Shown here: positions 1-64,000 of the stretch, one piece after another
Position numbering within the stretch: position 1 is the stretch's first letter
Layout of the letters: every line of letters begins with the position of its first letter
Source of the DNA: Asaia bogorensis
GTDB taxonomy: Bacteria; Pseudomonadota; Alphaproteobacteria; CACIAM-22H2
Assembly: GCA_945892765.1 (NCBI GenBank)
Contig: CAMDDQ010000001.1
Location: forward strand, 40,486 to 104,485
Direction of reading: 5' to 3'
Length of the DNA: 64,000 nucleotides
Made by a program: the position numbers and the translations under genes
Notes under the pieces: generated by a model
Told to the model about the DNA's origin: nothing
Seen by the model: only the letters and a program-made list of their open reading frames with translations
The model's database searches: none

Positions 1-137
1 GGCATATTGCAATGCACTTTGCCAAGCTGCATGGGGATTTTCCGCAAAATGCGATGCGCGATGAAGATGGTGCTCTGCGGAAAATTTTATCTTATTGAAA
101 AACAACAGTAATTTTTTACCCACACTTTCGTCTAGTT

Positions 138-153
138 TGGCATGGCGCATGCC
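138..153 (+). promoter_or_regulatory. sigma54-like -24/-12 promoter element (TGGCAT-N5-ATGCC)
   Basis: tttGGCATggcgcATGCc has GG and GC spaced 12 nt apart as in the TGGCAC-N5-TTGCW consensus. It lies about 70 bp upstream of the ATG at 218 inside a locally AT-rich stretch. Confidence 0.3.
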
Positions 154-196
154 TACCTACTTTAGTAGAGCACAACAGGCACATCTACTGAGTAGC
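153..196 (+). promoter_or_regulatory. pair of short palindromes CTAC-N3/4-GTAG (candidate operator sites) with a tandem CTACCTAC
   Basis: CTACTTTAGTAG at about 157-168 and CTACTGAGTAG at about 185-195, between the sigma54-like element and the AAGGAG RBS at 204-209. Confidence 0.3.
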
Positions 197-217
197 ATGC
201 GATAAGGAGTACTTCTA

Positions 218-853
218 ATGAAGCTTCTGCTCATCCACCCGGCGACCGCGACCCGCTCGGTTCTGTCCCACGCCCTCGGCAAGTTGTGGCGCGAGGCGGT
301 GGTGGCCGAACGCGACACCGCCGGGCCGGCGCCGGGCGCCGAGGAGCCGGGCATGATCGTGGTCGATGCCCCGTTATGCGGGAAGATGAAGGCCGCCGAT
401 CTTCGCCTGTTGTGCCGCGCCGGCACCGCCGCCCCCGTGGTCTTGCTCTCCACTGTCGTGGATTTGAGCTTTGTCATCGCCGCGTTCGACCGCGGCATGG
501 CCGGTGTCGCGCCCAAATCCATCCCGGTGGCGGCCATGGTTCAGGCGTTTCGCCTCATCGCCTCGGGTGAACGATTCGTCCCGGCATCCGTGCTCGCCGC
601 CGTGCTCCCGCTGGGCGGCGACCGCGGCGCGGAGACACCCACGCTCGACCGCCTCACCCCGCGCGAACGCGAAGTGCTCGGCCTGCTGCTCGAAGGCGGC
701 TCGAACAAGGCGATCGCCCGCACGCTCAGTCTGACCGAAGCCACGGTCAAAGCCTACATGATGACGCTGTGCCGCAAACTGGGCGCGCGCAACCGCGCCC
801 ATGCCGTGCGCATCGCCGTCCAAAACGGCTTCGCCGCCGCCGCAGCGGCCTGA
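218..853 (+). CDS. LuxR/FixJ-family response regulator with an atypical receiver domain and a C-terminal HTH_LuxR
   Basis: The REC fold has the phospho-Asp position (MIVVDAP), LLST and a Lys, but no N-terminal acidic pair (LLLIHPA). The C-terminus carries the LTPREREVLGLLLEGGSNKAIARTLSLTEATVKAY LuxR helix-turn-helix. AAGGAG lies 8 nt upstream. Confidence 0.8.
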   Translation: MKLLLIHPATATRSVLSHALGKLWREAVVAERDTAGPAPGAEEPGMIVVDAPLCGKMKAADLRLLCRAGTAAPVVLLSTVVDLSFVIAAFDRGMAGVAPKSIPVAAMVQAFRLIASGERFVPASVLAAVLPLGGDRGAETPTLDRLTPREREVLGLLLEGGSNKAIARTLSLTEATVKAYMMTLCRKLGARNRAHAVRIAVQNGFAAAAAA

Positions 854-924
854 AGTCCGCCGGGGCCGCGTCGCCCCAACCCGCACCAATTTCCCGTTAG
901 GGCGAGGAGGCACCTCATACCCAT

Positions 925-955
925 CAAGCGATCGAGGGTGTGAGGGCCTCCCCCC
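925..955. terminator. imperfect GC hairpin between convergent genes (possible bidirectional terminator)
   Basis: GGTGTGAGGG-cctcc-CCCTCACC lies between the response-regulator stop (853) and the priA stop (966). There is no U-run. Confidence 0.2.
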
Positions 956-965
956 TCACCTTCAC

Positions 966-3221
966 CTACATGAAGCTGTAAGGGTCCACGTCCACTTCGA
1001 TCTTCACGCCGGGCTTGATCTTGGTCGAATCCAGCCATTGGCGCAGGATCGCCTGGAGGTTCGCGGCCTTGCCGGTCTTGAGCAGGAGCCGGAAGCGGTG
1101 ACGCCCGCGCAGCAGCGATAGCGGGGCAGCGGCAGGGCCCAACACCCTGACGCCTTTGATCCGCGGCGCGTTTTTGGCGAGCGCGCGGGCGGCGGCTTCG
1201 GAATCCGCCGCCGCCGGCGCCGACACCACGATAGCGGCCAGCCGGCCGAAGGGCGGCAGCAGGCGGTCGCGCCGGTCCTCCGCCTCGCTCGCCATGAAGC
1301 GGTCGCGGGCGCCCGCGGCCAGCGCCTGCGTCACCGGGTGTTGCGGCAGATAGGTCTGGAGATAGACGCGGCCCGGGTGTTCGGCGCGGCCAGCCCGTCC
1401 CGCCACCTGGTGCAGAAGCTGGAAGGTCCGTTCCGCCGCGCGCAGATCGCCGCCGGCCAGCCCCAAATCCGCATCGACCACGCCGACCGTGGTGAGCAGC
1501 GGGAAATGATGGCCCTTCGCCATCACCTGCGTGCCGACCAGGATGTCGATCTCGCGTGCCTGCATCCGATCGACCAAGGCCTCGGCCTCGCGCGGGCTGG
1601 TCACGGTGTCGCTGGTCATGATCGCGATGCGGGCCTGGGGCCAGGCCGCGGCGGCTTCCTCGGCAACCCGCTCCACGCCGGGGCCGCAGGCGATCAGGCT
1701 GTCCTCGGCCCGGCAATGCGGGCAGAGGCGTGGCAGCGGCTGGCTTTCCCCGCAATGATGACAGGCCAGCCGCCCGGCCGCGCGATGTTCCACCAGCCAG
1801 GCCGCGCAATTGGCGCAGCGCATCCGATGGCCGCAGCCCCGGCACAAGGTCAGCGGCGCGTAGCCGCGGCGGTTGAGGAACAACATCGCCTGCTCGCCCT
1901 GTTCCAGCGCCTCTTGTACCGCCGTCCGCAGGACCGGGGACAGCCAATGCCGGCGCGGCGGCGGATGGCGGCGCAGATCGACGATCGCCACCTGCGGCAT
2001 CTGCGCCCCGCCATGGCGGTCGGCGAGCACCAGCCGCGTGTACCGCCCTTCCTCGACATTGGTCAGCGTCTCCAGCGACGGCGTCGCCGAGGCCAGCACC
2101 GCCGGGACCGCGGCGAGCCGCGCCCGCACCACCGCCATGTCGCGGGCGTGGTAGATGACGCCCTCCTCCTGCTTGAAGGCGGCTTCGTGTTCCTCGTCCA
2201 CGACGATGACCCCCAGCGCCGCCAGCGGCAGGAACAAGGCCGAACGCGCGCCCACCGCCACGCGGGCGTGGCCGGCGGCGATGGCATGCCAGGTCGCCCG
2301 CCGCACCGCCGGCGTCAGGTCCGAATGCCACACCGCCGGATCGGCCCCGAAGCGGCGGCGAAACCGCTCCAGCCATTGCGCCGACAACGCGATTTCCGGC
2401 AGCAGCACCAAGGCCTGCCGCCCCCGCCTTAGGGCCTCGGCAATCGCCTCGAAATACACCTCGGTCTTGCCCGAGCCGGTCACGCCATCGAGCAGCGTCA
2501 CCGAAAACCCGCCATCACCCACCCGCCTCCGCAGCGCCGCCGCCGCCTCTTCCTGCGCGGGCGACAGGGATGGCGCCGGCGGCAAGCCATTGACGCCCGT
2601 TGGCCCCCACACCGCCACCGCCGGTTCCAGCGGCGTGGCCTCGATCAGACCGGCATCGACCATGCCGTGGACGACCGCGCCGCTCACCCCGGCCGCCTTG
2701 GCCAAGGCCGCGGACGACCACGGGCCGGGTTGGTTTAGCCTCGCCAACACGCGGTGCCGCGCCGGCGTAAACCGCGCGCCGGCGGGCGGAGGCTCAACCA
2801 GCCCGTAGACGATGCGCGGGGCCGGCGGGTGCAGGATCGTGGGTGTGTTGATCGCCATGCGCAGCACCTTGCCGCGCGGCGTCAGCGTGTAGGCGGCCAC
2901 CCAATCAATCAGCCGGCACAGATCGGCGGGCAGCGGCGGCAAGTCGAGCTTTTCCAGAACCGGCTTGAGGCGCGCGCCGTCCACGGGCTCGGAATCCGGC
3001 GTCGCTTGCGCCCACACCACGCCGATTCCGCGGGTTTTTCCCAAAGGCACGGCGACGATGTCGCCCGGCTTCAGCGCCATCCCTTTGGCTGATGGATCGT
3101 CGGTCCCGGGAAGCGGAAGATAGTCGAAAGTCCGGTCCACTGGCACCGGCAGCAACACCGCCACGCGATGGGTCGATACGCGCGATCCGTCGGGGGGCGA
3201 AGTGGCGCGGGCGGCGGGCAT
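966..3221 (-). CDS. priA: primosomal protein N' (replication restart helicase PriA)
   Basis: Walker A GSGKTEVY, DEEH box and two CxxC zinc-finger pairs (CRGCGHRMRCANC / CHHCGESQPLPRLCPHC) in a 751-aa protein. Confidence 0.9.
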   Translation of the reverse strand: MPAARATSPPDGSRVSTHRVAVLLPVPVDRTFDYLPLPGTDDPSAKGMALKPGDIVAVPLGKTRGIGVVWAQATPDSEPVDGARLKPVLEKLDLPPLPADLCRLIDWVAAYTLTPRGKVLRMAINTPTILHPPAPRIVYGLVEPPPAGARFTPARHRVLARLNQPGPWSSAALAKAAGVSGAVVHGMVDAGLIEATPLEPAVAVWGPTGVNGLPPAPSLSPAQEEAAAALRRRVGDGGFSVTLLDGVTGSGKTEVYFEAIAEALRRGRQALVLLPEIALSAQWLERFRRRFGADPAVWHSDLTPAVRRATWHAIAAGHARVAVGARSALFLPLAALGVIVVDEEHEAAFKQEEGVIYHARDMAVVRARLAAVPAVLASATPSLETLTNVEEGRYTRLVLADRHGGAQMPQVAIVDLRRHPPPRRHWLSPVLRTAVQEALEQGEQAMLFLNRRGYAPLTLCRGCGHRMRCANCAAWLVEHRAAGRLACHHCGESQPLPRLCPHCRAEDSLIACGPGVERVAEEAAAAWPQARIAIMTSDTVTSPREAEALVDRMQAREIDILVGTQVMAKGHHFPLLTTVGVVDADLGLAGGDLRAAERTFQLLHQVAGRAGRAEHPGRVYLQTYLPQHPVTQALAAGARDRFMASEAEDRRDRLLPPFGRLAAIVVSAPAAADSEAAARALAKNAPRIKGVRVLGPAAAPLSLLRGRHRFRLLLKTGKAANLQAILRQWLDSTKIKPGVKIEVDVDPYSFM

Positions 3222-3310
3222 GGGTTAGACTCTGCGGAAGCGGAGGCGGTTTTCCCCGTCCTCTTATAGCGCCGGATCGGCGCGTACGGCACGACGATCG
3301 AGCAAGGACG

Positions 3311-4072
3311 ATGGCCAGCGATCCCGAAAAGATAACCAAGGCCCCGACCGCTGCGGACATGGCCGCCGCCGATGTCGCGGTCTATCTGCGCCGGCACCCG
3401 GATTTCCTGGACAAAAACCCCGAGATTCTGGCCGCGATGCTGCCGCCCGCGCGGCGCGAGGGCGACGGCGTGGTCGATTTACAGCGCGTGATGGTCGAAA
3501 AGCTCCGCGCCGAGATCGATCGGCTCCGTTCGGCCGAACACGAGCTGGTCTCGCTCGGCCGCAACAACATGCACCATCAGGGCCGCGTCCATGCCGCCGC
3601 ACTCGCGCTGCTGGGCGCCACCACGCTCGAACACCTGATCGAACTTGTCGGCACCGATCTCGCCGTCGATCTGGACGTGGACGCCGCCACCTTGTGTTTC
3701 GAGGCGCCGCCGCCCGCGGGCGAAGCCCGCTCGACTCCGGATTCCGGGCGGGCGCCGCCCCCCGACGGCGTTGCCTGCCGGGGTCTGCGCCTCGTGCCGC
3801 GCGGCGCCGTCAAACGCCTGCTCGATGGCAAATCCATCGTCCTGCTCGCCGACGAACCTGGCGACAAGGACCTGTTCGGCGAGGCCGCCAGCCTGGTCCG
3901 GTCCCAGGCCCTGATCAGCATCGAACCGCGGCGCGGCGCCCCCTTCGGCATCCTGGCGCTGGGCAGCCGCCATGCCGAGAAATTCCACCCCGGCCAGGGC
4001 ACCGAGCTGCTAGCCTTCCTCGGCCGCGTCGCCGAGCACTGCATCCGGTCATGGCTGGACCGCACGACCTGA
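3311..4072 (+). CDS. DUF484 family protein (conserved partner of xerC)
   Basis: N-terminus MASDPEKITKAPTAADMAAADVAVYLRRHPDFL, sitting immediately upstream of and overlapping xerC. Start taken at M74 of the ORF-track frame. Confidence 0.75.
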   Translation: MASDPEKITKAPTAADMAAADVAVYLRRHPDFLDKNPEILAAMLPPARREGDGVVDLQRVMVEKLRAEIDRLRSAEHELVSLGRNNMHHQGRVHAAALALLGATTLEHLIELVGTDLAVDLDVDAATLCFEAPPPAGEARSTPDSGRAPPPDGVACRGLRLVPRGAVKRLLDGKSIVLLADEPGDKDLFGEAASLVRSQALISIEPRRGAPFGILALGSRHAEKFHPGQGTELLAFLGRVAEHCIRSWLDRTT

Positions 4073-5016
4073 GCGAATTCCTTCCGAACCCCGAAACCGC
4101 GGACGCGGTCGCCGGCTGGCTCGAATGGCTGGCGACGGAACGCCGCGCCTCCCGCCACACTCTTTCCGCCTATCGCCACGACCTGCTCGCCTTCCTCGGC
4201 TTCATGGGTGGACATCTGGGCAGCGCCCAGTCCCCGGCCGATCTGGCGCTTCTCCGCACCGGCGATTTCCGAGCGTTCCTCGCCCGCCGCGCCGGCAAAG
4301 GCCTGACCGCCGCGACCAATGCCCGCGCGCTGTCGGTCCTGCGTTCGTTTTTTCGCTGGCTCGACCGCAACGGCCACGGCAAATGCGCCGGCCTCGGTGG
4401 ACTGCGCTCACCCAAGTTGCCGCGATCGGTGCCGCGCCCGTTGACCGTGGACGACGCGCGCAACGCGGTCGATCAGGTCGGCGATCTCAGCGACGAACCC
4501 TGGGTGGGTTTACGCGATACCGCGCTGCTTTGCCTGCTCTATGGATGCGGCCTGCGTATCGACGAGGCGTTGTCATTGAACCGCAGCGACATCGCGCCCC
4601 TGCTCCAGGGCGCGGACAGCCTGATCGTGCTCGGCAAAGGCCGTAAGCAGCGCATGGTCCCGGTTCTGCCCGCCGTGCGCGAGGCGCTGGCCGCCTATCT
4701 CGCTGTCTGCCCCCATGCCGCCGGCGTCACCGCGCCGGTGTTCTTCGGCATGCGCGGGAAACGCCTGCACGCCGGCATCGTGCAGAAACGGGTGCGAGAA
4801 CTGCGCGGCCTCATCGGCCTGCCCGACCGGGCCACGCCACACGCGCTGCGCCACAGCTTCGCCACACATCTGCTGGCCGCTGGCGGCGATCTGCGCGCCA
4901 TCCAGGAACTGCTCGGCCACGCCTCGCTGTCGACAACACAGCGCTACACCGAAATCGACGAAACCCAATTGCTCGCCGTCTACGACAAGGCGCATCCGCG
5001 AGCCCGTCGGGCGTAG
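4051..5016 (+). CDS. xerC: tyrosine recombinase XerC
   Basis: Carries HALRHSFATHLL and the LGHASLSTTQRYTEID catalytic Tyr motif. Start MAGPHDLSEF chosen by the usual XerC N-terminus. Confidence 0.9.
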   Translation: MAGPHDLSEFLPNPETADAVAGWLEWLATERRASRHTLSAYRHDLLAFLGFMGGHLGSAQSPADLALLRTGDFRAFLARRAGKGLTAATNARALSVLRSFFRWLDRNGHGKCAGLGGLRSPKLPRSVPRPLTVDDARNAVDQVGDLSDEPWVGLRDTALLCLLYGCGLRIDEALSLNRSDIAPLLQGADSLIVLGKGRKQRMVPVLPAVREALAAYLAVCPHAAGVTAPVFFGMRGKRLHAGIVQKRVRELRGLIGLPDRATPHALRHSFATHLLAAGGDLRAIQELLGHASLSTTQRYTEIDETQLLAVYDKAHPRARRA

Positions 5017-5573
5017 CCCGGCTGGGTTGGAATCAGCAAGGGGCAGTAGGGAAAGAAATGTGGGGGCCGCTTGGTCCCCACACCCCCAATAGTCCCGGGC
5101 AGGCCAGCTCCTCCGGCGCCTGCCTCGGACAATTCACGGCTTAGCGGGCTGAAGCCGGCAGTCCCGACCACAGCTCCACATCGTCGCGCTATACCCACCC
5201 GGAACACGCCGAATTTGAAGCTGTCGGCCGTGCGATAGGCGATGATCACGTTGAAGGGGAATTCCTGGCCGGTAAGGTCTTCCTTCAACACCTTGAAGAC
5301 GAGCCGGTTGCCCACAGGCTGGATGCGATTGTCGATCAGATGGTCGGTGTCGCCGTCCCAACGCACCCAATAGCCGAGATTGCTGCGCTGCAGCAGCAAA
5401 TTGCCCCAGGGTTTGGCGATGACAAAGGTGGCGAGCGGCTGATCGCCGTGCAGATCGATTTCGCGAACGATCTCGGCGGCCTCCGGCCGAATGGCGAGCG
5501 GCGCCAGGATCGCGCCTTCAACGCTCAACGTCTCGCTCCAGCCTGTGGCCGGAACGAGGAACGCTAACAACAT
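4980..5573 (-). CDS. hypothetical exported protein
   Basis: Signal-like N-terminus MLLAFLVPATGWS and alternating beta-strand-like sequence. The C-terminal ~45 residues are low-complexity and overlap the xerC 3' end, so the true stop is uncertain. Confidence 0.4.
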   Translation of the reverse strand: MLLAFLVPATGWSETLSVEGAILAPLAIRPEAAEIVREIDLHGDQPLATFVIAKPWGNLLLQRSNLGYWVRWDGDTDHLIDNRIQPVGNRLVFKVLKEDLTGQEFPFNVIIAYRTADSFKFGVFRVGIARRCGAVVGTAGFSPLSRELSEAGAGGAGLPGTIGGVGTKRPPHFFPYCPLLIPTQPGYARRARGCALS

Positions 5574-5698
5574 GAAAAAACAGGCAAATCCAAATTTGCA
5601 CGTACACGGCCTTCGGTCGTGTTCCGCTTGGATCGTGCGCCAACAGCGCCCCCCGGTTATCCCCCACTTTTTTTCCCGGCAAACAAAGCCGCGCCACT

Positions 5699-7402
5699 CT
5701 AATGCGGCGCCGCCGTTTGGCCAACCCGCGCCGCGCCGATGGTTCGCGGACGCATCGGTCCCATGGCCGGGGTGTGGAAGACGTGGCAGGCCACGCAGGT
5801 CGAAGGCACCAGCGCGGTCACGTCTTCACCGCCATGGCACCCACGGCAATTGGCGATGCCCGGTAGCAGGACGTCGGAACTGGCAACCGATTTGGGGGCG
5901 GCGTGGCAATCGACGCAGCCGGTGTTCTTGTGTTTGCTGTGATCGAATTTGCCCTTGGGCATCCAGGTCGTCGCCACCAGCACCGGCTTGACCCGGAAAT
6001 TGGGTCTCTCGTCGAGCCTGGTCGTCCGTTCGACGAAGTGGCAGCTCCCGCATATGCTCTTGCCGTAAACGATCTCGATGGTCGCATCGGCACGGCTGCG
6101 CGCCCAGGCCAGCGCTTCGGCGCGCGCCGCTTCCTCTAGCGGCGAGCCGGGACGGCGGCGCACGACGGCCGGCGCTTCGGGATCCTCGAAGCCGCCTTCG
6201 AGGGCGACGCGGCCGTAGAAATCGTTGAGAACATTGGCGACTTCGTCCGGTTTGCCATGCGGCACTTCGCGGTCGAGCGCGCGGGCCTCGAACTTCAATT
6301 TGTGGCAATCGCGGCAATCGGTCTCCATGTCCACCGCGCGCATGCCCACGCCGCCGGTCTCCGGCCGGTGGCAATCATTGCAGACCATTTTCTGCAACCC
6401 GGTGGGGCCCCGCACGCCGGCGTCCACCAAATGTTTGTCGTGCGGGAAGATCAGGTTGGAATTCTCCTTCAGCGCGGGATCGCCGACCGGCAGCCGCACC
6501 AATGTCCGGGTCGCCGGGTCGGTCACCACCGACGGCCGAAATTCGGGGTGATCGCGGCCGAAATCGCTGACATTGATCAGCTTGGTCGTAGGCACCATCG
6601 TGGTCAGCCGCACATGGCAGTCGTCGCACAAGGCCTGCGCCGTCTGGATCGCCGGCTGCCGGCCTTGATGTTCCTTGTGGCAAGACGCGCACCGGGTTTC
6701 TTCCAGGGCCGGCAGACGCACCGTCTTCACGTCGGCGTGGTGGGCGATGTCGTTGTGACAGGTTAGGCAGGCCTGGTCCTGGACCATGATGAACGGCCGC
6801 TCGTGGCAGGTTGTGCAATCAGTCGCGAAATATTTGTGCACACCGGAGATTTCGCCGGATTCCCATGACTTGTCCGCCGCGATCGGCATCGCGGTCATGC
6901 TCTTGTGAAGGTCGGGGATGAAGAAGGCGGCGACCGGAAGGATAAGAAAGAGCAACAGCACGGTGGCAAAGGCGGCCCAAGACAACACACGTTTGCTGAT
7001 CGCGGCATCACCCAAGCGGGCGTGGCTGCGTTGTGTCAGTTCAACGAGATCGTCGCCGAGCGGCTGCACCAGTTCGACGGTAACAGCGACGCCATAGCCG
7101 GGCGGCGCTTCCACGATTTCGATCTTGTAAGGACCGACGGCAATCGAGTCGCCTGGCTGGACGCGGCCGGAGTTGGCGGCGGCTCCGTTGATGGAGAGAT
7201 CGTTGGTGCCCACCGCGGAGACGTAGGACTGGCCGTCGCGCACATGCAGTTCGGCGTGGTCGAGCCCGATCCGCGGGTCGGGTAGATAGACTTCGTTCTT
7301 GGTGCCGCGGCCGATGCGAATGAATTCCACTGTGGCGTCTTGGTCGCGCCGGGAAACGCCACGATTGCCGCGCCGAGTCAGATAGCCGACCTGGACAAGC
7401 AC
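5699..7402 (-). CDS. FHA-domain / single-TM / decahaem cytochrome c fusion protein
   Basis: N-terminal FHA signature (TVEFIRIGRGTKNEVYLPDPRIGLDHAELHV), one TM (VLSWAAFATVLLLFLILPVAAFFIP), then ten CxxCH motifs (CTTCH, CLTCH, CASCH, CDDCH, CNDCH, CRDCH, CGSCH, CVDCH, CRGCH, CVACH). Confidence 0.8.
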   Translation of the reverse strand: MLVQVGYLTRRGNRGVSRRDQDATVEFIRIGRGTKNEVYLPDPRIGLDHAELHVRDGQSYVSAVGTNDLSINGAAANSGRVQPGDSIAVGPYKIEIVEAPPGYGVAVTVELVQPLGDDLVELTQRSHARLGDAAISKRVLSWAAFATVLLLFLILPVAAFFIPDLHKSMTAMPIAADKSWESGEISGVHKYFATDCTTCHERPFIMVQDQACLTCHNDIAHHADVKTVRLPALEETRCASCHKEHQGRQPAIQTAQALCDDCHVRLTTMVPTTKLINVSDFGRDHPEFRPSVVTDPATRTLVRLPVGDPALKENSNLIFPHDKHLVDAGVRGPTGLQKMVCNDCHRPETGGVGMRAVDMETDCRDCHKLKFEARALDREVPHGKPDEVANVLNDFYGRVALEGGFEDPEAPAVVRRRPGSPLEEAARAEALAWARSRADATIEIVYGKSICGSCHFVERTTRLDERPNFRVKPVLVATTWMPKGKFDHSKHKNTGCVDCHAAPKSVASSDVLLPGIANCRGCHGGEDVTALVPSTCVACHVFHTPAMGPMRPRTIGAARVGQTAAPH

Positions 7403-7426
7403 GGTACTACTCCCGCTCCGAAATCG

Positions 7427-8257
7427 TTACCAGTAGAAGAAAACAGAGAAGACGTGGGTGGTCAGGGCCGCCAGAAGGCCGACCGACAACGGCACGTGGA
7501 AAATCAGCCAAATTTCCAGGAATGCACGGTATTGCACGTCGCGCCGCGCGCGACCGACGAGGTCGTCCTTACGGCTCAACAACGTCAGCAACTTACGAAC
7601 GGCGACGGCGTCTTCAACCGAAACCTTGGTCGCCAGTTGCTTGATCCTGGCCAACGCGCGGGCCGTCGGGCAATTGGGATCGCGCCCGGAAAGCTGACGC
7701 CACACCGACCCGCCGATCTGCGTATTGCGGCCGGAATCGAGCACCGCCCGCGTGATCTCGTCGGGCAATCCCATGGAGGCATCGCGGCTTTCCGAATCGA
7801 GCGCGGCGATGCGGGTGAAAATCTCGGTCAGCGTCAGGCCGCCGCGGTTCTGCGTCATCAACGCGGGATACCTTTGGTAGAAAAACACGCCGAACACCCC
7901 GGACAGGATGACCAGCATCATCAAGGTGTAGGCAAGCGTATGCACATTCCAGCCGAACTGGAACCCGGTGTGCAGCGTGGCCACGACGATCAGGGCGAGG
8001 CCGAGATAGACATGCGCCGAGAGCCAGCCCTGGAGCTTCGTTGGACCCAAATTGTACCGCCGCTTGCGCACGCCGAACCACATAAGCCAAAGGACCAAGA
8101 CCGCGCCGATCGTGCCCAGCACGTAGCCGAGCCAGGTGCCGCCATTGGGCGGGTCCATCGGGCTGTCGGCGGCATAGACGATCGCGGCCGCCAGGGCGCC
8201 CAGGACGGCCACCTTCAGATACCGGAAGTTGCGATAGACGAGATAGGATTGATGCAT
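7427..8257 (-). CDS. integral membrane protein, putative di-haem b-type cytochrome (~5 TM)
   Basis: Two TM helices each carry His-x13-His (SAHVYLGLALIVVATLHTGF and IFHVPLSVGLLAALTTHVF), the spacing used for bis-His ligation of two b haems in NarI/FdnI-like cytochromes. Confidence 0.55.
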   Translation of the reverse strand: MHQSYLVYRNFRYLKVAVLGALAAAIVYAADSPMDPPNGGTWLGYVLGTIGAVLVLWLMWFGVRKRRYNLGPTKLQGWLSAHVYLGLALIVVATLHTGFQFGWNVHTLAYTLMMLVILSGVFGVFFYQRYPALMTQNRGGLTLTEIFTRIAALDSESRDASMGLPDEITRAVLDSGRNTQIGGSVWRQLSGRDPNCPTARALARIKQLATKVSVEDAVAVRKLLTLLSRKDDLVGRARRDVQYRAFLEIWLIFHVPLSVGLLAALTTHVFSVFFYW

Positions 8258-8280
8258 CGTCTTTTGGCTGTTGGCCGACC

Positions 8281-10680
8281 TTAGAGACCCCGGTTAGAAA
8301 GCGAGAAGAACTCGTCCGGGCTAACACGAATGGCGGCGCCGGTCGGACAGGCCCGCACGCAGGACGGTCCGCCTTCGATGCCTTTGCACATGTCGCATTT
8401 CACCGCCATCTTGCGTTTGTTGGGGTCCTTTTTCTTGCCGTGGGTGGCTTCCCAGTCCTCGCCGGGTCCATGGCCCAGCCCAAACAACATCCAAGCCAGC
8501 AAACCCGGCTTGGCCGGCGGCTCCGCCGACATGTGGATGACGTGATAGGGACAGTTGCGCTCGCAATTGCCGCAGCCAATGCATTTTTCGTCGATGAACA
8601 CCTCGCCATTCGGCGAACGATGGATGGCGTCGGCCGGGCAGTCGGACATGCAGTGCGGATGTTCACAATGCCGGCACGACGTTGGCACATGGATCGAGGC
8701 ATAGGTCGGCCCAGCCTCGCGATCGAGCCGCGACACGCCGTGATGGGTCTCGGCGCAGGCCTTTTCGCAATTGTCGCACCGCACGCACAGCGATTCGTCG
8801 ATCAGCAGAACGTCAGTTGCCTCGCCCAACCCTTGATCGAGCAGGAACTGCATCAGGTTCGAGTGGTCGGGGCGGCCTTCCATGCGGACGTTTTCGACGA
8901 GCCGCGCTTGGAACCGAGCCTCGACCTCTACGCGCAACTCCGGCGAGCACTCGAGCAGGCCGCGAAAGGCGCCGCCGTCGATCTTTATGGCCTCCGTCGC
9001 CACCGCCGCCCGCACCGTGGCGGTGCGCCGGCTCTTGGTCAGCAGCGCCATTTCGCCGACATAGTGGCCAGCCGGAACATACGACAAAACCACGTCGCGG
9101 CCGCCCAGGCTGCGCGACACGGTCACCGACCCGCTGCGGATCAGATAGACGTTGTCGCCGACATCACCCTCCTTGATCAGCACGTCGCCCGCACTGAAGG
9201 ACTGGATGGTGGCCGTCCGCACGACATCGACGAGGTCGCGCTTGGAAACCTGCGGCGCCAGATGGGTCTGAACCTGGCGGATCATGGCGGTCTCGTCGAG
9301 AACACGTTTGGCCGCGGCGATCGAGCGAGTCAGCTTGATGACCTGCCTGCGCGGCGTCTCGATCAACACGCAATCGGCGCCCGCCACGACCGTCGCCGTG
9401 CGGCGGCGGCCGGAAATCAAACCCATCTCGCCGAAGAATTCGCCGGTCTTCAGCGTCACCTTGATCGCCGGGTTTTCGGCGCTGACCTGGACATCGACCG
9501 ACCCCGACAGGATCGAATAGAAGCTGTTGGAGTAATCGTTGCGCTTGAAAACGGTCTCGCCCTGCTTGGGCACATGGACGTCGCTGTCGAGCAGGAATTC
9601 TCGAAGCTGCAGCTTGGTCAGCGAGGAGAACATCGGCACGCGCTGTTGCACGCCTTCCAGGAACTGCGAGACCGTCACCCCTTGTAGGCCGGTGAGTTTT
9701 GCCTCAAGCAACGGCTCGTCGGCCGGCTTCACCTCATTCCCCAGGATGTACTCGATTACCTCATAGCCCTGGTTCATGCAGTGTTTGATTAGGGGATAAC
9801 CGGCCAGCGCGCCGATGATGTAAAGCCCCTTCACGTTCGATTCGTAGCTGTCGCTGACCCCCGGAACCGAGGCCGGATCGGCGTTGGGGAACACGATGCC
9901 GCAGGCTTCGACGAATTTGCGCGGCGGCAGGGCGCCAATACGAGCGATGACCCGGTGGCACTTGACCACCGCCTCACCCTCCGGGGTTTTCAGAAAAATG
10001 GCGCTGGGATCGGTCTCGACCTTAATGACCTTGGTGTTGAAATAACACTGGATGCGGCCGTCCTTGATGGCCGATTCGATCAGTGCGACGTTGCCCGCCT
10101 TGGCGCGGGCGAAATCGCCCATGACGTTGACGACGATGACCTCGTTCTGGGCGGCCAGCGCGATGGCGTTTTCGAGCCCGGCATCACCGGCGCCGATCAC
10201 AACGATGGTTTCGTCTTTGTATTCTTCTGGATCGTCGAGCTGGTACTGGACGTTGGGGCCGGTTTCGCCGGGTACGCCTAGGGTGCGGATATTGCCCTGC
10301 AATCCAATGGCGAGCACAACGGCATCGGCGGTGAGCGTTTGTTTGTTGGCGAGCGTGATCGTGAAGATCGCGCCGTCCTTCTTGATGCCCGCGACATCGG
10401 CGTTTTGGCGCAGGTTGAATTTCAACTCGCCGGTGCTTTTGTCCCAGGAACCGAGGATGGTTTCGCGGGCGCCTTCCTTGAATTGAAGATCGCTGCGCAG
10501 GGGCAGGACCTCCGGCGTCGCCATGACGTGTTTTTTCTTCTGATACTTGTAGATCGTATCGGAAAGATGGGTGGTGCGTTCGAGCAGGACATAAGACGCG
10601 CCGCGCTTGGCGGCACGCCCCGCCGCGCTTAATCCCGCCGGGCCCGATCCGACAATCGCGATCGCATAGTGTTCGGCCAT
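8281..10680 (-). CDS. NAD(P)/FAD pyridine-nucleotide-disulfide oxidoreductase fused to two cNMP-binding domains and multi-cluster 4Fe-4S ferredoxin domains
   Basis: GSGPAGLSAAG and VVIGAGDAGLENA Rossmann motifs; two CAP-type cNMP-binding segments (FGEMGLISGRRRTATVVA, VGEMALLTKSRRTATVRA); Cys clusters CVRCDNCEKAC, CRHCEHPHCMSDCP, CIGCGNCERNCP, CDMC...CVRACP. Confidence 0.8.
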   Translation of the reverse strand: MAEHYAIAIVGSGPAGLSAAGRAAKRGASYVLLERTTHLSDTIYKYQKKKHVMATPEVLPLRSDLQFKEGARETILGSWDKSTGELKFNLRQNADVAGIKKDGAIFTITLANKQTLTADAVVLAIGLQGNIRTLGVPGETGPNVQYQLDDPEEYKDETIVVIGAGDAGLENAIALAAQNEVIVVNVMGDFARAKAGNVALIESAIKDGRIQCYFNTKVIKVETDPSAIFLKTPEGEAVVKCHRVIARIGALPPRKFVEACGIVFPNADPASVPGVSDSYESNVKGLYIIGALAGYPLIKHCMNQGYEVIEYILGNEVKPADEPLLEAKLTGLQGVTVSQFLEGVQQRVPMFSSLTKLQLREFLLDSDVHVPKQGETVFKRNDYSNSFYSILSGSVDVQVSAENPAIKVTLKTGEFFGEMGLISGRRRTATVVAGADCVLIETPRRQVIKLTRSIAAAKRVLDETAMIRQVQTHLAPQVSKRDLVDVVRTATIQSFSAGDVLIKEGDVGDNVYLIRSGSVTVSRSLGGRDVVLSYVPAGHYVGEMALLTKSRRTATVRAAVATEAIKIDGGAFRGLLECSPELRVEVEARFQARLVENVRMEGRPDHSNLMQFLLDQGLGEATDVLLIDESLCVRCDNCEKACAETHHGVSRLDREAGPTYASIHVPTSCRHCEHPHCMSDCPADAIHRSPNGEVFIDEKCIGCGNCERNCPYHVIHMSAEPPAKPGLLAWMLFGLGHGPGEDWEATHGKKKDPNKRKMAVKCDMCKGIEGGPSCVRACPTGAAIRVSPDEFFSLSNRGL

Positions 10681-11072
10681 GCCGGCCCCCCCTCGGACAC
10701 GTCAACGTTTATCTTGAGCCCCCGAACCCGAATCGACACTTCGCGAAAGGTCCGAGCCGCCAGGATTTCATAGACACGTTAGGGTTATAGCCCGACGGTT
10801 GTCAATTTCGGAGTGTCCTTCTACAGTGCATTTCTGTCACGTCGAACGCGCCCGCAACAGGGGGGAACCAACGGGTGACAAAGCGGCGACGTTCCAGTAC
10901 CCGCTATGGAGCCTGATCGGCGATTTCCCCATGGCCGCGCTGATGGCGATGGGCAGGATGCAGCGAGAAGTGGACAAAGTTGTGGGGGCCCGTCGGGCGA
11001 AGCCCGACTGACTCCGGAGTCGGCCGTTTCGCCGGCAGGGGCCTCCACGCCCCCAATAATCCAGGTCGGTGT

Positions 11073-11687
11073 TTAGGTCTTCCGGCGCAGCGGGCGGATG
11101 CGGGTGAGGTCGGCGGCTTCGGGTTCTCCCCAACGTTTGACCAAACCGAGATCGAGGTCGAACTGATCGAGGATGCGGCCGACCGTTTGGTTGACGATGT
11201 CGTTCACGGTGGCGGGTTTGGCATAAAAGGCCGGCACCGGCGGCATCACCACCGCGCCCATTTCCGTCACCGCCGCCATGCTGCGCAGATGTCCCAGATG
11301 CAGCGGCGTTTCGCGCACCGCCAACACCAGCCGCCGCCTTTCCTTCAGGGTGACGTCGGCGGCCCGGCTCAACAGGCTCGAGGTCACGCCGGAAGCGATC
11401 TCCGACAAAGTGCGGATCGAACAGGGCACGATCGCCATGCCGAGTGTCTTGAAGGAACCGCTGGCCAGCGACGCACCGATATCCGTGACCGCATGGAAGA
11501 CCGCAGCGAGATCGCGCACTTGGGCGACCTTTAGCGTCGTTTCATGGGCCAGCGTGATTTCGGCGGAGCGCGACATCACCAGATGTGTTTCGACATCGGT
11601 CCCGCGCAGCGCTTCCAGCAGCCGAATGCCGTAGACGACGCCGGACGCGCCGCTGATGCCGACGACTAATCTTTTGGGAGAAGCCAT
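11073..11687 (-). CDS. ubiX: flavin prenyltransferase UbiX
   Basis: MASPKRLVVGISGASGVVYGIRLLEAL matches the UbiX/Pad1 N-terminus. Start placed at M13 of the ORF-track frame. Confidence 0.85.
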   Translation of the reverse strand: MASPKRLVVGISGASGVVYGIRLLEALRGTDVETHLVMSRSAEITLAHETTLKVAQVRDLAAVFHAVTDIGASLASGSFKTLGMAIVPCSIRTLSEIASGVTSSLLSRAADVTLKERRRLVLAVRETPLHLGHLRSMAAVTEMGAVVMPPVPAFYAKPATVNDIVNQTVGRILDQFDLDLGLVKRWGEPEAADLTRIRPLRRKT

Positions 11688-11827
11688 GACAACCATCCTA
11701 CCGGCGGCCCGGCAAAGCGGCAATGCGAAGCGCGGCCTTGCCTCGCCGGTATGAAAGACGCACCCTATCCTCCGTGAGCGCCGATTCGCCAGAAGCCGAA
11801 AACGCCAACGCCACCCATCGCGAAAAG

Positions 11828-12397
11828 ATGGCGCGGATCAAGGCGGCACGCGACCGCATGATGGCGACCAAGACCGAACAACGCGGCCTGCTCATTGTCC
11901 ATACCGGCAAGGGCAAGGGCAAATCGACCGCCGCCTTCGGCATGGCCTTGCGCGCCATCGGCCATGGGATGCGAATCGGCATCGTGCAATTCATCAAGGG
12001 CGCGTGGAATTGCGGCGAGCGCGGCGCGCTGGAACATTTCGCCGAGTTGGTGACCATCCGCGCGATGGGGGAGGGCTTCACCTGGGAAACCCAGGATCGC
12101 GAGCGCGACATCGCCGCGGCGAGCCGGGCCTGGGACATGGCAAAATCGATGATCGCCGATGCCGGTTACGACATGGTGATTCTCGACGAGTTGAACGTCG
12201 CGCTGCGTTATGGCTATCTGCCCCTCACCGAGGTCCTGGATGTGTTCCGGTCGCGGCCGCCGGGGCTGCACGTCGTTGTCACCGGCCGCAACGCCGCGCC
12301 CGAATTGATCGACCTCGCCGATCTCGTCACCGAAATGACCATGGTCAAACATCCGTTTCGCGATGGAATCAAGGCGCAGAAGGGGGTCGAGTTTTGA
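11828..12397 (+). CDS. cobO: cob(I)alamin adenosyltransferase CobO/BtuR
   Basis: GLLIVHTGKGKGKSTAAFGMALRAIGHGMRIGIVQFIKG is the BtuR P-loop signature. Start at M36 of the ORF frame by N-terminal alignment. Confidence 0.85.
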   Translation: MARIKAARDRMMATKTEQRGLLIVHTGKGKGKSTAAFGMALRAIGHGMRIGIVQFIKGAWNCGERGALEHFAELVTIRAMGEGFTWETQDRERDIAAASRAWDMAKSMIADAGYDMVILDELNVALRYGYLPLTEVLDVFRSRPPGLHVVVTGRNAAPELIDLADLVTEMTMVKHPFRDGIKAQKGVEF

Positions 12398-12444
12398 GGC
12401 CACCCGCCGCCATTCACGCCCCTACCCAAAGATTGGAGGCATCC

Positions 12445-13146
12445 ATGCTCCGCACTGCTATCCCGCACATCAACCAATCCCGCCGGTCCTTTTTGACCAC
12501 CGGGCTGGCTGCCGGAATCGGCGCCGCAACCTTGGCCGCGCCCGCCCGCGCCGATCAGCCCCTGGTCGATCGCGCCCGCCTTACCTTGCAGGCGCTGCTC
12601 GTCGACCGTGACTACGCCACCTTTCAACGCCTTCTGCCATTGGCCAAGGCCACCTTGATCGTGCCCAATCTGTTCAAGGCCGGATTGTTCCTGGGCGCCG
12701 AGGGCGGCGATGGCGTTCTTCTCGTCCGCGATCCGGGGCGCGGCTGGAGCCCGCCTGCCTTCTATGCCCTGGCCAGCGGCAGCATTGGCCTGCAAATCGG
12801 CGTGCAGGACGCCCAAGTCGTGTTGTTGATCATGAACGAGAAGGGGCTGAACGCGCTGACCCGCGATCAGGTCAAGCTGGGCGCCGACATCAGCATCGCC
12901 GCCGGCCCGGTCGGCGCCGGGCTGGACGCGGCAACCACGACCAATCTGGGCGAGGACATTTATTCTTTCTCCAAGACCCGCGGGCTGTTCGGCGGCTTGT
13001 CGCTCGAAGGCACGGTCATCTATCGCCGCGACGATTTTAATGCCGCCTATTACGGCGCCGGCGCCACGACCCAGACCATTGTCTTCGACCGGCGTTTCAC
13101 CAATCCCGGTGCCGCCGCCTTGATCGCCGCCCTGCCGCGAACCTGA
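12445..13146 (+). CDS. SYLF (Ysc84/DUF500) lipid-binding domain protein with a Tat signal
   Basis: Twin-arginine signal [25 protein letters not shown] and GGAG RBS. It is inserted between cobO and cobQ. Confidence 0.6.
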
Positions 13147-13151
13147 CCGCC

Positions 13152-14669
13152 GTGAGCCGCGCGGGGGTGACGGATACCGGCATCCGCCGCGACCGCAAGC
13201 GAACCGCCGCCCTGATGATCCAGGGCACCGGCTCGGACGTTGGCAAATCCATGATCGTCGCCGGGCTGGCTCGCGCCTTCACCCGACGCGGGCTGCGCGT
13301 GCGCCCCTTCAAGCCGCAAAACATGTCGAACAACGCCGCGGTCACCGAAGATGGCGGCGAAATCGGGCGCGCCCAGGCGCTTCAGGCCCGCGCCTGCGGA
13401 ATCGCGCCGCATTCGGACATGAACCCAGTGCTGCTCAAGCCGCAATCGGACACCGGCGCGCAAATCGTCGTGCAAGGCCGCGTGTATGGCTGGGCGAACG
13501 CCGCGGAGTATCGCGGCCTAAAAGGAACTTTGCTTCCCGCCGTGCTCGAAAGCTTCGGCCGGCTCGCCGTCGATGCCGATCTGGTCCTGGTCGAAGGCGC
13601 CGGCAGCCCAGCCGAAATCAACCTCCGCGACGGCGACATCGCCAATATGGGTTTTGCGCTCGCCGCCGAGGTTCCGGTCGTTCTTGTCGGCGACATCGAA
13701 CGCGGCGGCGTCATCGCCAGCTTGGTCGGCACATATTTGCTGCTGGAACCCGCCGAACGCGCGGCCCTGAAAGGTTTCATCGTCAACAAATTCCGCGGCG
13801 ATGCCCGATTGTTCGACGACGGCATCCGCGCAATCGTGGAGCGCACGGGCATGGAATGTCTCGGCGTGGCGCCCTATTTCGATGCCGCGTCGACGTTGCC
13901 GGCGGAGGATTCCGCCAGCCTCGATTCGACCAAGCTCCGGCGCCGGACTGACGGCCATATCCGAGTCGCCATCCCGCGTTTGCCGCGCATCGCCAATTTC
14001 GACGATCTCGACCCACTCGCGGCCGAAGCCGACGTGTCGGTTGAAATGGTGCTGGCGGGCCGGCCCTTGCCCGAAGATGCCGAGCTGATCGTGCTGCCGG
14101 GTTCCAAATCCACGCTGTCCGATCTGGCTTTCCTGCGGCGGCAGGGCTGGGACATCGACATCCTCGCCCATGTCCGTCGCGGCGGCACGGTGATCGGCAT
14201 TTGCGCCGGTTATCAGATGCTGGGCACACACATCGCCGATCCCGACGGTGTGGACGGAAACGCGGGTGAAACACCCGGTCTGGGCTTGCTCGCCGTGGCA
14301 ACGATCATGGGCAGGGATAAGACGCTGATCGCGGTGAAGGGTGGCGATGCCCTAAGCGGTGCGGCCATCCGCGGTTATGAAATGCATGTCGGCGCCACGA
14401 CCGGCCCCGATCTTAAGCGCCCGATGCTGGTCATCGATGGCAAGCCGCATGGCGCCTCCAGCCGCGATGGCCGGGTCCGCGGCTGTTATATCCATGGGTT
14501 GCTCGCGTCGGACGATTATCGCGGCAAACTCTTGCGGGGCTTGCGGCCGAGCCGCGACGGCGGCGTTGCCTACGACACGCTGGTCGAATCTACCCTCGAC
14601 CGACTCGCCGATCATTTGGCCGAAGCACTCGATCTCGACCGGCTGCTGACGATAGCCCGAGCGCGGTGA
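13152..14669 (+). CDS. cobQ: cobyric acid synthase CobQ/CbiP
   Basis: [13 protein letters not shown]-loop and a C-terminal glutamine amidotransferase domain. The start may lie at a later codon. Confidence 0.9.
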
Positions 14670-15668
14670 TCAGCTTCCGAGGCTGACCCAAGCCAGTCCG
14701 GCGACAAGCATGGCGTTGAGCAGACACGCGGCGACAAACATGAACAGCGCCCGGCGGATATCGCCGGCAGTGGCGCGCGCGCGGCCTTCGCCGATCCAGC
14801 GGTCGTTGACGAATTCGCCGGGGTAACGCCGCGGCCCGGCCAAAGCGAGGTCGAGCGCGCCCGCCATCGCCGCCTCCGGCCAGCCGGAATTGATCGAGCG
14901 ATGATGGCCCGAATCGCGCAACGTCGTTTTCAACGCCCGCCAGGGATTGGCCGTGGGCACGAAAAACGCGGCGAGGATCATCAGCAAGGCGCTCAACCGG
15001 GCGGGAACGAGGTTCAGCGCGTCGTCGAGCCGCGCCGCGGTCATGCCGAACGCCCGATACCGGGCGCTGCGATGGCCGATCATGCTGTCGAGCGTGCTAG
15101 CGGTCTTGTAGACGAACAGGCCGGGCAGCCCGGCCAGGGCGTACCAGAACACCGGCGCCACCACGGCGTCCGAGAAATTCTCCGCGCAGGATTCGATGGC
15201 GGCGCGGGCCACGCCGTGTTCGTCCAGGCTTTCCGGATCGCGGCCGACGATATGGCGCACGGCGTCCCGCCCGGCGTATAGTCCGCCCTTATCCAGGGCC
15301 ACGGCCACCGCTCGCACGTGATCGAACAGGCTGCGCTGCGCGACGAGGACGGCGACCAGGAAAAGTTCGAGCGCCCCACTCCAGACCCAGCCTTGGCCGA
15401 TCCATTGGATGAACCAAGCGACTCCGCCAGCGGACCCGCACAACACCAGGACGACGAAGGCGCCGCGCAGCGTTCGGTCGGCCTTGCTGCGGCTGTCCCG
15501 GTTGAGGCGGAGTTCCAGGAATTCGATGGCCCGGCCGACCAGTGCGACCGGGTGCGGCACGAAACGGAACAGTTGCGGCAGATCGCCGAGAACGGCGTCT
15601 ATCGCCAGCGCCAGCAATAGAATAATGAATGGATCGACGGCGACGGTCTCGGCTTCCCCCATGGCCAA
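14670..15668 (-). CDS. cobD: adenosylcobinamide-phosphate synthase CobD/CbiB
   Basis: Polytopic membrane protein of the CobD/CbiB family. Convergent with cobQ and divergent from cbiX. Confidence 0.85.
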   Translation of the reverse strand: MAMGEAETVAVDPFIILLLALAIDAVLGDLPQLFRFVPHPVALVGRAIEFLELRLNRDSRSKADRTLRGAFVVLVLCGSAGGVAWFIQWIGQGWVWSGALELFLVAVLVAQRSLFDHVRAVAVALDKGGLYAGRDAVRHIVGRDPESLDEHGVARAAIESCAENFSDAVVAPVFWYALAGLPGLFVYKTASTLDSMIGHRSARYRAFGMTAARLDDALNLVPARLSALLMILAAFFVPTANPWRALKTTLRDSGHHRSINSGWPEAAMAGALDLALAGPRRYPGEFVNDRWIGEGRARATAGDIRRALFMFVAACLLNAMLVAGLAWVSLGS

Positions 15669-15728
15669 AGCATGGGACGCGGAGTCGGGCGCGTCAATGA
15701 GAGCGAAACCAAGGTCGAGGCCGCAACG

Positions 15729-16700
15729 ATGGACGATGTCGCGATTCTAATCTGCGCCCATGGCAGCCGCGACGGCGACGCCATAACCGAGCTGGAGGCG
15801 TTGGCCGCCGGCATGAGGCGGCGTCTGCCCCACCGCGAAATCGGCGCGGCCTATTTGGAATTCGCCCGCCCCACCATCCGCGAAGGGCTGGAGGCGCTGG
15901 TCGCGCGCGGCGCCCGCCGCATCCATGCCCTTCCCGCCATGCTGTTCGCCGCCGGCCATGTGAAGAACGACCTGCCTTGGGAGTTGAACAGCTTCGCCGC
16001 CGACCATAAGGGCGTGGAATTGGCTTATGGCCGTGATCTCGGCATAGACGCCCGTTTGTTGGCGGCGGCGCGCGCCCGCATCGAGGCAGCCGAAAAAGTG
16101 TCGCCGCGCGCGATCGCGCGCAAGGAAACGCTGCTGCTGGTCATCGGCCGCGGCACCAACGATCCCGACGCCAATGGCAACATCGCCAAGATTGCGAGCA
16201 TGTTGTGGGAAGGCATGGGCTTCGGCTGGGCGATGGTCGGCTATAGCGGCGTTGCCCAGCCCCTGACGCCCGATGCGCTCGCATATGCCCAGCGGCTCGG
16301 CTTTAAGCGGATCGTGGTCTTTCCCTATTTCCTGTTCACCGGGGTGCTGGTGAAACGGATTTACGCCGCCACCGCCGAAGCCGCCGCCGCCCATCCCGAA
16401 ACTGAAATTCTCAAGGCGAGCTACCTCAACGATCACCCCGAGGTTCTCGACACCTTCATCGACCATCTGGCCGAAATCGGCCGGGGCGAGAATCTGATGA
16501 ATTGCCGGCTGTGCAAATACCGCGAAAGGCTGGTCGGGTACGAAAGCGCCGTCGGTGCGCCGCAGGTCGGGCATCATATCCATGTCCGCGGCATCGGCAC
16601 CGATGCCGATCATCATCACGATCACGAGCACGATCATGACCACGATCATGACCGCGATCATGGCCATCACGACCACGGCCATCGGCGCGATTCAAAATAG
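15729..16700 (+). CDS. cbiX: sirohydrochlorin cobaltochelatase CbiX, long form with a His-rich C-terminal tail
   Basis: MDDVAILICAHGSRDG N-terminus, a duplicated CbiX fold, a CxxC pair and the tail HHHDHEHDHDHDHDRDHGHHDHGH. Confidence 0.8.
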   Translation: MDDVAILICAHGSRDGDAITELEALAAGMRRRLPHREIGAAYLEFARPTIREGLEALVARGARRIHALPAMLFAAGHVKNDLPWELNSFAADHKGVELAYGRDLGIDARLLAAARARIEAAEKVSPRAIARKETLLLVIGRGTNDPDANGNIAKIASMLWEGMGFGWAMVGYSGVAQPLTPDALAYAQRLGFKRIVVFPYFLFTGVLVKRIYAATAEAAAAHPETEILKASYLNDHPEVLDTFIDHLAEIGRGENLMNCRLCKYRERLVGYESAVGAPQVGHHIHVRGIGTDADHHHDHEHDHDHDHDRDHGHHDHGHRRDSK

Positions 16701-16704
16701 CCGC

Positions 16705-18258
16705 ATGAGGCAGTTCGACGCCTATGTGATGGTCGATTGGAGCGCCGCCTCGAAGCCCGTCACCGGAAAAAACAGCATCTGGTATGCGGTCGGGCGGCGC
16801 GGCAAGGCCGGGCCGGATATCGAAACCGGAAACGTCGCGACACGTTCCGCCGCGATCGCGGAAATCAGGCGCCGGCTGATGGATTTCCAGGCGCGGAAAC
16901 AATCGGTGTTGGTCGGCTGGGACTTTCCCCACGGTTATCCGCGCGGATTCGCGCGCCGGCTTGGGCTGGGCGGTACGCCCTGGGACGCGACCTGGCGTTT
17001 CCTCGCCGAACGCAGCGACCTCGTTGACGCGGAGGACAATTCCAACAACCGGTTCGAGATCGCCGCCGCCCTCAACCGCAACCATTTCAAAGCCGGCTTT
17101 CCGTTTTGGGGCCATCCGGCGGGCCGCAGAATCGCCGGGTTAAAGCCGACCAAGACCCCGGGCTTCGGGCAGGGTGAAATCGCGGAAAGACGCCTGATCG
17201 AAACGGCGCCCTATGTCGCCAAGGCGAAATCGGTCTGGCAACTCGCTTATAACGGCTCGGTCGGCAGTCAGGCGCTTCTGGGCATCCCCTGTGTGCATCG
17301 GCTGCGGCACGATCGCGACCTGGCCCCGCATTCCACCATATGGCCGTTCGAGACCGGGCTGCGCGCCCTGACCCGTCCGGCCACGGCCGAGCCCTGGATC
17401 GTCCATGCCGAAATCTATCCGTCCCTGTGGTCTTCGCGGATCAAGCCGGAGCCCGGCCAGACTTTGGACGAGGCGCAGGTTCGTGCCGTCGTCTCCCTTC
17501 TCGCCGAGCGCGACGACGCCGGGGCGCTGCCGCGCCTGTTCGCCGGCCCCTCCGATTTGAGCGCGGCCGAACGGCGGAGTGTTGAGCAGGAGGAAGGCTG
17601 GATATTCGGCGTGACAGGAAAGCTGGACTATGAACGCGATCCCCAAGCCATCTACCGGCGTTCCTTCGCCACCATCACCGAGGAAGCCAATCTCGCGCGC
17701 CTGCCGCGGGACATGGTGGCGATCGCCACCCGCCTTATTCATGCCTGCGGCATGACCGATGTCGTCGACGATCTCGCCTGGTCGGCCGACGCCGCGGCCG
17801 CGGGTCGCCAAGCGCTCGCGGGCGGCGCCCCGATCCTAGTCGATTCGCGCATGGTCGAAGCCGGCATCATCACCGCACGCCTAACGGCCGGCAACAGCAT
17901 CGTCTGCACACTGCGCGACAAAGGCGTCGACGGGCTCGCGCGCAAACTCGGAACGACACGTTCCGCCGCGGCCGTGGAAAAATGGCGCACCCGGCTTGCC
18001 GGCGCCGTCGTCGCCATCGGCAACGCACCCACAGCGCTGTTCCGCCTGCTCGAATTGCTCGACGAAGGGGCCGAGCGCCCGGCCGTGATTCTCGGCTTTC
18101 CCGTCGGTTTCGTCGGGGCCGCCGAAGCCAAAGCGGCGCTGGAGGCCGATTCGCGCGGCGTGCCCTTCATTACTTTACGTGGCCGTCGCGGCGGCAGCGC
18201 CATGGCCGCGGCCGCCGTCAACGCCCTGGCGCGGCCTGAAAACGAGGACAGCGCATGA
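16705..18258 (+). CDS. cobH: fusion of an uncharacterised ~330-aa N-terminal domain with precorrin-8X methylmutase CobH/CbiC
   Basis: The C-terminal ~190 aa (AIYRRSFATITEEANLARLPRDMVAIATRLIHACGMTDVVDDL...) align to CobH. The N-terminal domain (MRQFDAYVMVDWSAAS...WDFPHGYPRGFARRLG) has no recognised family. Confidence 0.75.
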   Translation: MRQFDAYVMVDWSAASKPVTGKNSIWYAVGRRGKAGPDIETGNVATRSAAIAEIRRRLMDFQARKQSVLVGWDFPHGYPRGFARRLGLGGTPWDATWRFLAERSDLVDAEDNSNNRFEIAAALNRNHFKAGFPFWGHPAGRRIAGLKPTKTPGFGQGEIAERRLIETAPYVAKAKSVWQLAYNGSVGSQALLGIPCVHRLRHDRDLAPHSTIWPFETGLRALTRPATAEPWIVHAEIYPSLWSSRIKPEPGQTLDEAQVRAVVSLLAERDDAGALPRLFAGPSDLSAAERRSVEQEEGWIFGVTGKLDYERDPQAIYRRSFATITEEANLARLPRDMVAIATRLIHACGMTDVVDDLAWSADAAAAGRQALAGGAPILVDSRMVEAGIITARLTAGNSIVCTLRDKGVDGLARKLGTTRSAAAVEKWRTRLAGAVVAIGNAPTALFRLLELLDEGAERPAVILGFPVGFVGAAEAKAALEADSRGVPFITLRGRRGGSAMAAAAVNALARPENEDSA

Positions 18259-19460
18259 CACCCTGGCTTTTTGTCGTTGGCGTCGGCGAGGACGGGCTGG
18301 ATGGCCTGCCATCGTCCCATCGCGCGCTGATCGATTCCGCGGAGGTACTGGTCGGCGGCGAACGCCTGCTCGCAATGGTTCCCGCCGGCAAGGCCGAACG
18401 CATCACCTGGTCCAGGCCGTTTGCCGATTCATTTCCCGCCATCGCCGCCCAGCGCGGGCGCATGGTCGTCGCACTCGCCTCTGGCGATCCGCTGTGGTTC
18501 GGCGCCGGCGCCTCCCTGCTCGACCGGTTCACGATCGAGGACATGACGATCCTGCCCACGCCCGGCGCCTTCAGCCTGGCGGCGGCGCGCCTGGGCTGGC
18601 CGCTCGCGGGCGTGGAGACGATCAGCCTCGCGGCGCGGCCGCTCGCGCAGCTCAACCTTTTTCTCGCGCCCGGAATCCGTATCCTGGCGCTTTCACAGGA
18701 CGGGACAACACCCGCGCAAGCCGCCGTGCTGCTGCGCGAGGCGGGCTGGGGGCCCAGCCGATTCGTCCTGCTTGAAAGGCTCGGCGGCGAGCGGGAACGG
18801 ATTGTCGAGGGCACGGCGGAAAATTGGCTGGCCGAACGCTGCAACGTGCTCAACACCATCGCCATCGAGTGCCGCCCCGGCCCAGGGGCCAAGCCGCGCT
18901 CGCGCACCGCCGGTTTGCCCGACGAGGCCTTCAGCCATGACGGCCAGATCACCAAACAAGAGGTGCGCGCCGCGACTCTCGCCGCGCTGGCGCCGCTGCC
19001 GGGCGCGCTGCTTTGGGACATCGGCGCCGGCTGCGGCTCGATCGGCATCGAATGGTCGCGCGCCGCGCGCGACGCCCAGGCCATCGCCATCGAACGCGAT
19101 GAATCGCGGCGCGCGCTGATCGCCGCCAATGCCACCGGGCTCGGTGTACCCGGCCTGCGGATCGTGGCCGGCGCCGCGCCCGGCGCGCTCGCAAAATTAC
19201 CGGCGCCGGACGCCGTTTTCATCGGCGGCGGCATCGGCGATCCCGGCCTTGTCGAGGCGGCGTGGGCGGCGCTGAAGCCGCGCGGGCGGCTCGTCGCCAA
19301 TGCGGTGACGGTCGCGGGCGAAGCCGAGGTGGCGGCTGCGCGCGCGGCTTATGGCGGCGAGCTGGTGCGACTTCAGGTATCGCGCGCAGAGAAACTCGGC
19401 GATCATCTGGCATGGCGGCCATTGTTGCCGGTCACGCAATGGGCGGCCACGAAGGATTAA
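18255..19460 (+). CDS. cobL: precorrin-6Y C5,15-methyltransferase (decarboxylating) CobL (CbiE/CbiT fusion)
   Basis: An N-terminal tetrapyrrole-methylase fold plus a C-terminal SAM-MTase (LWDIGAGCGSIGIEW). The ATGA overlap with cobH indicates translational coupling. Confidence 0.85.
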   Translation: MTPWLFVVGVGEDGLDGLPSSHRALIDSAEVLVGGERLLAMVPAGKAERITWSRPFADSFPAIAAQRGRMVVALASGDPLWFGAGASLLDRFTIEDMTILPTPGAFSLAAARLGWPLAGVETISLAARPLAQLNLFLAPGIRILALSQDGTTPAQAAVLLREAGWGPSRFVLLERLGGERERIVEGTAENWLAERCNVLNTIAIECRPGPGAKPRSRTAGLPDEAFSHDGQITKQEVRAATLAALAPLPGALLWDIGAGCGSIGIEWSRAARDAQAIAIERDESRRALIAANATGLGVPGLRIVAGAAPGALAKLPAPDAVFIGGGIGDPGLVEAAWAALKPRGRLVANAVTVAGEAEVAAARAAYGGELVRLQVSRAEKLGDHLAWRPLLPVTQWAATKD

Positions 19461-20171
19461 GTGATGGGCATCGGCACCCTTTACGGTCTCGGTGTCGGGC
19501 CGGGCGATCCGGAGCTCCTCACGCTCAAGGCCCTGCGCGTGCTGCGCGCCTGCCCCGTAATCGCCTATCCCGCGCCGGAGGAAGGCAACAGCTTCGCGCG
19601 CTCCATCGTTGCGCCCCACCTGATCGGAAACCAGCGAGAGATCGAAATCCGCATGCCGTTGAGCGCCGAGCGATTCCCCGCGGCGGAGGCTTATGACCGC
19701 GGTGCCGCGGCCATCGCGGCCGAGCTGCGCGGGGGAAACGACGTGGCGGTGTTGTGTCAGGGCGACCCGTTTCTCTATGGCTCCTTCCAATATCTGTTCG
19801 CGCGCATGGCCGACGACTTCAGGGTCGTGGTTGTTCCGGGCGTTTCGTCGATTACCGCGTCGGCGGCGGCGCTGTGCATGTCATTGGCCGCCCGCGACGA
19901 TGTCGTCGCGATTGTCCCCGCGACGCTGCCGGAAGAGCGGCTGGAAGCGACCCTCGCCGCGGCCGATGCGGCGGCCATCCTCAAACTCGGGCGGCATTTC
20001 GCCAAGGTACGCACCGTGTTGGACCGGCTTGGCCTCGCCGATCGCGCCCGTTATATCGAACGCGCCACGTTGGACGGCCAGACCATGACACCGCTCGCCA
20101 GCGTCGATCCGGCGCGGGTTCCCTATTTCTCGATAATCCTCGTGCATAAACGCGGCGCGGCTTTCCGATGA
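19461..20171 (+). CDS. cobI: precorrin-2 C20-methyltransferase CobI/CbiL
   Basis: LYGLGVGPGDPELLTLKA motif. Confidence 0.85.
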   Translation: MMGIGTLYGLGVGPGDPELLTLKALRVLRACPVIAYPAPEEGNSFARSIVAPHLIGNQREIEIRMPLSAERFPAAEAYDRGAAAIAAELRGGNDVAVLCQGDPFLYGSFQYLFARMADDFRVVVVPGVSSITASAAALCMSLAARDDVVAIVPATLPEERLEATLAAADAAAILKLGRHFAKVRTVLDRLGLADRARYIERATLDGQTMTPLASVDPARVPYFSIILVHKRGAAFR

Positions 20172-21985
20172 ACCGGACACGTCTGCCCGCGGGCGCCGCG
20201 CTGGTCGCGCTGACCGCCGACGGCGCGCGGCTCGCCGCCCGAATAAAGCCCGCGCTGCCGGCCGCCCGCATCCATGGGCTCGGTGCGCGCATTGCCGTCG
20301 CCGACGAGATTTTCTCCGACACGGCCGAACACCTGCGCTTCCTCTTCGCCGCCGGCCGGCCGATCATCGGTATCTGCGCGGCCGGCATCCTGATCCGCGC
20401 GTTGGCGCCGCTGCTCGCCAACAAACGCGCGGAGCCGCCGGTAATCGCGGTCGCGGCCGATGGCGGCGCGGTTGTGCCGCTTCTCGGCGGGCATCGCGGC
20501 GCCAACCGGCTCGCCAAGGCCATCGCTGCCGCGCTCGGCGGCGTCGCTTCGATCACAACCGCCGGCGACACGGCCCTCGGCTTTGCCCTGGACGACCCGC
20601 CCGCGGGCTGGCGCGTCGCCAATGTAGAGGCCGCCAAGGCAATGACGGCCGCGCTTCTTGCGGGCGGTTCCGTGGCGCTGGCGGTGGAGGCCGGCGACGC
20701 CACCTGGCTGCGCGACTCGGGGATCGGCTTCGTGGAAACGGCGCCGCTCCGCGTGCTGGTAACCGACCGCGCCGTCATTGGCGATGCCTCGACGCTGGTC
20801 CTGCATCCGCCGGTTCTGGCGGTGGGTGTGGGCTGCGAGCGGGATGCCGACCCGGAGGAACTTGCCCGGTTGGTCGATGGCACCTTGGCCGCGCATGGGC
20901 TGTCGCCGCTTTCGGTCGCCTGTGTCGCCAGCATCGATTTGAAGGCCGACGAGCCGGCCGTGCAGTCCATGGCACGAAGACTGGGCGTGCCGGCCAGGTT
21001 CTACCCAGCCGCGCGGCTAGAGGACGAAAAGCCGCGCCTGCGCAACCCGTCCGACGTCGTGTTCCGCGAAACCGGCTGTCATGGCGTCGCCGAGGGTGCG
21101 GCGCTGGCCGCCGCTGGGAAGGAATCTGTCCTGATCGTGCCCAAGGTCAAATCGGCGCGCGCCACCGGCGCCGTCGCGCGCAGTCCCGCCGACATCGATG
21201 CGACCGCGGTTGGCCGCGGGCGCGGCCGTCTGGCAATAATCGGCATCGGTCCCGGCGCGGCCTCGTTGCGCACACCGGAGGCCTCCGCCGCCTTGGCCGA
21301 AGCGACCGATATCGTCGGCTATTCCCTCTATGTGGAACTGCTGGGGTCCGCCGCCATCGGCAAACGCATTCACGAACGGCCCTTGGGCGCCGAGACCGAA
21401 CGGACGCAACTCGCGCTCGACCTCGCTGCCGCGGGAGCCAACGTCGCCTTGATTTCATCCGGCGACGCCGGAATCTATGGCTTGGCGAGCCTCGCCTTTG
21501 AAATGCTCGACCGCGAGAACCGGGCCGATTGGAATCGCGCCGCCATCGCGGTTATTCCCGGGGTTTCCGCGCTACAGGCCGCGGCGGCAGCCGCCGGGGC
21601 CATCCTCGGCCATGATTTCGCGGCGATTTCGCTGTCCGACCTGCTGACGCCATGGCCCGATATCGAGCGACGGCTGCGGGCCGCGGCCGAGGGCGATTTC
21701 GTCGTTGCCCTCTACAATCCCGCCTCGGCGAAGCGGCAACGCGGGATCGGCGTGGCCCGCGACATCCTGCTGGCCCATCGCGCGCCCGACACGCCGGTCG
21801 TGTTGGCGCGCAATCTGGGCCGCGACGGCCAACGTGTCGACACCATCACCTTGGCGGAGCTCGGCCCCGACAAAGTCGACATGCTGACTATCGTATTGAT
21901 CGGCTCGACCCAATCGCGAAGATTGCGCCGCGGCCGGGAGGATTGGGTCTACACGCCGCGCGGTTACGAACGGAAATCGACGTAG
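20168..21985 (+). CDS. cbiG-cobJ: CbiG (cobalt-precorrin-5A hydrolase) fused to precorrin-3B C17-methyltransferase CobJ/CbiH
   Basis: N-terminal CbiG domains (...GIGCERDADPEEL...) and a C-terminal tetrapyrrole methylase (LAIIGIGPGAASLRTPEA...DVVFRETG). Confidence 0.85.
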   Translation: MNRTRLPAGAALVALTADGARLAARIKPALPAARIHGLGARIAVADEIFSDTAEHLRFLFAAGRPIIGICAAGILIRALAPLLANKRAEPPVIAVAADGGAVVPLLGGHRGANRLAKAIAAALGGVASITTAGDTALGFALDDPPAGWRVANVEAAKAMTAALLAGGSVALAVEAGDATWLRDSGIGFVETAPLRVLVTDRAVIGDASTLVLHPPVLAVGVGCERDADPEELARLVDGTLAAHGLSPLSVACVASIDLKADEPAVQSMARRLGVPARFYPAARLEDEKPRLRNPSDVVFRETGCHGVAEGAALAAAGKESVLIVPKVKSARATGAVARSPADIDATAVGRGRGRLAIIGIGPGAASLRTPEASAALAEATDIVGYSLYVELLGSAAIGKRIHERPLGAETERTQLALDLAAAGANVALISSGDAGIYGLASLAFEMLDRENRADWNRAAIAVIPGVSALQAAAAAAGAILGHDFAAISLSDLLTPWPDIERRLRAAAEGDFVVALYNPASAKRQRGIGVARDILLAHRAPDTPVVLARNLGRDGQRVDTITLAELGPDKVDMLTIVLIGSTQSRRLRRGREDWVYTPRGYERKST

Positions 21986-23759
21986 AAGGCCTCGATCTGG
22001 CCCTGGCGACCGCGCACCTCCACCAGGCCGATGGATGTGACGGGAAGATCGAGCTTTGACGCCTGCCGCGTGACCCCGCTCATCACGACCACGACATTGC
22101 CGGGCTTATCGATGGACTTGCCAAGCTGCTCCAGCCGGTTCGCGGTGTTCACCGTGTCGCCGACGATGGTGTAGTTGATGCGGCCGGGTGCGCCGATATT
22201 GCCGACGACCACGTCACCCGAATGCAGTCAGATGCGAATGCCCAAGGTCCCGCCCTCGCGCCCCATGGCCTCGGCGATGGCCAGTGCCGCGCGGCAGCCA
22301 CGGGCGGCATGGTCTTTCTGTTTCTCGGGCGCGCCCCAAAAGGCCATGACATCGTCGCCGATGAATTTGTCCACGGTGCCACTCTCGGCCTCGATGCAGG
22401 CGGTGATCAGCCCGAAATGTCGGTTGAGCAGCGGCGCGACCTCCGGCGCCGGGAGTTTTTCCGCCATCGTGGTGAACCCGGCGATGTCGGTGAACATCAC
22501 TGTGACGGTGCGTTCCTTCGACGGCATCGCACCCTTGGCCGCGTCCCATTCGCCATGGCCGACCAGTCGCTGCACCAGCTTCCTGGGGACATAGGTCTCG
22601 AACCAACGCAGCCCGACGACCATGGCGTTGAAGGCCTGGCCGGCGGCGTTCAGTTCCACGAACAGGGTACGGGGTAACCTTTCGACCGTATCGAGCGACA
22701 AATCGCTTACCCGCCTTGCGGCGATCGAAAGCCGGATCAGCGGCACGGTCAAATATCGGGAATAACCGTAAGCGACCAGCAACGAGACGAGCAGAACCGC
22801 GATCCCGGCGATCGCCGCCCAGCGCAGGCGTGTCAGTTCGTCGGTGATGTCGGTGGCCGCGAAATAGACTCCGACTTCCCAGGGCTTGTCGCTGTAACGG
22901 TCCAAGACGCGCGACAGCATGGCATATTGAATGCCCCCGGATTCGGCGAGCCGAATGCCGGTCTTTTCGATGAAGTCCCGGTCGAGCACGCCCAATTTCT
23001 GCGGGCGGTCAAAAGCCAGGAGAACCGGATCCCCGACCTCCGCGATCGTGGGCAGCAAATTCTCGCCGCGCGGCGGCCGGCGCGTCTGAAGAAGAGGATG
23101 GGCGAGGACCATGTGATGGTCGTAAAGAATGAAGGCCGTGCCTTTGAGGGTGCGCGCGGTGTCGTCGAGAATTTGCGAAAACTGGTCCACCTGGACGGTG
23201 CCACCAATAGCCCGACATAATTGCCGCCGATGCGAACCGGATAGCGAACATTGACCAGCACCTGATCGGCGGTTTCCGGCAGCACGATTTCGGCCCAATA
23301 CAGCCCCGTCCTGTCGCGCGCCGCGTCCATGGCGTTGCTGATGACCGGCATCTCCCGCACATCGATGACATCGAGAGCGACTCCATTCGGATGGCGAAGG
23401 GCCCGCAGCATCGAATTGTCGGTGCCGATGAGTACGAGCGAACGCACTTCGGGAGTCGCCGACAAGGCGCCGGCCTCGATCTGGCGGGCAAGGTGAATAA
23501 GCTGACTCTCCACTGGCCGCAGATATTGGTCGATCACGCTGACGATCTGCAGGCTCGCGGCTTCGGATTTGTCGCGCAGCAAGTCGATGGTATTGGTGCG
23601 GGCGCTCCAGAGGCCGAGCGCGAGGGCCGAAGCCACGGCAAGGAAGACGAGGCCGCCGAAGCCAAGCACCAATCCGGTGGCGATCTTGATCTCGGCCGAC
23701 GGGTGCGGCGCCTCGCCTTGTGCGGCCGGCGCGGCAATGGCGGGGGAGTGGCTTTTCAT
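21964..23759 (-). pseudogene. disrupted sensor adenylate/guanylate cyclase (dCache-like periplasmic domain, HAMP, class III cyclase)
   Basis: The reading frame switches near 23200-23215 (RIGGNYVGL in one frame, AIGGTVQVDQFSQILDD continuing in another). An in-frame TGA at 22228-22230 sits inside the catalytic domain (...GTLGIRI*LHSGDVVVGNIGAPGRINYTIVGDTVNTANRLE). Confidence 0.6.
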
Positions 23760-23784
23760 GACGGCACCAAGCTAAGAATACCGG

Positions 23785-24555
23785 ATGATCGTGCATTTCA
23801 TCGGCGCGGGGCCGGGTGCCGCAGACCTTATCACGGTGCGCGGCCTCAACCTCATCCGGCGCTGCCCCGTCATTCTTTATGCCGGATCGCTGGTCCCGGA
23901 GGCGGTGGTCGCGGAGGCCCCCCAAGGCGCCCGAATCGTCGATACCGCGCCGCTCCACCTGGATCAAATCGCGGAAGAGATGCGCGCCGCCCATGCCCGG
24001 AACGAGGACGTGGCGCGAATCCATTCCGGCGATCCCTCACTGTACGGCGCGATCGGGGAGCAGATGCGGCGGCTCGACGCTTTGGGTATCCCGTATGACG
24101 TGACGCCGGGCGTGCCGGCCTATGCGGCGGCGGCGGCGGCGCTGCGCGCCGAGTTGACCCTGCCTGGACTTAGCCAGACCGTGATCCTAACCCGCACCGC
24201 CGTGCGAGCCTCACCCATGCCCGAAGGGGAGTCGCTGTCCAGGCTTGGGGCCAGCGGGGCGACGCTCGCCATTCATCTGTCGATCAACAACCTCGCCGTC
24301 GTTCTTCGCGAATTGACACCTTTGTATGGCGGCGATTGCCCGGTCGCCGTCGTCCACCGTGCCTCGTGGCCGGACGAGGCGATCCTGCGCGGCACACTCG
24401 CCGACATCCGCGCCAAGGTGAAGGCGGCGGGGTTCACGCGCACGGCCATGATCCTGGTCGGCCGCGCCTTGGCGCCGGCCGGCTTCGACGACAGCCGGCT
24501 TTATGCCGCCGACCATCGCCATGTCTGCCGCAAAGCCGGAAACGATCAGGACTGA
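23785..24555 (+). CDS. cobM: precorrin-4 C11-methyltransferase CobM/CbiF
   Basis: [20 protein letters not shown]...[14 protein letters not shown]. Confidence 0.9.
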
Positions 24556-25310
24556 AGCCGCGCCATTATCCAGGCGAACGCCGCCGCGGGTGTGGCCACG
24601 GTTTCGGCGTGGTCCTTGGCCGGCCGCCGCAGAAGGATCACCGGGATGTGCGCCTCGCGCGCGGCGATCAGCTTCGCCGCGGTCGCGCCGCCCCCGCTGG
24701 CTTTGGTGATGACCACGTCGATGTGGTGGCGGGCGAGCAGGACCCGTTCGGATTCGAGCGTGAACGGCCCGCGGCCGAGAACAATTTCATAAGCGTTCAG
24801 TTGCAGACGCGCCTTGGGCGGATCGATCAGGCGCACCAGGAACCAGGTATCCGCGATCCCGGAAAACGCCGGCAGGACGCGGCTCCCGACGGTGAGGAAC
24901 ACCCGCCGGCCGAGCCCAGCCAACAACGAAGCCGCCGCGGCGGCATCCTCGACCTCGACCCAACGATCGCCGTCCTGACGCTCCCAAGCGGGGCGGGCGA
25001 GTCGCAACAGGGGCACGCCGGCGGCGGCGCAGGCGGCATCGGCATTGGCCGCGATCTCGGTGGCGAAGGGGTGGGTGGCGTCCACGACAAGCGCGACGTT
25101 CCGTTCGGCAAGAAAGGCGGCGAGGCCGTTCTTTCCCCCGAAACCGCCCCTGCGGACTTCCCCCGGCGGCAGATTTGGATGTTCGGTGCGGCCGGCGAGC
25201 GAGGTCACGACTTCGACTCCCGGCGGGAGCACCAGGCTCAGCATCTCCGCCACGGCCACGGCCTCCGCCGTGCCGCCCAGGATGAGCAGCCGGCGGCTAG
25301 GGCCCGGCAT
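24546..25310 (-). CDS. cobK: precorrin-6A reductase CobK/CbiJ
   Basis: Start at M37 of the ORF frame ([17 protein letters not shown]). CobK fold. Confidence 0.8.
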
Positions 25311-26412
25311 GGCCGAGCAAGACGCCGCCCCGATCGAAGACCGCCACGTCAACCGCGACGCCGCCGGCCAGCGTGGCCAGCGCGGTTTCGCGCGCACGGC
25401 GCGCGACCTGTTCGGCAAGACGTGGCCCCCAGGCCCCGGCGGCGGCCATGATCTGCCCCGCCGTCGTGGCGCCGGCCACCGCTTGCAGAGCCTCGTCCGG
25501 TGCTCCGATCTCGCGCAACAGGCTCATCAACGCGACGCTGTCCACGGATGAACGGCCGGAATGAAGGTCGAGGTGCCCGGCCGCGAGTTTCGACAATTTT
25601 CCGAAGCCGCCGGCGATTGTTAGCCGCGGCACCGGATGCAACCTCAGATATTTGAGAAGGCCCCCGGCGAAATCGCCCATATCGATCAGGGCAACCTCCG
25701 GCAATTCGTAGAGGCGTTGCACGGCCGCTTCCGAAGTCGATCCGGTGCAGGCCGCGATATGCGCCCGTCCGGCGGCGCGGGCGACATCGACGCCGCGCTG
25801 AACCGCATGAATCCAGGACGAACAGGAATAGGGAATGACAACGCCAGTCGTGCCGAGGATCGAAAGGCCGCCGACGATGCCCAGCCGCGCATTCATGGTT
25901 TTTTTCGCGAGTTCGGCCCCGCCGGGTATGGAGATGGTGACCATGACATCGCCGCTGCCGCCAAAGGCGCCCGCGATTTCTTCGATTGTCTGTCTAATCA
26001 TCACACGCGGCGTGGGATTGATTGCGGGTTCGCCCGGCGCCAGCGACAACCCGGGCAGGGTTACCGTGCCGACACCCTCCCCGGCCTTGAAAACGACGCC
26101 GCCGCCTTCCGCGCCTTGCGCGACCTCGACGACAATCAACGCGCCATGGGTGATGTCGGGATCGTCGCCGGCATCCTTGATAATGGCGGCGCGCGCCCAA
26201 TCGGCACCGAGTTCGCCGCGGGCGAGGGCGAAACTCGGTTTTTTGCCACGCGGCAGGGCAATCACGACCGGGTTTGGAAAGATTCCCGTTAGCAGCGCCT
26301 GATAAGCGGCCCGTGCGGCGGCCGTGGCGCAAGCGCCGGTGGTCCAGCCGCGGCGCAAATCGCGCCGGTCGGCCGGCCTGGTCGCCGATTCTTCGGGATC
26401 GACATCGGCCAC
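25297..26412 (-). CDS. cbiD: cobalt-precorrin-5B (C1)-methyltransferase CbiD
   Basis: LRRGWTTGACATAAARAA N-terminal signature of CbiD. Confidence 0.85.
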   Translation of the reverse strand: MADVDPEESATRPADRRDLRRGWTTGACATAAARAAYQALLTGIFPNPVVIALPRGKKPSFALARGELGADWARAAIIKDAGDDPDITHGALIVVEVAQGAEGGGVVFKAGEGVGTVTLPGLSLAPGEPAINPTPRVMIRQTIEEIAGAFGGSGDVMVTISIPGGAELAKKTMNARLGIVGGLSILGTTGVVIPYSCSSWIHAVQRGVDVARAAGRAHIAACTGSTSEAAVQRLYELPEVALIDMGDFAGGLLKYLRLHPVPRLTIAGGFGKLSKLAAGHLDLHSGRSSVDSVALMSLLREIGAPDEALQAVAGATTAGQIMAAAGAWGPRLAEQVARRARETALATLAGGVAVDVAVFDRGGVLLGHAGP

Positions 26413-26489
26413 GAAAAAATCCTCAAGGTTTTCCCGTTCATCAAAGCGGCTATCGATGGCTTATGGCAAGTCCCGTGCGCGGCGGCTCG

Positions 26490-27030
26490 CTATGTCATCG
26501 CGCCGATGCCATACAGCCAAGCCACGGCCACAGCCATGGACAGCAACGCGATCGGGATGCCCGCCCGGGCATGGTCGGCGAAACTCAGGCGAACACCCAC
26601 CGTTGCCGCTCGCTCCACCACGATCAGATTGGCGATGCTGCCGACCAGCAGAAAATTGCCGGCGAGCGTCGATAAAAGGGCCAGTCCGTGAGGCGCGCCT
26701 TTCGGCAATTCCGGCCACATCTCCAGCAGCATCACAACCGCGGGCACATTGCCGATCGTGTTGCTGAGGACCAGCGCCAACGGCGCCATCAAATGCAGGC
26801 GGTCTGGCAGCCAACCCTGCTCCGCCAGCATTCCCAGAAACGCGTTGGGCGGGCCTGTGGCGGCAAAGGCGTCATTGACGACGAACAAGGCGGCAAAAAG
26901 AACAAGAAGTGGCCAGTCGACGGTCACGAGCAGGTCGCGGCTGGCGAAGCGGCGGCTGAACAACATCGCTGAGGCAACCAAAAGCGCCGCACTTTCGCGC
27001 GGCAGCTCCGTCGCGAACAAGACGAGGAGG
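26490..27030 (-). CDS. membrane protein resembling the C-terminal half of an ArsB/NhaD-superfamily permease (possible gene remnant)
   Basis: Hydrophobic repeats (...LVLSNTIGNVPAVVMLLEM...LLSTLAGNFLLVGSIANLIVVE...). No ATG is available, TTG is the probable start, and only ~180 aa remain, about half a typical permease. Confidence 0.35.
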
Positions 27031-27081
27031 ACACCAACCCCCAGGCCGGCGCCCGGGATCGACGAAGCCCCGGCGAGAGTC

Positions 27082-29109
27082 TCAGGCGCCGCGCACCGCC
27101 ATGGGCTGCGGGGCGGCGGTCGCGGTCGCCGACACCTGGGACCCGGGCTGCACGCGTGGCGCCGCCGCCGGCTTGCGGGCCTGGGTAACACGCTCCTGCG
27201 CCGCCTCCAGGATCAGGCGCAGCAGGTCGGCGTAACGCAGCCCGGCATAACTCGCCATGATGTTGAGCTTGCCGTCCCAGCACCAGCCGGGATTGGGGTT
27301 GACCTCGAGCAGCTTGATCGCGCCTTCGGCATCGGCGCGGAAGTCGAATCGCGCATAGTCGCGACAACCCAGGCGCTCGAACAGCACGGTCGAGTAGTCG
27401 ACCAGGCGGCGCCGCACATCCTCGTCGATCGCCGCCGGCTTGTACTTGATCTGCGTCCAATAGGGCGATTCCGGCACCCATTTCGATTCATAAGAAAGAA
27501 TCTTGGGCAAATCGGCGTTGAGCCCGCTGAAATCGACCTCGAGCGTGGGCAGCACCTGATAGCTCAATCCGGGATTGCCGATGATGCCGATGCTGTATTC
27601 CGCGCCGGTGAGATATTCTTGCACCAGCACCGGGCGACCGGGCAATTCCTCGCGCAGCTTTTCCAGATAGGTGATCGCTTCTTCCGGCGTCCACACCACG
27701 GCGTCCTTGGTGATGCCTATGCTGCTGTCGCCGAAACAGGGCTTGATCAGCGCCGGAAAGATAGATGGCAGGTTCGCCGATTGGTCGTCCGGGTTGACAT
27801 AGGTTTCGGCCGGGACCGGGAGATCGAGCGATTCGGCGATCGAACGGACCAACGCCTTGTTGTAACAAAGGCCGAGGCAGCTCGCGCCGGCGCCGGTATA
27901 GGGCACGCCCAGCATTTCAAGCAGCGCCGGCACATGCGGCTCGAGGAAGGCGTCGTTGTTGAAGCCTTCGTCGCAGAGATTGAGCGCGAACTTGGGCGGG
28001 TTGGCGCGAAGCTGGCTGACCATCGCGGTGTGATTGTCGATGAAGTCGAATTTGTAACCGGGCAATTCGCCCAGGGCCTCGCGCAGGCGCTTGATAGTTT
28101 CGAAGTCTTCCTTATTGAACTGGCCGCCGCGCTTGACCATGTCGGGCAGGCGCGGATCACCCATGACAACGCTGACCTCCGGGTAAGCGATGCCGCGCAC
28201 CGCCGTGACCGCGACCTTGCGCGGCGCCTGCGCCGTCAGGAACATACGCGTGGCCATCATGCCCAGGTCTTGGTTGCGGCCGGATTCGGTGCCCACCCAA
28301 TCGTGGAACCGCAGCGATTCGAAACCGACTCGTTCCAGGAGCTCGCGGATGCGTTCACGTGAATAGAGGCGCTCGGCATAAAATTGATCGGCGATCACGC
28401 CGCGTTCGGCATGCACAACAACTTCGCGCGAAACCAGGCGTTGTTGATCGTTGGCGAGCGAACGTTCGCGGCAGACAAAGTGATTCTGGTCGATCCATTC
28501 CCAGGACCGCCGCTCGAAATGCGTCCGCAGCCAGTCGCCATCGGCAAGGTCCATGGCCAGCGTGCCGTTGGAGGCCAGCGCCCGTTTCACCGCCTCCAGC
28601 ACCGCCACGTCGTCTTCCTCGCGGTCGAAATAGCCGTAGGAATTGCCCATCAGCGTGACGCAGTGGAAGGAATTCTCCGGAACCCGAAATTTGCGGGCGT
28701 CGCCTTCATGGAAGGAGACGTTGAGGCCCAACTGCTTGGCGCGTTTGCGGGCGAGCCGGACCAGATAACGCGAGCGGTCGATGCCGGTGACGGCGTTGAA
28801 GCCCCGGCGCGCGAGTTCGATGACGTGGCGACCCTGGCCGCAGCAGAGATCGAGGATGCGGTCGTTCGGCTCCAGACCCGACGATTTGATCAGCGAATCG
28901 ATTTCGCGCCCGGTATTGGTGTCGTTTTCGACGACATCGCCATCGGTTTGGATGTAGAGCGAATTGAACAGCGTCCGCCACCAATCGGATGGCAGGTGGC
29001 GCTCGAGATCGGAAACCGGGCCAAGCGTTCTTACCGGTCCCTGCGGCTTGGGCGTACCGTTCCCATTGGGTTTATGGACGCCGTTGCCGTTGGACGACTT
29101 TTTCGCCAT
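27082..29109 (-). CDS. class I SAM-dependent methyltransferase fused to a D-Ala-D-Ala-ligase-like ATP-grasp domain
   Basis: MTase motif I ILDLCCGQGRHVIELARRG. C-terminal ATP-grasp segments (LVQEYLTGAEYSIGIIGNPG, DYARFDFRADAEGAIKLLEVNPNPGW). Start at M64 of the ORF frame (MAKKSSNG). Confidence 0.7.
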   Translation of the reverse strand: MAKKSSNGNGVHKPNGNGTPKPQGPVRTLGPVSDLERHLPSDWWRTLFNSLYIQTDGDVVENDTNTGREIDSLIKSSGLEPNDRILDLCCGQGRHVIELARRGFNAVTGIDRSRYLVRLARKRAKQLGLNVSFHEGDARKFRVPENSFHCVTLMGNSYGYFDREEDDVAVLEAVKRALASNGTLAMDLADGDWLRTHFERRSWEWIDQNHFVCRERSLANDQQRLVSREVVVHAERGVIADQFYAERLYSRERIRELLERVGFESLRFHDWVGTESGRNQDLGMMATRMFLTAQAPRKVAVTAVRGIAYPEVSVVMGDPRLPDMVKRGGQFNKEDFETIKRLREALGELPGYKFDFIDNHTAMVSQLRANPPKFALNLCDEGFNNDAFLEPHVPALLEMLGVPYTGAGASCLGLCYNKALVRSIAESLDLPVPAETYVNPDDQSANLPSIFPALIKPCFGDSSIGITKDAVVWTPEEAITYLEKLREELPGRPVLVQEYLTGAEYSIGIIGNPGLSYQVLPTLEVDFSGLNADLPKILSYESKWVPESPYWTQIKYKPAAIDEDVRRRLVDYSTVLFERLGCRDYARFDFRADAEGAIKLLEVNPNPGWCWDGKLNIMASYAGLRYADLLRLILEAAQERVTQARKPAAAPRVQPGSQVSATATAAPQPMAVRGA

Positions 29110-29492
29110 TGCGCGCTCGCGTTTTCGGGTTGATGGGGAGGCAAAACCGGCTTCGCCGGGAAAGACATCGGACGCACGCCCGCCCAGGCCGGCTTCGTGC
29201 AACGAAGCGGATGATGAGCCTATGGCCGCCTCCGACCGTAATTTGGCCGGCGGCGGCAGACTACTCCCAGGGTCGGGATCGGGTGATTGACGAGGCATTC
29301 TCGCGCACGTTCGTCGAGCCGCTACTTAACGTCGCGGTCGGACGGCCGTCAAGCGGTTCGGAAACGATTCGCGGCGGGCGACACAAAAAATTGAAGGGTG
29401 CGACTGAGGGGTCACTGTGGATGATTCGATCGCGTGCCCACAGACCGAGATTCGGCCGCCTATGTTTCGCCGAAAAGGCGGTATAGGCTGAG

Positions 29493-30338
29493 ATGATGAA
29501 CGACAATTCGACGATCGATTTGCCGGTGTTCGAGAGCGGATGGGTTTGGCTGGTTGGCGCCGGCCCGGGCGAACCCGGATTGCTGACGTTGCTCGCTCAT
29601 CACGCGCTCCGCTCGGCCGACGCGGTCGTTTACGACGCACTTGTCGATCCGCGCATCCTGAAACTCGCGCGGCCGGGCGCACGCCTGGAATATGCGGGCA
29701 AGCGCGGCGGCAAGCCTTCCTCCCGGCAGCCCGACATCTCAGGACGGCTGATCCAGCTCGCGCGCCGCAAGCTCCGTGTGCTCCGCCTCAAGGGCGGCGA
29801 TCCGTTCGTGTTCGGCCGCGGCGGCGAAGAGGCGCTGGCGCTGGTCGCCGCCGGCATCCCCTTCCGGCTGGTGCCTGGAATCACCGCTGCCATCGGGGGA
29901 CTCGCCTATGCCGGCATCCCGGTCACGCATCGCGACACCAACTCGGCGGTGACCTTCGTTACCGGCCACGCCGCGGGCGGCGACGTCCCCGACGATGTGG
30001 ACTGGACCGCGCTGTCGCGCGGCGCGCCGGTCCTGGTGATTTACATGGCCCTCAAACACCTCGATCGCATCGCCGCGCGGCTGATCGCGGCGGGACGTCC
30101 AGGCACCCAACCGGTCGCCATCATCAGCAAGTCGGCGACGCCGGATCAGCGCGTGCTGGAAACGACGCTCGATTCCTGCGCCGCGGATGCCACGACGCAT
30201 CACATGGAGCCACCGGCGTTGATCGTCGTCGGCGAGACGGTGCGGCTGCGCGCGGGGCTCGACTGGATCGGCGCGTTGTCCGGGCGGGTTCTCGACGCCG
30301 ATCCACTCCGCAACCGGCATCGGCGGAAAAGCGTGTGA
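29493..30338 (+). CDS. cobA: uroporphyrinogen-III C-methyltransferase CobA (SUMT)
   Basis: WLVGAGPGEPGLLTL...VLRLKGGDPFVFGRGGEE. Confidence 0.9.
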   Translation: MMNDNSTIDLPVFESGWVWLVGAGPGEPGLLTLLAHHALRSADAVVYDALVDPRILKLARPGARLEYAGKRGGKPSSRQPDISGRLIQLARRKLRVLRLKGGDPFVFGRGGEEALALVAAGIPFRLVPGITAAIGGLAYAGIPVTHRDTNSAVTFVTGHAAGGDVPDDVDWTALSRGAPVLVIYMALKHLDRIAARLIAAGRPGTQPVAIISKSATPDQRVLETTLDSCAADATTHHMEPPALIVVGETVRLRAGLDWIGALSGRVLDADPLRNRHRRKSV

Positions 30339-30619
30339 GATACGGCTCCTGCCTGCGCGCCGGGTTGTCGGGCGCCGCGTTCCTTTTTGTTTCGGCCTGC
30401 GCGCCCTCCGGCTTGCAATGGGTGCGCGAAGGCACGGGTCCTGACGATTTCCGCCGCGACCAGGCCGGTTGCCTCGACCGCGCCGGCGATTTCGATTTCA
30501 TGTCCGGCGGCCGCCGCGAGGAACGCCCGATTGACCGCAGCCAGGGACATATCTATCGCACCTGCCTGGAGGCGTTGGGGTATCGGCAGGTGCGCGTGAA
30601 TTCGGGGCGCGGATCATGA
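30335..30619 (+). CDS. small putative lipoprotein
   Basis: GTG start overlapping the cobA stop; signal/lipobox AAFLFVSAC; its stop overlaps the ATG of the next gene (ATGA). Confidence 0.45.
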   Translation: MRYGSCLRAGLSGAAFLFVSACAPSGLQWVREGTGPDDFRRDQAGCLDRAGDFDFMSGGRREERPIDRSQGHIYRTCLEALGYRQVRVNSGRGS

Positions 30620-31242
30620 CCGGCTACACCCGCATCCTGGCCGTCCTGCTCGCCGTTCTGATCGGCGGCGGCGTCGGGCTGCTGGCGCGGCTGGCGCTCT
30701 ACCCATCGGAGGCGCCGATCGTTACCGTCCTGCGCGAGGGTGCGGCGACCGGCGCCTCGTTGATCGGCGGTCCGTTCACCCTGGTCGATCAAAACGGCTT
30801 GACCCGCCAGGACACCGAATTTCGCGGGCGGCTCATGCTGGTGTATTTCGGCTTCACCTACTGCCCCGATGCCTGCCCAACCAGTCTCCAGGTCATGAGC
30901 GACGCGCTCGACATGCTCGGCAATGACGCCCCGCGCGTTCAGCCGATCCTCATCACCATCGATCCTACGCGCGACACGCCGCAAAGACTGAAAGACTATG
31001 CCGCTCATTTCCATCCACTTTTGCTGGCGCTCACCGGCACCGCCGAGCAGGTGGCAGAGGCGGCGCGCGCCTATCGCGTCTATTACGCGAAATCGGCGGC
31101 CACGGCGCCGGAGGATCCGGACTACATGATGGATCATTCGTCGTTCATTTATCTGATGGGATCTGACGGAAAATACCTGACCCATTTCCGTCCCGATGTG
31201 CCCGCCGATCGCATCGCGGCAAACCTGCGCGATCATCTGTGA
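30616..31242 (+). CDS. SCO1/SenC family thioredoxin-fold copper chaperone
   Basis: N-terminal TM segment and the CPDACP motif (YFGFTYCPDACPTSL), plus a conserved His. Confidence 0.85.
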   Translation: MTGYTRILAVLLAVLIGGGVGLLARLALYPSEAPIVTVLREGAATGASLIGGPFTLVDQNGLTRQDTEFRGRLMLVYFGFTYCPDACPTSLQVMSDALDMLGNDAPRVQPILITIDPTRDTPQRLKDYAAHFHPLLLALTGTAEQVAEAARAYRVYYAKSAATAPEDPDYMMDHSSFIYLMGSDGKYLTHFRPDVPADRIAANLRDHL

Positions 31243-31246
31243 CGAC

Positions 31247-32569
31247 GTGGCGACGCGCGGCCGGGGATTGATCGTCGCCGCCCCGGGCTCGGGAAGCGGC
31301 AAGACCATCGTGACCCTCGCCCTGCTGCGCCTGTTGGCGCGCGCGGGCAGCGAGACGGTGGCGGCGAAATGCGGCCCCGACTATATCGATTCGAGCTTCC
31401 TGGCGGCGGCCAGCGGACGGCCCTGTCTCAACCTCGATGCCTGGGCGATGCGGCCGGCGACGTTGAGCCGGATCGTCGGCGATGTCTCGCGCGGCGCCTT
31501 CGTGCTCTGCGAGGGTGCGATGGGTCTGTTCGACGGCGCCGAAGGCGGCGGCGGCTCGACCGCGGACATCGCCGCCCTGACTGGCTGGCCGGTCCTGTTG
31601 GTCGTCGACGCGCGCGGCCAAGGCGCATCGGCGGCCGCGGTCGTCCGCGGCTTCGTGGGTTTGCGACCGAAAACGACCATCGCCGGCGTTGTCTTCAACC
31701 GCGTCGGCGGGTCCCGCCACGAATCGATCCTGCGCCAGGCCATGGAGAGGATCGTCCCCGGCGTGCCGGTCTTGGGCTTCGTCCCGCGCGACGCCCGGCT
31801 GGCCTTACCGGAGCGGCATCTGGGCCTGGTTCAGGCCCAGGAACACGCCGAACTCGGCGCCCGACTCGATGCCGCCGCCGACGCTATCGCCCCGGTTCTG
31901 GACCTCGCCGCCATCACCGCCATCGCCCGAACCAGTTCCCTGGCCATGACCAGCGGCGAGCCGGCCCGGCCGTTGCCACCGCTCGGCCAGCGCATCGCCG
32001 TGGCCGCGGACACGGCCTTTTCCTTTACCTATCCAGCGATTTTGGCCGGATGGCACGCGGCCGGCGCTGAGATCATTCCCTTTTCGCCGCTGGCCGATGA
32101 GGCGCCGGATGAAACGGCCGATGCCGTCTATCTACCCGGCGGTTATCCGGAGTTGCATGCCGGCAAGCTCGCCGGCAACCGGCGCTTCCTCGAGGGCCTG
32201 CGCGGCGCGGCGCACAAACGCGCGGCGGTCTTCGGCGAATGCGGCGGCTATATGGTGTTGGGCCGGACGTTGACCGACGCCGGCGGACTGTGCCACGCCA
32301 TGGCCGGTCTGCTGCCGGTTGCAACGTCCTTCGCCGAGCGCCGACTTCATCTCGGCTACCGGCAGGTCGAATTGGTCGAGCCTTGCGCGCTGGGCGAAAT
32401 CGGCGCGCGTTTCCGCGGCCATGAATTCCACTACGCAACCGCGTTAGGCGAAGGGCCGGGCGATCCCTTGTTCAGCGTCGCCGATTCGACCGGCCAGTCT
32501 TTGCATAATGCCGGCTGGGTGGACGGCAGCGTCGCCGGTTCCTTCATTCACTTGATCGACGCCGCCTAG
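31247..32569 (+). CDS. cobB: cobyrinic acid a,c-diamide synthase CobB/CbiA
   Basis: APGSGSGKT P-loop and a C-terminal GATase domain (GECGGYMVLG). A GTG start is assumed just after the sco1 stop. Confidence 0.85.
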   Translation: MATRGRGLIVAAPGSGSGKTIVTLALLRLLARAGSETVAAKCGPDYIDSSFLAAASGRPCLNLDAWAMRPATLSRIVGDVSRGAFVLCEGAMGLFDGAEGGGGSTADIAALTGWPVLLVVDARGQGASAAAVVRGFVGLRPKTTIAGVVFNRVGGSRHESILRQAMERIVPGVPVLGFVPRDARLALPERHLGLVQAQEHAELGARLDAAADAIAPVLDLAAITAIARTSSLAMTSGEPARPLPPLGQRIAVAADTAFSFTYPAILAGWHAAGAEIIPFSPLADEAPDETADAVYLPGGYPELHAGKLAGNRRFLEGLRGAAHKRAAVFGECGGYMVLGRTLTDAGGLCHAMAGLLPVATSFAERRLHLGYRQVELVEPCALGEIGARFRGHEFHYATALGEGPGDPLFSVADSTGQSLHNAGWVDGSVAGSFIHLIDAA

Positions 32570-32608
32570 GACCTTCGTTGCCGGCGGCGTCGATCCCGCC
32601 GTCGCCGA

Positions 32609-33169
32609 TCAGCGGCGGAGAGCCGCGTCCACGGCTTGCGTCACTTCGCGAGAGGTTGGCTTCACATCCGATGGCCATGCCCCGATCAGCGCGCCGTCGC
32701 TGCCGATCAGGTATTTGTGGAAATTCCATTGCGGCGAGCCGGCTTCGCCAAGCTGGGCTGCGATCCACCGATAAAAAGGATGGGCGGCAGAGCCGGCCAC
32801 CACCTGCTTGTCGGTCATCGGGAAGGTGACGCCGAAATTGGCTTCGCAGAATTGTTTGATCTCGGCCTTGCTGCCCGGCTCTTGCCCGCCGAAATCGTTC
32901 GACGGAACCCCGACCAGGATTAGGCCCTTCGCCTGGTATTTCTCCCACAGAGCCTGCAGAGTTTCGTATTGGCCGGTATAGCCGCAGAAGGACGCCGTGT
33001 TGACGACCAGGACAGGCTTGCCCTTGTAGTCCTTCAGCGCGAGGTCGCCGCCATCGATCGACGGAAAGGTGAAATCGTGAGCACTCATCGCCACCGCCCC
33101 CATCGAAACCAGCGCCAAACAAACCACAGCAGCCGCCCGCAACGCGAGCCGAACCATCAACTTAACCAT
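32609..33169 (-). CDS. glutathione peroxidase (BtuE-like), exported
   Basis: VNTASFCGYTGQYETLQALW active-site motif with a signal peptide. Confidence 0.85.
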   Translation of the reverse strand: MVKLMVRLALRAAAVVCLALVSMGAVAMSAHDFTFPSIDGGDLALKDYKGKPVLVVNTASFCGYTGQYETLQALWEKYQAKGLILVGVPSNDFGGQEPGSKAEIKQFCEANFGVTFPMTDKQVVAGSAAHPFYRWIAAQLGEAGSPQWNFHKYLIGSDGALIGAWPSDVKPTSREVTQAVDAALRR

Positions 33170-33827
33170 ATCTCTCCTCTTTCCACGGATCCCCGTGATT
33201 GTGATAGCCGCGAGCCTCCCAGAAACCGGGGCGGTCTTGAATTGTGAATTCGAGCCGGCGCACCCATTTCGCGCTTTTCCAAAAATACAGCTTTGGGATG
33301 ATCAGCCGCATCGGCCCGCCATGGTCGGAATGGATCGGTTTTCCTTCCCAGGAATGGGCAAGCAGCACGTCGGATTCGGCGAATTGGGCGAGCGGGATAT
33401 TCGTCGTATAACCGTCATAACTATGGGCGATGACGAACTTCGCGCTGTCATGCGGCTTGACCACGGACAGCAGGTGTTTCGTCGACACGCCTTCCCAATG
33501 GTTATCGTAGCGGCTCCACGACGTCACACAGTGAATGTCGGACATGTCCTGGATCTGGGGTTGCGTCCGAAACTCGAGCCATCCCCAGTTCAACTGGTTC
33601 TCGACGGCGCCGTCGACGACCAGCCGCCACCGAAACGACTCGATCTTCATCTGAAAGCCGAGATCGAGGATCGGCCAATTGGTCACATGGCGCTGGCCCG
33701 GCGGCAGGCGCGGACGCGCCCCATCGGCCGCCTTGCCGGTGAGCAGCCGCCCCTCTTGCGCCCATTTCTGCTTGGCCTCGACCAGCTTCTGGCGGTCCTT
33801 GCCGCCCAAGCGGGCATCTTCGGGCAT
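33162..33827 (-). CDS. molybdopterin-dependent oxidoreductase, sulfite-oxidase fold (short form)
   Basis: SUOX-fold Moco-binding segment (...HCVTSWSRYDNHWEGV...). Its stop overlaps the gpx start by 8 nt. Confidence 0.7.
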   Translation of the reverse strand: MPEDARLGGKDRQKLVEAKQKWAQEGRLLTGKAADGARPRLPPGQRHVTNWPILDLGFQMKIESFRWRLVVDGAVENQLNWGWLEFRTQPQIQDMSDIHCVTSWSRYDNHWEGVSTKHLLSVVKPHDSAKFVIAHSYDGYTTNIPLAQFAESDVLLAHSWEGKPIHSDHGGPMRLIIPKLYFWKSAKWVRRLEFTIQDRPGFWEARGYHNHGDPWKEERYG

Positions 33828-33972
33828 AGTTCGTCTCCTACCGCCGACACTCGACGTCAAGATAGCGCGAATGCGCCCACTGGAAAGGCGTTGTTTCGGT
33901 CACATCGCGTTGATCTGAAATTTCCAGCGGTCGCCTGTGACAAGGAAGACGGAAGCGATTAGGTTCTGCCAC

Positions 33973-36204
33973 ATGATCCGCCGACACAATGTTGCCAGCC
34001 TGTTCCCGTTGATGGCAGGCCTGGGTTTGTTCCTGGGCCTGGCTATAGCCGCGCCAAAGACAGCGACGGCGCAGGCCGTTTCCAACACCGCCGCCGGCCC
34101 CGGTGCGGCGGAACTCGAAGCGCTGGCCGCCACGCTGGAGGATGAAGCCGCTCGCAGGCAACTGATCGAACACATCCGCGCTCTGGTTGCTGTCCAGCAA
34201 AAGCAGCCGGATTCGCCGATCGCGCTGCCGCCCGACAGTCTGGGCGCCCAGCTTCTGGCCTTCCTGTCGCAACAGGTCGCCGACGTCAGCCGCAGCCTTT
34301 TTTCGGCCTTGGCCTTTGTTAATGACGCGCCGAATCTGCTGATGTGGGTGTGGCGCCAGGCCGAGAGCCCGGAGGGCCGCAACCGGCTTCTGGAAATCAT
34401 CGTCAAGGTCGCCGTTGTCATCGGCATCGGCATGTTGGCCGAGCGGTTCGCACACCGGCTGCTGGCGCGGCCGCGGCGTGCGGTTGAGGACCGCGACACC
34501 GAGACCTTGTGGCTGCGTTTCCTGCTGCTGATCGCCCGCGCCGGCATCGACTTGGCCGCCATCGTGGCCTTCGCGGCGGTGGCCTATTCGGCGCTGCCGC
34601 TGACCGAGCCGAACCTGACCACCCAGTTGGTCGCGTTGGGCCTGATCAACGCCAGCCTAGTGGCCCGCGCCCTATTGCTGTTGGCGCGGATCGCGCTGGC
34701 CCCGAATACGCCGTCGTTGCGGCTGGTGCCGCTCGACGATGCCGCGTCCGCGTATGGATTTAGGTGGGCGCATCGACTGGCCAACACCACCGTCTATGGC
34801 TATTTCGCCGCCGAGGCGAGCCTGTTGCTCGGCCTGCCGACGGGAGGCCGCGATTTCATCCTCAAATCCGTCGGGCTCATCGTCGCGGGCATGTTGGTAT
34901 TCCTGATCTTGCGGCAGCGGATCGCGGTAGCGGATTGGATCCGAGGCCGCACGGCCGGGGGTTCACCCGCGCTCGCCGGGCTGCGGCGGCTGCGCCAGCG
35001 CATCGCCGATGTCTGGCACATCCTGGCGATCGCCTACTTCGTCGCCATCTACGCGATCTGGGTTCTGCGAGTTCCCGGCGGCTTCGAATTCGTCCTGCGT
35101 GGGACAGGGCTCACGCTGGCGACGCTGGTCGCCGCCCGCCTTCTTGGGCAATGGGTGAACCGCCTGTTCACGAGGGAAATCCGGCTAGGCAGCGAAATCA
35201 AGCGGCGATTTCCGACCTTGCAAAAGCGGCTGAACCGCCATCGCGACCTTTTCCATTCCATCCTCAGGTCTGCGATCAACGTGTTCGCCGCCCTCTCCAT
35301 CCTTCAGGCCTGGGGCATCGGATCGCTGGATTGGCTGCTGTCGGACAAAGGGCGCAACGCTCTCGGCGGCGCCTTTAACATTCTTCTTATCCTTTTGGTC
35401 GCGCTCGCGTTGTGGGACGCGCTCAACGCGATGATGGAGCGTTATCTGTCGCAGACGGCCAGCGGAGACGCCGCCCGCCGGCTGGCCCGCGCCCAGACGC
35501 TGATGCCGCTGGTGCGCCGCATCGTCTTTGCCGTCATCGCTACCTTTGTCACGCTGATGGTGCTGTCCGAGATCGGCGTCAACATCACGCCATTGCTGGC
35601 CGGCGCCGGCGCGATCGGCCTGGCCATCGGTTTTGGCGCGCAAAATCTGATCAAGGACTTGTTGAGCGGCGTCTCGCTTTTGATGGAGGACGTCATCGCG
35701 GTGGGCGATGTCGTCGATCTCGACGGCCATGCCGGAGTCGTCGAGGCCATGTCGATTCGGTCGATTCGCCTGCGCGACGAGGCCGGCACCGTGCACACCG
35801 TTCCCTTCAGCGCGGTCACCACGGTCCGCAACATGACCAAGGATTTCGCCTTCGCCGTGATCCAGATCGGCGTGGGCTACCAGGAGGACTACGAAGCGGT
35901 GAGCGTCTTGATCTGCGCGGTCGGCGACGGGTTGCGGGCCGATCCGGCATTCGCCGAGCAAATCCTGGCCCCCACGGAAATGGTCGGCATCGACAGCTTT
36001 GGCGATTCCTCGGTGATCGTCAAAGCCCGGATCAAGACCAGACCGGCGCAGCAATGGACCGTCACCCGCGAATTCCGCCGCCGGCTTAAGAAAGCCTTTG
36101 ACGAACGCGGCGTGGCCTTCGCCTCGGGTCCGCGCACCGTCCGCATTGTGACCACCCCGGAACCCGCCGCGCCAGCCCTGCCCACGCCAAGCGCCGCGCG
36201 GTAG
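33973..36204 (+). CDS. MscS-family mechanosensitive channel (large MscK/YbdG-like)
   Basis: Signal peptide, multiple TM segments and a C-terminal MscS core (GVSLLMEDVIAVGDVVDLDGHAGVVEAMSIRSIRLRDEAGTVHTVPFS). Confidence 0.85.
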   Translation: MIRRHNVASLFPLMAGLGLFLGLAIAAPKTATAQAVSNTAAGPGAAELEALAATLEDEAARRQLIEHIRALVAVQQKQPDSPIALPPDSLGAQLLAFLSQQVADVSRSLFSALAFVNDAPNLLMWVWRQAESPEGRNRLLEIIVKVAVVIGIGMLAERFAHRLLARPRRAVEDRDTETLWLRFLLLIARAGIDLAAIVAFAAVAYSALPLTEPNLTTQLVALGLINASLVARALLLLARIALAPNTPSLRLVPLDDAASAYGFRWAHRLANTTVYGYFAAEASLLLGLPTGGRDFILKSVGLIVAGMLVFLILRQRIAVADWIRGRTAGGSPALAGLRRLRQRIADVWHILAIAYFVAIYAIWVLRVPGGFEFVLRGTGLTLATLVAARLLGQWVNRLFTREIRLGSEIKRRFPTLQKRLNRHRDLFHSILRSAINVFAALSILQAWGIGSLDWLLSDKGRNALGGAFNILLILLVALALWDALNAMMERYLSQTASGDAARRLARAQTLMPLVRRIVFAVIATFVTLMVLSEIGVNITPLLAGAGAIGLAIGFGAQNLIKDLLSGVSLLMEDVIAVGDVVDLDGHAGVVEAMSIRSIRLRDEAGTVHTVPFSAVTTVRNMTKDFAFAVIQIGVGYQEDYEAVSVLICAVGDGLRADPAFAEQILAPTEMVGIDSFGDSSVIVKARIKTRPAQQWTVTREFRRRLKKAFDERGVAFASGPRTVRIVTTPEPAAPALPTPSAAR

Positions 36205-36235
36205 CGCGCACCGTCCCGCGCCCGATCGCCTTTCC

Positions 36236-37051
36236 ATGGAGCCACACATGCCGCTTCAATCGATTCCGCTTCCCCGCCGCTACGGTCCGGTCAATTGGCT
36301 CGGATTGTGGACGCTGTATTGCCGCGAAGTGCGCCGCTTCTGGAAGGTGGGAACCCAGACGATCGCCGCACCCGTGGTCTCCGCACTTCTGCTTCTGGCC
36401 GTGTTCCTCCTCGCGCTCGGCGGCGCTTCTCAAAGATTCGGCGACGTCGATTTCCTGGAGTTCCTGGCGCCGGGCCTGATCATGATGACGATGGTCCAGA
36501 ATGCCTTCGTTAATACCTCGTCCTCCCTGATGATCTCCAAGGTTCAAGGCAACATCGTCGATACAGTCATGCCGCCCTTGTCGCCAGGAGAGCAGACCTT
36601 CGGCTTTGCTCTCGGCGGCGTGACCCGGGGGTTGGTCGTGGGCGTGGCGGTGGCGCTGGCGGTTCTGCCCTTCACCTCCCTGCACGTTCACGATTGGGCC
36701 TTCGTTGTCTTTCACGCTATCGCCGCCTCGCTCATGCTTTCGCTGATCGGCATCATCGGCGGCATCTGGTCCGAGAAATTCGATCAGCTGGCCGCCCTGA
36801 CCAATTTCGTGGTGACGCCCCTATCCTTCCTCTCCGGCACCTTCTATTCGGTATCGCGGCTGCCGGATGCCTGGCAGGTCGCGGCCCATCTCGATCCCTT
36901 TTTCTACATGATCGATGGGTTTCGCTATGGTTTCGTCGGCCATGCCGACGGCTCGCTTTCCGCCGGAATTTGGGTTCTGATCGTTTGCAATATTGGGCTG
37001 TGGTGGCTGACCCACCGCATGTTCGCATCAGGTTACAAACTCAAGACCTAG
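36236..37051 (+). CDS. ABC-2 type transporter permease
   Basis: Six TM segments with ABC-2 topology. No ATPase gene is adjacent. Confidence 0.65.
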   Translation: MEPHMPLQSIPLPRRYGPVNWLGLWTLYCREVRRFWKVGTQTIAAPVVSALLLLAVFLLALGGASQRFGDVDFLEFLAPGLIMMTMVQNAFVNTSSSLMISKVQGNIVDTVMPPLSPGEQTFGFALGGVTRGLVVGVAVALAVLPFTSLHVHDWAFVVFHAIAASLMLSLIGIIGGIWSEKFDQLAALTNFVVTPLSFLSGTFYSVSRLPDAWQVAAHLDPFFYMIDGFRYGFVGHADGSLSAGIWVLIVCNIGLWWLTHRMFASGYKLKT

Positions 37052-37096
37052 ACCGGTTCATTCCGGTTTCCTCGTACCAACACATCGAGGGCCGCG

Positions 37097-37486
37097 ATGG
37101 GTTTAGCTGCACGTTCGGTCAAATGGATAATGTTGGTGTCGGGCACCTTGACCTGCACCATGGTCTACGCGGCGACTGCGCCGCAGGCGGCCCTTCAGGC
37201 CACTTTTGGGGAAACCCTCGACGGACCGCTTGCCGAGATTGTCTTGCGTAACTGGGGTCTGTTGATCGCGGCGGTCGGCGGGCTGTTGATCCATGGAGCG
37301 TTTAACCCGGCGGTGCGCGCGCCGATCCTGGTCGTCGCCGGGGTCAGCAAACTGGCCTTCGTTGTGCTCGTGCTTTCTCAAGGCTCACGTTATCTGGAGT
37401 ACGGTGCGGGTATCGCCATAGCGGTCGATCTCGTATGGGTGATTCTCTTCGCGTGGTGTTTGCTGGGGCGCCGCGCGTCGGCCTAA
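37097..37486 (+). CDS. small hypothetical membrane protein
   Basis: 129 aa with 3-4 TM segments. Confidence 0.45.
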   Translation: MGLAARSVKWIMLVSGTLTCTMVYAATAPQAALQATFGETLDGPLAEIVLRNWGLLIAAVGGLLIHGAFNPAVRAPILVVAGVSKLAFVVLVLSQGSRYLEYGAGIAIAVDLVWVILFAWCLLGRRASA

Positions 37487-37614
37487 ATCCGACACGACAT
37501 CGTCATATTCCCGCCGTTGACTTGCCGCGCCCACCCGCCAATACTTGTCGTTTTTCTGCGGAGGCCCTTGGGCCGAAGGAAGGGCGGGCGACCGCCCCAG
37601 CAACAGGAGCAACA

Positions 37615-38790
37615 GTGATTTCCGCCGTGATGCCCACCTATGCTCGGGCGGCTATCGCCTTCGAGCGTGGGGAGGGGGCTTATCTCTTTGACGCCGATGG
37701 TACCAGTTTCCTCGATTTCGCCAGCGGCGTCGGCGTGACCGCGCTCGGACACGGCCATCCCCATCTTGTCGGCGCGTTGACCGAACAGGCGTCGCGCCTG
37801 TGGCACACCTCGAACCTGTACCGCTGTCCGGGCCAGGAGAGGCTCGCGCAAAGGCTGGTCGACAACAGCTTCGCCGACACCGTGTTCTTCACCAATTCCG
37901 GAGCGGAGGCGGTGGAATGCGGATTGAAATTGATCCGCAAACATTTCGACGAAACCGGCAAGCCCGAACGGTATCGCGTGATCTGCTGCGAAGGCGCGTT
38001 TCATGGGCGCACGCTGGCCACCATCGCGGCGGGCGGCCAGGAGAAAAATTTGAAGGGATTCGATCCCGTCGTCGGCGGATTCGATCACGTCGCGTTCGGG
38101 AATTTGAACGAGCTGCGCGCGAAGATCGGGCCGGAAACCGCCGCCATCCTGGTCGAGCCGATACAGGGCGAGGGCGGCATCCGCGTCGGCGATTCCGACT
38201 ATCTCAAGGGGCTGCGTGCGGTCGCTGACGAATTCGGCCTTCTCCTTTTTTTCGACGAGGTTCAGTGCGGCATGGGCCGGACCGGCCGCCTCTTCGCCCA
38301 TGAATGGTCCGGCGTGACGCCGGACGTGATGGCCGTGGCCAAGGGCATTGGCGGCGGCTTCCCCGTCGGTGCCTGTCTGGCGACCGAACGCGCCGCCATC
38401 GGCATGACCGCCGGGACCCATGGTTCGACCTACGCCGGTGGGCCTCTGGCCATGGCCGCGGCCAATGCCGTCCTGGACGTGATCCTGGCCGATGGCTTTC
38501 TGGCCGGGGTCCGGCGTGTTGCCGCCATTCTCTCGGAGAAGCTGCGTGTTTTGGTCGCTTCCCATCCCCGCGTCTTCTCGACTTTGAGCGGCCGCGGGTT
38601 GATGCTGGGCTTGAGTTGCGTCGCCGCAAATACCAAGGTCGTCGAGCGGCTGCGCGCCAACCGGCTGCTTGTGGTCGCCGCCGGGGGAAATATGATTCGC
38701 CTGTTGCCGCCGCTCATCATCGACGGCCGGCATGTCGAGGAGGCGGGGGGTCTGATCGAGACCGCCTGCCGGCAATTGGACGCCGCCTGA
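37615..38790 (+). CDS. argD: acetylornithine aminotransferase ArgD
   Basis: Class III aminotransferase ([22 protein letters not shown]...). PLP-lysine region present. Confidence 0.85.
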
Positions 38791-39707
38791 TGGGTGAGCC
38801 GCGGCACTTCCTCGACATCGACCTCTGTAGCGCGGCCACGCTGCGCGGCATCCTCGAACTCGCCACCGCCTTCAAGCGGCGTCGGCCGCCCAAGGGGGAG
38901 CCGCGGCCCCTTGTCGGCAAGACCCTCGCGATGCTCTTCGAGAAGCAATCGACCCGCACGCGTTTGTCCTTCGAGGTCGGGATGAGCCAATTGGGCGGCG
39001 ATACGATCGTGCTCAACACCCAGGATTCGCAGCTCGGCCGCGGCGAAAGCATCGCCGACACCGCGCGTGTGCTGTCACGGTATGTCGATGCCATCGTGTT
39101 GCGCACGACCAGCGCGGACAAGCTGCACGAATTGGCCGATCATTCGCAGGTGCCGGTCATCAACGGCCTGACCGACAAGAGCCACCCCTGCCAAGTCCTC
39201 GCCGATGTCATGACGTTCGAGGAACATCGCGGCCCCATCCGCGGGCGGGTCGTGGCATGGAGCGGCGATGGCAACAACGTCGCCGCTTCGTGGGTCCATG
39301 CCGCCATCCGCTTCGACTTTGTCCTGCGGCTGGCCTGTCCTGCCGGCCTGCAACCGCCGGAGGCGCTGCTGGCCTGGGCGCGCAAGGAAGGCGGTACGGT
39401 CTCCGTCACCGAGGACGTCGAAACGGCGGTCGTGGATGCCGATTGCGTGGTCACCGACACTTGGGTTTCCATGGGCCAGACCGACGGCGAATTCCGGCAC
39501 AATCTACTGCAGCCCTATCGCGTTGATGAACGATTAATGGCGCGCGCCAAGCCCGACGCGATCTTCATGCATTGCCTCCCGGCCCGGCGCGACCGCGAGG
39601 TGACCGCGGGCGTCATCGATGGACCGCAATCGGTGGTCTGGGATGAAGCCGCGAACCGCCTGCACGCGCAGAAGGGCTTGCTCGTCTGGTGTCTGAACGG
39701 GATTTGA
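38790..39707 (+). CDS. argF: ornithine carbamoyltransferase ArgF
   Basis: STRTR and HCLP motifs ([23 protein letters not shown]). Its ATG overlaps the argD stop. Confidence 0.9.
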
Positions 39708-40696
39708 GCGCACCTCCTGACGATTTTATTCAGTCCTTCAAGGCGGCGCCGCTGACGTTGCGCGGCCGCCTGTTGCGGCTTGGCCCCTCGATCGACTCGA
39801 TCTTGCGCCAACACGGCTATCCTCAGCCGGTGGCGTCGGTGCTTGGGGAGGCGCTGACACTGGCCGCCCTGCTCGCGGCGACGCTGAAATACGACGGCGT
39901 CTTCACGCTGCAAACCAAGGGCGACGGAGCGGTCAGCTTACTGGTCGCCGACGTGACCAGCGAGGGCGCCTTGCGCGGTTATGCCCAATACGACGGCGAC
40001 CGCCTGGCGACTATCGCCGCCCCTGGGCAGCCCGGGCCATCGGCATCGGTGCCACGCCTGCTTGGCGCCGGTTACCTCGCCTTCACCGTCGACCAGGGAA
40101 CCCACACCGAACGTTATCAGGGTATCGTCGAATTGACCGGGGTGACGTTGGCCGACTGCGCGCATCACTATTTCAGGCAGTCCGAACAATTAGAGACGGG
40201 GATTCGGATCGCCGTCGGACAAGGCGTCGATGGCGCTTGGCGCACGGGCGGTCTGTTGGTGCAAAGGCTGCCGCCGGCCGGCGGCGAGGTCGCGGCGCTG
40301 TCGCCGAGACAGGACGAAGACGAGGCCGAGGATGGCTGGCGGCGCGCCTTGGTCATGGTCGGCAGCGCGGCCACGTCCGAATTGCTGGACCCGGGGCTTG
40401 CCGCGGAGATGCTGCTCTACCGCTTGTTCCATGAAAAAGGCGTGCGCGTTTGGCCGCCCAAGAGTCTTCGCCATTCCTGCCACTGCTCGCCACACCGGGT
40501 CGAGGCCATGCTGCGCCAATTGCAACCCACCGAACTCGCCGATCTGTTGGTCGACGGGAAGCTGATCATTACCTGCGAGTACTGCAATGCGCGCTACACC
40601 TATGACGACCATGCCCTACTTCGCCTTGACCCAAAGGCCACCGGCGCCCAATTTGTTCAACATCGAGACGTCGACAAGAGGCGGAACCCGCGATGA
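39689..40696 (+). CDS. hslO: redox-regulated chaperone Hsp33
   Basis: Hsp33 fold with the C-terminal zinc centre CHCSPHRV...CEYCNARY. Confidence 0.85.
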
Positions 40697-41313
40697 CACC
40701 AAAGGCCCGCTACCCAACCTCGGCGAGAGTGCTCGGCGCCCTCGCTTTGACGTTGTTATGGAGCTGCGCCCCGATACCGGCGCAGGCGCCGCTACCGCAA
40801 TTGACCTACGGACATCTCGGTGTCCTTCGTCTGGATGCCCGCACGGTCGAAATCGTCGCCGAATATTCTCCGCCGCTGACCTACCCCAATGTCGAACACC
40901 TATTCCCGGTATCGCCGGAAGCGGCGCTGCGGCGGTGGGCGGTCGATCGTTTGCAGCCGGCCGGGCGACAAGCGCTGGGCGACGGACGGCGCGTCATCGT
41001 CCTGGTCAAGGACGCCCGGGTCGTGGAAACCCGCCTGCCGCGGACCGAGGGCCTGCGCGGGGCGTTCACCGAGGACCAGTCCGAGCGTTACGACGCCGTG
41101 CTGGAGGTGGCCATCGAAATCCGGTCCGACCGCGCCAATTTCCGCGACGCCTTCGTGACGGCGCGCGCCGAACGCTCGCGGACGGTGACGGAGGGAATCT
41201 CCATCAGCGCGCGCGAAAGAGTGTGGTTTGAGATTACCGAGAGCCTGATGAACGATCTGAACCGCGAACTGGATCGCCAGATGCGGGAGAATTTCAGGCA
41301 GTTCTTGTTGTAG
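40693..41313 (+). CDS. hypothetical lipoprotein
   Basis: Lipobox LLWSC after a signal peptide. ATGA overlap with hslO. Confidence 0.5.
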   Translation: MTPKARYPTSARVLGALALTLLWSCAPIPAQAPLPQLTYGHLGVLRLDARTVEIVAEYSPPLTYPNVEHLFPVSPEAALRRWAVDRLQPAGRQALGDGRRVIVLVKDARVVETRLPRTEGLRGAFTEDQSERYDAVLEVAIEIRSDRANFRDAFVTARAERSRTVTEGISISARERVWFEITESLMNDLNRELDRQMRENFRQFLL

Positions 41314-41319
41314 CCGCCC

Positions 41320-41754
41320 CTAAGCCCGGCGGCCGCGGCGACGCTTGATCTCGATGCCGACCGCCGCAGCTTGCGCGTAGACGTCAAGTTTTGCCACCCG
41401 CACACGCGCCTCGATCGCCCGTTCATCGGCAAGACAGAGGGCGGCGATGCGCTCGGCCAGGGTCTCGATCAGATTGATGTGGCCGACGCCGACCAGCGCG
41501 CGAATCCCCTCCACGATCGATTCATAGGACAACACGGCCGACAGGGCGTCGGGAAAAGGCGATGGCTGTTGCCGGACCCCGAGATCGACATTGATGCTGA
41601 CGCGCTGGGGCGCGCGTTTTTCGTGCGCGTGGACGCCGATGTTCGCGATGAGAACGAGATCGCGAATGAAAATCGAGTACTGGCCGGTCTCGTCCTGCGT
41701 TTCCACTCTTGTTTCCCCTTTCGGCGCGCGAGCCCCGTCCCTCGGTCCTTCCAC
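41320..41754 (-). CDS. folB: dihydroneopterin aldolase FolB
   Basis: YSIFIRDLVLIANIGVHAHEKRAPQRVSINVDL. An internal GTG about 48 nt downstream may be the true start. Confidence 0.8.
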   Translation of the reverse strand: MEGPRDGARAPKGETRVETQDETGQYSIFIRDLVLIANIGVHAHEKRAPQRVSINVDLGVRQQPSPFPDALSAVLSYESIVEGIRALVGVGHINLIETLAERIAALCLADERAIEARVRVAKLDVYAQAAAVGIEIKRRRGRRA

Positions 41755-41801
41755 GTTATCGCGCCCTTCCTCGACCTTGGCAATTCATCGTAGGTTGCGG
41801 C

Positions 41802-42314
41802 ATGGAATGTGTGCTGATCGCGCTGGGCACCAATCTCGGCGACCGGCTTGCTAATCTCGGCGCGGCCCTGCGCGGTCTCGACGGGCCGCTTCGCGCCATC
41901 GTCGCCTCCCCGGTCTACGAGACCGCGCCGCGTTATGTCGAAGACCAGCCGCCTTTCCTCAACATGGCGGCGCGCGCGGAGACGACCCTCGCGCCGCTCG
42001 ACCTGCTGGCCGCGCTCAAGGACATCGAACGGACGCTGGGACGCAAAGATGGCGTGCGCAACGGCCCGCGCCTCATCGACCTCGACATAATTTTCTACGG
42101 CACGCGCGTTCTGCGCCTGCCGGGGCTGACCATCCCCCATCCCAGGCTGGCGGAGCGCAGCTTCGTGCTGCGCCCGCTCGCCGATATCGCGCCCACTTGG
42201 CGGCATCCGGAGACGAGCGCGACGATGACCGAAATGTTGGCGCCCATCGCCGACGATCCCGGCGTGAGGCTGGCGACGCGGCAACTTGAGCGGATTGCGG
42301 CGAGCCAGGGCTAA
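41802..42314 (+). CDS. folK: 2-amino-4-hydroxy-6-hydroxymethyldihydropteridine pyrophosphokinase FolK
   Basis: MECVLIALGTNLGDRL...RLIDLDIIFYG HPPK signature. Divergent from folB. Confidence 0.85.
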   Translation: MECVLIALGTNLGDRLANLGAALRGLDGPLRAIVASPVYETAPRYVEDQPPFLNMAARAETTLAPLDLLAALKDIERTLGRKDGVRNGPRLIDLDIIFYGTRVLRLPGLTIPHPRLAERSFVLRPLADIAPTWRHPETSATMTEMLAPIADDPGVRLATRQLERIAASQG

Positions 42315-42778
42315 CGCGGCGGCGCGCGTGACGGGCCGAGAACGACGCTGTGTTCGCCCGCAGCCGATCCCAGAAGGATACGGTCCTGGGCAATGGACTT
42401 CACAGTCCAGCCTTCGATGTCGCTGCCCTCGGGCACCCGCAGGACGCGGCCAGTATAGCCTTCCCGCAGCATCACAAAACGCCGGTCGCCGGACGTCACC
42501 GCGCCGGTCAGCCGATACCGTCCGATGGTGGCGCCGTCGGGCGCAACTTGACCAGCCTGGCTTGGCGCCGGCGCCGCTCGCCGCGCCGCAACGAAAAGCG
42601 GGCGGCGGAGCGATTCGGCGAGCTCTTCGAAAGGCGGCAGAACCGGCAGTGCGGCGCCTTCGGCCCCCTGACCCGGCTGGCGCCCCGAGGTCGGCGCGGA
42701 TTCGTCAATCGGCAGCACCCAGGGAAGGCCGCCGAGGATGATGAAGACGGCCATCGCCGCCGCCAGCCTTCCGCCCAC
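42311..42778 (-). CDS. hypothetical membrane-anchored protein
   Basis: N-terminal TM then a soluble domain with no confident family. It lies upstream of the prepilin peptidase on the same strand. Confidence 0.4.
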   Translation of the reverse strand: MGGRLAAAMAVFIILGGLPWVLPIDESAPTSGRQPGQGAEGAALPVLPPFEELAESLRRPLFVAARRAAPAPSQAGQVAPDGATIGRYRLTGAVTSGDRRFVMLREGYTGRVLRVPEGSDIEGWTVKSIAQDRILLGSAAGEHSVVLGPSRAPPR

Positions 42779-42846
42779 GCGCCCGCCCTGTTTCCTATCT
42801 GTTTCTTATCTATGGTGTGTTCTGGAAGAAAACGCCTAACCGGAGA

Positions 42847-43395
42847 CTATTGAATGGGCAGGGGACCGTAAAGCCACACCAGCCAGATGGCGAGGGCAAG
42901 AAACGGCCCAAAAGCGATCGAACGGTCGAGACCCGCCTCGCGATTGAACATCCGGCGCAGGCCGAAACCCGCAAGCCCGGCGAGCGCAGCAATCAAGACA
43001 ACACTCGGCAGACTTTGCCAACCAACCCAGGCCCCGGCCGCGGCCATCAGCTTGGCGTCGCCCAAGCCAAGCCCGTCGCGCCCGCGCCAGAGCCGGTAAA
43101 GAGCCGCCACTGAGGCAAAGGCGGCATAACCGGCGACGGCGCCCAGACCGCGGTCGGCAAGTGGACCGCCGTCAATTGCGGCCAGGGCGAGGCCGGCGGC
43201 GGTGAGTGGTAGCGTTAATGTGTCCGGCAGGATGCCGCGCCGGACATCGATCGCGGCCAGGGCCATCAAGGCCCAGGCCAGCCCGCAAGATGCCGCGAGA
43301 TCGAGCCCATCGCGCAGGCTCGCGGCCCATACCGCCAGCCCCGCTGTCCCTGCGACCGCGACGAGGATCGCCCAGACCGGAAACCGCGCCATCAC
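42847..43395 (-). CDS. A24-family prepilin peptidase (CpaA/TadV-like)
   Basis: Polytopic protein with two Asp-containing segments (GILPDTLTL, GLGDAKLMAAAG). Confidence 0.75.
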   Translation of the reverse strand: MMARFPVWAILVAVAGTAGLAVWAASLRDGLDLAASCGLAWALMALAAIDVRRGILPDTLTLPLTAAGLALAAIDGGPLADRGLGAVAGYAAFASVAALYRLWRGRDGLGLGDAKLMAAAGAWVGWQSLPSVVLIAALAGLAGFGLRRMFNREAGLDRSIAFGPFLALAIWLVWLYGPLPIQ

Positions 43396-43483
43396 GAAAT
43401 CGCAACACGTCGACGCTTGCCTGGCAGCCCGGCGCCGACTAATCTGATCCTAGAAAAAAGAAGCGTAGCAGGGGGGGGCGATC

Positions 43484-44827
43484 ATGACGATGTATGGCAA
43501 GTTTTCCGCTTGGGTAGCCGCCGTGGTTACGGCCTGGGCGTTGTTTGGGGCGGTGCCCGGCCTTACCGCCACGCTACCGCATTTCGCGGAGGATTCGCAT
43601 CTAGGTGTGACCTCTTGCGCCGGCAGCACTTGCCATGGCGCCGTCGAGCCCTGGAAGGATTCCACGGTTCTCCAAAACGAGTACATCACCTGGCAGCGCC
43701 AGGACAAACACGCCAAAGCCTATCAGGTTCTGCTCAACGAACGGTCGCAGCGCATCGCGAAGAATTTGGGCCTGCCCAACGCCCATACCGCAGAAATTTG
43801 CCTCGACTGCCATGCCGACAACCCCGCCGCGAACAAACGCGGGCGCCAGTTCCAGGTGAGCGACGGCGTCGGTTGCGAAGCCTGTCACGGCGGCGCCCAG
43901 CGCTGGCTCGGCATTCACATCGCCGGGTCCGGCAGCCACCAGGATAATGTCACCGCCGGCATGTATCCGACGGAAAACGCCGTCGATCGCGCCAAGCTCT
44001 GCGTGTCCTGCCATTTCGGCGACACGCGTAAGTTCGTCACCCATCGAATCATGGGCGCCGGCCATCCGCGCATGAGTTTCGAGCTCAATACCTTCACCGC
44101 GATCCAGCCCGCCCATTACCGTGTCGACCTCGACTACCCGAAGCGCAAACGCGTCTTCACCGGCATGCAGACCTGGGCCATCGGTCAGTCCATCGCCTTG
44201 TCCGAGACCCTGGACGCGTTGATGGATGCCAAGCGCGGTCGCGACGGCATTTTCCCCGAACTCGTGTTGTTCGATTGCCACAGCTGCCACCACCCGATGA
44301 GCAACCTGCGCTGGGAAGCGCGCGCCAGCACCGGCCTTGGGCCAGGCGTGGTGAAATTCAACGACGCCAACGTCATCATGCTGCGTATCATCGCCGACCG
44401 TGTTGATCCGGAACAGGGCAAGGCGGTTCGTGCGCTCGGTGTCGCCCTGCACACGGCTTCGACCCAGGGGCACGATGCTATGCTCAAGGTGGCAAAGGAC
44501 CTGCGCGAGGTCAGCGGCAAGCTGACCGACAAATTCGCCGCCCACGTCTTCGGCAAGGACGACATGACCGCCCTGCTGACCGGCGTGGTCAAGGAAGGAT
44601 TGAGCGGGGAATATATCGACTACTCCGCCGCCGAACAGGCGACCATGGCGCTCGGCTCGATCATCACCGCGATGCGCGCCGGCGGCATCATCGACGAAAA
44701 GCAGCAAACCTCGCTCAGCGCAGCCGTGGATAAATGCTACGCCGCGGTGGCCAAGGACGAGGAATATCAACCCAGGACCTTCATTGCCGCGCTTCAATTG
44801 GTCCAGGCCGCGATCCCGAGCTTCTGA
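43484..44827 (+). CDS. secreted pentahaem c-type cytochrome
   Basis: Signal peptide plus CAGSTCH, CLDCH, CEACH, CVSCH, CHSCH. Confidence 0.75.
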   Translation: MTMYGKFSAWVAAVVTAWALFGAVPGLTATLPHFAEDSHLGVTSCAGSTCHGAVEPWKDSTVLQNEYITWQRQDKHAKAYQVLLNERSQRIAKNLGLPNAHTAEICLDCHADNPAANKRGRQFQVSDGVGCEACHGGAQRWLGIHIAGSGSHQDNVTAGMYPTENAVDRAKLCVSCHFGDTRKFVTHRIMGAGHPRMSFELNTFTAIQPAHYRVDLDYPKRKRVFTGMQTWAIGQSIALSETLDALMDAKRGRDGIFPELVLFDCHSCHHPMSNLRWEARASTGLGPGVVKFNDANVIMLRIIADRVDPEQGKAVRALGVALHTASTQGHDAMLKVAKDLREVSGKLTDKFAAHVFGKDDMTALLTGVVKEGLSGEYIDYSAAEQATMALGSIITAMRAGGIIDEKQQTSLSAAVDKCYAAVAKDEEYQPRTFIAALQLVQAAIPSF

Positions 44828-46199
44828 TCCAACGCCGCGCGCCGCCGGCGGACAGGACCTGTCCGCCGGCGGCCGCGGATTGCCCCTCGCCGCAGCCCTC
44901 GGAAGCGTCGTCATCGGCGTAGCCCTTGCCGGCTGCGCGGTGGATTTGTTGGGTGAACTGCAATCCGGCTCCCGCCGAGTCTCCGAGACCATGGGACGGT
45001 TGCTGACGCCGGCGGCGGCGGACGTCGATATCAAGGCGATCACCGGTTATGGATTGGACGACTTCACGGTGACGTCGCCCGGCGTCATCGCCGTGGACGC
45101 CGGCCAACGCCGCGCCGAACTAGCCCGGCTCGACGTGGAACGCCGCAACTTGGTCTGCGCGGCAACCGGCGCGGCCGCGCCAAGCCGGACCGTCGCTGAG
45201 ATTCTTGGCGAACCTGGAGGCCCGCCCGACGACGATCCGACAACGCCGTTCGCGGTCTTCATGATGGCGAAGGGGGCCGCCTATTTCGCCGCACCCGACA
45301 GGACCGAGGCCGAGGCCGCGATCGCCACGCTCCGCCAATGGGCGCAAGCATCAGCAATGACGTCGATCCGCGACTATGGCGGCGATCGCAGCAACCTCAA
45401 CTCCGTCCACTTGCTGCTCCGCACTTTGACGCCGACACTCAGTGCCTGGTCAATCTTGCGGTTTTATCCGGGACTATCCGGTGCCGATCGCGAGGTCATC
45501 GATGGTTGGCTGATTTCGTTGGTCGCGCGCGCCGATGTGAACACCGGACCGCTGGACGACCGCGACGCCAACCCCGACCGCTATCTCTCGCAATACGATT
45601 CACATCGTTACCTGCGCGACCTCGTTGCGATGCAATGGGGCATATTGAGCGCCGACGATCGTCGCTTCCGCCGCGGGATCGAACGCTTCTTCGTCGCGTT
45701 GCGCCAGATGCGCAACGATGGCAGCCTGCCGCTGGAGATAGCGCGCGGCGGTCGCGCCTTGTCGTCGCAAAACGAAGCCATCGCCATCCTGGTTCATATC
45801 GCCGAACTCGCGGCGGTGCAGGGCTACGATCTCTATGGTTTTGACGTCGACGGCGCGTCGATTCATACCGCGATCCGTTTCCTGCTCGACGCGATCGACG
45901 ACCCCAGAATCGCGCTCAAATATTCGGGCGATGGCGGGTCATTAGGCCCGACATTGAGCGCCTCGCGCGGCTCGGTACAGAATCTTGCCTTTCTCTTTGC
46001 CCGCGGGCAGCGCCACGCCATGGCATGGATCGAGCCCTACGTCGCGCGTTTCCCGGAATCGGCCAATGCGGTGAGGCTCGCCGCGCTGCGCGGCGGGCGT
46101 GTCCTGCGCGAGCGGCCTCTGCTGTCCGAGCTGATCGGCGGCAACGCGACCTGTCTCTACGGCCGCAAATCCCAGTCCCTGGCCGAATTCAGGTTTTAA
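44784..46199 (+). CDS. alginate-lyase-fold (alpha/alpha-toroid) family protein, probable lipoprotein
   Basis: Lipobox ALAGCA. The C-terminal two-thirds resemble alginate lyase / heparinase-II-III-like domains. The start is uncertain; the first ATG overlaps the cytochrome gene by 44 nt. Confidence 0.45.
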   Translation: MPRFNWSRPRSRASDPTPRAAGGQDLSAGGRGLPLAAALGSVVIGVALAGCAVDLLGELQSGSRRVSETMGRLLTPAAADVDIKAITGYGLDDFTVTSPGVIAVDAGQRRAELARLDVERRNLVCAATGAAAPSRTVAEILGEPGGPPDDDPTTPFAVFMMAKGAAYFAAPDRTEAEAAIATLRQWAQASAMTSIRDYGGDRSNLNSVHLLLRTLTPTLSAWSILRFYPGLSGADREVIDGWLISLVARADVNTGPLDDRDANPDRYLSQYDSHRYLRDLVAMQWGILSADDRRFRRGIERFFVALRQMRNDGSLPLEIARGGRALSSQNEAIAILVHIAELAAVQGYDLYGFDVDGASIHTAIRFLLDAIDDPRIALKYSGDGGSLGPTLSASRGSVQNLAFLFARGQRHAMAWIEPYVARFPESANAVRLAALRGGRVLRERPLLSELIGGNATCLYGRKSQSLAEFRF

Positions 46200-46211
46200 G
46201 TTTCGGGTCGA

Positions 46212-46511
46212 TCACGTCGCGCAGGCCGTCGCCGAGTTGGCGCCGCAGAACCACGGCAACGACCCGGCGCGGCAGCGCTGCCGAAGGCCCGGCGCCTGGA
46301 TGGCGTAGAGCCGCAAGCGCCGGCCGTCGACATCCATTTCGCCGGCATCGATGACGCTGGCTTGACCGATGATCGGTTTGTCGTTTTCCTGGGCCAAGGC
46401 CGGCGCCGCCGGAAGCAGCAGTGCCATGGCCAACGCCGCGCCCGCTATGTGACCCAGATCACAGCGAGCACGGGTTGTCCTCGCTAACCTGACCCAAGTA
46501 TTGGTGGGCAA
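46212..46511 (-). CDS. thermonuclease (SNase)-like secreted protein, truncated
   Basis: Signal peptide, then RLRLYAIQAPG...C...CG resembling the SNase LYGIDAPE core, but only 99 aa before the stop. Confidence 0.3.
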   Translation of the reverse strand: MPTNTWVRLARTTRARCDLGHIAGAALAMALLLPAAPALAQENDKPIIGQASVIDAGEMDVDGRRLRLYAIQAPGLRQRCRAGSLPWFCGANSATACAT

Positions 46512-46608
46512 ATCATGGGCGATCCTATCCTGAAGGCTGTCATGGCCGGGCGGCGGCGTGCCATTGCGGCGTGGCGAGCGGCTCGACCTTCATCGTTGAG
46601 AATGGGCT

Positions 46609-47022
46609 ATGTTTCGGCTGGATGACCGCCTGACGGCGGACACCGCCCTCGTCGATCTCTGGGATTTGTGCGAAGTCCGATTGATGGACGATGCCAACTA
46701 CCCGTGGTTCGTCCTGGTCCCTCAGCGCACCGATCTGCGCGAGATTCATGACCTTGCCTCCGCCGACCGCCTGCAGTTGATGGACGAAATCGTGCGTGCG
46801 ACGCGTATTCTCGAACAGGCATGGCGACCCGACAAGATCAATGTCGCGGCGCTCGGCAATCAGGTGACTCAACTTCATGTCCACATCATCGCCCGCTATT
46901 TGACCGATGGCGCCTGGCCACGCCCGGTATGGGGCGTTCGGCCTGTTCTGAAATACACGAAACCTCAGCGTTTGGACGTGATATCACGCTTTCGTGAGAC
47001 TCGGGGGCTCACCGCCGCCTAG
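46609..47022 (+). CDS. HIT family hydrolase
   Basis: Histidine triad HVHIIAR. Confidence 0.8.
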   Translation: MFRLDDRLTADTALVDLWDLCEVRLMDDANYPWFVLVPQRTDLREIHDLASADRLQLMDEIVRATRILEQAWRPDKINVAALGNQVTQLHVHIIARYLTDGAWPRPVWGVRPVLKYTKPQRLDVISRFRETRGLTAA

Positions 47023-47384
47023 AGGCAAACGCGGCATGATCGAGACGGCGAAGGCTCTCGTATAACGTTCATGAAAAGCAGCCTCTTCGGGCTCGCTTGC
47101 CCTCGCCGCGGCCACGGACAAGCCATGAAGAACCTCATTTATTTGCCGCAAGCGCGGCCGCCGCGGTTTTCTCTGGCGGCGTCGCTGGGCTTTGCTACAG
47201 TTGAATCGCCGAGGGAGTGTCGGGTAATGGGGCGGTGGCGGACGCCATCCTCTCTGAACGGGGGACGTAATGCAGAGCCAGGTGCGGGCGACCGCAGCCT
47301 TGTTGCTGAAGAACACCCTATTGTCTGGTGCGATCGCGGCTGATTCCATGGCCGGCCTTCCCGCCCGCGCGTTCCGCAGACGCC

Positions 47385-48770
47385 ATGACGCCTGACGGTT
47401 TGGGAGGAGGCGGTCCGCCGCTCAAGATCGCGGTGGTGGGCGGCGGCGTGGCCGGGCTCGGCGCCGCTTGGCTTCTCGATCGCGGGCACGACGTCACCGT
47501 CTATGAGAAAAACGACTGGATCGGCGGCCACACCCATACCATCGAGGTGAGCCACCCCGGCGGCAAGACCCCCATACCGGTCGATGTGGGCTTTATTATC
47601 TTCAACGAGGCGAACTACCCGAATCTGAGCGCATTTTTCCAGCGACTCGGCATCCGATCGGAACCGAGCAACATGTCTTTTTCGGTAAGCGTTGGCGATG
47701 GCGCTCAGGAATACGGCACCGGATCGCTGAACGCTCTAGTTGGGCTTCGCAATCTTTTCCGCGCCGATCATTGGCGAATGTTGCGCGACCTGGTCCGTTT
47801 CTACCGGGAAGCGCCGCGCTTGCTCGACGAAGTCGGGAGCGATGGCCCCTCGCTCGGCGAATACCTGGCCGCCGAAGGTTATTCCGAGGCCTTCATCCTC
47901 GATCATTTGCTGCCGATGGGTGCGGCGTTGTGGTCGGCCCCGATGGCCACGTTCATGGATTTCCCGGCCAAAAGCCTCGTCCGCTTTTGCCACAACCACG
48001 GTCTGTTGCGGGTGTTCAGGCGCCCGCAATGGCGCACGGTGTCCAATGGCGGCCGCGAATATGTTCGAGCCGCGCTCGCCGATATGCGCGCCGATGTGCA
48101 AGCCGCGGCGCCCGTCGTCCAAGTCCGCCGCCTCGCCGATGGTGGCGGCGTTATGGTGCGCGATGGGCGCGGCGACGAACGCCAATTCGATCACGTCGTC
48201 ATGGCCTGCCACGCCGATGAGGCATTGGCGCTGCTCGCCGACCCGTCCGCGGACGAACGGCGGGTTCTCGGCGGTTTTTCCTATCAGAAGAACCGCGCCT
48301 ACCTGCATCGCGACACCCGCCTGATGCCGCGCCGGCCGGCGGTATGGTCGAGCTGGAACTACATCGCCGATGATCGCCGCGACCTGGAACGGCGCGTCTC
48401 CGTCACCTATTGGATGAATAGTCTTCAGAATCTCGACCCGGCCTGCCCATTGTTTGTCTCGCTCAACCCATTCCGCGAGCCCGATCCCGGGTTGGTCTTC
48501 GCGACGCTCGATTACAGCCACCCCATATTCGATGCCCACGCCATTGGCGCCCAGCGTGAACAGGACCGCGTTCAAGGCGTTCGCCGGACGTGGTTCTGTG
48601 GCAGCTATTGGGGTTACGGATTTCACGAAGACGCCTTTTCCTCCGGGATTGCGGTCGCCGAATCCCTGGGCGTAAAGCGGCCCTGGGCGGCCACCCCCGC
48701 GCCGATCGCGACGACGGGAAATCCGACATTCGCGGCCCCGGCGATCGCCGCGGCGGCGGACGGCGAATAG
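47385..48770 (+). CDS. NAD(P)/FAD-dependent oxidoreductase (amine-oxidase-like), first gene of the CFA-synthase cluster
   Basis: KIAVVGGGVAGLGAAWLL dinucleotide fold. Confidence 0.8.
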   Translation: MTPDGLGGGGPPLKIAVVGGGVAGLGAAWLLDRGHDVTVYEKNDWIGGHTHTIEVSHPGGKTPIPVDVGFIIFNEANYPNLSAFFQRLGIRSEPSNMSFSVSVGDGAQEYGTGSLNALVGLRNLFRADHWRMLRDLVRFYREAPRLLDEVGSDGPSLGEYLAAEGYSEAFILDHLLPMGAALWSAPMATFMDFPAKSLVRFCHNHGLLRVFRRPQWRTVSNGGREYVRAALADMRADVQAAAPVVQVRRLADGGGVMVRDGRGDERQFDHVVMACHADEALALLADPSADERRVLGGFSYQKNRAYLHRDTRLMPRRPAVWSSWNYIADDRRDLERRVSVTYWMNSLQNLDPACPLFVSLNPFREPDPGLVFATLDYSHPIFDAHAIGAQREQDRVQGVRRTWFCGSYWGYGFHEDAFSSGIAVAESLGVKRPWAATPAPIATTGNPTFAAPAIAAAADGE

Positions 48771-48776
48771 GACAAC

Positions 48777-49613
48777 ATGACCCAGGCAGCACCCGCGACG
48801 ATGCCGCAGGCCGCCGTTTATATCGGGCGAGTCATGCACAGCCGCATGCAGCCGATGCGCCACCGTTTTTCTTATCGCGTCTTTTCCCTTCTGCTGGACC
48901 TCGATGCGCTGCCGGCGTTGGCCGGGCGGCTCAAATTGTTCTCCTACAATCGCTTCAATCTGTTCGCCTTCTTCGACCGCGACCACGGCGCGCGCGACGG
49001 CGGGTTGCTGCGGCCGTGGGTCGAACGCCAACTCGCCGCGGCCGGGATCGATCTCGCGGAGGGCCGCATCTTCCTTCATTGCTTCCCTCGCCTGCTCGGC
49101 TACGTTTTCAACCCGATCAGCATCTATTTCTGCTATCACGCCGATGGTCGTTTGTTGGCGATCCTCTACGAAGTGAAAAACACCTTCGGCGAGCAGCACG
49201 GCTATCTGATCGGCGTCGACCCCGACCACGAGGCGGGCGCGCCGATTTTTCAGGGTTGCAGCAAGAATTTTTATGTTTCACCATTCCTTCCCATGGATTG
49301 CTCCTATCGTTTCCGCGTTCAAGCGCCAGGTTCTGAATTGTCGATCCTGATTCGACAGACCATGGCGGCCGGCGAAGTTCTGATCGCCGCTCACAACGCG
49401 CGGGCGGAGCCGATTTCAGACGGGACACTGCTCTGGGCGTGGCTGTCGCATCCGCTGATGACCCTGAAGGTCATGGCCGGAATTCATTGGGAAGCCCTGC
49501 GCCTGTGGCGCAAGGGCGCCAACTATTACACTCGGCCCGCGCCGCCGCCGATCGAGGTTACGATCGTGCCCGCGACGTCCGGCGCCGATTTTCGCTTTTC
49601 GGATGCCGCATGA
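48777..49613 (+). CDS. DUF1365 family protein
   Basis: Conserved partner of the oxidoreductase and CFA synthase in this cluster type. Confidence 0.75.
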   Translation: MTQAAPATMPQAAVYIGRVMHSRMQPMRHRFSYRVFSLLLDLDALPALAGRLKLFSYNRFNLFAFFDRDHGARDGGLLRPWVERQLAAAGIDLAEGRIFLHCFPRLLGYVFNPISIYFCYHADGRLLAILYEVKNTFGEQHGYLIGVDPDHEAGAPIFQGCSKNFYVSPFLPMDCSYRFRVQAPGSELSILIRQTMAAGEVLIAAHNARAEPISDGTLLWAWLSHPLMTLKVMAGIHWEALRLWRKGANYYTRPAPPPIEVTIVPATSGADFRFSDAA

Positions 49614-50850
49614 GGAACCAATGACCGACGTCAACCAACCCACCGGCGGCCCGGCGGCCGTGGCCGGGGCCTGGATCGACGAGCAATCGTTGCGGCTTTC
49701 GCTGGGCATGCTTCGCGCCGTGCGCTTTGGCGGTTTGTCGGTCGTTCTGCCCAACGGTCAATCGATGCACATCGCGGGACAGGAACCCGGCCCTCGGGGC
49801 ACGATCAACATCCGGCGAGCACGCGTCGCCCGGCGTTTTGTCGCCAACGGCGCTGTCGGTTTTGCCGAATCCTATCTCGACGGCGATTGGGATACGCCCG
49901 ATCTTCCCGTCTTGCTGCATTTCTTCGCCCTCAACGAGCCGGCCCTGGCGCCGGCGTGGCGGGGCCGAGCGTGGTATCGGGCCTTTAGGCGATTCACCCA
50001 CGGACTGCGTAGCAATACCCGCCGCGGCAGCCGCCGTAACATCGCCGACCACTACGATCTCGGCAATGAATTCTACCGGCGCTGGCTCGACCCGAGCATG
50101 ACCTATTCTTCCGCGGTTTATGCCTCGCCCAATCAAAGCCTGGAGGAGGCGCAGCGCAACAAATATGGGCGCATCGCGGATATGCTCGCGCTCCAGCCCG
50201 GGCAGTCCCTTCTTGAAATCGGCTGCGGTTGGGGCGGCTTCGCGCGATTTGCCGCGGCCGAACGCGGCAGCCACGTCACCGCGATTACATTGTCGCGCGA
50301 GCAGTACGATTTCGCCCGCCGTCAGGTGCATGAACAAGGCCTGGGCGAACGTGTCGATGTCCGCCTGATCGACTATCGCGATGTAACGGGATCATTCGAT
50401 CGGGTGGCGTCGATCGAAATGCTGGAAGCGGTGGGCGAGCAATATTGGCCGGTCTATTTCTCGAAAATCCGGGAGAACCTCGTATCCGGCGGACTCGCCG
50501 CGGTGCAGGTGATTACCATCGGCGATCACTGGTTCGACGATTATCGACGCGATGCCGATTTCATCCAGCGTTATGTGTTCCCGGGCGGGATGCTTCCTTC
50601 GGAAACGGCGCTGCGGCGGGCGACGGAGGAGGCCGGACTAGGCTGGCGCGAACTCAGCCGTTTCGGCGGCCACTACGCCAATACGTTGGCGGAGTGGCAG
50701 CAACGCTTTCAATCGGCCTGGGGCGATGTCGCCAAGCTCGGCTTTGACATGCGCTTCAAGCGCCTGTGGGAATATTACCTGGCCTATTGCGAGGCCGGTT
50801 TCCGAGTCGGCTACATCGACCTGGTGCAGGTCGGACTTGCCCGCATCTGA
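49603..50850 (+). CDS. cfa: cyclopropane-fatty-acyl-phospholipid synthase family methyltransferase
   Basis: LLEIGCGWGGFARFAA SAM motif and the CFA-synthase C-terminal region. Confidence 0.85.
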   Translation: MPHEEPMTDVNQPTGGPAAVAGAWIDEQSLRLSLGMLRAVRFGGLSVVLPNGQSMHIAGQEPGPRGTINIRRARVARRFVANGAVGFAESYLDGDWDTPDLPVLLHFFALNEPALAPAWRGRAWYRAFRRFTHGLRSNTRRGSRRNIADHYDLGNEFYRRWLDPSMTYSSAVYASPNQSLEEAQRNKYGRIADMLALQPGQSLLEIGCGWGGFARFAAAERGSHVTAITLSREQYDFARRQVHEQGLGERVDVRLIDYRDVTGSFDRVASIEMLEAVGEQYWPVYFSKIRENLVSGGLAAVQVITIGDHWFDDYRRDADFIQRYVFPGGMLPSETALRRATEEAGLGWRELSRFGGHYANTLAEWQQRFQSAWGDVAKLGFDMRFKRLWEYYLAYCEAGFRVGYIDLVQVGLARI

Positions 50851-52195
50851 AGGGCGCAGCCGCCTCGACAACAGCCTCCTTCTCGCCTATGGCCTTCCGG
50901 CGGTGCCGCTCGCCGCGCTTGGCATCCCGCTTTACCTATACCTGCCGCCATTTTACGCCGATGAAATTGGCCTAGGGCTATCCACCGTGGGCGGCATTCT
51001 GCTGCTCGCGCGCCTGTGGGACATGGCCATCGATCCGGCCATCGGCCAATTGAGCGACACCGTCTCGACTCGTTTCGGCCGGCGCCGGCCCTGGCTGATC
51101 GTGGCGGCGCCACTGGTGATGATTTCAGTCTGGCGCCTACTGGTGCCGGAACAGGGCGCCGGCCCGGTCTATCTGTTGGGCTGGACCATGGCCCTGTATC
51201 TGTCGTGGACCATGATTCTGTTGCCCTATACGGCCTGGGGAGCCGAATTGTCCGGCGACTATCACGACCGCTCCCGTGTCGCTGCATGGCGCGAAGGTGG
51301 AGTCATTCTTGGCACACTGGCGGCGGCGGCGCTGCCCGCCCTGGCCGCCGATGGCGGTGGCTCGCAGCGTTCGGTTCTGGCGGCGCTTGCCTGGACCATC
51401 ATCGTCCTGCTGCCGGTGACGCTTGCAGTTCTTCTGTGGCGGGTGCCGGAGCCGCGGGCGGCGGCGGCGCCCCGGCGCTTGGGGTGGCGCCGCGGTTGGC
51501 GATTGCTGGCCCGCAATACGCCCTTCCTTAGACTACTGGCGGCCTACCTATTAAACGGGTTGGCCAACGGCTTGCCGGCCACGCTGTTCCTGCTTTTCGT
51601 CGGCGATGTGATCGATCGATCCGCGGCCGCGGGTGTGTTGCTACTCGTGTACTTCCTCTGCGGCATCGCCGCCGTGCCGGTTTGGCTGAAGGTCAGTTAT
51701 CGTTTTGGAAAACACCGGAGCTGGGCGATTGCGATGGCGTGGGCTTCGCTTGCCTTTCTCGGCGTGCCTTGGCTCGGGTCGGGGGACCTGTACGCCTTTG
51801 GTTTGGTGTGTGTCTTGACCGGCATCGCCTTGGGCGCCGACATGACGCTGCCGGCGGCCATCCAGGCCGATGTCATCGATCTGGATACACTCCGCGGCGG
51901 GAGACAACGAACCGCGCTCTATTTCGCGCTGTGGAGCATGGCCACGAAGCTCGCCCTGGCGCTCGCGGTCGGGATCGCCTACCCGCTTCTGGACCTCACG
52001 GGATACCAACCTGGGGGAACCAACGATTCAGACGCGCTTGGAGTGTTGACCGCGCTTTACTGCCTGGCGCCGGTCACATTTAAGGTCGCGGCCATAACTC
52101 TGGTCTGGAATTTCCCGCTCGACCAGGCACGACAGGCAAAGATCCGCCGGCGGCTCGAAGCGCGCCCGGCGCAAGGGTCAGAAATTCACCCTTAG
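50837..52195 (+). CDS. MFS transporter (GPH / sugar-cation symporter-like)
   Basis: 12 TM segments. A probable TTG start just upstream of the cfa stop; the alternative upstream ATG overlaps cfa. Confidence 0.7.
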   Translation: MPASEGRSRLDNSLLLAYGLPAVPLAALGIPLYLYLPPFYADEIGLGLSTVGGILLLARLWDMAIDPAIGQLSDTVSTRFGRRRPWLIVAAPLVMISVWRLLVPEQGAGPVYLLGWTMALYLSWTMILLPYTAWGAELSGDYHDRSRVAAWREGGVILGTLAAAALPALAADGGGSQRSVLAALAWTIIVLLPVTLAVLLWRVPEPRAAAAPRRLGWRRGWRLLARNTPFLRLLAAYLLNGLANGLPATLFLLFVGDVIDRSAAAGVLLLVYFLCGIAAVPVWLKVSYRFGKHRSWAIAMAWASLAFLGVPWLGSGDLYAFGLVCVLTGIALGADMTLPAAIQADVIDLDTLRGGRQRTALYFALWSMATKLALALAVGIAYPLLDLTGYQPGGTNDSDALGVLTALYCLAPVTFKVAAITLVWNFPLDQARQAKIRRRLEARPAQGSEIHP

Positions 52196-52810
52196 GCCGG
52201 CCTTGAAATAACTGGCCGTGGTGTCGTCGTTACTGCCTTGGCCGTCGAAAACAACCAGATAGCGATAGCCTGCGGTCAATTTCGTCGTGGCCGACAGCGG
52301 AAAGGCCAGGCCGATTTCCCCATGGGTCATCACGCTCGTTTCTTCATGCCCAGGGGCGGTCACCGACACACCGTTGATCGTACCTTGCGCCCGAGGCACA
52401 TCGCTGCGGGCGATGCCGAGACCGCCGCCAACATAGGGGACCACGGCCATGCCTATTGGAACGTCGTAAAAGGCGTTGATCGTCAGCGTATAGAAAAAGG
52501 AATTGTCGTCGCCTTGGCCGACGCTGCCGCTGCCGGAATTGAGGCTGTCGATCGGCGCGCTGGCGTAGCCCAACTCGACTTCGGAACGAAAACCGCCACC
52601 CCAATCGAGGCCAAGCGCCAGAGTCAGCGCGTAATTCGCATCAAAGCTGACGGAATAGGGCACGCCATTGGCCGTGCCGTCGGTATCGTGAGGAACAAAG
52701 ACGCCGCCGGCGACACTGAAATAGTCGAGGCGATTCTGCGCCGATGCCGGCGTTGATACCGTGCCAGCAAGGGCAAGAAATCCGCCGATCAGGAATGCAA
52801 AACGCAGCAT
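52178..52810 (-). CDS. outer-membrane beta-barrel protein (OmpW/OmpA-like porin family)
   Basis: Signal peptide MLRFAFLIGGFLALAGTVSTPASA and a C-terminal aromatic residue (RVNF). Confidence 0.6.
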   Translation of the reverse strand: MLRFAFLIGGFLALAGTVSTPASAQNRLDYFSVAGGVFVPHDTDGTANGVPYSVSFDANYALTLALGLDWGGGFRSEVELGYASAPIDSLNSGSGSVGQGDDNSFFYTLTINAFYDVPIGMAVVPYVGGGLGIARSDVPRAQGTINGVSVTAPGHEETSVMTHGEIGLAFPLSATTKLTAGYRYLVVFDGQGSNDDTTASYFKAGLRVNF

Positions 52811-52889
52811 GTCGTGCCCCCGCTTCCTTCGTGTTTGGTGAAGACCTAGCGCAACGGTTTGCCCCCGTACAATCAAGCCGGTCGCCGCC

Positions 52890-53669
52890 CTACAGCCCGG
52901 TTGCACGTTTTAGAATTGGAAAGTAAAGCCGATAGGGCAGGCACCGCAGCGCCTTCAGCAGCAAGGCGAATCGGCGCGGAAAGGTGATTTCAAAGCCGCC
53001 CGATGCCAGGCCGCGCACCAAGCGGTCAGCAGCATCCTCCGCCGACATCAGAAACGGCATGGGGAACGGATTTTCATCGGTCAGCGGCGTCTTCACAAAG
53101 CCTGGATTGACCAATGACAGCCTTATGCCACAGCGGTCCAGATCGAATTTCAGCGCCTCGCACATATTGATCAGCGCTGCCTTGGTCGCCCCGTAGGCGG
53201 CCGCCGTCGGCAACCCACGATACCCGGCGACCGAGGAAACGACGGCGATGTGGCCACCGCGCCGCTCCACCATGCGCGGCAGCAAGGCGGCAATTCCATT
53301 GACCACACCCATGACATTGACCTCATGAAGGCGCCGGAAAATCGCCGGGTCAAAGGTCGCGACCGAAATCGGCAGGTGGGTACCGGCATTGAGCACGGCA
53401 AGCACGATTGGGCCATTGCGGGCTTCGATGGCGATCGTCGCGGCCCGCATGCCTTCTTCATCGGTGACGTCGAGGGGCATGGGATCGATGCTGCCCGGCA
53501 CGCCCGCCGCTTCCCTGGCGAGATCGTCGAGGGCGACGTCGCCACGGGCGCTGGCGGCCACACGCCAGCCATCCCGCGCAAGACGCAAAGCGAGAGCGCG
53601 GCCGATGCCGCTCGATGCGCCCGTGACCCAAGCGCAACCGGTGGAAGGCGGCGGCAGCGTTGCGGTCAC
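52890..53669 (-). CDS. SDR-family oxidoreductase
   Basis: TGASSGIG cofactor motif and YxxxK (YGATKAAL). Confidence 0.8.
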   Translation of the reverse strand: MTATLPPPSTGCAWVTGASSGIGRALALRLARDGWRVAASARGDVALDDLAREAAGVPGSIDPMPLDVTDEEGMRAATIAIEARNGPIVLAVLNAGTHLPISVATFDPAIFRRLHEVNVMGVVNGIAALLPRMVERRGGHIAVVSSVAGYRGLPTAAAYGATKAALINMCEALKFDLDRCGIRLSLVNPGFVKTPLTDENPFPMPFLMSAEDAADRLVRGLASGGFEITFPRRFALLLKALRCLPYRLYFPILKRATGL

Positions 53670-53713
53670 GGCTCTTGTCCTTGCGGTGGAACGGGGAGAA
53701 GGGGAGGCGCCGA

Positions 53714-54472
53714 TTAGAGGCGCACGTACTTTATGTCTTGGCCCCGGATTTCAAATTGAATCTTGACCCAGACGTCTTGGGAATACCACAGGTTCAGATC
53801 AAGGTCGCCGGTCATGCGATAGCGGCGGGCATCGCCGGGGGCGCCCGGCGCCGGATTTTTGTCGGGACCCATCTCCGTGACATCAACTTTGGAGATTTCG
53901 CCGGTTTGTGTGTTGAGGAGGTTCTTCTGGTTCACGGTCGCGATGTTCCAGTAACTGGCTGGAATCAGCCCGCCGGGAACAACGAGCTGGTTCGCCGGGG
54001 TATTCACGACCGCCTTGTCGCCGTCGGCGCGGCACGAGACCCGGTAAGGCGTGCCGTCGTCATCGGTCTTGGTGTCCAGCGACACCAGGCGCTCGCCACG
54101 CCAGATTTCGGTGTTGTGATGCACATAGCGAAATAGGGTCAGAAACCCGAGCTGGTAGCGGAGTTCAATGTCGATCTCAACCTTCAATTCATCGCCGTTT
54201 TCGGTAAAGACCACGCTGTGTTTACCGAAGTCGCTGCCGTTGCGAAGGACGAGGAAATCCAGGCGACGTGTTTGCGGCACGGAGGCAAGCAGCCGCCGTG
54301 ACCGACGCTGATCGGTCTGCGCCCACACATCCTTAGGCGCGAGAATCGAGCCAAGGGCCCCTGCTGCGGTGCACAAAAAGCGACGGCGCGACGACGAATC
54401 GGGGACCGGCGCAACACATAGCCGCGCAGCCTCCCTCAGATTTTCTCTTTCGTCGTTTGCCCTTCTCTCCAC
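53714..54472 (-). CDS. hypothetical Tat-secreted protein
   Basis: Twin-arginine signal SSRRRFLCTAAGALGSILAPKDVWA. A GTG start is inferred because the longer ORF would overlap the divergent hupE gene. Confidence 0.45.
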   Translation of the reverse strand: MERRANDERENLREAARLCVAPVPDSSSRRRFLCTAAGALGSILAPKDVWAQTDQRRSRRLLASVPQTRRLDFLVLRNGSDFGKHSVVFTENGDELKVEIDIELRYQLGFLTLFRYVHHNTEIWRGERLVSLDTKTDDDGTPYRVSCRADGDKAVVNTPANQLVVPGGLIPASYWNIATVNQKNLLNTQTGEISKVDVTEMGPDKNPAPGAPGDARRYRMTGDLDLNLWYSQDVWVKIQFEIRGQDIKYVRL

Positions 54473-54628
54473 CGCGATCTCGTTGGTCCCGTACGCCGAA
54501 GACCTCGGCGCAATAGCCGGAGAACAATGCGCAACCGAAGCAATTGTAACAAATCGTGATCGAATGTCGACAATTGACGTTGCGGCGGGTCCGTAATAAC
54601 CCTTGACGTTCACTCGACAAAACAGGGG

Positions 54629-55234
54629 TTGCCCATGGAATCGCGTCGGCCCGGAACGTTCGCCTTGCGCGCATTTCTTCCGCTGGTTGGTGCCAGTCTG
54701 TTTGGAAGCTCGGCCGAAGCCCACCTTTTGGGCGCTCATGGCGCGGCGGCGGCGGGAGGATTCGCGCATCCCTTCGTCGGCCTCGACCACCTCGTGGCGA
54801 TGGTCGCGGTCGGGGTGTGGGCGGTGCAGCAAGGCGGGCGCGCTATGTGGGCCGTCCCCGCTTCCTTCGTCGGTGCGGTGACGATCGGCGGCGCCTTCGG
54901 CCTGGTTGGGGGCACCCTGCCCGCAACCGAGTCGGTCATCGCCGGTTCGCTAATCGTTCTCGGCCTTCTGGTCGGGCTGGCGGTGCGCCCGGCGCCTTGG
55001 ATCGCGGCCTGCATCGTCGGCTTTTTTGCGCTGTTTCACGGTTATGCCCATGGCGGCGAATTGCCGGTGGCCGCCGCGCCTTGGCAGTACGCGCTTGGGT
55101 TCATCGTCGCGACCGCCACGCTGCATGGCATCGGCATGCTCGGGGGTCTGGCGCTTGGCGCCAAACCCCTTCTGCGTTGGGCTGGTGCCGGCGTGACCGC
55201 CGCGAGCCTGATGTTTGTTCTCGGAGCCTATTGA
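54629..55234 (+). CDS. HupE/UreJ family metal (Ni/Co/Zn) transporter
   Basis: HPFVGLDH signature after the signal peptide and 6 TM segments. Confidence 0.8.
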   Translation: MPMESRRPGTFALRAFLPLVGASLFGSSAEAHLLGAHGAAAAGGFAHPFVGLDHLVAMVAVGVWAVQQGGRAMWAVPASFVGAVTIGGAFGLVGGTLPATESVIAGSLIVLGLLVGLAVRPAPWIAACIVGFFALFHGYAHGGELPVAAAPWQYALGFIVATATLHGIGMLGGLALGAKPLLRWAGAGVTAASLMFVLGAY

Positions 55235-55793
55235 TCGGGACACACCCATGAGGCCGAGTGGCGAGCGGCGGGCCTCCGCGTTGCCGCAGGCGGGTGTGAC
55301 GCCACGCCAATCGCCTCGCGGCCGGCGTTCGCCATTCCCAAAAGACAGCCACGATCACAAGGCTTGTGTCTCCACCGCGGTTGCCGCGGCCGAGGCCTAT
55401 TGCGGGCACCGGCGCCAACGCCTCACGCCGATGCGCAAACGTGTGCTGGAAATGGTGTGGCACGGTCATAAGCCGGTCGGCGCCTATGCGCTTTTGGACG
55501 GTCTTCTCGAGGAAGGCCACCGCGCGGCGCCGACGACGGTCTATCGCGCCTTGGATTTTCTTCTCGGGCTGGGGCTAGTGCACCGCATTGCGTCACTCAA
55601 CGCCTTCGTGGGCTGTCCTCATCCGGGCCAGCCGCATACCGGGCAATTCCTCATTTGCGAGGCCTGCGGCAGCGCCGAGGAAATCGACGATGACGGCATC
55701 GCCCAGGCGGTGCGGCGGGGGGCCGAACGCATCGGCTTTCGCGTGCAGCACCCGACCATCGAAATTACCGGACGCTGCCCGCACTGCCGCTGA
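55215..55793 (+). CDS. zur: Fur-family transcriptional regulator, Zur-like
   Basis: N-terminal HDHKAC...EAYC...RLTPMRKRVLEMV, typical of alphaproteobacterial Zur. C-terminal CxxC pairs (CEAC, CPHC). Confidence 0.75.
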   Translation: MFSEPIDRDTPMRPSGERRASALPQAGVTPRQSPRGRRSPFPKDSHDHKACVSTAVAAAEAYCGHRRQRLTPMRKRVLEMVWHGHKPVGAYALLDGLLEEGHRAAPTTVYRALDFLLGLGLVHRIASLNAFVGCPHPGQPHTGQFLICEACGSAEEIDDDGIAQAVRRGAERIGFRVQHPTIEITGRCPHCR

Positions 55794-56835
55794 GCCGATG
55801 CGCGGCCCACAGCGCGGCCGCGAATAGAGCCATCGCACCCGCCTGATGAAGAATGGCCAGCGGGATCGGAACGACGTAGAGCAGCGTTATTATCCCGAGC
55901 GTGACCTGGAGCAGGGTTGTGGCGAGGACGACGTGGATGGCGAAACGGATTTCGCCAGAGTGGTCGGCGCCGCGCGCGCGCCACCCCAACCAAACCGCCA
56001 CCGCCAGGATCGTTATCCCCAGAAGCCGGTGATTGAATTGCACGGCGGCGACATTCTCAAACGCGTTCGCCCACCACGGCGACAGGTCGAAATAACCTTC
56101 CGGGATCAGTCTTCCATTCATCAGGGGAAAGGTGTTGGAAGTCAGCCCGGCATCCAGCCCGGCGACGAAAGCGCCGGCCAACACTTGTAGAAATACGAGG
56201 ACCGCCAGGATGGCCGCCCAACGCCCAAGCGTCCGCGCCGTTTGGTCCGGGCGCGAACGCCGCGAACTAAGGCCGAAAGCCAGCCACAACATCCACCCCA
56301 AGACAATCGTCGCCAGACCCAAATGCGCCGCCAGTCGATAGGGGCTGACATCGGGTTCGTCCACCAGACCGCTTTGCACCATGTACCAGCCGAGAGCACC
56401 CTGTAATCCGCCCAGCGCCAAAATGCTCCAGCACTGCAACGCCAGACCGCCGCGCAACCGGCCCTTGATCACGAACCAGGCGAATGGCAGAGCAAAAACC
56501 AAGCCGATCAGCCTTCCCCACAACCGGTGTGTCCATTCCATCCAGAAGATCGCCTTGAACTCGGCGAGCGACATCCCTTCGTTCAATTTCCGATATTCCG
56601 GAAACTGTTGGTATTTGCCGAAAGCATCCGCCCAATCCTGGGCGGACAGGGGCGGCAGGGCACCGAGTAATGGCTGCCATTCGACAATCGACAGGCCGGA
56701 TTGGGTGAGACGGGTCATCCCGCCCAACACGACCATGACAAAAACCATGGCGCAGCACAGATACAGCCAAAGCGCCACGGCCCGGGATTTCGGCGCCGGG
56801 GAAATTTCGGCGGAGGGGAGCACGTCGACCTTCAT
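55765..56835 (-). CDS. ctaA: haem A synthase CtaA (COX15)
   Basis: Eight TM segments with conserved His pairs. Confidence 0.85.
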   Translation of the reverse strand: MKVDVLPSAEISPAPKSRAVALWLYLCCAMVFVMVVLGGMTRLTQSGLSIVEWQPLLGALPPLSAQDWADAFGKYQQFPEYRKLNEGMSLAEFKAIFWMEWTHRLWGRLIGLVFALPFAWFVIKGRLRGGLALQCWSILALGGLQGALGWYMVQSGLVDEPDVSPYRLAAHLGLATIVLGWMLWLAFGLSSRRSRPDQTARTLGRWAAILAVLVFLQVLAGAFVAGLDAGLTSNTFPLMNGRLIPEGYFDLSPWWANAFENVAAVQFNHRLLGITILAVAVWLGWRARGADHSGEIRFAIHVVLATTLLQVTLGIITLLYVVPIPLAILHQAGAMALFAAALWAAHRLSGSAGSVR

Positions 56836-57007
56836 GAGCCGTTCAATACGCCGCCGATCCTCGCCACGCAATTCGTTCCCTATTGCGGACCCCGCATTTC
56901 CTCACGCCACGTGGGGATGTATCGGACATGACACGCCGCTGACCGAGTGTTAAGAGCCTAGGCCGAAATCCAACCCTATTTCACTTCCTTGAGCGTAGTT
57001 TTAGGAC

Positions 57008-60000
57008 ATGAACGACAATCGAACCGCGATCGCCGGGACCCTCGCTCTCGCCCATGGCTTGTCTTTCCCCGATCTGTATGACCGCGACGGTCTTGCCAAG
57101 CTCGACGCCCAGTTTATCGCTTCCCTGCGTCAAGCCGATGGCGCGCTGTGTGAACTCCTTCTCAGCGGGCGCGCGGCCCCCCAGACCCTTTCCGCGAAAG
57201 ACGAGGGAAATCTTCTGATCGCGCTGGCCCCGCATCTCGATGCCTTCATCGTCGCGCTGTTCGGGATCGCCCAGGAAGCCACAGCACTTCGCCAGAGTCA
57301 TGCCCGGCTGAACCCGCTTTCCGAGGTCAAGCGGCTGTTCGTCCAACGCCGCGCGGTGAAGGACTTTGGCGCCGCGACCGCGATGGCCTTCGACGGTCCG
57401 GCGCTGACTTCCGCCTTGGAAAAGCGGATCGGCGGGAAGTTCACCGAACTCACCTTTGCCGAGGCCGTGGCCCAATGGCTGAACGATGAGGCCGCGAATG
57501 CCGAGGCGCTGGACCTCGCCGCGCGTTACGCTGCCTGGGCGGTGCACAGCGATGCCGGTCGCGGACGCCACGGCGCCGGCGTGTTGTTCAAGGTGCCGCG
57601 TAAAGTCGACCACGAACACCTGGTGCCGGTCGAAGCGACATCGGTGAACGGCGTGCCGGCGGTGGGTCTTGCCCCTGGGCATTGGCGTCACCGCGAAGGC
57701 TTCGCCCTGACGGACCCCGGCATGGACCTGACCCATGCCCTCGACCAGGCCAATTACTGCATCTGGTGCCACAATCAGGGCAAGGATTCCTGCTCGAAGG
57801 GCCTCACGGAGAAGTCCGGCGCCTTTCGCAAGAGCCCGCTGGGCGTGACGCTTGCCGGCTGCCCGCTCGAAGAAAAAATCTCGGAAATGCACGTGGCCAA
57901 GGCCGCGGGCGATGCAATCGGCGCCCTCGCAATCATCGCCGTCGACAACCCGCTGGCCGCGGCGACAGGGCACCGCATCTGCAACGACTGCATGAAATCC
58001 TGCATCTTTCAAAAGCAGGAGCCGGTCGACATTCCGCAGGCCGAGACCCGAACCCTGAAAGACGTCCTCGACCTGCCTTGGGGTTTCGAGATCTATTCGC
58101 TGCTGACGCGCTGGAACCCGCTCAATCTGCGCCGGCCCTTGCCGCTGCCGGCCAGCGGCCGGTCGGTGCTGGTTGTCGGTCTCGGGCCGGCGGGGTTTTC
58201 GCTGGCCCATCACCTGCTCAATGACGGGCACCATGTTGCGGCCATCGACGGGCTGAAAATCGAACCCCTGCCTGAATCGGTATCGGGGGTAAAGCCCAAT
58301 GGCGAACGTGTGTCCTTTGCCCCGATCCGGGACATCGCGTCGCTCAATGAATCCTTGGACGACCGCGTGATGGCGGGTTTCGGTGGCGTCGCCGAATACG
58401 GCATCACCGTGCGCTGGGACAAGAATTTCTTGAAAATCATCCGCCTAATGCTGGAGCGGCGCGCCGCTTTTGCGATGTTCGGCGGAATCCGCTTTGGCGG
58501 CACCGTCACCGTTGAATCCGCGTTCGCGATGGGGTTTGACCACATCGCCCTGTGCGCCGGCGCGGGGAAACCGACGGTCATCGACATTCCCAACCGTCTT
58601 GCCCGCGGCGTGCGCGCCGCCTCCGATTTCCTGATGGCCCTGCAGCTGACAGGCGCGGCCAAAGCCGCGTCCATCGCCAATCTGCAAATCCGCCTGCCGG
58701 TGGTCGTGGTGGGTGGCGGCCTGACCGCTATCGACACCGCGACCGAATCGATCGCCTATTACCCGCGGCAGGTCGAAAAATTCCTGTCGCGTTACGAAAT
58801 CTTGGCGGCGGAGCGGGGCGAGGCCACCTTGCGTCAGGGCTGGACCGAAGAAGATCGCGAAATCGGCGAAGAATTCATCCTTCACGCCCGCGCCCTGCGT
58901 GCCGAACGCGAAGCGGCAACGCGCGAAAGTCGGGCGGCGGCCTTTTTGCCCCTGCTCGAATCCTGGGGCGGCGTGACCATCGCCTATCGCCGGAAGCTGA
59001 TCGAGGCACCCAGCTACACCCTCAACCACGAAGAAGTTCACAAGGCGATGGAAGAAGGCGTGCGTTTCGCCGAAGGGCTGACCCCGGTCGCCATAGACAC
59101 CGATTCGCGCGGTTATGCCGCAGCCATGCGTTTCACCGGCGCCGACGGCGCCGAGGCGGTGCTTCCGGCTCGCTCGATCTTGGTCGCCGCGGGCACCCAA
59201 CCGAACACCGTGCTAGCGCGCGAGGACCCGGACCACTTGGAGCTCGACGGCCGTTTCTTCCGCGCCCTCGACGAGGCCGGAAACCCGGTGAAGCCGGAGC
59301 GCCTGGCCAAGCCCGGCGCGGTGCATGTGCTGACGCACCTCGCTCCCGATGGCCGCGCCGTCAGTTTCTTTGGCGATCTGCATCCTTCATTTTCGGGCAA
59401 TGTCGTCAAGGCCATGGGCGGCGCGAAGCAAGGCTACCCGCTGGTCAGCCGCATGTTGGGCCGGGTCGCGCCGCGCCGATCCGATCCGACGGCGCTTCTT
59501 GCCACGCTGAACGATGAGCTTCGTGCCCGCGTGCACGAAGTCGTGCGGCTGACGCCAAACATCGTCGAGGTCGTTGTGAAGGCGCCCGCCGCCGCCCGCG
59601 AATTCCGCCCCGGCCAGTTCTACCGCCTGCAGAACTACGAGACGCTGGCTTTGACCGTGGATGGCACGACGCTGGCCATGGAAGGCCTTGCTCTCACCGG
59701 CGCGTGGGTGGACCGGGCGAAGGGCTTGGTTTCCGTGATCGTCCTGGAGATGGGCGGCTCGTCCGATCTCTGCACCTGGCTGAAGCCGGGCGAACCCGTG
59801 GTGTTGATGGGCCCGACGGGAACGCCGACGGAGACGCCGGGCGGCGAGAGCGCGATTCTGGTGGGCGGCGGACTCGGCAATGCGGTGTTGTTCTCGATTG
59901 GGCAGGCGCTACGGTCGGCCGGGTCTCGCGTCGTTTATTTTGCTGGCTACAAACGCGGAATCGACCGCTACAAGGTGGAGCAGATCGAAGCGGCCGCCGA

Positions 60001-60496
60001 TATCGTGGTGTGGTGCTGCGACGAAGCCCCCGGATTTCAGCCGACGCGGACACAGGATCGCGCTTTTGTCGGCAATATCGTCGATGCCATGTTGGCCTAT
60101 ACGACGGGTCGCTTGGGGCCGGCGCAGATCCCGCTATCCGGCGCCCAGCGCATGATCGCCATTGGGTCCGACGGCATGATGGCGGCGGTGACACGCGCCC
60201 GTCATGGCGTGCTCGCCCCCCACCTCAAGCCCGGCCATATCGGCATCGCCTCCATCAACTCGCCGATGCAGTGCATGATGAAGGAAATCTGCGCCCAATG
60301 CCTGCAGCCGCACCGTGATCCCGTGACCGGCGAGGAGACCGTCGTCTTTTCGTGTTTCAACCAGGACCAGTTGATGGACGAGGTCGATTTCGCCGCGCTT
60401 CGTCAGCGCCTCGGCCAAAATAAGGTTCAGGAAAAGCTGACACGGGCCTGGATCGATCGCTGCCTGCGGCGGCTCAATCTGCGTAAGGCGGCCTGA
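57008..60496 (+). CDS. large multidomain flavoprotein with a GltD/NfnB-like FeS-FAD-NAD(P)H module and a PyrK/NfnA-like FNR module with a 2Fe-2S site
   Basis: Unknown ~270-aa N-domain; CIWCHNQGKDSC...GCP...CNDCMKSC 4Fe-4S motifs; VLVVGLGPAGFSLAHHL Rossmann; FNR-like RPGQFYRL...; C-terminal CMMKEICAQC...C cluster. Confidence 0.75.
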   Translation: MNDNRTAIAGTLALAHGLSFPDLYDRDGLAKLDAQFIASLRQADGALCELLLSGRAAPQTLSAKDEGNLLIALAPHLDAFIVALFGIAQEATALRQSHARLNPLSEVKRLFVQRRAVKDFGAATAMAFDGPALTSALEKRIGGKFTELTFAEAVAQWLNDEAANAEALDLAARYAAWAVHSDAGRGRHGAGVLFKVPRKVDHEHLVPVEATSVNGVPAVGLAPGHWRHREGFALTDPGMDLTHALDQANYCIWCHNQGKDSCSKGLTEKSGAFRKSPLGVTLAGCPLEEKISEMHVAKAAGDAIGALAIIAVDNPLAAATGHRICNDCMKSCIFQKQEPVDIPQAETRTLKDVLDLPWGFEIYSLLTRWNPLNLRRPLPLPASGRSVLVVGLGPAGFSLAHHLLNDGHHVAAIDGLKIEPLPESVSGVKPNGERVSFAPIRDIASLNESLDDRVMAGFGGVAEYGITVRWDKNFLKIIRLMLERRAAFAMFGGIRFGGTVTVESAFAMGFDHIALCAGAGKPTVIDIPNRLARGVRAASDFLMALQLTGAAKAASIANLQIRLPVVVVGGGLTAIDTATESIAYYPRQVEKFLSRYEILAAERGEATLRQGWTEEDREIGEEFILHARALRAEREAATRESRAAAFLPLLESWGGVTIAYRRKLIEAPSYTLNHEEVHKAMEEGVRFAEGLTPVAIDTDSRGYAAAMRFTGADGAEAVLPARSILVAAGTQPNTVLAREDPDHLELDGRFFRALDEAGNPVKPERLAKPGAVHVLTHLAPDGRAVSFFGDLHPSFSGNVVKAMGGAKQGYPLVSRMLGRVAPRRSDPTALLATLNDELRARVHEVVRLTPNIVEVVVKAPAAAREFRPGQFYRLQNYETLALTVDGTTLAMEGLALTGAWVDRAKGLVSVIVLEMGGSSDLCTWLKPGEPVVLMGPTGTPTETPGGESAILVGGGLGNAVLFSIGQALRSAGSRVVYFAGYKRGIDRYKVEQIEAAADIVVWCCDEAPGFQPTRTQDRAFVGNIVDAMLAYTTGRLGPAQIPLSGAQRMIAIGSDGMMAAVTRARHGVLAPHLKPGHIGIASINSPMQCMMKEICAQCLQPHRDPVTGEETVVFSCFNQDQLMDEVDFAALRQRLGQNKVQEKLTRAWIDRCLRRLNLRKAA

Positions 60497-60498
60497 GG

Positions 60499-61653
60499 TT
60501 ATTCCGCAGCGGTTTCGCTGGCCAGTACCTTGGCGAAGGGGATCGCCGCGACGGCCTGACGACGGATCAGCTGCGATGCGGGGTTCAGCCCGGATTTGCG
60601 GGCGGCCTCCATGACGTGGCGCATCGCCGCGACCAGGTGACCCGCAGTGGCCGGCGCAAGATTCGCGGCGATGATGTCGATCGCGCGTTCCTCGAACGGG
60701 GCGAACCCGTTGGGGCGGCGGCGCTGGGAATCGAGCATGACCTGCACGAACCGCTTTCCGTCCGCCGCCGACAGCGGATCGAGAACAATCTGCGCGCGCA
60801 GACGCCCGAGAACCGGATCGGTGAAAATCGCCGGCACTTCGGCCGCCGACAGATCGGCGGCGACGACCAGGCAAAAACAATGGCGGCACAACTCGCACAG
60901 TTTGAGCAAGGCTTGGTTGGCGGCGAACAAATCGGCGGGTTCGGCGAATCGCAATGCGTCGAAATCGTCGATCAACACATAAGCCGCTTTCTTAAAGCGC
61001 GTCGGATCGAGATCGATTTTGAAGTCGATCACGAACAGCCCGACGATGCCGGCGAACATGGCCAGGGCGTCCGCATTCGACTGGTGCGGCGGCGTCAACA
61101 CCGCCAGCAGGTCGGGAAGTCCGGTGCAGCCTCGGATTTTCTTGGCGAGATTGGCTAGGCCCGGGACCTGAATAAGGTGATCGATGATTGCTTCGTCCGA
61201 GACAAACGCATTGACCTTGTGGAGGCCGCGATACCGCAGCAATTTCCGTTGAAGATGGTCTTGGAAATACAGGATTTGGCGAACGAAGTCGGATCGCCCG
61301 ATGACGTCTTCCCGAAAGGTGCGCGCAAGGCCGAGCCGGCGGCCGGCGGCGACCAGCGAAGGCAGATAGAAGGCGACGGCCTGATAGTCCTCCGCTTCGG
61401 CTTCCATCACCTTGTGGCGCGCCCATTGCAGCGCGTGGGTCTTGCCGGCGCCGGCCGCTCCGCGCAGAAGAACGATGCCCGAGCTGCCGAACTCATCGGC
61501 CCGCGCCAGCCTAAGGTGTTTGACCAGATGTTTCTGCGCCGTTTCATTTCCAGCCCAAAGGGCAGCCCTCGGATCGAGTCCGGGAACGGCCTCCGCCCGA
61601 AAGGGATTGGCGGAAAGATTGGCAGCCTTCAGAAACTCATCGGGCGCCAGCAT
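60499..61653 (-). CDS. AAA-type P-loop ATPase, ExeA/GspA-like
   Basis: Walker A LLRGAAGAGKTH and Walker B VLIDDFDAL. The N-terminal pattern resembles the GspA/ExeA family. Confidence 0.5.
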   Translation of the reverse strand: MLAPDEFLKAANLSANPFRAEAVPGLDPRAALWAGNETAQKHLVKHLRLARADEFGSSGIVLLRGAAGAGKTHALQWARHKVMEAEAEDYQAVAFYLPSLVAAGRRLGLARTFREDVIGRSDFVRQILYFQDHLQRKLLRYRGLHKVNAFVSDEAIIDHLIQVPGLANLAKKIRGCTGLPDLLAVLTPPHQSNADALAMFAGIVGLFVIDFKIDLDPTRFKKAAYVLIDDFDALRFAEPADLFAANQALLKLCELCRHCFCLVVAADLSAAEVPAIFTDPVLGRLRAQIVLDPLSAADGKRFVQVMLDSQRRRPNGFAPFEERAIDIIAANLAPATAGHLVAAMRHVMEAARKSGLNPASQLIRRQAVAAIPFAKVLASETAAE

Positions 61654-61825
61654 GGGGAGCACATATCCTTTTCGCGGTCGCCTGACGACCGCCGTTCGAT
61701 AGCCGCCTCGCCCCCCGGACAACGCCGGCGCCGAGAACGATCTTAGCCCTAGACCGCACTCTTGCGAGATGGTTTACATCGGTTAAGCTCCGCTGGTAAA
61801 CAAAGTCTTAACAAGGGGGGAACCA

Positions 61826-61894
61826 ATGCCGAAATACTGGATGGCGCCGCCGCGCCGCGCGGATTGCGAAATCCGCAACGGCGAAAGGCGCTGA
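61826..61894 (+). other. 22-codon upstream ORF (MPKYWMAPPRRADCEIRNGERR) with a strong Shine-Dalgarno sequence, in frame with the downstream gene
   Basis: AAGGGGGG lies 7 nt before the ATG. The TGA stop is separated by one codon from the TTG start of the downstream FeS-Mo gene. Confidence 0.2.
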
Positions 61895-61897
61895 ACA

Positions 61898-64000
61898 TTG
61901 GCACCTCCGACCAAAACCGTCGCCTTCGGGCTGAATGGACACGGCGCTGAAGTTCCAGCCGAACCGGAACGCCGTCTCGTCGATGCGCTCCGCCAGGATT
62001 TAGGCCTCACGGGAACCAAGATCGGTTGCGACACCGGTGATTGCGGGCTGTGTCTGGTCCTGATCGACGGCCGCCCGGCGCGGTCATGCAAGGCCCCGGT
62101 TAGCCAAATCGATGGCTGCGCGGTTCGTACCGTGGAAGGCATCCTGCGCGACGGCGCGTTGAGCAAGCTGCAACAAGCCTTTATCGATCTCGGCGCCGCG
62201 CAATGCGGTTTCTGCACACCGGCGATGTTGATCGCGGCGCACGCCCTGCTGGTCCGCAATCCGACCCCCGATGGCGAGGCCGTGCGGACGGCGTTGGCCG
62301 GCATTCCCTGCCGCTGCACCGGGTACAAAGCCATCGTCGAGGCCGTGCTGGCCGCGTCCGCCGACCCGTCGGCACCGGCGGCCAGCCAGGGCACGACGCC
62401 GGTGGGTGCGCGTTTGTCCGGGATCGACGCCACGGCCAAAGTGACGGGCGCGGAGCGTTTCGCCGCCGATCTGCCGCCAGAGCCGGAAACTCTCTATGTG
62501 CGTATCGTCGATGCCGGCGACAACCTTGGGACGTTCACTATTGGCAACGTTGTGCCCTTCCTAGCGAAACACCCAGGAATCGTTCGGCTGCTGACTGCGG
62601 CGGACACCCCCGGCCGGGGCGGATCTTCTCCCTTCCCCGAAAACACGATTTCCTATCGCGGGCAACCTGTCTGCGCTTTGGTAGGCGAACTTGCCGCGCT
62701 GGCGGCCATCGATGTTGCGGCCTTGCCGATCGAATGGAAGAAATCCGTGTCGGGTAAGACCGGCCCCGCGCACGAATGGAACGTCGTTTCCGGTGACGCC
62801 GATTCCGCGCTTGCCGCTTCCCATTTGGTGGTCGAAACCACCATCGACACCTCCCTGGCCGATGCCGCAATCCTGGAGCCGGAAACGGTCAGCGCACGGC
62901 GCAAAGACAACATCGTCGAAATCACCGCCGGGACGACCTCGCCCTTCGCCGATCGCGCTCGCATCGCCGCGGCGCTCGGCCTCACCCCCGACCAGGTCCG
63001 CATCTTGACCGCGCCCGCGGGCGGCGCCCGGGGCGATTCGCCTCTCTCCACCATCGTCGCCCTAGCCGCTTGGCTGACCGGGCGGCCCACGCGGTGCACG
63101 CCGCCGCGCGCCCAATCCCTGGCCATGTCGCCGAAACGGCCGCGAGCAAAATTGTCAGGCCGCGCCGCCTGCGACCAATGGGGTTATTTCACGGCCATGG
63201 ACGTAAGGGGCCAATTCGACATCGGCGCCGAAACCGAGACCGATGCTGGCCTGCGTTTTGCCCTGCACGCGCCGGGGCCTTTCTACCTTCCCGCCGCCCG
63301 CGCCAGGTCGCGCGCCGAGCCGGGCGCCGCATTCGCCGCGAGCGCCGGGCGTGGCCTTGGCACGGCCGAGGCCGCTTTGCTGAACGACAGTTTGGTCGAT
63401 GAGCTGGCGGATCAAATGAAAATCGATCAGCTGCAATTCCGCTGGCAGAACGCATTGCGGCGCGGGCTGCCGACACCCAGCGGCCAATGGCTTACCACCA
63501 GCGTCGGGCTCAAACCCTGCCTCGACGCTTTGCGGCCGCGGTGGCAGACGGCGCGCGAAGAGGCCTTGCGTTACAACACCGGCGCGGCGCGGCTGAAACG
63601 CGGGGTCGGCATCGCCTGCGGCTGGAGCGGTATCGGCGCCCCGGCGCGACCCGATCCGGCGGCCGCGCGCATCGGCTTGGGACAGGGCGGATTTTTCACG
63701 CTTTACGCCGATGCCGCCGATGGCGGCGGCGGTGCCGCGACGGCACTGATCCAAATCGCCGCGGAGACGCTCGGCCTGCCGACCAGCCTTTTCCGACTCG
63801 CCAAGGCCGACACCGACATCATCCCCGATGCCGGCCCGCCATCGGCGTCGCGGCGGATATTCATTTTGGGCCAGGCGATTCGGCTCGCCGCGTCCGACTT
63901 GAAGCAGCGAATATTGGCCATGGCCGCTCTTGGCGCCGACGCCACTTTGGCGGTACAGGGGCGAACCGTGACGGTCGCCGCCGGTAAGCAGTCAAAACAG
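61898..64000 (+). CDS. xanthine dehydrogenase / aldehyde oxidoreductase family protein with fused N-terminal 2Fe-2S domains and a molybdopterin subunit (partial, runs off the window)
   Basis: TTG start. TVAFGLNG...GCDTGDCGLCLVLIDG...CKAP then QCGFCTPAM...CRCTGY 2Fe-2S motifs, followed by a MoCo large-subunit fold. No FAD subunit intervenes. Confidence 0.75.
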   Translation, partial: MAPPTKTVAFGLNGHGAEVPAEPERRLVDALRQDLGLTGTKIGCDTGDCGLCLVLIDGRPARSCKAPVSQIDGCAVRTVEGILRDGALSKLQQAFIDLGAAQCGFCTPAMLIAAHALLVRNPTPDGEAVRTALAGIPCRCTGYKAIVEAVLAASADPSAPAASQGTTPVGARLSGIDATAKVTGAERFAADLPPEPETLYVRIVDAGDNLGTFTIGNVVPFLAKHPGIVRLLTAADTPGRGGSSPFPENTISYRGQPVCALVGELAALAAIDVAALPIEWKKSVSGKTGPAHEWNVVSGDADSALAASHLVVETTIDTSLADAAILEPETVSARRKDNIVEITAGTTSPFADRARIAAALGLTPDQVRILTAPAGGARGDSPLSTIVALAAWLTGRPTRCTPPRAQSLAMSPKRPRAKLSGRAACDQWGYFTAMDVRGQFDIGAETETDAGLRFALHAPGPFYLPAARARSRAEPGAAFAASAGRGLGTAEAALLNDSLVDELADQMKIDQLQFRWQNALRRGLPTPSGQWLTTSVGLKPCLDALRPRWQTAREEALRYNTGAARLKRGVGIACGWSGIGAPARPDPAAARIGLGQGGFFTLYADAADGGGGAATALIQIAAETLGLPTSLFRLAKADTDIIPDAGPPSASRRIFILGQAIRLAASDLKQRILAMAALGADATLAVQGRTVTVAAGKQSKQ

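Follow-up and report, generated by a model that had tools for sequence, protein, structure and literature searches.

The window, that is, the whole 64-kb stretch of DNA analysed here, carries on its minus strand a gene (8281..10680; hereafter gene A) whose unbroken reading frame encodes a single 799-aa product, recognized through its ORF, Pfam, NCBIfam and homologues as a cytoplasmic flavo-FeS protein, with neither a signal peptide nor a Tat signal. From the N- to the C-terminus, Pfam identifies a FAD/NAD(P)H module, two cyclic nucleotide-binding domains (CNB-A and CNB-B) and a FeS domain, in agreement with the domains and the order proposed in the earlier note; the AF2 model of the protein is of moderate quality (pLDDT 73, and below 50 in the FeS part). 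Gene A does not specify a free-standing oxidoreductase; it opens a conserved unit of three genes, A-B-C, and supplies the cytoplasmic subunit. Gene B lies directly downstream of gene A in 56 of 75 loci; in 59 of 66, gene C comes after gene B. In the window, the genes are separated by gaps of 23–24 nt, with gene B starting 23 nt past the stop codon of gene A. The order A-B-C persists at 32% identity in locus L085 (gene A relative P0303) and, in a flavin-less form, in locus L083. Among the Alpha-, Beta- and Gammaproteobacteria, at least 579 species-representative genomes have a full-length relative of gene A. The gene is one more member of a known, uncharacterised family and not a unique object.

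The family has relatives of a simpler architecture, since about ten clusters of 446–511-aa proteins consist of two CNB domains and four [4Fe-4S] clusters and are missing the flavin module. Behind the gene for P0355, the one flavin-less protein whose context was read, come those for a b-type partner and a multihaem cytochrome. The existence of these relatives indicates that the CNB-ferredoxin part is the core of the protein and that the FAD module is an N-terminal addition; the description of the CNB domains as inserted thus gives the wrong evolutionary picture.

The flavin module (residues 1–330; 9691..10680, minus strand) was assigned by Pfam and Foldseek to YpdA/TrxR-like flavoproteins with two dinucleotide-binding domains. 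Residues 6–305 match Pyr_redox_3 and Pyr_redox_2 with 114.6 and 100.6 bits (cut-offs of 30 and 26.1), and include a FAD motif, GSGPAG, at positions 11–16 and a NAD(P)H motif, GAGDAG, at 163–168. Residues G11, G13, G163 and G165 are invariant among 68 full-length homologues and G16 is kept in at least 90%; at position 168, where the NAD(P)H motif ends, 44 of them have Ala and the other 24 Gly. The top Foldseek match was Bdr/YpdA (7a7b; target-normalised TM-score of 0.87), and strong matches to TrxR-type ferredoxin-NADP+ reductases (FNRs) of Bacillus, Chlorobaculum and Rhodopseudomonas came next. There is no CxxC within residues 1–330, where Cys 212, 241, 260 and 301 are isolated, and the Cys of the Bdr motif GxGPCG is replaced by Ala in gene A and is variable in the family (GSGPxG). 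The lack of both the CxxC and the Bdr Cys fits electron transfer to the FeS domain and not disulfide reduction. We rejected the assignments to thioredoxin reductase (TIGR01292, 60.5 bits with a cut-off of 343.45; redox-active CxxC missing) and to YpdA/Bdr bacillithiol disulfide reductase (TIGR04018, 130.6 bits with a cut-off of 339.9; Bdr Cys missing). In TrxR, the motif HRRDxFRA serves for the 2'-phosphate of NADPH, and the gene A family has a similar motif, VNRR(D)EFARAK. In the gene A product from the window, V186 and M187 replace the R-R of the family, so that, of three arginines putatively serving the NADPH 2'-phosphate, two are lost here and in a 97% identical relative; this makes the electron-donor specificity of the window protein uncertain.

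The cNMP_binding family (PF00027) matches gene A in two copies with 130.3 bits (cut-off of 27.5). CNB-A spans approximately residues 345–470 (9271..9648, minus strand), as deduced from Pfam and from PDB alignments to the CNB-A domains of PKG and of PKA regulatory subunits (PKA-R), and CNB-B spans approximately residues 471–600 (8881..9270, minus strand), as deduced from the second Pfam copy (493–577) and PKG/PKA-R alignments. Their phosphate-binding cassettes, FFGEMGLISGRRRTATV (residues 415–431; 9388-9438, minus strand) and YVGEMALLTKSRRTATV (residues 540–556; 9013-9063, minus strand), have the signatures G417-E418...R427-T428-A429 and G542-E543...R552-T553-A554, and both match the cassettes of Plasmodium PKG residue for residue. 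In the 68 full-length homologues (59–66% identity), G417, E418, R427, A429, G542, E543, R552 and T555 are invariant and A554 is kept in at least 90%, with T428 and T553 alternating with Ser across the family. As suggested in the earlier note, it is plausible that cAMP or cGMP controls electron input. The R-T-A motif is found in both cGMP- and cAMP-binding sites, and the sequence does not reveal the nucleotide preference.

The C-terminal domain (residues 620–799; 8281..8823, minus strand) is a [4Fe-4S] ferredoxin with 16 Cys, covered over approximately residues 625–787 by 4Fe-4S dicluster families, including Fer4_7 (47.8 bits) and Fer4_11 (38.8 bits), both above their cut-offs. The cysteines form the motifs CxxCxxCxxxC (632/635/638/642), CxxCxxxxCxxxCP (669/672/677/681), CxxCxxCxxxCP (700/703/706/710) and CxxCx8CxxxCP (762/765/774/778); all 16 are invariant in the 68 homologues, and ca. 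98% are kept in distant relatives at 31–53% identity. This is the four-[4Fe-4S] pattern of HydN/HycB/NrfC ferredoxins, and the domain resembles HydN, NrfC, ArrB, DsrO and AegA in NCBIfam comparisons, as well as HycB (7z0s_B, 7qv7). None of the named equivalogs that we considered (HydN, NrfC, DmsB, ArrB, DsrO and AegA) could be assigned, as all scored far below their cut-offs (e.g. HydN, 52.8 versus 260; AegA, 66.2 versus 1003). The earlier note had made its reading depend on the Arg/Thr-Ala residues of the cassettes and on the spacing of the FeS cysteines; the former are present in both CNB domains and the latter fits a known cluster type.

Gene B (7427..8257, minus strand) encodes a 276-aa protein with five predicted transmembrane helices and a cytoplasmic helical insert of about 100 residues, and is a putative di-haem cytochrome b. 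Two pairs of histidines, H82/H96 in the third transmembrane helix and H254/H268 in the fifth, are invariant in 45 gene B sequences, and the members of each pair are spaced i,i+14. They sit on helices predicted by the AF2 model (pLDDT 86) at residues 72–97 and 214–274, both of which run from inside to outside according to the positive-inside rule, and the four-His pattern recurs in the distant B-like protein of L083. Gene B shows no profile match above the curated thresholds and no specific structural match to the Ni_hydr_CYTB, DUF4405 or Ferric_reduct families; sub-threshold matches among the 45 homologues are to Ni_hydr_CYTB (the cytochrome b561/FdnI type) in 42, to DUF4405 in nine and to Ferric_reduct in eight, the last being marginal (best E of 0.033).

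Gene C (5699..7402, minus strand) encodes a 567-aa protein with an FHA-like cytoplasmic N-terminus, one transmembrane helix and a periplasmic decahaem cytochrome c, with Pfam matches to FHA, Yop-YscD_cpl, Cytochrome_C7 and c3. Exactly ten CXXCH motifs are present in 51 of 52 complete homologues. The FHA match reaches 29.5 bits (cut-off of 20.7), and the YscD-type FHA family, which does not bind pThr, is also matched; G31-R32 are invariant, but where a pThr pocket would have its Ser, the window carries Gly and the consensus Ala. A terminator-like hairpin with a T-run (5691..5710, minus strand) at the gene C stop codon suggests that the A-B-C transcript ends there, by a consensus match only and with such sites being as frequent in the region as expected by chance. 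Downstream, a small ORF (4980..5573, minus strand) without any Pfam family has homologues after gene C in 12 related loci (L002–L005, L009, L011, L012, L015, L018, L022, L034 and L036), located ca. 2.6–3.4 kb past the end of gene A; these were found by tblastn, with 13 matches including the window itself and 27–50% identity. In its alphaproteobacterial form, the cluster may thus include this ORF as a fourth gene.

The window also contains, on the plus strand and 33 kb from A-B-C, a gene (43484..44827) identified by tblastn and Pfam (Cytochrome_C554) for a 447-aa c554-like periplasmic multihaem cytochrome, with four CXXCH and one CX4CH haem motifs. It is 58% identical to a cytochrome of ca. 440 aa whose gene adjoins A-B-C in relatives and is, in L007, convergent with gene C. 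A prepilin-peptidase-like gene (42847-43395, minus strand; Pfam Peptidase_A24) adjoins it, and both neighbours are likewise found in Nisaea L002. Genes for HbpS-like and LVIVD proteins, common downstream in relatives, are absent from the window.

The only class III nucleotide cyclase in the window, at approximately 21964-23759, had been noted previously as disrupted, and it is indeed broken, by a frameshift and an in-frame TGA. Its N-terminal part lies in the frame of 22833..23759 and the catalytic domain goes on in another frame, with matches to Guanylate_cyc (PF00211) split over both pieces, and the TGA (22228-22230) occurs where the Gly of 'IGLHSG' is expected. In tblastn searches of the 64 kb we found neither another cyclase domain nor CNB domains beyond those of gene A. 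The broken gene is inside a cobalamin cluster, some 11 kb from gene A, and a cyclase occurs within 10 kb in only three of 82 related loci, each time with unrelated genes in between; we thus found no link between gene A and the broken cyclase, either in the window or in those 82 loci.

From the domain composition, the conserved motifs and the conserved gene order, we infer the cofactor loading of A-B-C, the haem b of gene B, the direction of flow, nucleotide binding and gating. In the reading that we favour, with a probability of about 0.55, A-B-C forms a three-subunit transmembrane electron conduit, with gene A providing the cytoplasmic subunit for electron input and regulation. NAD(P)H would reduce the FAD in the N-terminal module, which is TrxR-like and of the ferredoxin-reductase type, and electrons would then travel along the four [4Fe-4S] clusters of the HydN/HycB-like C-terminal domain, which would dock onto the cytoplasmic face of B. 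The two b-haems of B, with H82 and H254 near the cytoplasm and H96 and H268 near the periplasm as proposed ligands, would take electrons across the inner membrane, and the ten c-haems of the membrane-anchored C would deliver them to partners in the periplasm, among them the c554-like cytochrome and, in many relatives, also a HbpS-like protein and a LVIVD/multihaem protein. The PKA-R/PKG-like tandem, with its intact cassettes, stands between the flavin and the FeS modules and most likely binds cAMP or cGMP and shifts the geometry or the association of the modules, in such a way that a second messenger would tune electron export at the protein level. Thermodynamics would favour this direction, the donor NAD(P)H being of low potential and electrons on their way out moving with the membrane potential. 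Tentatively, and with rather less than an even chance of being right, A-B-C might be the first respiratory-type transmembrane electron conduit in which a cyclic nucleotide, by binding to the input subunit, directly switches the flux; a second messenger would then control electron export, to acceptors in the periplasm or outside the cell, at the protein level and not through transcription, and this in hundreds of proteobacterial species.

The same components could work in the opposite direction, with periplasmic electrons from Fe(II), sulfide or extracellular donors passing through C, B and the FeS clusters to the FAD and NAD(P)+, and with the CNB domains gating uptake. Homologous clusters do occur in Fe(II)-oxidising Gallionellaceae, namely the 'NHC' cluster of Ferrigenium straubiae, for whose electrons a flow inwards, towards quinone, was proposed (bioRxiv 10.64898/2026.01.22.701106). 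Another is the cluster of the 'Forkhead-associated protein, 10 CXXCH', an FHA-decahaem protein found in 27 of 87 iron oxidisers (PMC9900912); besides, multihaem cytochromes are reversible wires (PMC9900912). However, inward transfer would oppose the membrane potential and we saw no energy-coupling (proton-translocating) subunit, the potentials of most donors lie far above that of NAD(P)+, and the family is widespread in heterotrophs (e.g. Lysobacterales, Tahibacter and Nisaea), so that we consider this direction unlikely.

Equally improbable, in our view, is a conduit in which the CNB tandem is not a sensor of cAMP or cGMP and serves instead as a structural spacer, as a dimerisation scaffold or for another ligand. 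CooA, NtcA and CprK use the CNB fold for non-nucleotide ligands, and of 52 proteins from distant subfamilies, all full length, 26 have both cassettes intact, 14 have lost the Gly-Glu/Arg signature in one and 12 in both, which implies that cyclic nucleotide control cannot be universal in the family. The cassette-degenerate P0303 (L085), whose context was read, retains the B and cytochrome genes, indicating that the tandem also has a nucleotide-independent, structural role; in addition, there is no conserved cyclase neighbour and the only cyclase of the window is a pseudogene. Against this, it would take a nucleotide ligand to explain easily why every cassette contact residue of both domains is invariant in 68 sequences of only ca. 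60% overall identity, the flavin-less relatives (33–38% identity) also retain canonical cassettes and, to our knowledge, the non-nucleotide proteins with a CNB fold lack these residues.

Less probable still is that gene A acts mainly as a sensor, integrating the NAD(P)H/NAD(P)+ ratio, the FeS redox state and cyclic nucleotides and signalling to the FHA-like domain of C or to others, with the bulk of the electrons for C coming from elsewhere, for instance from the quinone pool via B. The module does have two regulatory-type domains, CNB in A and FHA-like in C, the gene B superfamily includes quinone-reactive cytochromes b of the FdnI/HydC type, and a quinone link was considered for Ferrigenium (bioRxiv 10.64898/2026.01.22.701106). 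Nevertheless, the strict conservation of four [4Fe-4S] clusters is typical of a wire and not of a sensor, their fusion to a ferredoxin-reductase-type flavin module completes the path from donor to membrane, and in the FHA domain of C the pThr pocket is without its conserved Ser. Finally, an N-terminal module reducing low-molecular-weight-thiol disulfides (YpdA/Bdr) or thioredoxin, with the FeS and CNB domains regulating thiol redox homeostasis, is very improbable, since the best NCBIfam and structural matches are indeed to YpdA/Bdr but the YpdA score and the missing cysteines speak against it, and the conserved partners are cytochromes and not thiol proteins.

If the conduit reading is correct, a very common proteobacterial module would tie the cytoplasmic NAD(P)H pool directly to periplasmic multihaem cytochromes, bypassing the quinone pool, and this link would be under cAMP or cGMP control. 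It would represent a new class of output for bacterial cyclic nucleotide signalling, so far mostly limited to transcription factors, channels and a few enzymes. It would also constitute a new entry point for extracellular or periplasmic electron transfer, of relevance for redox balancing, for the cycling of iron and nitrogen, both in soils and in oxygen-deficient waters, and for bioelectrochemistry.

The individual parts of A-B-C have counterparts in known systems. As in the TrxR-type FNRs and YpdA/Bdr, the flavin module has a two-Rossmann flavoprotein fold without a redox-active CxxC; unlike them, it is joined to its presumed FeS acceptor via two CNB domains, lacks two Arg of the NADPH 2'-phosphate motif and, with respect to YpdA/Bdr, also the Bdr Cys. 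A single alignment to PKA regulatory subunits and PKG covers both CNB domains (369–577) with E values down to 1e-22 and the cassettes are canonical, although the output is a redox protein and not a kinase. With FdnH/FdnI of formate dehydrogenase-N and with HycB, HydN and NrfC, gene A shares the 16-Cys four-[4Fe-4S] domain; the likeness to FdnH/FdnI extends to a FeS wire that would give electrons to a transmembrane haem b pair, here in a putative Ni_hydr_CYTB-type di-haem cytochrome b (gene B). Gene A, however, has its FeS domain in the cytoplasm, without a Tat signal and in one polypeptide with the flavin and CNB modules, and gene B differs from FdnI in its five helices and large cytoplasmic insert.

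In outline, A-B-C is also akin to NADPH oxidases and ferric reductases (NOX/FRD), with cytoplasmic NAD(P)H, FAD and two transmembrane b-haems, and to the Tmc/Hmc transmembrane redox complexes of sulfate reducers, in which an FeS protein, a cytochrome b and a multihaem c sit in the cytoplasm, the membrane and the periplasm, respectively. We discarded membership in either group, because the Ferric_reduct matches are marginal, the flavin module is of the TrxR and not of the FNR class, and there are no HdrD-like CCG domains. We know of no CNB domain in NOX/FRD or Tmc/Hmc systems.

A-B-C as a unit has its counterparts in clusters described previously. In the Ferrigenium 'NHC' cluster, the gene for a multihaem cytochrome that has a single transmembrane helix and an FHA domain in the cytosol lies beside those for a five-helix transmembrane protein and a [4Fe-4S] protein (2026 preprint, bioRxiv 10.64898/2026.01.22.701106). 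A-B-C matches it by description, although its authors count nine haems, mention neither CNB nor FAD domains and favour inward flow to quinone. The ptdABCDEFG cluster of Alphaproteobacteria from marine oxygen-deficient zones encodes a pentahaem cytochrome, a porin, a FAD oxidoreductase and a tetrahaem cytochrome (PtdA–D), followed by a protein with CNB and 4Fe-4S domains, a ferric-reductase-like transmembrane protein and a decahaem cytochrome (PtdE–G) (Elbon et al., 2024 preprint, bioRxiv 10.1101/2023.11.21.568154). Going by this description, genes A, B and C have the same order and composition as PtdE-PtdF-PtdG. A PtdA-like c554-type multihaem cytochrome is also in the window, but 33 kb away, no porin or tetrahaem gene adjoins A-B-C, the FAD/NAD(P) oxidoreductase that is a separate gene there (PtdC) is fused to the CNB-FeS part in gene A, and we count four clusters (16 Cys) in gene A versus two in the description of PtdE. 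The cluster has already been flagged as expressed in two preprints, and what we add is its domain logic: four FeS clusters instead of two, a putative di-haem b partner with proposed ligands, and a CNB-ferredoxin core whose cassettes are intact in one clade and degenerate in others.

The gene for the 799-residue flavo-FeS protein (gene A, 8281..10680, minus strand) is a single uninterrupted ORF, and its codon-position composition (GC3 0.79, GC2 0.44) is typical of real genes in this 65%-GC window. Pfam assigns Pyr_redox_3 and Pyr_redox_2 to residues 6-305, two cNMP_binding domains to the middle part (130.3 bits versus a cut-off of 27.5) and several 4Fe-4S dicluster families to residues ~625-787, so that the order of flavin module, two cyclic-nucleotide-binding (CNB) domains and FeS domain described in the earlier note is borne out, in one intact product. 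In NCBIfam, and far under the equivalog cut-offs in every case, the N-terminus is nearest to YpdA, TrxR and lipoamide dehydrogenase, the middle part to CRP, and the C-terminus to AegA, HydN, NrfC, DmsB, ArrB and DsrO. We found no counterpart of the whole architecture among solved structures, which matched separate pieces only: Bdr/YpdA (7a7b), the CNB-A/B domains of PKG and of the regulatory subunits of PKA, and the formate hydrogenlyase subunit HycB.

A single alignment over residues 369-577 spans the tandem CNB-A/B of PKG and of the PKA regulatory subunits, and the two phosphate-binding cassettes, FFGEMGLISGRRRTATV at 415-431 and YVGEMALLTKSRRTATV at 540-556, both align with those of Plasmodium PKG. 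Among 68 full-length homologues, with an overall identity of only 59-66%, residues G417, E418, R427, A429, G542, E543, R552 and T555 are invariant. Likewise invariant are 16 Cys in four ferredoxin-type groups (632/635/638/642, 669/672/677/681, 700/703/706/710 and 762/765/774/778), which predict a C-terminal domain of the HydN, HycB and NrfC kind, with four [4Fe-4S] clusters; the AF2 model is poor in this region (pLDDT <50). Both segments taken for cNMP-binding domains from the sequence alone thus hold the expected Arg/Thr-Ala residues of the cassette, and the Cys spacing corresponds to a known four-cluster type, so that neither of the two refuting conditions named in the earlier note applies. 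A second large flavo-FeS protein is encoded at 57005-60496 (plus strand); its 1163 aa include Pyr_redox_2 and a region weakly matching a dihydropyrimidine-dehydrogenase-type 4Fe-4S domain.

Foldseek comparisons gave Bdr/YpdA as the closest fold for the flavin module of A (TM-score 0.87, normalised to the target), followed by TrxR-type ferredoxin/flavodoxin-NADP+ reductases and then by TrxRs. A disulfide reductase activity of the TrxR or Bdr type can be rejected, because the module has no CxxC and because the position of the Cys in the Bdr motif GxGPCG holds Ala in A and varies across the family; it would suit a role like that of a ferredoxin reductase, passing electrons to the fused FeS domain. 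Past the second Rossmann strand, the family carries a VNRR(D)EFARAK motif, which resembles HRRDxFRA, the NADPH 2'-phosphate site in the TrxR of E. coli. R186 is kept in 63 of 68 sequences, and A has V186-M187 (window 10120-10125, minus strand) in place of the conserved Arg-Arg. A sequencing error is discarded because the same two residues occur in a 97%-identical MAG protein (P0001) from a different assembly; these residues represent a real lineage-specific change, which may have shifted the preference from NADPH towards NADH.

Downstream of A and in the same orientation lie genes B (7427..8257) and C (5699..7402), separated by gaps of 23-24 nt, and a terminator-like hairpin, identified by consensus match only, lies exactly at the stop codon of C. 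The product of B is a membrane protein of 276 aa whose AF2 model (pLDDT 86) shows five long hydrophobic helices and, between the fourth and the fifth, a helical insert of ~100 residues. Five His (H82, H96, H106, H254 and H268) are invariant in 45 homologues, and the pairs H82/H96, in helix 72-97, and H254/H268, in the last helix, show the same i,i+14 spacing. Applied to the RKRRY that follows helix 2, the positive-inside rule orients both of these helices from the cytoplasm outwards, which would place H82+H254 and H96+H268 to ligate one haem near each membrane face. Such di-haem ligation is supported by sub-threshold profile matches of the B homologues to Ni_hydr_CYTB, the FdnI/HydC family (42/45), DUF4405 (9/45) and Ferric_reduct (8/45). 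The product of C contains an N-terminal FHA-type domain, a single TM helix and ten CXXCH motifs, a number shared by 51 of 52 complete homologues. In the FHA-like domain (residues ~28-98) the Gly-Arg is invariant, the Ser of the S-x-x-H phosphothreonine pocket is replaced by Gly in C and by Ala in the family consensus, and the YscD-type structural FHA family is matched as well. The domain may serve for docking on A or B rather than as a phospho-reader.

Searching a large protein database with A retrieved more than 6800 matches; the best 120 are all of ~800 aa, have an identical set of Pfam domains and carry only the name 'cyclic nucleotide-binding domain-containing protein', and the nearest relative among the matches listed, from a Rhodospirillaceae MAG, shows 97% identity. 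With each species represented by a single genome, full-length relatives are encoded in at least 579 species across Alpha-, Beta- and Gammaproteobacteria, among them Lysobacterales, Rhodanobacteraceae, Tahibacter, Burkholderiales, Steroidobacteraceae, Nisaea and SAR116. We fetched 82 loci for synteny, using as denominators those with enough sequence: B lies directly after A in 56/75, C follows in 59/66, and an HbpS-like protein is present in 44/55, in most cases beside genes for an unknown protein of ~600 aa and an LVIVD/multihaem protein of ~1300 aa. None of these last three genes is found within the 64-kb window.

The window does contain a c554-like multihaem cytochrome gene (43484..44827, plus strand), 58% identical to the cytochrome neighbouring A-B-C in relatives, within a region (42311-46199) that also holds a 155-aa ORF without Pfam match (42311-42778, minus strand) and the adjoining prepilin-peptidase-like (42847-43395, minus strand) and alginate-lyase-like (44784-46199, plus strand) genes. 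In Nisaea, the cytochrome and the prepilin peptidase flank A-B-C, together with type II secretion genes, which suggests that a rearrangement has broken up the cluster in the genome under study. A minimal version, in a marine locus (L007), consists of just A-B-C and the c554-like cytochrome. Gene order is also rearranged in seven Burkholderiales loci (L046, 16-9972; L052, L062, L069, L075, L076 and L081), where the betaproteobacterial order is C, HbpS-like, unknown protein, LVIVD/multihaem protein, c554-like cytochrome and then A, after which comes a DUF5916/CBM9-like protein of 762 aa; tblastn found no homologue of B in L046 and similar loci.

An exhaustive search of 50%-identity representatives yielded 928 clusters at E <= 1e-30, in which full-length relatives reach down to ~31% identity; one at 32% (P0303) still has B-like and decahaem genes downstream. 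About ten clusters of 446-511 aa match only residues ~345-795 of A, comprising the two CNB domains and the four [4Fe-4S] clusters without a flavin module. One of these short forms (P0355), a complete gene within a 13-kb contig, has downstream of it the genes for a B-like protein of 233 aa, in which the same two His pairs recur at i,i+14 spacing, and for a heptahaem cytochrome with a TM anchor. The conserved core is therefore made up of a CNB-ferredoxin, a cytochrome b and a multihaem cytochrome c, to which the proteobacterial branch has added the flavin module and, in C, the FHA-like domain. The observation made in the earlier note stands, and its interpretation is partly supported: the domains and cassettes are as described, whereas the notion that CNB domains were inserted into a flavo-FeS enzyme is not borne out, the flavin-less relatives showing that it was the flavin module that was added. 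In a distant set of 52 representatives (31-53% identity, the ten short forms included), the 16 FeS Cys are ~98% conserved, whereas both cassettes keep the strict Gly-Glu...Arg signature in 26, one cassette in 14 and neither in 12; every short form keeps at least one canonical cassette. As judged from these alignments, the FeS wire is universal in the family, and nucleotide sensing is a predicted feature of many, not all, of its branches. Both sites are kept perfectly in the branch of A.

As the earlier note had stated, the only class III cyclase gene in the window (~21964-23759, minus strand) is disrupted. It is broken twice, by a frameshift near ~23190, which leaves the sensor part in the frame of 22833..23759 and starts the catalytic domain in another, and by an in-frame TGA at 22228-22230, of the GGA->TGA type, at the expected Gly of IGLHSG. 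Guanylate_cyc matches both pieces, and the gene could be a true pseudogene or the result of an assembly error. Neither a second cyclase domain nor any CNB domain outside A was found in the 64 kb by tblastn (with the repaired domain for the cyclase) and Pfam scans of most other genes. The cyclase sits inside a cobalamin-synthesis cluster (CobQ, CobD, CbiX, CbiC, CbiD and methylases), at whose edge a 747-aa fusion of a SAM-methyltransferase and a D-Ala-D-Ala-ligase-type ATP-grasp is encoded (27082-29325, minus strand), and we found no tie between it and the flavoprotein, in synteny or otherwise. The related loci were likewise rejected as evidence of a dedicated cyclase: sensor class III cyclases occur within 10 kb of an A homologue in 3/82 loci (L016, 148-2328; L063, 4770-7061; L068, 6718-7797), each upstream of A by one or two genes and on the same strand, which is too rare for linkage. 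They are of different types, respectively a CHASE2-cyclase, a GAF-GAF-PAS-cyclase and a short cyclase adjoining a hybrid histidine kinase, and unrelated genes intervene.

The 390 bp upstream of A contain no CRP (TGTGA-N6-TCACA) or FNR/FixK (TTGAT-N4-ATCAA) boxes, and a sigma-70 scan of the upstream region found nothing on the coding strand. The only zero-mismatch CRP-type site in the window is a perfect palindrome, TGTGACCCAGATCACA, at 46448-46463 (plus strand), intergenic between the alginate-lyase-like gene and amine-oxidase/cyclopropane-fatty-acid-type genes. With up to two mismatches, the FNR/FixK consensus has 23 matches in the whole window, versus 11.6 expected and a maximum of 18 in 100 shuffles; they are mostly intragenic and none lies in the A-B-C promoter region.

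We propose that electrons would pass from NAD(P)H to FAD, the four [4Fe-4S] clusters, the haem b on the cytoplasmic side and that on the periplasmic side, and from there to the ten haems c of C and to periplasmic partners. Outward flow is favoured because NAD(P)H is of low potential, because outward-moving electrons would travel with the membrane potential and because no energy-coupling subunit for the reverse reaction was seen. Nucleotide binding to PKA-R, PKG and Epac re-packs the helices flanking each β-barrel. This analogy, and its position between donor and wire, make the CNB tandem the natural candidate for a switch, which might alter the distance from flavin to cluster or the docking on B. 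Direct gating of a transmembrane electron conduit by a second messenger is a tentative reading, to which we assign a probability of about 0.35.

Parts of the A-B-C module have already been noticed in three papers and characterised in none of them. Elbon et al. named a ptdABCDEFG cluster and suggested a porin-cytochrome role, with no function assigned (bioRxiv 10.1101/2023.11.21.568154); A-B-C matches PtdE/F/G by gene order and by description. In Ferrigenium straubiae, an FHA-bearing 'nonahaem' cytochrome adjoins a 5-TM protein and a [4Fe-4S] protein, in a cluster expressed under every condition tested and likewise with no function assigned (10.64898/2026.01.22.701106), and Hoover et al. reported a 'Forkhead-associated protein' with 10 CXXCH in 27/87 iron-oxidiser genomes (PMC9900912). 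Literature searches for characterised CNB-oxidoreductase fusions and for an LVIVD/multihaem link retrieved nothing relevant, and a Magnetospirillum CNB protein from the literature could not be tied to the family. A is an intact and unremarkable member of a large family that carries database annotation, is mentioned in the literature and has never been characterised, and the interest belongs to the family, as a possible cNMP-controlled conduit of electrons from NAD(P)H to the periplasm, and not to this locus. In working principle, A-B-C resembles FdnH/FdnI, with an FeS wire and a di-haem b; the NOX/ferric reductases, with NAD(P)H, FAD and two haems b across the membrane; and the Tmc/Hmc complexes, with cytoplasmic FeS, a membrane b and a periplasmic multihaem c. 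Membership tests nevertheless place it outside each of these systems.

Follow-up and report, generated by a model that had tools for sequence, protein, structure and literature searches.

The window, a stretch of 64,000 nucleotides of the Asaia bogorensis contig CAMDDQ010000001.1, carries a cobalamin (cob) gene cluster with an unusual fusion gene in its middle. An upstream block of mixed strands (11723..15668), whose gene order is also found in related genomes, comprises cobO (11723-12397, + strand), a Ysc84-domain gene (+) listed between cobO and cobQ, cobQ (13152-14669, +) and cbiB (14670-15668, − strand). It is followed on the + strand by the cobaltochelatase gene cbiX (15672..16700; PF01903, E=3.9e-52), whose product has a His-rich tail, by the fusion gene (16705..18258), by cobL/cbiE-T (18255..19460) and, within 19461..21985, by cobI/cbiL (19461-20171) and a cbiG-cobJ fusion (20168-21985), which continue the co-directional operon. 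No cobalamin riboswitch was found in the whole window at the gathering score, nor at E values up to 1 in 10400-16800, so a link to riboswitch RNA processing is without support here.

The fusion gene lies in a single open frame (16555..18258, +), in which the ATG at 16705 gives a protein beginning with MRQFDAYVMVDWSAAS and agrees with the N-termini of homologues; from this start the frame runs uninterrupted through 517 amino acids to its stop codon. The sequence-only reading had described the product as CobH behind an extra N-terminal domain and had named an overlooked stop or frameshift as the observation that would split it. Read directly, the domain junction is ...GAGGAAGGCTGGATATTCGGCGTGACAGGAAAGCTGGACTATGAACGC..., that is, EEGWIFGVTGKLDYER, with neither a stop nor a frameshift, and the same continuous ORF recurs in 29 of the 80 best genome loci as well as in many metagenome proteins, which bears out the fusion. 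The closest relative (P0001), likewise fused, shows 92% identity in the N-domain and 91% along the entire protein. An overlooked stop, or a frameshift introduced by sequencing or assembly, could in principle have merged two separate genes, as might be argued from the few genomes in which the two parts are separate genes; however, given the clean read-through and the recurrence of the architecture at 29 independent genome loci and in many metagenome proteins, such an artefact is scarcely credible, and an assembly artefact was rejected on the same 29 loci. The proposed translational coupling within the cob operon also agrees with the sequence: 4 nt separate the cbiX stop (TAG, 16698-16700) from the fusion ATG, and the fusion TGA (18256-18258) overlaps the cobL ATG at 18255 (ATGA). 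The N-domain has the same GC3 (0.785) as the genes around it, and recent horizontal insertion of the domain was therefore rejected.

The C-terminal part (aa 307-511; 17623..18237, +) is a full-length member of the CobH/CbiC family (precorrin-8X or cobalt-precorrin-8 methylmutase) by its profile matches, which exceed both curated cut-offs: PF02570 (CbiC) matches aa 316-510 with 233.4 bits against a cut-off of 22.5 and covers profile positions 2-195 of 196, and NF006136 (CobH) matches aa 307-511 with 315.2 bits against 276. H346, in the motif RLIHACG, is invariant in 35 fused homologues; from its position in the motif we take it to be the equivalent of His43, the active-site histidine of Pseudomonas denitrificans CobH. 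The full-length profile match, the invariant RLIHACG histidine and the operon position between cbiX and cobL are all shared with ordinary CobH/CbiC proteins, so far as these features go, and the C-terminal 205 residues are presumably an active, normal methylmutase serving the cob operon. Whereas CobH/CbiC usually stands alone at about 210 aa, the window protein adds a 305-aa N-terminal domain of another superfamily, somewhat shorter than the ~330 aa first estimated. Between the two halves lies a linker (aa 304-311, TGKLDYER; 17614..17637, +) that is disordered in the full-length model (pLDDT 90.9, pTM 0.63), with pLDDT below 50 at residues 306-311. The low pTM and the poorly ordered linker lead us to read the two parts as independent domains with no predicted fixed interface, and a fixed composite active site formed by the N-domain and CobH was rejected on the pTM of this model.

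The N-domain itself (aa 1-303, ending in EEGWIFGV; 16705..17613, +) belongs to an uncharacterised family. CbiC was the sole family found by a Pfam scan of the fusion protein, leaving residues 1-~305 without a match. A PDB sequence search with the N-domain gave 0 matches at E up to 10, and profiles from PADLOC and PHROGs were matched neither by the window domain nor by six multi-domain relatives, with E allowed up to 0.1. Canonical RNase HI/HII profiles (Pfam, NCBIfam) had no match in the window protein and, by Pfam, none in the relatives scanned. The domain had been called one of no recognisable family; this holds for Pfam but not altogether, since NF011066 (PRK14495, 'MobB/unknown domain fusion protein') matches aa 3-303 with E=3e-39. 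The match covers the unknown-domain half only (model positions 166-441; 135 bits against 596 required) and the MobB domain is absent from the window protein, which is thus the bearer of a homologous domain, not a member of the NF011066 equivalog. Homology with the N-domain extends along the entire unknown-domain half of this model and of the Roseobacter proteins that NCBI names 'molybdopterin guanine dinucleotide synthesis'; the Phaeobacter inhibens protein is 31% identical (E=6e-31) with every motif in common. These proteins differ in partner and operon, which are MobB/MoeA (molybdenum cofactor, Moco) instead of CobH, and their names derive from gene context. The N-domain family comprises at least 3033 clusters at 50% identity. 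It has no Pfam model and, as far as we found, no literature of its own: nothing relevant turned up on an N-terminal fusion of CobH/CbiC, on a link between RNase-H-like domains and cobalamin, or on a gene intervening between mobB and moeA.

Structure prediction gave a confident N-domain model (pLDDT 94.6) with an RNase H-like fold: a 5-stranded sheet in the core topology beta1-beta2-beta3-alpha-beta4-alpha-beta5-alpha, with a large insertion rich in Trp, Pro and Gly between beta4 and beta5. Superposition on known nucleases covered only about 110-130 of 307 residues, and what Foldseek returned was generic throughout (RNase H, integrase and terminase), the best match at E=0.04 against the PDB and E=0.023 against the viral structures of BFVD. 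We then placed residue conservation on this model, using 353 sequences that span cob-linked, Moco-linked and unlinked contexts. Four carboxylates are nearly absolute: D11 (codon 16735..16737, +; motif VDWS, end of beta1, strand 6-11) is Asp in 348 of 353 sequences, while D73 (16921..16923, +; motif G(F/W)DFP, just past beta4, strand 68-72), E236 (17410..17412, +; motif AEIYPS, end of beta5, strand 232-236) and D255 (17467..17469, +; motif DxxQV, start of the long helix 254-271) are each kept in 352. RNase H-like proteins place conserved carboxylates on beta1 and beta4 and on beta5 or the helix after it, and the predicted strand positions together with conservation reproduce this arrangement; judged by strand placement in the model, D11, D73 and E236 are the predicted catalytic residues, D255 is the predicted fourth carboxylate, and all four appear to occupy canonical positions. 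Q258 of the DxxQV motif is conserved in 351 of 353 members, three arginines (R47, R116 and R163) are invariant, and the family has about 40 invariant residues altogether. An ASKHA sugar-kinase or actin-like ATPase was rejected, the N-domain having one RNase-H-like core and not two tandem subdomains, as was an intein or homing endonuclease, for which no motifs were seen and which the conserved, vertically inherited position contradicts.

The genomic surroundings of relatives were surveyed at the best 80 genome loci, with flanks searched up to 10 kb on each side. The order cbiX-N-cobH-cobL-cobI-cbiG-cobJ recurs at 43 of them, in a Rhodospirillales-like alphaproteobacterial lineage, with conserved operon positions and 4-nt overlaps, and the domain keeps its place in the cob operon in several alphaproteobacterial families even though identity is only 44-50%. 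N and CobH form one ORF at the 29 loci mentioned above, while at four (L011, L035, L067 and L073) N and cobH are separate neighbouring genes. Whether the domain occurs as a separate gene near cob genes had been suggested as a check, and it does so beside cbiX or cobH at these four loci and at L001. The standalone homologues terminate right after ...EEGWILGV, and L085, a standalone gene, has its stop after ...GWILGV. N is also kept in cob clusters without an adjacent cobH (L001, L013, L047 and L055). Among 136 scanned proteins, the fusion partners include CobH (17, counting the window's own), CbiG_C (3) and TP_methylase/CobL (2). In a Roseobacteraceae branch with at least 1659 relatives, the N-domain lies in the molybdenum-cofactor operon fdhD-mobA-mobB-N-moeA, and it is sometimes fused to MobB (NF011066) or to MoeA/Glp (Salipiger). 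Beyond these settings, 37 of the 80 loci have no match within up to 10 kb to the window's CobO, CobQ, CbiB, CbiX, CobH, CobL, CobI, CbiG or CobJ, a few of the contigs being too short to judge. Relatives 47-50% identical to the window domain sit in a T4SS/Rad52/primase conjugative element and alongside a Y1 transposase, with hyuA and hyuB on either side; those flanked by the toxin-antitoxin genes ParE and Gp49 bear a 4-Cys ribbon at the C-terminus. A Caulobacterales clade carries the domain at a cofactor-unrelated housekeeping syntenic site, and ~500-aa forms of the family adjoin a Cation_efflux gene. The partner domains are very diverse, and in an NJ tree the non-cob members nest among the cob-linked ones. 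The association with B12 genes suspected from the single gene stands, extending to separate genes near cbiX/cobH and to CbiG_C and CobL fusions, but the family is not B12-specific.

Two known systems resemble the window protein. DUF429 (PF04250; COG2410, COG4328, COG4923) shares the RNase H-like fold, in the structural clade of terminase, RuvC, YqgF and Tex, carries conserved acidic positions in strands 1 and 4, and mostly forms a single-domain protein, now and then fused to a metabolic or nucleotide enzyme. However, the N-domain family scores below the Pfam gathering score: the window protein has no DUF429 match, none of 46 and none of 136 relatives reaches 23 bits, and two sub-threshold matches appeared among 190 relatives scanned (P0053, 18.1 bits, E=0.0023; the other, E=0.074). 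In addition, the DUF429 model has 214 positions against about 300 aa in the N-domain, which is longer because of the large beta4-beta5 insertion. In the bifunctional protein RelZ (MS_RHII-RSD) of M. smegmatis, it is a DUF429 domain that hydrolyses R-loops and RNA:DNA hybrids (PMC4429107; PMC7591505). M. tuberculosis Rv2228c, an RNase HI-CobC fusion with both halves active in vitro (PMC4429107), likewise joins an N-terminal RNase-H-fold domain to a C-terminal B12-pathway enzyme. Rv2228c combines a canonical type-1 RNase H with an alpha-ribazole phosphatase, whereas the window protein has no canonical RNase H match and CobH as partner; with a different RNase domain type and a different partner, the two fusions are independent events.

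We tentatively favour an explanation in which a working CobH is tethered to a predicted, catalytically intact RNase-H-fold phosphodiesterase, probably a nuclease, and in which the fusion arose from adjacent genes; as a whole it could well be correct, though we hold it with some reserve. Each half of the gene product would be an enzyme that folds on its own, with a flexible stretch of about 8 residues linking the two. The N-domain would be a divalent-metal-dependent phosphodiesterase acting most likely on nucleic acid, for example RNA:DNA hybrids or other structured forms, and its activity would be independent of the chemistry of CobH, a methyl migration from C11 to C12. The catalytic reading draws on the four carboxylates, 99-100% conserved across cob-linked, Moco-linked and unlinked contexts, and a generic rather than B12-specific activity is suggested by the 47-50% identical relatives in mobile, toxin-antitoxin and housekeeping contexts. 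The nuclease assignment is inferred from fold, conserved residues and the RelZ and Rv2228c precedents. Most likely, the fusion arose when the stop codon separating adjacent, translationally coupled N and cobH genes was lost in an ancestor of the Rhodospirillales-like lineage, and it would have been inherited vertically since; an origin from adjacent genes is argued by the four loci with separate genes against the 29 with one ORF and by the standalone proteins that end at ...EEGWILGV. Several points count against a nuclease. The sequence link to DUF429 is marginal, the family's median pI of about 7 suggests a protein that is not generally basic like many nucleic-acid binders, the superposition on known nucleases is limited to the 110-130 or so residues given above, and the beta4-beta5 insertion, as modelled, could form a small-molecule pocket. 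Moreover, a generic nuclease does not explain recruitment to five enzymes, CobH, CbiG and CobL for B12 and MobB and MoeA for Moco. If the domain is a nuclease, it makes the second, independent fusion of an RNase-H fold to a B12 enzyme after Rv2228c and raises the question why nucleic-acid enzymes travel with cofactor genes.

CobH and the Moco enzymes belong to textbook biochemistry, and their pathways are regarded as complete. The N-domain had been proposed to supply a missing or alternative B12-pathway function, a proposal that our survey leaves unsupported: the family is not B12-specific, as seen in the 37 loci without cob match and the Roseobacter Moco branch, and relatives about 50% identical, as close as the cob-linked ones, occupy a T4SS element and toxin-antitoxin sites. 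To our knowledge, the complete synthesis of the corrin ring has been reconstituted with no domain of this kind, and the N-domain is probably not a missing B12 step. A broader version, in which the protein is an accessory enzyme of both B12 and molybdenum-cofactor biosynthesis whose RNase-H-fold site acts on a small phosphoester, so that the CobH fusion reflects a true pathway role, is possible but doubtful. Candidate substrates would be cofactor forms that carry a nucleotide (the cobamide nucleotide loop, AdoCbi-GDP, MPT-AMP or MGD), or else the step would be coupled to metal insertion by CbiX/MoeA. It would make sense of the fusions to five pathway enzymes (CobH, CbiG_C, CobL, MobB and MoeA/Glp), of the 4-nt-overlap positions in cbiX-N-cobH and in the Moco operon, of the persistence of N in cob clusters lacking an adjacent cobH, and of the ~500-aa forms beside Cation_efflux; CbiR, a nuclease-superfamily enzyme that cleaves the cobamide nucleotide loop, would be a precedent. 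Set against it, the 47-50% identical relatives with the same invariant residues stand in conjugative, toxin-antitoxin and housekeeping contexts from which cofactor genes are absent for 10 kb around, non-cob members nest among cob-linked ones, and no fixed interface with CobH is predicted. We also know of no such protein in the reconstituted B12 and Moco pathways, nor of a phosphoester in the substrates of CobH, CbiG and CobL. It is rather unlikely, in our estimate, that the family is an unrecognised accessory enzyme recruited independently to the B12 and Moco operons, with the mobile-element members as secondary offshoots; its RNase-H-type two-metal site would then act on a cofactor-linked phosphoester, or the protein would serve in metal or cofactor hand-over. 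An action on the cofactors themselves would mean a new accessory step.

The mobile-element contexts invite another interpretation, that the domain is a nuclease of selfish or mobile character, inserting in or near well-expressed operons and occasionally fusing in frame, the link with CobH being expression hitch-hiking without benefit to B12 synthesis. The members in the T4SS/primase/Rad52 element, between toxin-antitoxin pairs and beside the Y1 transposase fit this, as do the diverse partner domains, a phylogeny that does not part cob-linked from other members, and the inclusion of transposases and terminases in the same fold clade. Nevertheless, the cob position is conserved at only 44-50% identity and with ~40 invariant residues, which implies long vertical inheritance under purifying selection; GC3 matches the neighbouring genes; no flanking repeats, transposase or integrase occur at the cob or Moco loci; PADLOC and PHROGs gave no match; and Majorek et al. 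considered DUF429 unlikely to be mobile. We regard a selfish origin as improbable. The sequence-only reading had also offered a scaffold, and a non-catalytic protein that holds labile intermediates or docks CbiX, CobH and CobL for substrate channelling would suit a domain that sits between consecutive pathway genes, is fused to several of them and has a large, well-ordered Trp-rich insertion able to form a binding surface. This idea is weakened by the invariant acidic tetrad and by a model (pTM 0.63) that packs nothing confidently against CobH: four carboxylates and three arginines near-absolutely conserved everywhere are the pattern of an active site, not of a docking surface, and the domain is also present in settings that offer no comparable partners for a scaffold. 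Such a role seems very unlikely.

The analysis defines a family of at least 3033 clusters with a predicted intact RNase-H-type catalytic constellation, repeatedly wired by fusion and by coupling into two metal-cofactor operons. Whether the domain is a nuclease or acts on the cofactors, the descriptions of hundreds of database entries are wrong, and Phaeobacter inhibens, Magnetospirillum and Caulobacter are tractable organisms in which to address the question. We also observed that annotation pipelines name family members after their neighbours, as 'precorrin-8X methylmutase', 'CbiG' or 'molybdopterin guanine dinucleotide synthesis'.

The fusion gene lies within a single open frame on the forward strand (16555..18258), and the ATG at 16705 gives an N-terminus, MRQFDAYVMVDWSAAS..., that is common to all homologues, so we assigned the gene to 16705..18258 (517 aa). 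The junction between its two domains reads through (...EEGWIFGV-TGKL-DYERDPQAIYRRSF...) and no overlooked stop or frameshift was found there, confirming the sequence-only reading that CobH is fused to an extra N-terminal domain in one continuous ORF. CbiC was the sole Pfam match of the protein (aa 316–510, 233 bits), and the NCBIfam CobH equivalog NF006136 matched aa 307–511 at 315 bits (cut-off 276); since this match begins at aa 307, the extra domain (N-domain) spans about 305 aa and not the ~330 aa first estimated. The N-domain's GC3 (0.785) matches that of the neighbouring genes (0.77–0.83). The C-terminal half is an ordinary CobH/CbiC member. The His of the RLIHACG motif is invariant in fused homologues; the catalytic residue of CobH is His43. 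A full-length model from 35 fused homologues (pLDDT 90.9, pTM only 0.63, residues 306–311 below pLDDT 50) predicts that both domains fold well but gives no confident orientation of one to the other. The product is a two-domain protein with an intact CobH half and a flexible tether.

The coupling of this gene into the cob operon, also claimed from sequence, holds: its ATG follows the cbiX stop (TAG, 16698–16700) after 4 nt, and its TGA overlaps the cobL ATG in an ATGA at 18255–18258. On the forward strand the cluster comprises cobO (11723–12397), a Ysc84/SYLF-domain gene (~12400–13146), cobQ (13152–14669), cbiX with a His-rich tail (15672–16700), the fusion gene, cobL (18255–19460), cobI/cbiL (19461–20171) and cbiG-cobJ (20168–21985), with cbiB on the reverse strand (14670–15668). 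A reverse-strand ORF with an adenylate/guanylate-cyclase domain (22228–24024) parts cbiG-cobJ from a tetrapyrrole-methylase-like ORF (23785–24555) that is 31% identical to CobI; in three relative-bearing loci (L008, L016 and L075) such a methylase comes directly after cobJ. At the 3' end of cbiX (16590–16697), imperfect GAT/CAC/GAC repeats encode a long His/Asp-rich tail, HHIHVRGIGTDADHHHDHEHDHDHDHDRDHGHHDHGHRRDSK, preceded by a CxxC motif (NCRLCKYR). The gene just before the fusion thus seems to specify a 'long' CbiX whose tail could bind metal. Although the window holds a nine-gene cob cluster, neither a cobalamin riboswitch nor any other Rfam family was detected in 1–64000, with 10400–16800 searched at E up to 1.

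Relatives of the N-domain are numerous, with at least 4139 in a 90%-clustered protein collection and at least 3033 clusters (50% identity, E≤1e-3), 1053 of these at E≤1e-30. At least 583 species-representative genomes encode a matching relative; the survey covered the best 80 loci, which, being the most similar to the window, favour cob-linked members. When the window's cob proteins were used as tblastn probes, cob genes were found alongside the N-domain in 43 of the 80 loci, most of them in the window order cobO-cobQ-cbiB(−)-cbiX-N-cobH-cobL-cobI-cbiG-cobJ, with hosts including Stellaceae, Magnetospirillum, Aliidongia, Defluviicoccus vanus and many uncultured Alphaproteobacteria. The N-domain and CobH form one ORF in 29 of these 43. 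Surveying the loci for the N-domain as a separate gene beside cob genes, as the sequence-only reading had proposed, we found it adjacent to a separate cobH in L011, L035, L067 and L073, after cbiX without cobH in L001, and after cbiB without cbiX or cobH in L013, L047 and L055. Hits to several genes were fragmented in L016, L029, L032 and L060, which look like frameshift-prone assemblies. Spacing also varies: cobO and cobQ are adjacent in L017, L020 and L023 (~0.6 kb), whereas L010, L011 and L026, with ~1.3 kb, probably have a gene between them as the window does. Eight of the cob-linked loci (L020, L022, L026, L030, L039, L041, L049 and L065) have a cobL–cobI distance ~1.7 kb longer than the window's (~+1.9 to +3.6 kb past the N-domain), and therefore an extra gene probably sits between the two.

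A Pfam scan of 136 proteins, the window protein and 135 top-scoring cluster representatives, revealed as partners CbiC (17, the window's own included), CbiG_C (3), tetrapyrrole methylase (2, one of them the N+CobL protein P0223) and class II aldolase (1, P0263), the remaining proteins being single-domain or carrying extensions without a profile match. Further architectures (P0126, P0142, P0146, P0154, P0173, P0233 and P0263) include N-terminal extensions of ~110–300 aa without a Pfam match. The fusion is thus not a new object: it is common in databases and already abundant in public data, under names that are simply 'precorrin-8X methylmutase' or 'CbiG', and our literature search on the architecture found no paper. 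Because standalone homologues stop at ...EEGWILGV, exactly where the window linker starts, and because N and cobH are separate neighbours in some genomes, the fusion probably arose through stop-codon loss between the two coupled genes.

The suggestion that the N-domain supplies a missing or alternative B12 function is not sustained, since the family also occurs in molybdenum cofactor (Moco), mobile, defence-like and housekeeping contexts and 37 of the 80 loci had no cob-probe match within up to 10 kb on each side, a few contigs being too short to judge. In a Caulobacterales/Hyphomonadaceae clade (Caulobacter, Phenylobacterium, Hyphomonas) the gene sits in conserved housekeeping synteny with an NADP oxidoreductase, a MatE transporter, a GFO/IDH/MocA oxidoreductase and DAHP synthase; elsewhere its neighbours are periplasmic binding protein and ABC transporter genes, acyl-CoA dehydrogenases, a TPR/2OG-oxygenase protein, a response regulator or a cation-efflux gene. 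Relative P0002 (497 aa; L002 10001–11494) shares 50% identity with the window's N-domain, equalling the cob-linked relatives, and lies amid VirB9/VirD4-like, Rad52-like and AEP-primase genes. Genes for Gp49/HigB-like and ParE toxins flank P0010 (392 aa), which carries a C-terminal 4-Cys ribbon, and P0023 overlaps the hydantoinase A stop ahead of a Y1 transposase. In Roseobacteraceae, at least 1659 relatives named 'molybdopterin guanine dinucleotide synthesis' by NCBI form a Moco branch with the order fdhD-mobA-mobB-N-moeA and 4-nt overlaps (e.g. Ruegeria TM1040 and Phaeobacter inhibens), and fusions there join N to MoeA/Glp in Salipiger and to MobB in NF011066, the NCBIfam 'MobB/unknown domain fusion protein'. 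A neighbour-joining tree without support values separated the Caulobacterales clade and nested acidobacterial, myxococcal and mobile-element members among the cob-linked ones. The N-domain family is not B12-specific.

Several of these loci have features of their own. The ~500-aa form (P0002 and L042 9947–11476) carries an unannotated 200-aa C-terminal domain. In both loci examined a Cation_efflux (CDF) gene immediately precedes it, and in L002 it is part of a T4SS/Rad52/AEP-primase element. The ribbon subfamily (P0006, P0010 and P0017, ~392–423 aa; L003 10001–11179; CGGCRHEYGANGSDIFQRRCPACQGG) sits between the Gp49/HigB-like and ParE toxin-antitoxin genes. In L006 (7734–13494), hyuA, an overlapping standalone N-domain gene, an IS200/IS605-type Y1 transposase and hydantoinase B follow one another, the middle pair splitting hyuA from hyuB.

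Profile and sequence searches found no match to the N-domain in Pfam, PDB sequences, PADLOC or PHROGs, and the family is uncharacterised and without a Pfam model; the earlier view that it belongs to no recognisable family stands to that extent, but the 'unknown domain' half of NF011066 is homologous to it (aa 3–303, E=3e-39). Structure prediction, also proposed earlier, gave a confident AlphaFold2 model from 46 homologues (pLDDT 94.6, pTM 0.93) with an RNase H fold: strands 6–11, 25–32, 37–44, 68–72 and 232–236 (beta1–beta5), helices 47–63, 239–245 and 254–271, and between beta4 and beta5 a long Trp/Pro/Gly-rich insertion, mostly coil yet well-ordered. An alignment of 353 domain sequences covering all the contexts keeps four carboxylates in 348–352 of them: D11 closes beta1, D73 directly follows beta4, E236 closes beta5 and D255 opens the long helix. 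E297, R47, R116, R163, W26, W135, G187 and P214 are equally conserved, and Roseobacter proteins at 31–37% identity retain every one of these residues. By predicted fold and acidic residues, the N-domain belongs to the RNase H-like superfamily. Along the predicted secondary structure its four carboxylates take the canonical positions of RNase H-like active sites, which argues for one conserved catalytic activity, identical in all contexts. 'Clade D' of Majorek et al. 2014 contains terminases, Tex, RuvC and YqgF and also DUF429 (PMC3985635). Of the 190 relatives scanned, one scored 18.1 bits against DUF429 (cut-off 23; E=0.0023) and another reached E=0.074; this direct sequence link being marginal, we treat the N-domain as a fold-level neighbour only, without DUF429 membership. 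It scored as a member of neither DUF429, canonical RNase H nor any defence family in profile searches. The overall pattern, in which one RNase-H-fold module has been recruited into B12 and Moco operons alike and yet also occurs in mobile and housekeeping contexts, appears to be undescribed.

We tentatively propose, at a little under an even chance, that the N-domain is a divalent-metal-dependent phosphodiesterase with nucleic acid as its substrate, working independently of the chemistry of CobH, because its fold clade is almost wholly nucleases, because equally close relatives occur in DNA-centred contexts, because the DUF429 domain of M. smegmatis RelZ, the one characterised neighbour, hydrolyses RNA:DNA hybrids and R-loops (PMC4429107, PMC7591505), and because the RNase HI–CobC fusion Rv2228c offers a precedent (PMC4429107). 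Rather unlikely, yet the main rival, is an accessory role in the cofactor pathways, with the domain either acting on a small phosphoester or helping to hand over the cofactor. This reading is favoured by the domain's fusion to enzymes of two metal-cofactor pathways, five in all, if this Rosetta-stone signal is taken at face value, and by conserved coupled positions beside the metal-insertion enzymes CbiX and MoeA. CbiR, for comparison, cleaves the cobamide nucleotide loop. Against an accessory, both the B12 and the Moco pathway have reportedly been reconstituted without this domain. Less likely than either a nuclease or an accessory are a selfish nuclease hitch-hiking with its neighbours, which we hold improbable, a non-catalytic scaffold, which is more doubtful still, and an artefactual fusion, which is scarcely credible.

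Elsewhere in the window, PriA helicase (966–3221, −), a DUF484 gene (3092–4072, +) and a XerC/XerD-type tyrosine recombinase (3694–5016, +) look like ordinary housekeeping genes. A 566-aa protein (5699–7402, −) combines an N-terminal FHA domain with several multihaem cytochrome c (c3/c7-type) domains, and ~1 kb upstream of cobO a 798-aa protein (8281–10680, −) with pyridine-nucleotide-disulphide oxidoreductase, two cNMP-binding and 4Fe-4S dicluster ferredoxin domains is, by its predicted domains, an unusual sensor/redox fusion.

Follow-up and report, generated by a model that had tools for sequence, protein, structure and literature searches.

Class III cyclases build their active site from two metal-binding aspartates, a lysine and an aspartate or threonine that contact the substrate, and an asparagine and an arginine that serve the transition state. 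The catalytic domain encoded by the gene described here finds its best PDB matches among the class III adenylate cyclases (E = 1e-22), and the motifs FxDI, KFIGD and YTIxGDxVNxAxRLE are common to it and to OaPAC (5x4t), Spirulina CyaC (1wc0) and Pseudomonas CyaB (3r5g). The likeness covers the metal aspartate motifs (FxDI, IGD), the lysine four residues before the second aspartate, the threonine of YTIxGD and the Nxx(x)R pattern. The sensor module differs, being predicted as dCache plus HAMP rather than BLUF or the other sensor modules of these enzymes, and, unlike theirs, the open reading frame of our gene is broken three times. There is a precedent for a class III cyclase that is dead in one species and intact in a close relative: Rv1120c is a cyclase pseudogene in Mycobacterium tuberculosis and M. 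bovis, and its M. avium orthologue is intact (PMC2447327). The gene analysed here resembles Rv1120c in this respect, but it comes from another phylum, has another domain architecture, lies inside a biosynthetic operon and has been lost independently in two sister species.

The gene occupies positions 21964..23759 on the minus strand of a 64,000-nucleotide stretch of bacterial DNA (the window), as delimited by translation, Pfam searches and orthologue alignment, and its 1796 nt compare with 1842 nt in an intact orthologue. It lies within a cobalamin cluster, convergent with a cbiG-cobJ fusion gene (20168..21985, plus strand), with which it overlaps by 22 nt at the 3′ ends, and divergent from cobM (23785..24555, plus strand). 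The latter encodes a TP_methylase of the precorrin-4 C11-methyltransferase type, and relatives share its N-terminus M[IT]VHFIGAGPG, which confirms the start. Only 25 bp (23760..23784), near-invariant in three species, separate the start codons of the cyclase gene and cobM. A preliminary description of this DNA had named the cyclase family and the flanking cob genes correctly, and had also given the strand, the position between cbiG-cobJ and cobM and the distance to the cobM start as found here.

Translation starts with an ATG at 23759, and the first frame (MKSH...GNYVGLLVA; 23200..23759, minus strand) runs from the N-terminus through the first transmembrane helix to the middle of the periplasmic dCache domain, with homology to the proteins P0001 and P0005 up to its end. 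The homology then carries on in another frame, TVQVDQFSQILDD..., which encodes the rest of the dCache domain, the second transmembrane helix, the HAMP domain and the first catalytic half with its FTDI and KFIGD motifs (22231..23199, minus strand), as far as the residues IRI, where it meets a TGA at 22230-22228. Beyond this stop codon the same frame stays open (LHSGDVVVGNIGAPGRINYTIVGDTVNTANRLE...) until a TAA at 21966-21964, and this last segment (21964..22227, minus strand) completes the catalytic domain (NYTIVGDTVNTANRLE) and includes the threonine, asparagine and arginine of the active site. Once the breaks are repaired in silico, the translation matches the Pfam family Guanylate_cyc (PF00211) with 89.6 bits, well above its cut-off of 21.9, and it matches dCache_1 and HAMP weakly, below their cut-offs (26.9 bits versus 45 and 19.8 bits versus 25, respectively). 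PF02743 and/or PF00672 are precomputed for most of its homologues. Modelled with AlphaFold2, the orthologue comprises a long helix, a pair of alpha/beta modules, a transmembrane helix and a helical linker; its periplasmic part has a pLDDT of ~90. Judged by its sequence, the intact protein would have had an N-terminal transmembrane segment, a periplasmic dCache domain, a second transmembrane segment, a HAMP domain and a class III domain with the Lys/Thr substrate residues of the class IIIb type.

All of the active-site codons (FTDI, DKFIGD, NYTIVGD and NTANR) are still present. However, no single open frame yields a complete catalytic domain, as the TGA falls between the half with Asp/Asp/Lys and the half with Thr/Asn/Arg and the frameshift lies upstream; this interruption makes the locus a pseudogene of the class III family rather than a functional member of it. 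Gene callers predict a 320-aa piece and an 82-aa piece, and translation of such fragments is conceivable.

Three lesions separate the gene from its intact orthologue. The first is the in-frame TGA (22228..22230, minus strand), which replaces Gly526, a residue encoded by GGC in both sister species and invariant in 22 aligned homologues as well as in 116 of 116 outgroup homologues; the change from GGC to TGA needs two substitutions in one codon. The second is a 1-bp deletion at 23199..23200 (minus strand), where one C is missing (GCC ACC became GC ACC) and the frame shifts within what is a dCache beta strand in the orthologue model. In ~21 kb aligned to the two sister species, no other indel in coding sequence both has a length indivisible by three and goes uncompensated. 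The third, revealed by orthologue alignment, is an in-frame deletion of 45 bp (15 codons), with its junction at 23466..23474 (minus strand), where one copy of the repeat GCCGGCGCC is left and the orthologues carry two near-identical copies around 36 bp. It costs the protein 15 residues, AGTITFETGDLGKYF, which the orthologue modelled with AlphaFold2 folds into loop 96-104 and the N-terminal half of helix 105-116. The preliminary description had recognized the TGA at a position that is normally glycine, and had recognized the frameshift too, although it placed the latter at ~23210. Alignment to an intact orthologue, the check that it proposed, pinned the indel to 23200/23199, ~12 nt downstream and at the edge of the range it had allowed. 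Both lesions that it reported are thus real, but its count of two missed the 45-bp deletion.

The intact orthologue (613 aa; P0001 at locus L001) lies at the same locus with identical synteny in a sister species and is ~95% identical to the window gene in amino acids and ~93% in DNA. More widely, dCache-HAMP-cyclases of similar length (~615 aa) and architecture occur across the Alphaproteobacteria (P0002-P0120), in hosts such as Oceanibacterium hippocampi, Arenibaculum, Azospirillum and Skermanella, and are 38-63% identical across more than 90% of the length. Going by source names, none of these homologues has a studied ligand. They have ~8 residues before the RIG strand that the clade of the window lacks, and, unlike the window gene, all are uninterrupted and none of the 78 more distant loci lies in a cobalamin cluster, with no cob gene within 10 kb of the cyclase gene. 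More distant relatives have cobM directly after cobJ on the same strand, with a stop/start overlap of 4 nt, which identifies cobM as the last gene of a cbiX-to-cobM operon. Because cobJ and cobM are contiguous there, the cyclase gene is a clade-specific insertion into this operon.

The second sister species, Baikal-deep-G46, for whose lineage of metagenome-assembled genomes we found nothing useful in the literature, has lost the gene in its own way. At the four loci whose DNA was read (L005-L008), codon 370 carries a separate nonsense mutation (TCG to TAG), together with W309R and T439A at positions that are at least 96% conserved. Since the dS topology is ((window, L001), L005) and the L001 gene is intact, the losses in the window and in L005 are independent. 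Pairwise dN/dS values of the cyclase gene (0.11-0.14) equal those of the neighbouring cob genes, and the window branch has accumulated 21 non-synonymous and 37 synonymous changes, far from the neutral expectation of 2.9:1 (p = 1e-9), which together indicate that the decay is recent. The ratio of non-synonymous to synonymous changes is 0.57-0.62 on the window branch versus 0.32 in the intact sister, a non-significant difference, and none of the Fisher tests for relaxed selection on these counts was significant (p = 0.31-0.35). Lineage-specific changes at conserved columns number two in the window and zero in the intact sister. Such evolutionary patterns do not by themselves prove that the function is lost.

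Taken together, we consider it highly probable (roughly 0.9) that the locus once encoded a membrane-bound sensor adenylate cyclase and became a pseudogene recently, the gene having been inserted in the cob operon and then struck by three disabling lesions. The antisense cyclase gene would have entered between cobJ and cobM in the ancestor of a small freshwater clade of uncultured Rhodospirillales and presumably became dispensable in its niche. The 45-bp deletion probably arose by slippage between the 9-bp direct repeats, the 1-bp deletion broke the frame, and the invariant glycine codon turned from GGC into TGA in two steps; with these changes a full-length protein would no longer be possible. 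Going by the established enzymology of class III cyclases, a product ending at the TGA would be without the Thr/Asn/Arg half of the active site, on which a homodimeric enzyme depends, and this suggests that the gene no longer makes cAMP.

The alternative that survives best, though we hold it to be doubtful, is that the coding function is dead and the DNA is nevertheless kept for the sake of cobM, either as the carrier of its promoter or as a transcribed read-through spacer. The 25-bp gap between cobM and the ATG of the cyclase gene is too small for a promoter, relatives couple cobM translationally to cobJ, so that the insertion forced a new route of expression, and the full insert of ~1.8 kb is present in all three species; the nearby CitMHS gene has suffered deletions of ~0.7-0.8 kb. 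On the other hand, the first 160 nt of the cyclase gene show no unusual conservation, the scarcity of large deletions may just mean that too little time has passed since a recent decay, and the promoter scan was unconvincing. It returned one consensus site in 21700-24100, ~560 nt upstream of cobM, with 0.6 expected, and both promoter and terminator consensus counts in this interval were no better than in shuffled sequence. Rfam gave no riboswitch or other RNA family at the gathering threshold over the whole window, and no family at E <= 1 in 21500-24300, which speaks against a cobalamin riboswitch ahead of cobM. The preliminary description saw no place for the cobM promoter other than inside the pseudogene, but this is not forced: as the cyclase gene is an insertion in the cbiX-to-cobM operon, cobM could equally be reached by read-through across the antisense gene. 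Moreover, the geometry is the same where the cyclase is intact, so the question of the cobM promoter is unrelated to the pseudogene state.

The parallel decay of the cyclase gene and its CitMHS neighbour in two sister species is one notable aspect of the locus. The CitMHS transporter gene of the window is a 5′-truncated remnant (26487..27053, minus strand), which lacks ~666 bp, start codon included, relative to the intact gene of the sister species. The two belong to the non-cob genes of the cobalamin cluster. One species retains both in intact form; each of the other two has lost both, through independent lesions of its own that differ from those in the other. One could imagine that the cyclase and CitMHS genes formed a single sensing and uptake module tied to the cob cluster, responding, for example, to a Cache-sensed carboxylate or metal-citrate, and that this module was shed in parallel, the cyclase DNA being kept solely for cobM. 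Our search found no conserved linkage of the cyclase and CitMHS genes, and we regard this scenario as improbable.

Programmed recoding, by which a ribosomal frameshift at 23199/23200 and readthrough or recoding of the UGA would still deliver a full-length protein, would be in keeping with UGA as the leakiest stop codon and with downstream frames that remain open and cyclase-like. Yet both sister species are plainly uninterrupted at both sites, so that no recoding signal is conserved; by its sequence, GTG GCA CCG holds no slippery X XXY YYZ heptamer; and the Rfam search around the gene was empty even at the relaxed threshold. The recoded residue would, moreover, be an invariant glycine rather than cysteine or selenocysteine, and the 15-residue deletion would stay unrepaired. 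Such recoding is therefore very improbable.

The same sequence recurs in other assemblies. An exact-sequence lookup with the 308-aa open reading frame of the first frame returned no record, and the CobM protein succeeded as a substitute query. Two assemblies, ERZ27280223 and ERZ27280297, span the entire gene and are identical to the window. Logan ERR5863107, made with a different assembler, is identical over 22149 to 25880, all three lesion sites included, and ERZ27280310 covers only the 45-bp junction and is identical over the part of the cyclase gene that it contains. With its 99.6% identity, the Logan contig could have been taken for a slightly divergent strain, a reading that we rejected: all of its 16 mismatches fall in the last 60 nt aligned, near the contig end, and it thus adds no within-population polymorphism for the cyclase gene. 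The lesion-bearing assemblies may perhaps represent one clonal population, in which the lesions are real. The view that the organism has an intact cyclase gene, and that the stop codon and the frameshift are mere sequencing or assembly errors, is effectively refuted, for although short C runs are prone to losing a single base by error and the window probably stems from a metagenome assembly, these four assemblies agree with it, the stop codon takes two substitutions in one codon, the 45-bp deletion is cleanly bounded by repeats, and the ~21 kb compared hold no other frame-breaking coding indel of this kind. The view of the preliminary description that the gene is decaying, and is no product of a sequencing slip, is borne out by the three lesions, the identical assemblies and the intact 613-aa orthologue.

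The locus is a real, recent and ordinary pseudogene, which will not surprise a specialist. Its annotation should nevertheless read as one pseudogene, which gene callers split into two or three cyclase or hypothetical genes, and it should not be counted toward the cAMP-signalling capacity of the organism. With lesions of three kinds in a single gene, it offers a small and clean case of early gene decay in free-living freshwater bacteria, and it documents that the junction of cobJ and cobM, a translationally coupled pair, tolerated an antisense insertion.

On the minus strand, the first reading frame of the cyclase gene (21964-23759) opens at an ATG at 23759 and encodes MKSHSPAIAAP...GNYVGLLVA before passing into unrelated sequence, and homology to cyclases resumes in a second frame (TVQVDQFSQILDD...), up to ...TLGIRI. 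Directly after these residues lies an in-frame TGA (22230-22228), past which the second frame stays open (LHSGDVVVGNIGAPGRINYTIVGDTVNTANRLE...) until a TAA at 21966-21964. Joined, the two frames yield a translation that scores 89.6 bits against Pfam Guanylate_cyc (cut-off 21.9) and weakly matches dCache_1 and HAMP, in both cases under cut-off. Translation and the Guanylate_cyc match thus bear out the frameshift, the in-frame TGA and the cyclase family given in the preliminary description. Its flanks also agree with the coordinates found: cbiG-cobJ (20168-21985, plus strand) is convergent with the cyclase and overlaps it by 22 nt, and cobM (plus strand, ATG at 23785) is divergent, with a 25-bp spacer between the two.

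A protein search identified an uninterrupted orthologue of 613 aa (P0001; 93-95% identity), whose gene is likewise placed between cobM and cbiG-cobJ in the MAG 'Rhodospirillales bacterium CH-Jul18-20', a sister species, and on three further metagenome contigs. Nucleotide alignment, the indel list and coordinate mapping against the orthologue reveal three lesions in the window gene, one of which, a 45-bp in-frame deletion, had been overlooked earlier. This deletion removes AGTITFETGDLGKYF, a segment present in all aligned homologues and flanked in the orthologues by GCCGG(C/T)(G/A)CC direct repeats, of which the window keeps one copy (23466-23474); such an arrangement appears to be the signature of slipped-strand deletion. 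In the AlphaFold2 model of P0001 (pLDDT about 90 in the periplasmic part), the lost residues form a loop (96-104) and half of a helix (105-116) immediately ahead of the Cache module's first beta strand. The second lesion, a missing C between 23200 and 23199 (GCC ACC to GC ACC), falls within a Cache-domain beta strand. The third converts codon 526 from GGC to TGA, which requires two substitutions, at a Gly invariant in 116/116 outgroup homologues.

The same lesions recur elsewhere. The cobM protein of the window was found on four other contigs, three from ENA assemblies and one from a Logan assembly of a public run. ERZ27280223 (window 18785-27126, one SNP at 20391) and ERZ27280297 (18785-26110, identical) span the whole cyclase, the Logan contig of ERR5863107 (22149-25941, identical up to 25880) takes in all three lesion sites, and ERZ27280310 (23302-27440, identical) only the 45-bp junction. 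In a ~21-kb alignment to two sister species, all other coding indels are multiples of three, and the sole further 1-bp indels are two intergenic ones that compensate each other. Sequencing or assembly error is effectively ruled out, since systematic error cannot account for the two-substitution stop, the repeat-bounded 45-bp deletion and the 1-bp deletion all recurring with a different assembler.

The catalytic domain aligns best with the solved class III adenylate cyclases OaPAC, CyaC, CyaB and bPAC. Its FTDI and KFIGD motifs hold the two metal-binding Asp and the substrate Lys, and NYTIVGDTVNTANRLE supplies Thr, Asn and Arg. The combination of Lys and Thr marks class IIIb adenylate cyclases, and class III active sites are built where the subunits of a homodimer meet, with Asp/Asp/Lys contributed by one subunit and Thr/Asn/Arg by the other. 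The window's TGA splits these two halves, the frameshift cuts the N-terminal frame off after residue 187, and the 15-residue deletion harms the sensor; given class III enzymology, no fragment would therefore be able to act as a cyclase. Programmed recoding was rejected, as the sites are not conserved in orthologues and lack a slippery heptamer, a search for RNA elements found none, and recoding would leave the deletion unrepaired. These results support the interpretation of the gene as a pseudogene. Separately, all three clade species, the intact one included, lack about 8 residues just upstream of the IRIG strand of the catalytic domain (columns 538-545 of the homologue alignment) that every other family member has, and share five departures at columns at least 90% conserved in the family (L209F, P250L, S380T, A503G and N518G).

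The gene also occurs at this locus, at its full 1842 nt, in a third species, represented by 'Rhodospirillaceae bacterium Baikal-deep-G46' and by Logan and ENA contigs of other runs. Codon 370 is changed there from TCG to TAG in the four contigs examined at the DNA level, and two further ENA contigs, compared at the protein level, share the resulting truncated product of 369 aa. None of the window's lesions is present in this gene, whose W309R and T439A changes fall at columns with at least 96% conservation across the family. Synonymous distances group the window with CH-Jul18-20, as ((window, CH-Jul18-20), Baikal), and since the CH-Jul18-20 gene is intact, the two inactivations are independent. 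Pairwise dN/dS of the cyclase (0.11-0.14) is not distinguishable from that of cobI, cbiG-cobJ, cobM and cbiD. Non-synonymous and synonymous changes number 23 and 37 on the window branch, 8 and 25 on that of the intact sister, and 23 and 53 on the Baikal branch; the non-synonymous excess on the window branch does not reach significance (p = 0.35), and this branch is far off the neutral expectation of 2.9:1 (p = 1e-9). Neighbour-like dN/dS and the distance from neutrality indicate that purifying selection acted on the cyclase for most of its past and that its inactivation is recent.

Among 80 genome loci with a cyclase homologue, cob genes lie within 10 kb only in the two sister species; at the remaining 78 (identity at most 63%) none were found within that distance. 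In two cob clusters of more distant Rhodospirillales, located via the CbiG-CobJ protein (~64% identity), cbiX-cobH-cobL-cobI-cbiG/cobJ-cobM lie on a single strand and the cobJ stop overlaps the cobM start. The contiguity of cobJ and cobM in these relatives and the missing cob linkage of other homologues indicate that the cyclase is a clade-specific antisense insertion of ~1.8 kb separating cobM from its operon. A third such cluster (L093) holds a different insertion at this junction (8903-10338), a PDDEXK_3 gene with an rve-family IS transposase, and the junction may be repeatedly tolerant of insertions. An insertion that splits cobM from its operon undermines the earlier argument that the cobM promoter must lie in the pseudogene: a promoter inside the cyclase and operon read-through over this antisense gene are equally possible. 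The arrangement is also the same where the cyclase is intact, down to the 25-bp spacer, which is nearly invariant. Promoter consensus scans and Rfam around cyclase and cobM gave nothing decisive, and Rfam at the gathering score detected neither a cobalamin riboswitch nor any other family across window 1-64000, in which the cobalamin biosynthesis cluster runs from cobO (11723) to a cobB/cobQ-type amidase gene (about 32569). A single metagenome contig of the intact-cyclase species (L002, 4680-4706) carries AAG to TAG at codon 288 of cbiG-cobJ (K288*), at the CbiG/CobJ junction; it is the sole difference from the CH-Jul18-20 locus in 1818 nt, and the fusion is called as separate CbiG (287 aa) and CobJ (308 aa) genes.

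A CitMHS transporter gene between cbiD and a methyltransferase/ATP-grasp gene mirrors the cyclase's pattern of independent decay. It is intact in CH-Jul18-20 (L001, 6047-7276; 409 aa), 5'-truncated in the window (26487-27053, minus strand; about 666 bp lost, including the start codon) and, in the Baikal species (L005, 6838-7270), both frameshifted and missing a different stretch (about 790 bp). Because cyclase-CitMHS linkage was not found in distant homologues, general loss of accessory genes is the simpler reading of the parallel decay.

Some 11 kb away from the inactivated cyclase, a 799-aa protein (8281-10680, minus strand) unusually combines pyridine-nucleotide-disulphide oxidoreductase, two cNMP-binding and 4Fe-4S dicluster domains, and thus the organism retains a cyclic-nucleotide effector. 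Another protein (5699-7402, minus strand; 567 aa) oddly pairs a phosphopeptide-binding module, an N-terminal FHA domain, with multihaem cytochrome c domains (Cytochrome_C7/c3, paired CXXCH). A 1162-aa ORF (57008-60496, plus strand) has Pyr_redox_2 (residues 386-749) as its sole recognisable Pfam domain, flanked by large regions without a family match.

There are known precedents for a cyclase pseudogene whose orthologue is intact in a sister species: Rv1120c of M. tuberculosis is one, with an intact orthologue in M. avium (PMC2447327). The window cyclase, like Rv1120c, is a pseudogene of this kind and constitutes a fresh instance, whose value lies mainly in correct annotation and in its neat illustration of gene decay at an early stage, accompanied by parallel loss.

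Follow-up and report, generated by a model that had tools for sequence, protein, structure and literature searches.

The window, a 64,000-nucleotide stretch of DNA, contains on its minus strand a gene whose product joins a class I methyltransferase (MT) to an ATP-grasp domain. This gene is located between those for CbiD/CobK/CobM and CobA/CobB and is divergent from cobA (29493-30338, plus strand), with the following features in its immediate surroundings:

26490..27047, minus strand: remnant of a CitMHS/ArsB-type permease, C-terminal third (matching Pfam CitMHS at profile positions 204-312 of 336), which does not belong to the enzyme
26985..27042, minus strand: two terminator-like hairpins with U-runs, directly past the stop codon of the fusion gene
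27082..29109, minus strand: coding sequence of the 675-aa fusion protein, with its stop codon at 27082-27084
29110..29492, no strand assigned: divergent spacer of 383 bp shared with cobA

The open frame extends over 27082..29298 (minus strand), and its first ATG would give a protein of 738 aa. The start at 29109 assumed in the sequence-only reading (MAKKSS..., 675 aa) agrees with the homologues, which begin 20-50 residues ahead of the conserved RTLGPVSDLERHLP block, while the in-frame stretch upstream of it is open and less conserved in the close relatives L001 and L002. Database record P0001 is the identical protein. Pfam searches of both halves placed, within a single frame, Methyltransf_25 (residues 85-182, E 2e-20) and Dala_Dala_lig_C (residues 450-634, E 1.6e-20), and both halves were contained in a single ORF in 80/80 genomic homologues (median 676 aa). 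The sequence-only reading, which had described one 676-aa fusion, held that domains in separate ORFs, or an ATP-grasp half devoid of its ATP-binding Lys/Glu residues, would speak against it; the two domains share one uninterrupted ORF, and these Lys and Glu residues are present and invariant. The two halves are conserved to an equal degree, with strong purifying selection on each. A structure model of the whole protein reached a pLDDT of 72.8 and a pTM of 0.52, a moderate quality from which communication between the domains is not reliably readable and which counts against reading a small-molecule enzyme into it.

The surroundings of the gene were also largely as first described. Divergence from cobA across about 380 bp was borne out by the measured 383 bp, and the spacer showed no Rfam match at gathering score or E<=10, including no cobalamin riboswitch, and no fold beyond chance (z-score -0.11), arguing against a riboswitch or attenuator. 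Likewise, the truncated permease-like gene downstream was recovered as the remnant listed above, which lacks its N-terminal half, is even shorter in L001 and is probably a pseudogene. Lying next to this decaying fragment, the fusion gene appears to have been inserted into the cob cluster; its GC3 of 0.79, compared with 0.75-0.84 in its neighbours, gave no signal of recent horizontal transfer.

Two features were delimited in the N-terminal half of the protein:

28222..29028, minus strand: class I SAM methyltransferase domain with a beta-rich cap, residues 28-296 (Pfam, PDB match and model secondary structure)
28831..28851, minus strand: SAM-binding motif I DLCCGQG (D87-G93), invariant in homologue alignments

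This half is a class I SAM-dependent methyltransferase, as it combines the fold and motif I with the acidic residue after strand 2 and the motif II Asp, and its cofactor residues D87/G91/G93, D111 and D137 are all conserved in the family alignments. Eight MT Pfam families matched it at E<1e-6, and Foldseek returned 3d2l, 1wzn and 9ri2. The nearest solved relative is NmbA (PDB 9ri2; E 1e-21, residues 46-274), about 28 bits ahead of the second-best solved MT, and the named relatives that follow, the daptide MT, CypM (PDB 7WZG) and ToxA, are N-methyltransferases of free amines. Since the closest characterised relatives are thus mostly N-methyltransferases, N-methylation is favoured over O-methylation.

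NmbA N-methylates the cysteine alpha-amine of bacillithiol, a small amino-acid conjugate, and carries a cap domain in which one helix and four beta-strands form a substrate basket; the AlphaFold model of NmbA itself is reported to mis-organise the cap strands (PMC12719100). The alignment of our MT half to 9ri2 extends through this cap, for which the moderate-confidence model predicts a helix (191-197) and strands at 201-205, 210-218, 224-233 and 237-247. However, the identity of 32% over 184 aa (BLASTP) or 26% (Foldseek) falls under the range of 35-95% within which NmbA homologues have been delimited (PMC12719100), and the MT domain of the fusion clade includes an extra, family-specific N-terminal block, WW...TDGDVVEN, together with RSWEW/CRER motifs. 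In addition, no bsh genes were seen in the 64 kb of host sequence, and N-Me-BSH has been reported from lineages other than these hosts. CypM and the daptide-type RiPP N-methyltransferases, which dimethylate a free terminal amine, are likewise among the best named matches, but the score against daptide_MTase (NCBIfam) was 64 bits for a cut-off of 175, and the gene neighbourhoods contain neither a precursor peptide nor other RiPP genes. A DsyGD-like DMSP enzyme, also an MT with a second domain, was rejected as a model (the DsyGD paper makes no mention of any ATP-grasp), as was the cystargolide/belactosin 'cryptic methylation' pathway, in which the fusion is CysF-CysE and not MT-ATP-grasp (PMC11427300).

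The remainder of the protein comprises the linker, the ATP-grasp domain with its predicted functional sites, and a tail:

28180..28221, minus strand: inter-domain linker, short and of low model confidence, residues 297-310
27187..28179, minus strand: complete Ddl-like ATP-grasp domain with all three subdomains, residues 311-641 (Pfam, NCBIfam, PDB matches, Foldseek and hhalign)
27856..27858, minus strand: K418, equivalent of DdlB K97, predicted to bind the ATP phosphate
27742..27744, minus strand: K456, equivalent of DdlB K144, predicted to bind ATP
27478..27483, minus strand: K543-W544, equivalents of DdlB K215-Y216, with Trp in place of the Ddl specificity Tyr
27298..27351, minus strand: R587, D589, E602 and N604, equivalents of DdlB R255, D257, E270 and N272, predicted acyl-phosphate and Mg2+ site
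27262..27300, minus strand: family signature NPNPGWCWDGKLN, in place of the Ddl second-substrate loop, with S281/L282 changed to G613/K614
27085..27186, minus strand: C-terminal tail, Ala/Pro-rich and non-conserved, residues 642-675

Fold and invariant Lys/Glu/Asp/Asn residues for ATP and Mg2+ make this half a member of the ATP-grasp superfamily. It matched Ddl with a Foldseek TM of ~0.75 over ~340 columns and an hhalign probability of 99%, and all solved ATP-grasp matches at E<=1e-3 among the matches listed were Ddl or Van ligases, enzymes with small-molecule substrates, which counts for a small-molecule role of the fusion. The ATP-grasp models among the 25 top-ranked of 84 NCBIfam families were likewise all of Ddl or Van type; ATPgrasp_Ter was a further, weak Pfam match. 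E504 aligns to DdlB E187 and is invariant, S462 (equivalent to DdlB S150) is retained in bacterial orthologues and replaced by G or N in eukaryotic, archaeal and L164 members, and DdlB E15 could not be aligned. Like Ddl (EC 6.3.2.4) and VanA, the half has the three-subdomain fold with the ATP, Mg2+ and acyl-phosphate residues, and because these residues are retained, it presumably carries out the same acyl-phosphate ligase chemistry. It differs from both in an identity of only ~20-30%, in the Trp for Tyr216, in the G/K within the invariant NPNPGWCWDGKLN and in the fused MT. Trp544 was restricted to MT-linked ATP-grasps, whereas the stand-alone ATP-grasp clade has Ala or Thr at this position, suggesting that the pocket of the ligase changes according to whether an MT is linked to it.

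There are thousands of homologues, with matches in 465/185,579 genome representatives, and they share 65-77% identity across Alphaproteobacteria, Planctomycetota, Sumerlaeota and Omnitrophota. For a secondary-metabolite enzyme such identity would be unusually high, which in this respect counts against a small-molecule product. The fused form was found in 80/80 genome loci and most metagenome loci, while a Nitrososphaerota archaeon and another bacterium encode the MT and the ATP-grasp as two overlapping separate genes, and chytrids, Blastocladiomycota and Monosiga carry eukaryotic fusions. A stand-alone ATP-grasp clade (47-58% identical) occurs with no MT nearby, and stand-alone MTs occur with no ATP-grasp; MT-only proteins of 444-559 aa, which contain MT Pfam domains only, are taken to be putative truncated or frameshifted fusions. 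The homologues bear generic names or none, JGI calling many of them 'D-alanine-D-alanine ligase', and we found no paper on this MT-ATP-grasp family, nor any literature match for the Monosiga accession. The family is thus large, strongly conserved and unstudied, and extends beyond bacteria to archaea and some unicellular eukaryotes; both enzyme kinds, the class I MT and the Ddl-like ATP-grasp, are known, and it is their fused variant that is uncharacterised.

Comparison of gene neighbourhoods showed that outside L001 and L002 the contexts are unrelated to cob and the gene stands alone. No neighbour conserved across phyla was found in the loci compared, which fits an enzyme needing only ubiquitous precursors. 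Ornithine decarboxylase, encoded downstream of the fusion in only 23 Stellaceae/alphaproteobacterial loci and absent from the window and from other phyla, was treated as inherited synteny and rejected as a functional partner. A recurring link was to SET-domain genes. Orthologous MTs (62% identical) that lack an ATP-grasp form operons with tandem SET-domain proteins in L168 and L172, and the fused orthologue in L164 overlaps a SET-SET gene by 4 nt. MT-SET or SET-MT fusions were recognised in P0188 and P0255 (from reading the sequence) and in P0384 (Pfam), and the L170 cluster contains an ATP-grasp-MYND-SET-SET protein. The nearest solved relatives of the SET proteins are histone-lysine methyltransferases. 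As SET domains are classically protein-lysine methyltransferases, this link points toward a protein or peptide target, and the SET operons and the overlapping fused orthologue count against a small-molecule product. An ABC exporter adjoins some of the orthologous MTs; beside the SET and MT genes it gave only generic MsbA/HlyB-type matches, with none to a specific RiPP or thiol exporter.

The sequence-only reading had proposed that the protein makes a small N- or O-methylated amide or peptide. The architecture and the intactness of both active sites were borne out, and the proposed role is still the best reading, with the N-methylated version favoured. We infer, with a probability of about one half, that the fusion is a self-contained bifunctional small-molecule enzyme that forms an amide bond via an acyl-phosphate and N-methylates a free amine on the same molecule. 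The Ddl-like ATP-grasp domain would bind ATP and Mg2+, convert a carboxylate into an acyl-phosphate and couple this to an amine, giving an amide or dipeptide-like product, and the NmbA-like MT, with SAM as methyl donor, would methylate a free amino group on the ligase substrate or product. The ligase chemistry, the preference for N- over O-methylation, the molecule shared by both domains and its small size are all parts of this proposal, by which precursors common in the cell would be turned into an N-methylated amino-acid amide or dipeptide as the final product. That this product carries a thiol-bearing or diamino-acid moiety is only a tentative guess. If the small-molecule reading holds, an N-methylated small amide or peptide would be made in hundreds of environmental species as well as in chytrids and choanoflagellates, and might turn out to be a compatible solute, redox buffer or signal of a new kind.

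Among the alternatives, a modification of proteins or peptides deserves the closest attention, although we regard it as somewhat unlikely. Here, the ATP-grasp would attach an amino acid to a conserved protein, at a terminus or on a side chain, in the manner of RimK or tubulin-tyrosine ligase, the MT would methylate its alpha- or epsilon-amine, and the SET partners would methylate lysines. The SET operons, overlap and fusions, the histone-lysine methyltransferases as nearest SET relatives, the action of CypM and the daptide MT on peptide termini and the very high conservation across phyla and domains, as expected for a conserved macromolecular target, all argue for it. A eukaryotic precedent is TTLL12, which unites a SET-like and a tubulin-tyrosine-ligase-like ATP-grasp domain in one protein (PMC3520985) and thus resembles the accessory genes of L170 and L164, but belongs to another ATP-grasp branch, is eukaryote-specific, acts in a protein context and was compared by architecture alone. 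Against this alternative, the ATP-grasp of the fusion falls in the Ddl branch, and neither Pfam nor the 25 top-ranked of 84 NCBIfam families matched it to a RimK, TTL or graspetide-maturase model. Nor is any candidate for a target gene conserved alongside it, and SET genes are missing from the window and from ~159/160 fusion-carrying loci. The association with an ABC exporter and gshB suggests a diffusible product instead, and a SET enzyme acting on a free amino acid does exist in BurB, a weak match in the SET structure search, which we take to be a methionine S-methyltransferase. The two domains might also serve unrelated substrates, their fusion reflecting co-regulation or an accident of gene order, since each half exists alone; this appears improbable, as three domains of life have retained the fusion or overlap, the two halves show equal conservation and Trp544 tracks the linkage to the MT.

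The remaining two alternatives derive from the genomic position and from current annotation, respectively. A role in cobalamin biosynthesis or salvage, as a corrinoid-linked MT or an amide-forming step, is suggested by the location between cbiD and cobA and by a weak match to the corrinoid-protein-associated MT CpaM (NCBIfam; 44 bits, cut-off 180). Placement inside the cobalamin locus is thus correct as a matter of position, but extends no further: cob neighbours occurred only in L001 and L002, 98-99% identical members of the same lineage, and in none of the other ~165 related loci. Together with the missing cobalamin riboswitch and the apparent insertion beside a decaying permease, this synteny makes a cobalamin role very improbable, and the placement among B12 genes is a coincidence. 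In addition, the known corrin amidations are carried out by CobB/CobQ-type enzymes and not by ATP-grasps. Still less credible is a true peptidoglycan D-alanine--D-alanine ligase with an incidental MT fusion, even though JGI uses this name and Ddl and VanA rank first among the Pfam, PDB and fold matches. The best Ddl NCBIfam model scored 111 bits against a cut-off of 243, the equivalog models failed widely (50-73 bits against 310-775), and the substrate positions differ (Y216 to W, S281/L282 to G/K); judged by these sequence criteria, the fusion protein is not a D-Ala-D-Ala ligase. In the homologue neighbourhoods examined, neither mur nor ddl genes appeared, and the family is present in archaea, chytrids and a choanoflagellate, organisms which are not known to make murein. 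Accordingly, the family should be neither called D-alanine--D-alanine ligase nor counted as a cobalamin gene.

Known small-molecule systems offer partial parallels to the proposed amide-forming N-methyltransferase. GshF is a bifunctional enzyme in which a gamma-glutamylcysteine ligase is joined to a Ddl-like ATP-grasp half that completes a small thiol peptide; the fusion protein differs in lacking the gamma-glutamylcysteine-ligase domain and in having a methyltransferase as partner, and GshF was not among the best 60 of 81 PDB matches. In the NAGGN osmolyte pathway, Ngg combines a GNAT acetyltransferase with an ATP-grasp dipeptide ligase, builds a dipeptide and caps its amine, yielding a stress-protectant from common amino acids; its acetyl instead of methyl capping and its other ATP-grasp branch make this a likeness by analogy only. 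On a more speculative view, which we consider doubtful, the fusion would be the core enzyme of an undescribed pathway common to bacteria, archaea and early-branching opisthokonts, in which a small peptide or amide is built from common amino acids and its amines are permethylated, tandem SET enzymes act on the small molecule and a cNMP-domain ABC exporter releases the product, candidates being a new low-molecular-weight thiol, N-methylated and containing cysteine, or a betaine based on lysine or a diamino acid. The recurring SET link could extend SET small-molecule chemistry or reveal a new protein modification.

Two linkages of more distant relatives count for a small-molecule product. In two related, diverged contigs, MT relatives of 38-41% identity are encoded immediately after gshB, itself the gene for another ATP-grasp peptide ligase. 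Searches of plasmids (tblastn) returned only paralogues of 30-32% identity, one of which (31% identical) lies together with genes for diaminobutyrate, diaminopropionate and beta-lysine.

Both domains of the fusion gene lie in a single minus-strand open reading frame (ORF), with matches to Pfam methyltransferase (MT) families and Dala_Dala_lig_C, as the sequence-only reading had claimed. The gene and its immediate neighbours in the window are as follows.

27082-29298, minus strand: fusion-gene ORF in its longest form, one long ORF
26490-27047, minus strand: remnant of a CitMHS/ArsB-type permease, C-terminal third without the N-terminal half (Pfam profile positions 204-312 of 336)
29493-30338, divergent from the fusion gene across a 383-bp spacer: cobA

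Initiation at 29109 yields a 675-aa product. The N-termini of 24 diverse homologues are variable and start 20-50 residues ahead of the first conserved block, RTLGPVSDLERHLP, while the in-frame extension to 29298 is open in two close relatives, yet varies more than the protein body. Because the homologue N-termini agree with 29109 and the extension is more variable, this position was kept as the probable start, with modest certainty. The leader contains a GC-rich 5-bp hairpin followed by UUUU (29147-29159, minus strand), with its stem ending 38 nt before the ATG. An attenuator-like role is conceivable, but the whole leader folded no better than shuffled sequence and matched no Rfam family.

In Pfam, residues 80-196 matched Methyltransf_25 and related MT families (up to 264 for Methyltransf_23) and residues 450-634 matched Dala_Dala_lig_C; the NCBIfam D-Ala-D-Ala ligase (Ddl) models aligned from residue 340 to ~640. 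Alignment of the ligase half to E. coli DdlB (PDB 1IOV) identified K418, K456, S462, E504, K543, R587, D589, E602 and N604 as equivalents of K97, K144, S150, E187, K215, R255, D257, E270 and N272, to which hhalign added H392 (H63). All are invariant across a 25-sequence alignment, and archaeal and eukaryotic members retain all but S462, which is G or N in several. The MT half retains motif I (D87-L-C-C-G-Q-G93), D111 and D137. An AlphaFold2 model (pLDDT 72.8, pTM 0.52) matched Ddl structures with a TM of ~0.75 over ~340 columns, as well as the class I MTs 3d2l, 1wzn and 9ri2. Judged by these residues, both active sites are intact. With one shared ORF and conserved ATP-binding residues and MT motifs, neither objection foreseen by the sequence-only reading (separate ORFs, or an ATP-grasp lacking its ATP-binding Lys/Glu) applies.

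The divergent arrangement with cobA and the truncated permease-like gene downstream were likewise correctly noted from sequence, the former at 380 bp. Permease homology begins ~35 nt past the fusion-gene stop codon and encloses two terminator-like hairpins; its recognisable part measures 175 aa in L002 and only 59 aa in L001, two near-identical loci of the window's own lineage. The remnant appears to be a pseudogene in decay that resulted when the fusion gene inserted into the cob cluster; the arrival of the fusion gene probably coincided with disruption of the permease gene. The GC3 of the fusion gene agrees with the host. Its placement within a cobalamin locus proved to be positional only, since cob flanks occur solely in L001 and L002, contexts elsewhere are unrelated and no riboswitch is present at the gene. 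These observations effectively exclude a cobalamin role. Clustering of ORFs from 80 genomic loci revealed no neighbour conserved across phyla; the sole recurrent ones, an ODC-like decarboxylase and AnmK, were confined to related alphaproteobacterial loci. Called-gene tables from Pirellulales, Sumerlaeota, Isosphaeraceae and two further contigs showed the fusion gene alone in unrelated surroundings.

Compared with D-Ala-D-Ala ligases, the ligase half scored 111 bits with the best Ddl model against a cut-off of 243, and fell short of the equivalog cut-offs by several hundred bits. The Ddl specificity residue Tyr216 is replaced by Trp544, which is restricted to MT-linked ATP-grasps (stand-alone members have Ala or Thr there), and S281/L282 of the second-D-Ala loop by G613/K614 within the invariant NPNPGWCWDGKLN motif. 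Together with the presence of the family in organisms without murein, these differences effectively exclude a true Ddl. For the MT half, the closest solved relative was 9RI2 (E 1e-21, residues 46-274, ~28 bits over the next MT), which is NmbA, the N-methyltransferase acting on the cysteine amine of bacillithiol (PMC12719100). The MT half and NmbA share just 26-32% identity, under the 35% applied by the authors of that study (PMC12719100), so the domain belongs to a related clade and is not an NmbA orthologue; the clade is marked by a signature of its own (WW at positions 43-44, TDGDVVEN, RSWEW, CRER). Further named matches were a daptide RiPP N-methyltransferase (NCBIfam), CypM and ToxA, and as these and NmbA all act on nitrogen, N-methylation is favoured.

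Among 5.8 billion proteins searched, 5,538 matched; the best 120 are without exception full-length fusions (630-720 aa, 68-77% identity), and the only names they carry are 'methyltransferase domain-containing protein' or (JGI) 'D-alanine-D-alanine ligase'. Scanning one genome per species gave 465 relatives. Among these, a freshwater Rhodospirillales/Rhodospirillaceae MAG (98-99% identical) represents the lineage of the window itself; other carriers were Stellaceae and other Alphaproteobacteria, Phycisphaerae, Pirellulales, Isosphaeraceae, Sumerlaeota and Omnitrophota. Searched exhaustively with HMMER, 1.84 billion representatives yielded 655 matches at E<1e-30. Among them are ATP-grasps and MTs that stand alone, and long eukaryote-like proteins that look-ups assigned to Monosiga brevicollis, chytrids (Gonapodya, Polyrhizophydium, Synchytrium, Quaeritorhiza), Olpidium and Blastocladiomycota. 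In these organisms, nine proteins (P0127, P0131, P0134-P0137, P0140, P0141, P0147) are full MT-ATP-grasp fusions of 47-51% identity with long low-complexity inserts and every catalytic residue kept; eukaryotic members are annotated as hypothetical, 'ATP-grasp domain-containing' or 'D-alanine--D-alanine ligase' (Synchytrium). In a Lokiarchaeia protein (P0184), the ligase domain is joined to leucine-rich repeats. Literature searches found no paper on the fusion family and no description of the MT/ATP-grasp/SET/exporter association. The family is abundant in databases and uncharacterised, each half falling outside its nearest characterised family by that family's membership tests, and represents a well-defined target for enzymology.

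Relatives of the two halves lie in the following arrangements at other loci.

L166 9079-10852 and L167 796-2707, plus strand: stand-alone MT of the clade overlapping the gshB 3' end by 32 nt
L101 9068-12271, minus strand: stand-alone ATP-grasp with Peptidase_S15 hydrolase, likewise in 11 other metagenome loci
L172 2995-6849, L168 5230-6921 and L164 177-2944, plus strand: recurrent operon (ABC exporter with C-terminal cNMP-binding domain)-SET-SET-MT(-ATP-grasp)
L170 1149-3740, plus strand: 863-aa protein with Ddl-like ATP-grasp, MYND zinc finger and two SET domains

On two diverged contigs, more distant MTs (38-41% identical) come immediately after gshB, which encodes a bona fide glutathione synthase, also an ATP-grasp; in L167 the gene call upstream is chimeric, joining a BamA-like N-terminus to a GshB C-terminus. 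In 12 of 18 loci, the gene of the stand-alone ATP-grasp clade (47-58% identical to the ligase half) is convergent with one for an S15 (CocE/NonD) peptidase; amidohydrolases are nearby in L101, and alongside lies a conserved 340-aa protein that matched nothing in Pfam, NCBIfam or PDB. On the Thioflavicoccus mobilis plasmid pTHIMO01 (L174, 2569-8050), a paralogue with 31% identity to the ligase half clusters with genes for diaminobutyrate and diaminopropionate and a KamA gene: a diaminobutyrate transaminase, SbnA, an SbnB-like cyclodeaminase and a KamA-type aminomutase. This cluster looks like a diamino-acid peptide pathway. MT and ATP-grasp are overlapping separate genes in a Nitrososphaerota archaeon (L169) and another bacterium (L171), and their coupling is ancient.

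The most economical reading, to which we give a probability of about 0.5, is a self-contained enzyme whose ligase half would form an amide via an acyl-phosphate and whose MT half would N-methylate a free amine on the same small molecule. The small methylated amide or peptide proposed from sequence is retained here, with N- favoured over O-methylation. That the genome contexts are varied and unlinked is consistent with an enzyme whose precursors are ubiquitous. Small amino-acid conjugates are indicated by the kinship to NmbA, the linkage to gshB, the origin in the Ddl branch, the exporter and the diamino-acid paralogue.

A role in protein modification is less probable, about one chance in four by our estimate, and is suggested by the unusually high cross-phylum conservation of the fusion and by its association with SET genes. 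Genes for MTs 62% identical to the target MT domain share their operons with a pair of SET-domain genes or with one for a tandem-SET protein (L168, L172), sometimes preceded by the cNMP-domain ABC exporter. Of the two SET types, the first has a post-SET Cys cluster (W.F.C.CG...C) and the second resembles small viral/bacterial SETs (vSET, S. pombe Set7). In L164, a fused orthologue and a SET-SET gene overlap by 4 nt; MT-SET fusions are found among relatives, and in L170 the 863-aa protein, the exporter and an MT stand in a row on a bacterial-type contig. The window contains no SET gene, and nearly all fusion-bearing loci lack one too. A SET domain alone does not imply a protein target, as illustrated by BurB, a weak match in the SET comparison and a SET enzyme whose substrate is a free amino acid. 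That SET enzymes act on the small molecule itself, in a new thiol or betaine pathway across three domains of life, appears more doubtful still. The architecture of the 863-aa protein is SMYD-like and eukaryote-looking.

Two further genes of the window were observed. Between cobA and cobB lies a SCO1/SenC copper-chaperone gene (30616-31242, plus strand), an odd guest for a cobalamin cluster, which is kept in L001 and L002 and whose end overlaps the longest cobB ORF (31196). By eye, the C-terminal part of a long ORF at 22228-24024 (minus strand) resembles a class III adenylate/guanylate cyclase catalytic domain (…VMFTDIAGFT…KFIGDDVMAFWGAP…); as listed, this ORF overlaps cobM on the opposite strand, so that its true start must lie further in.
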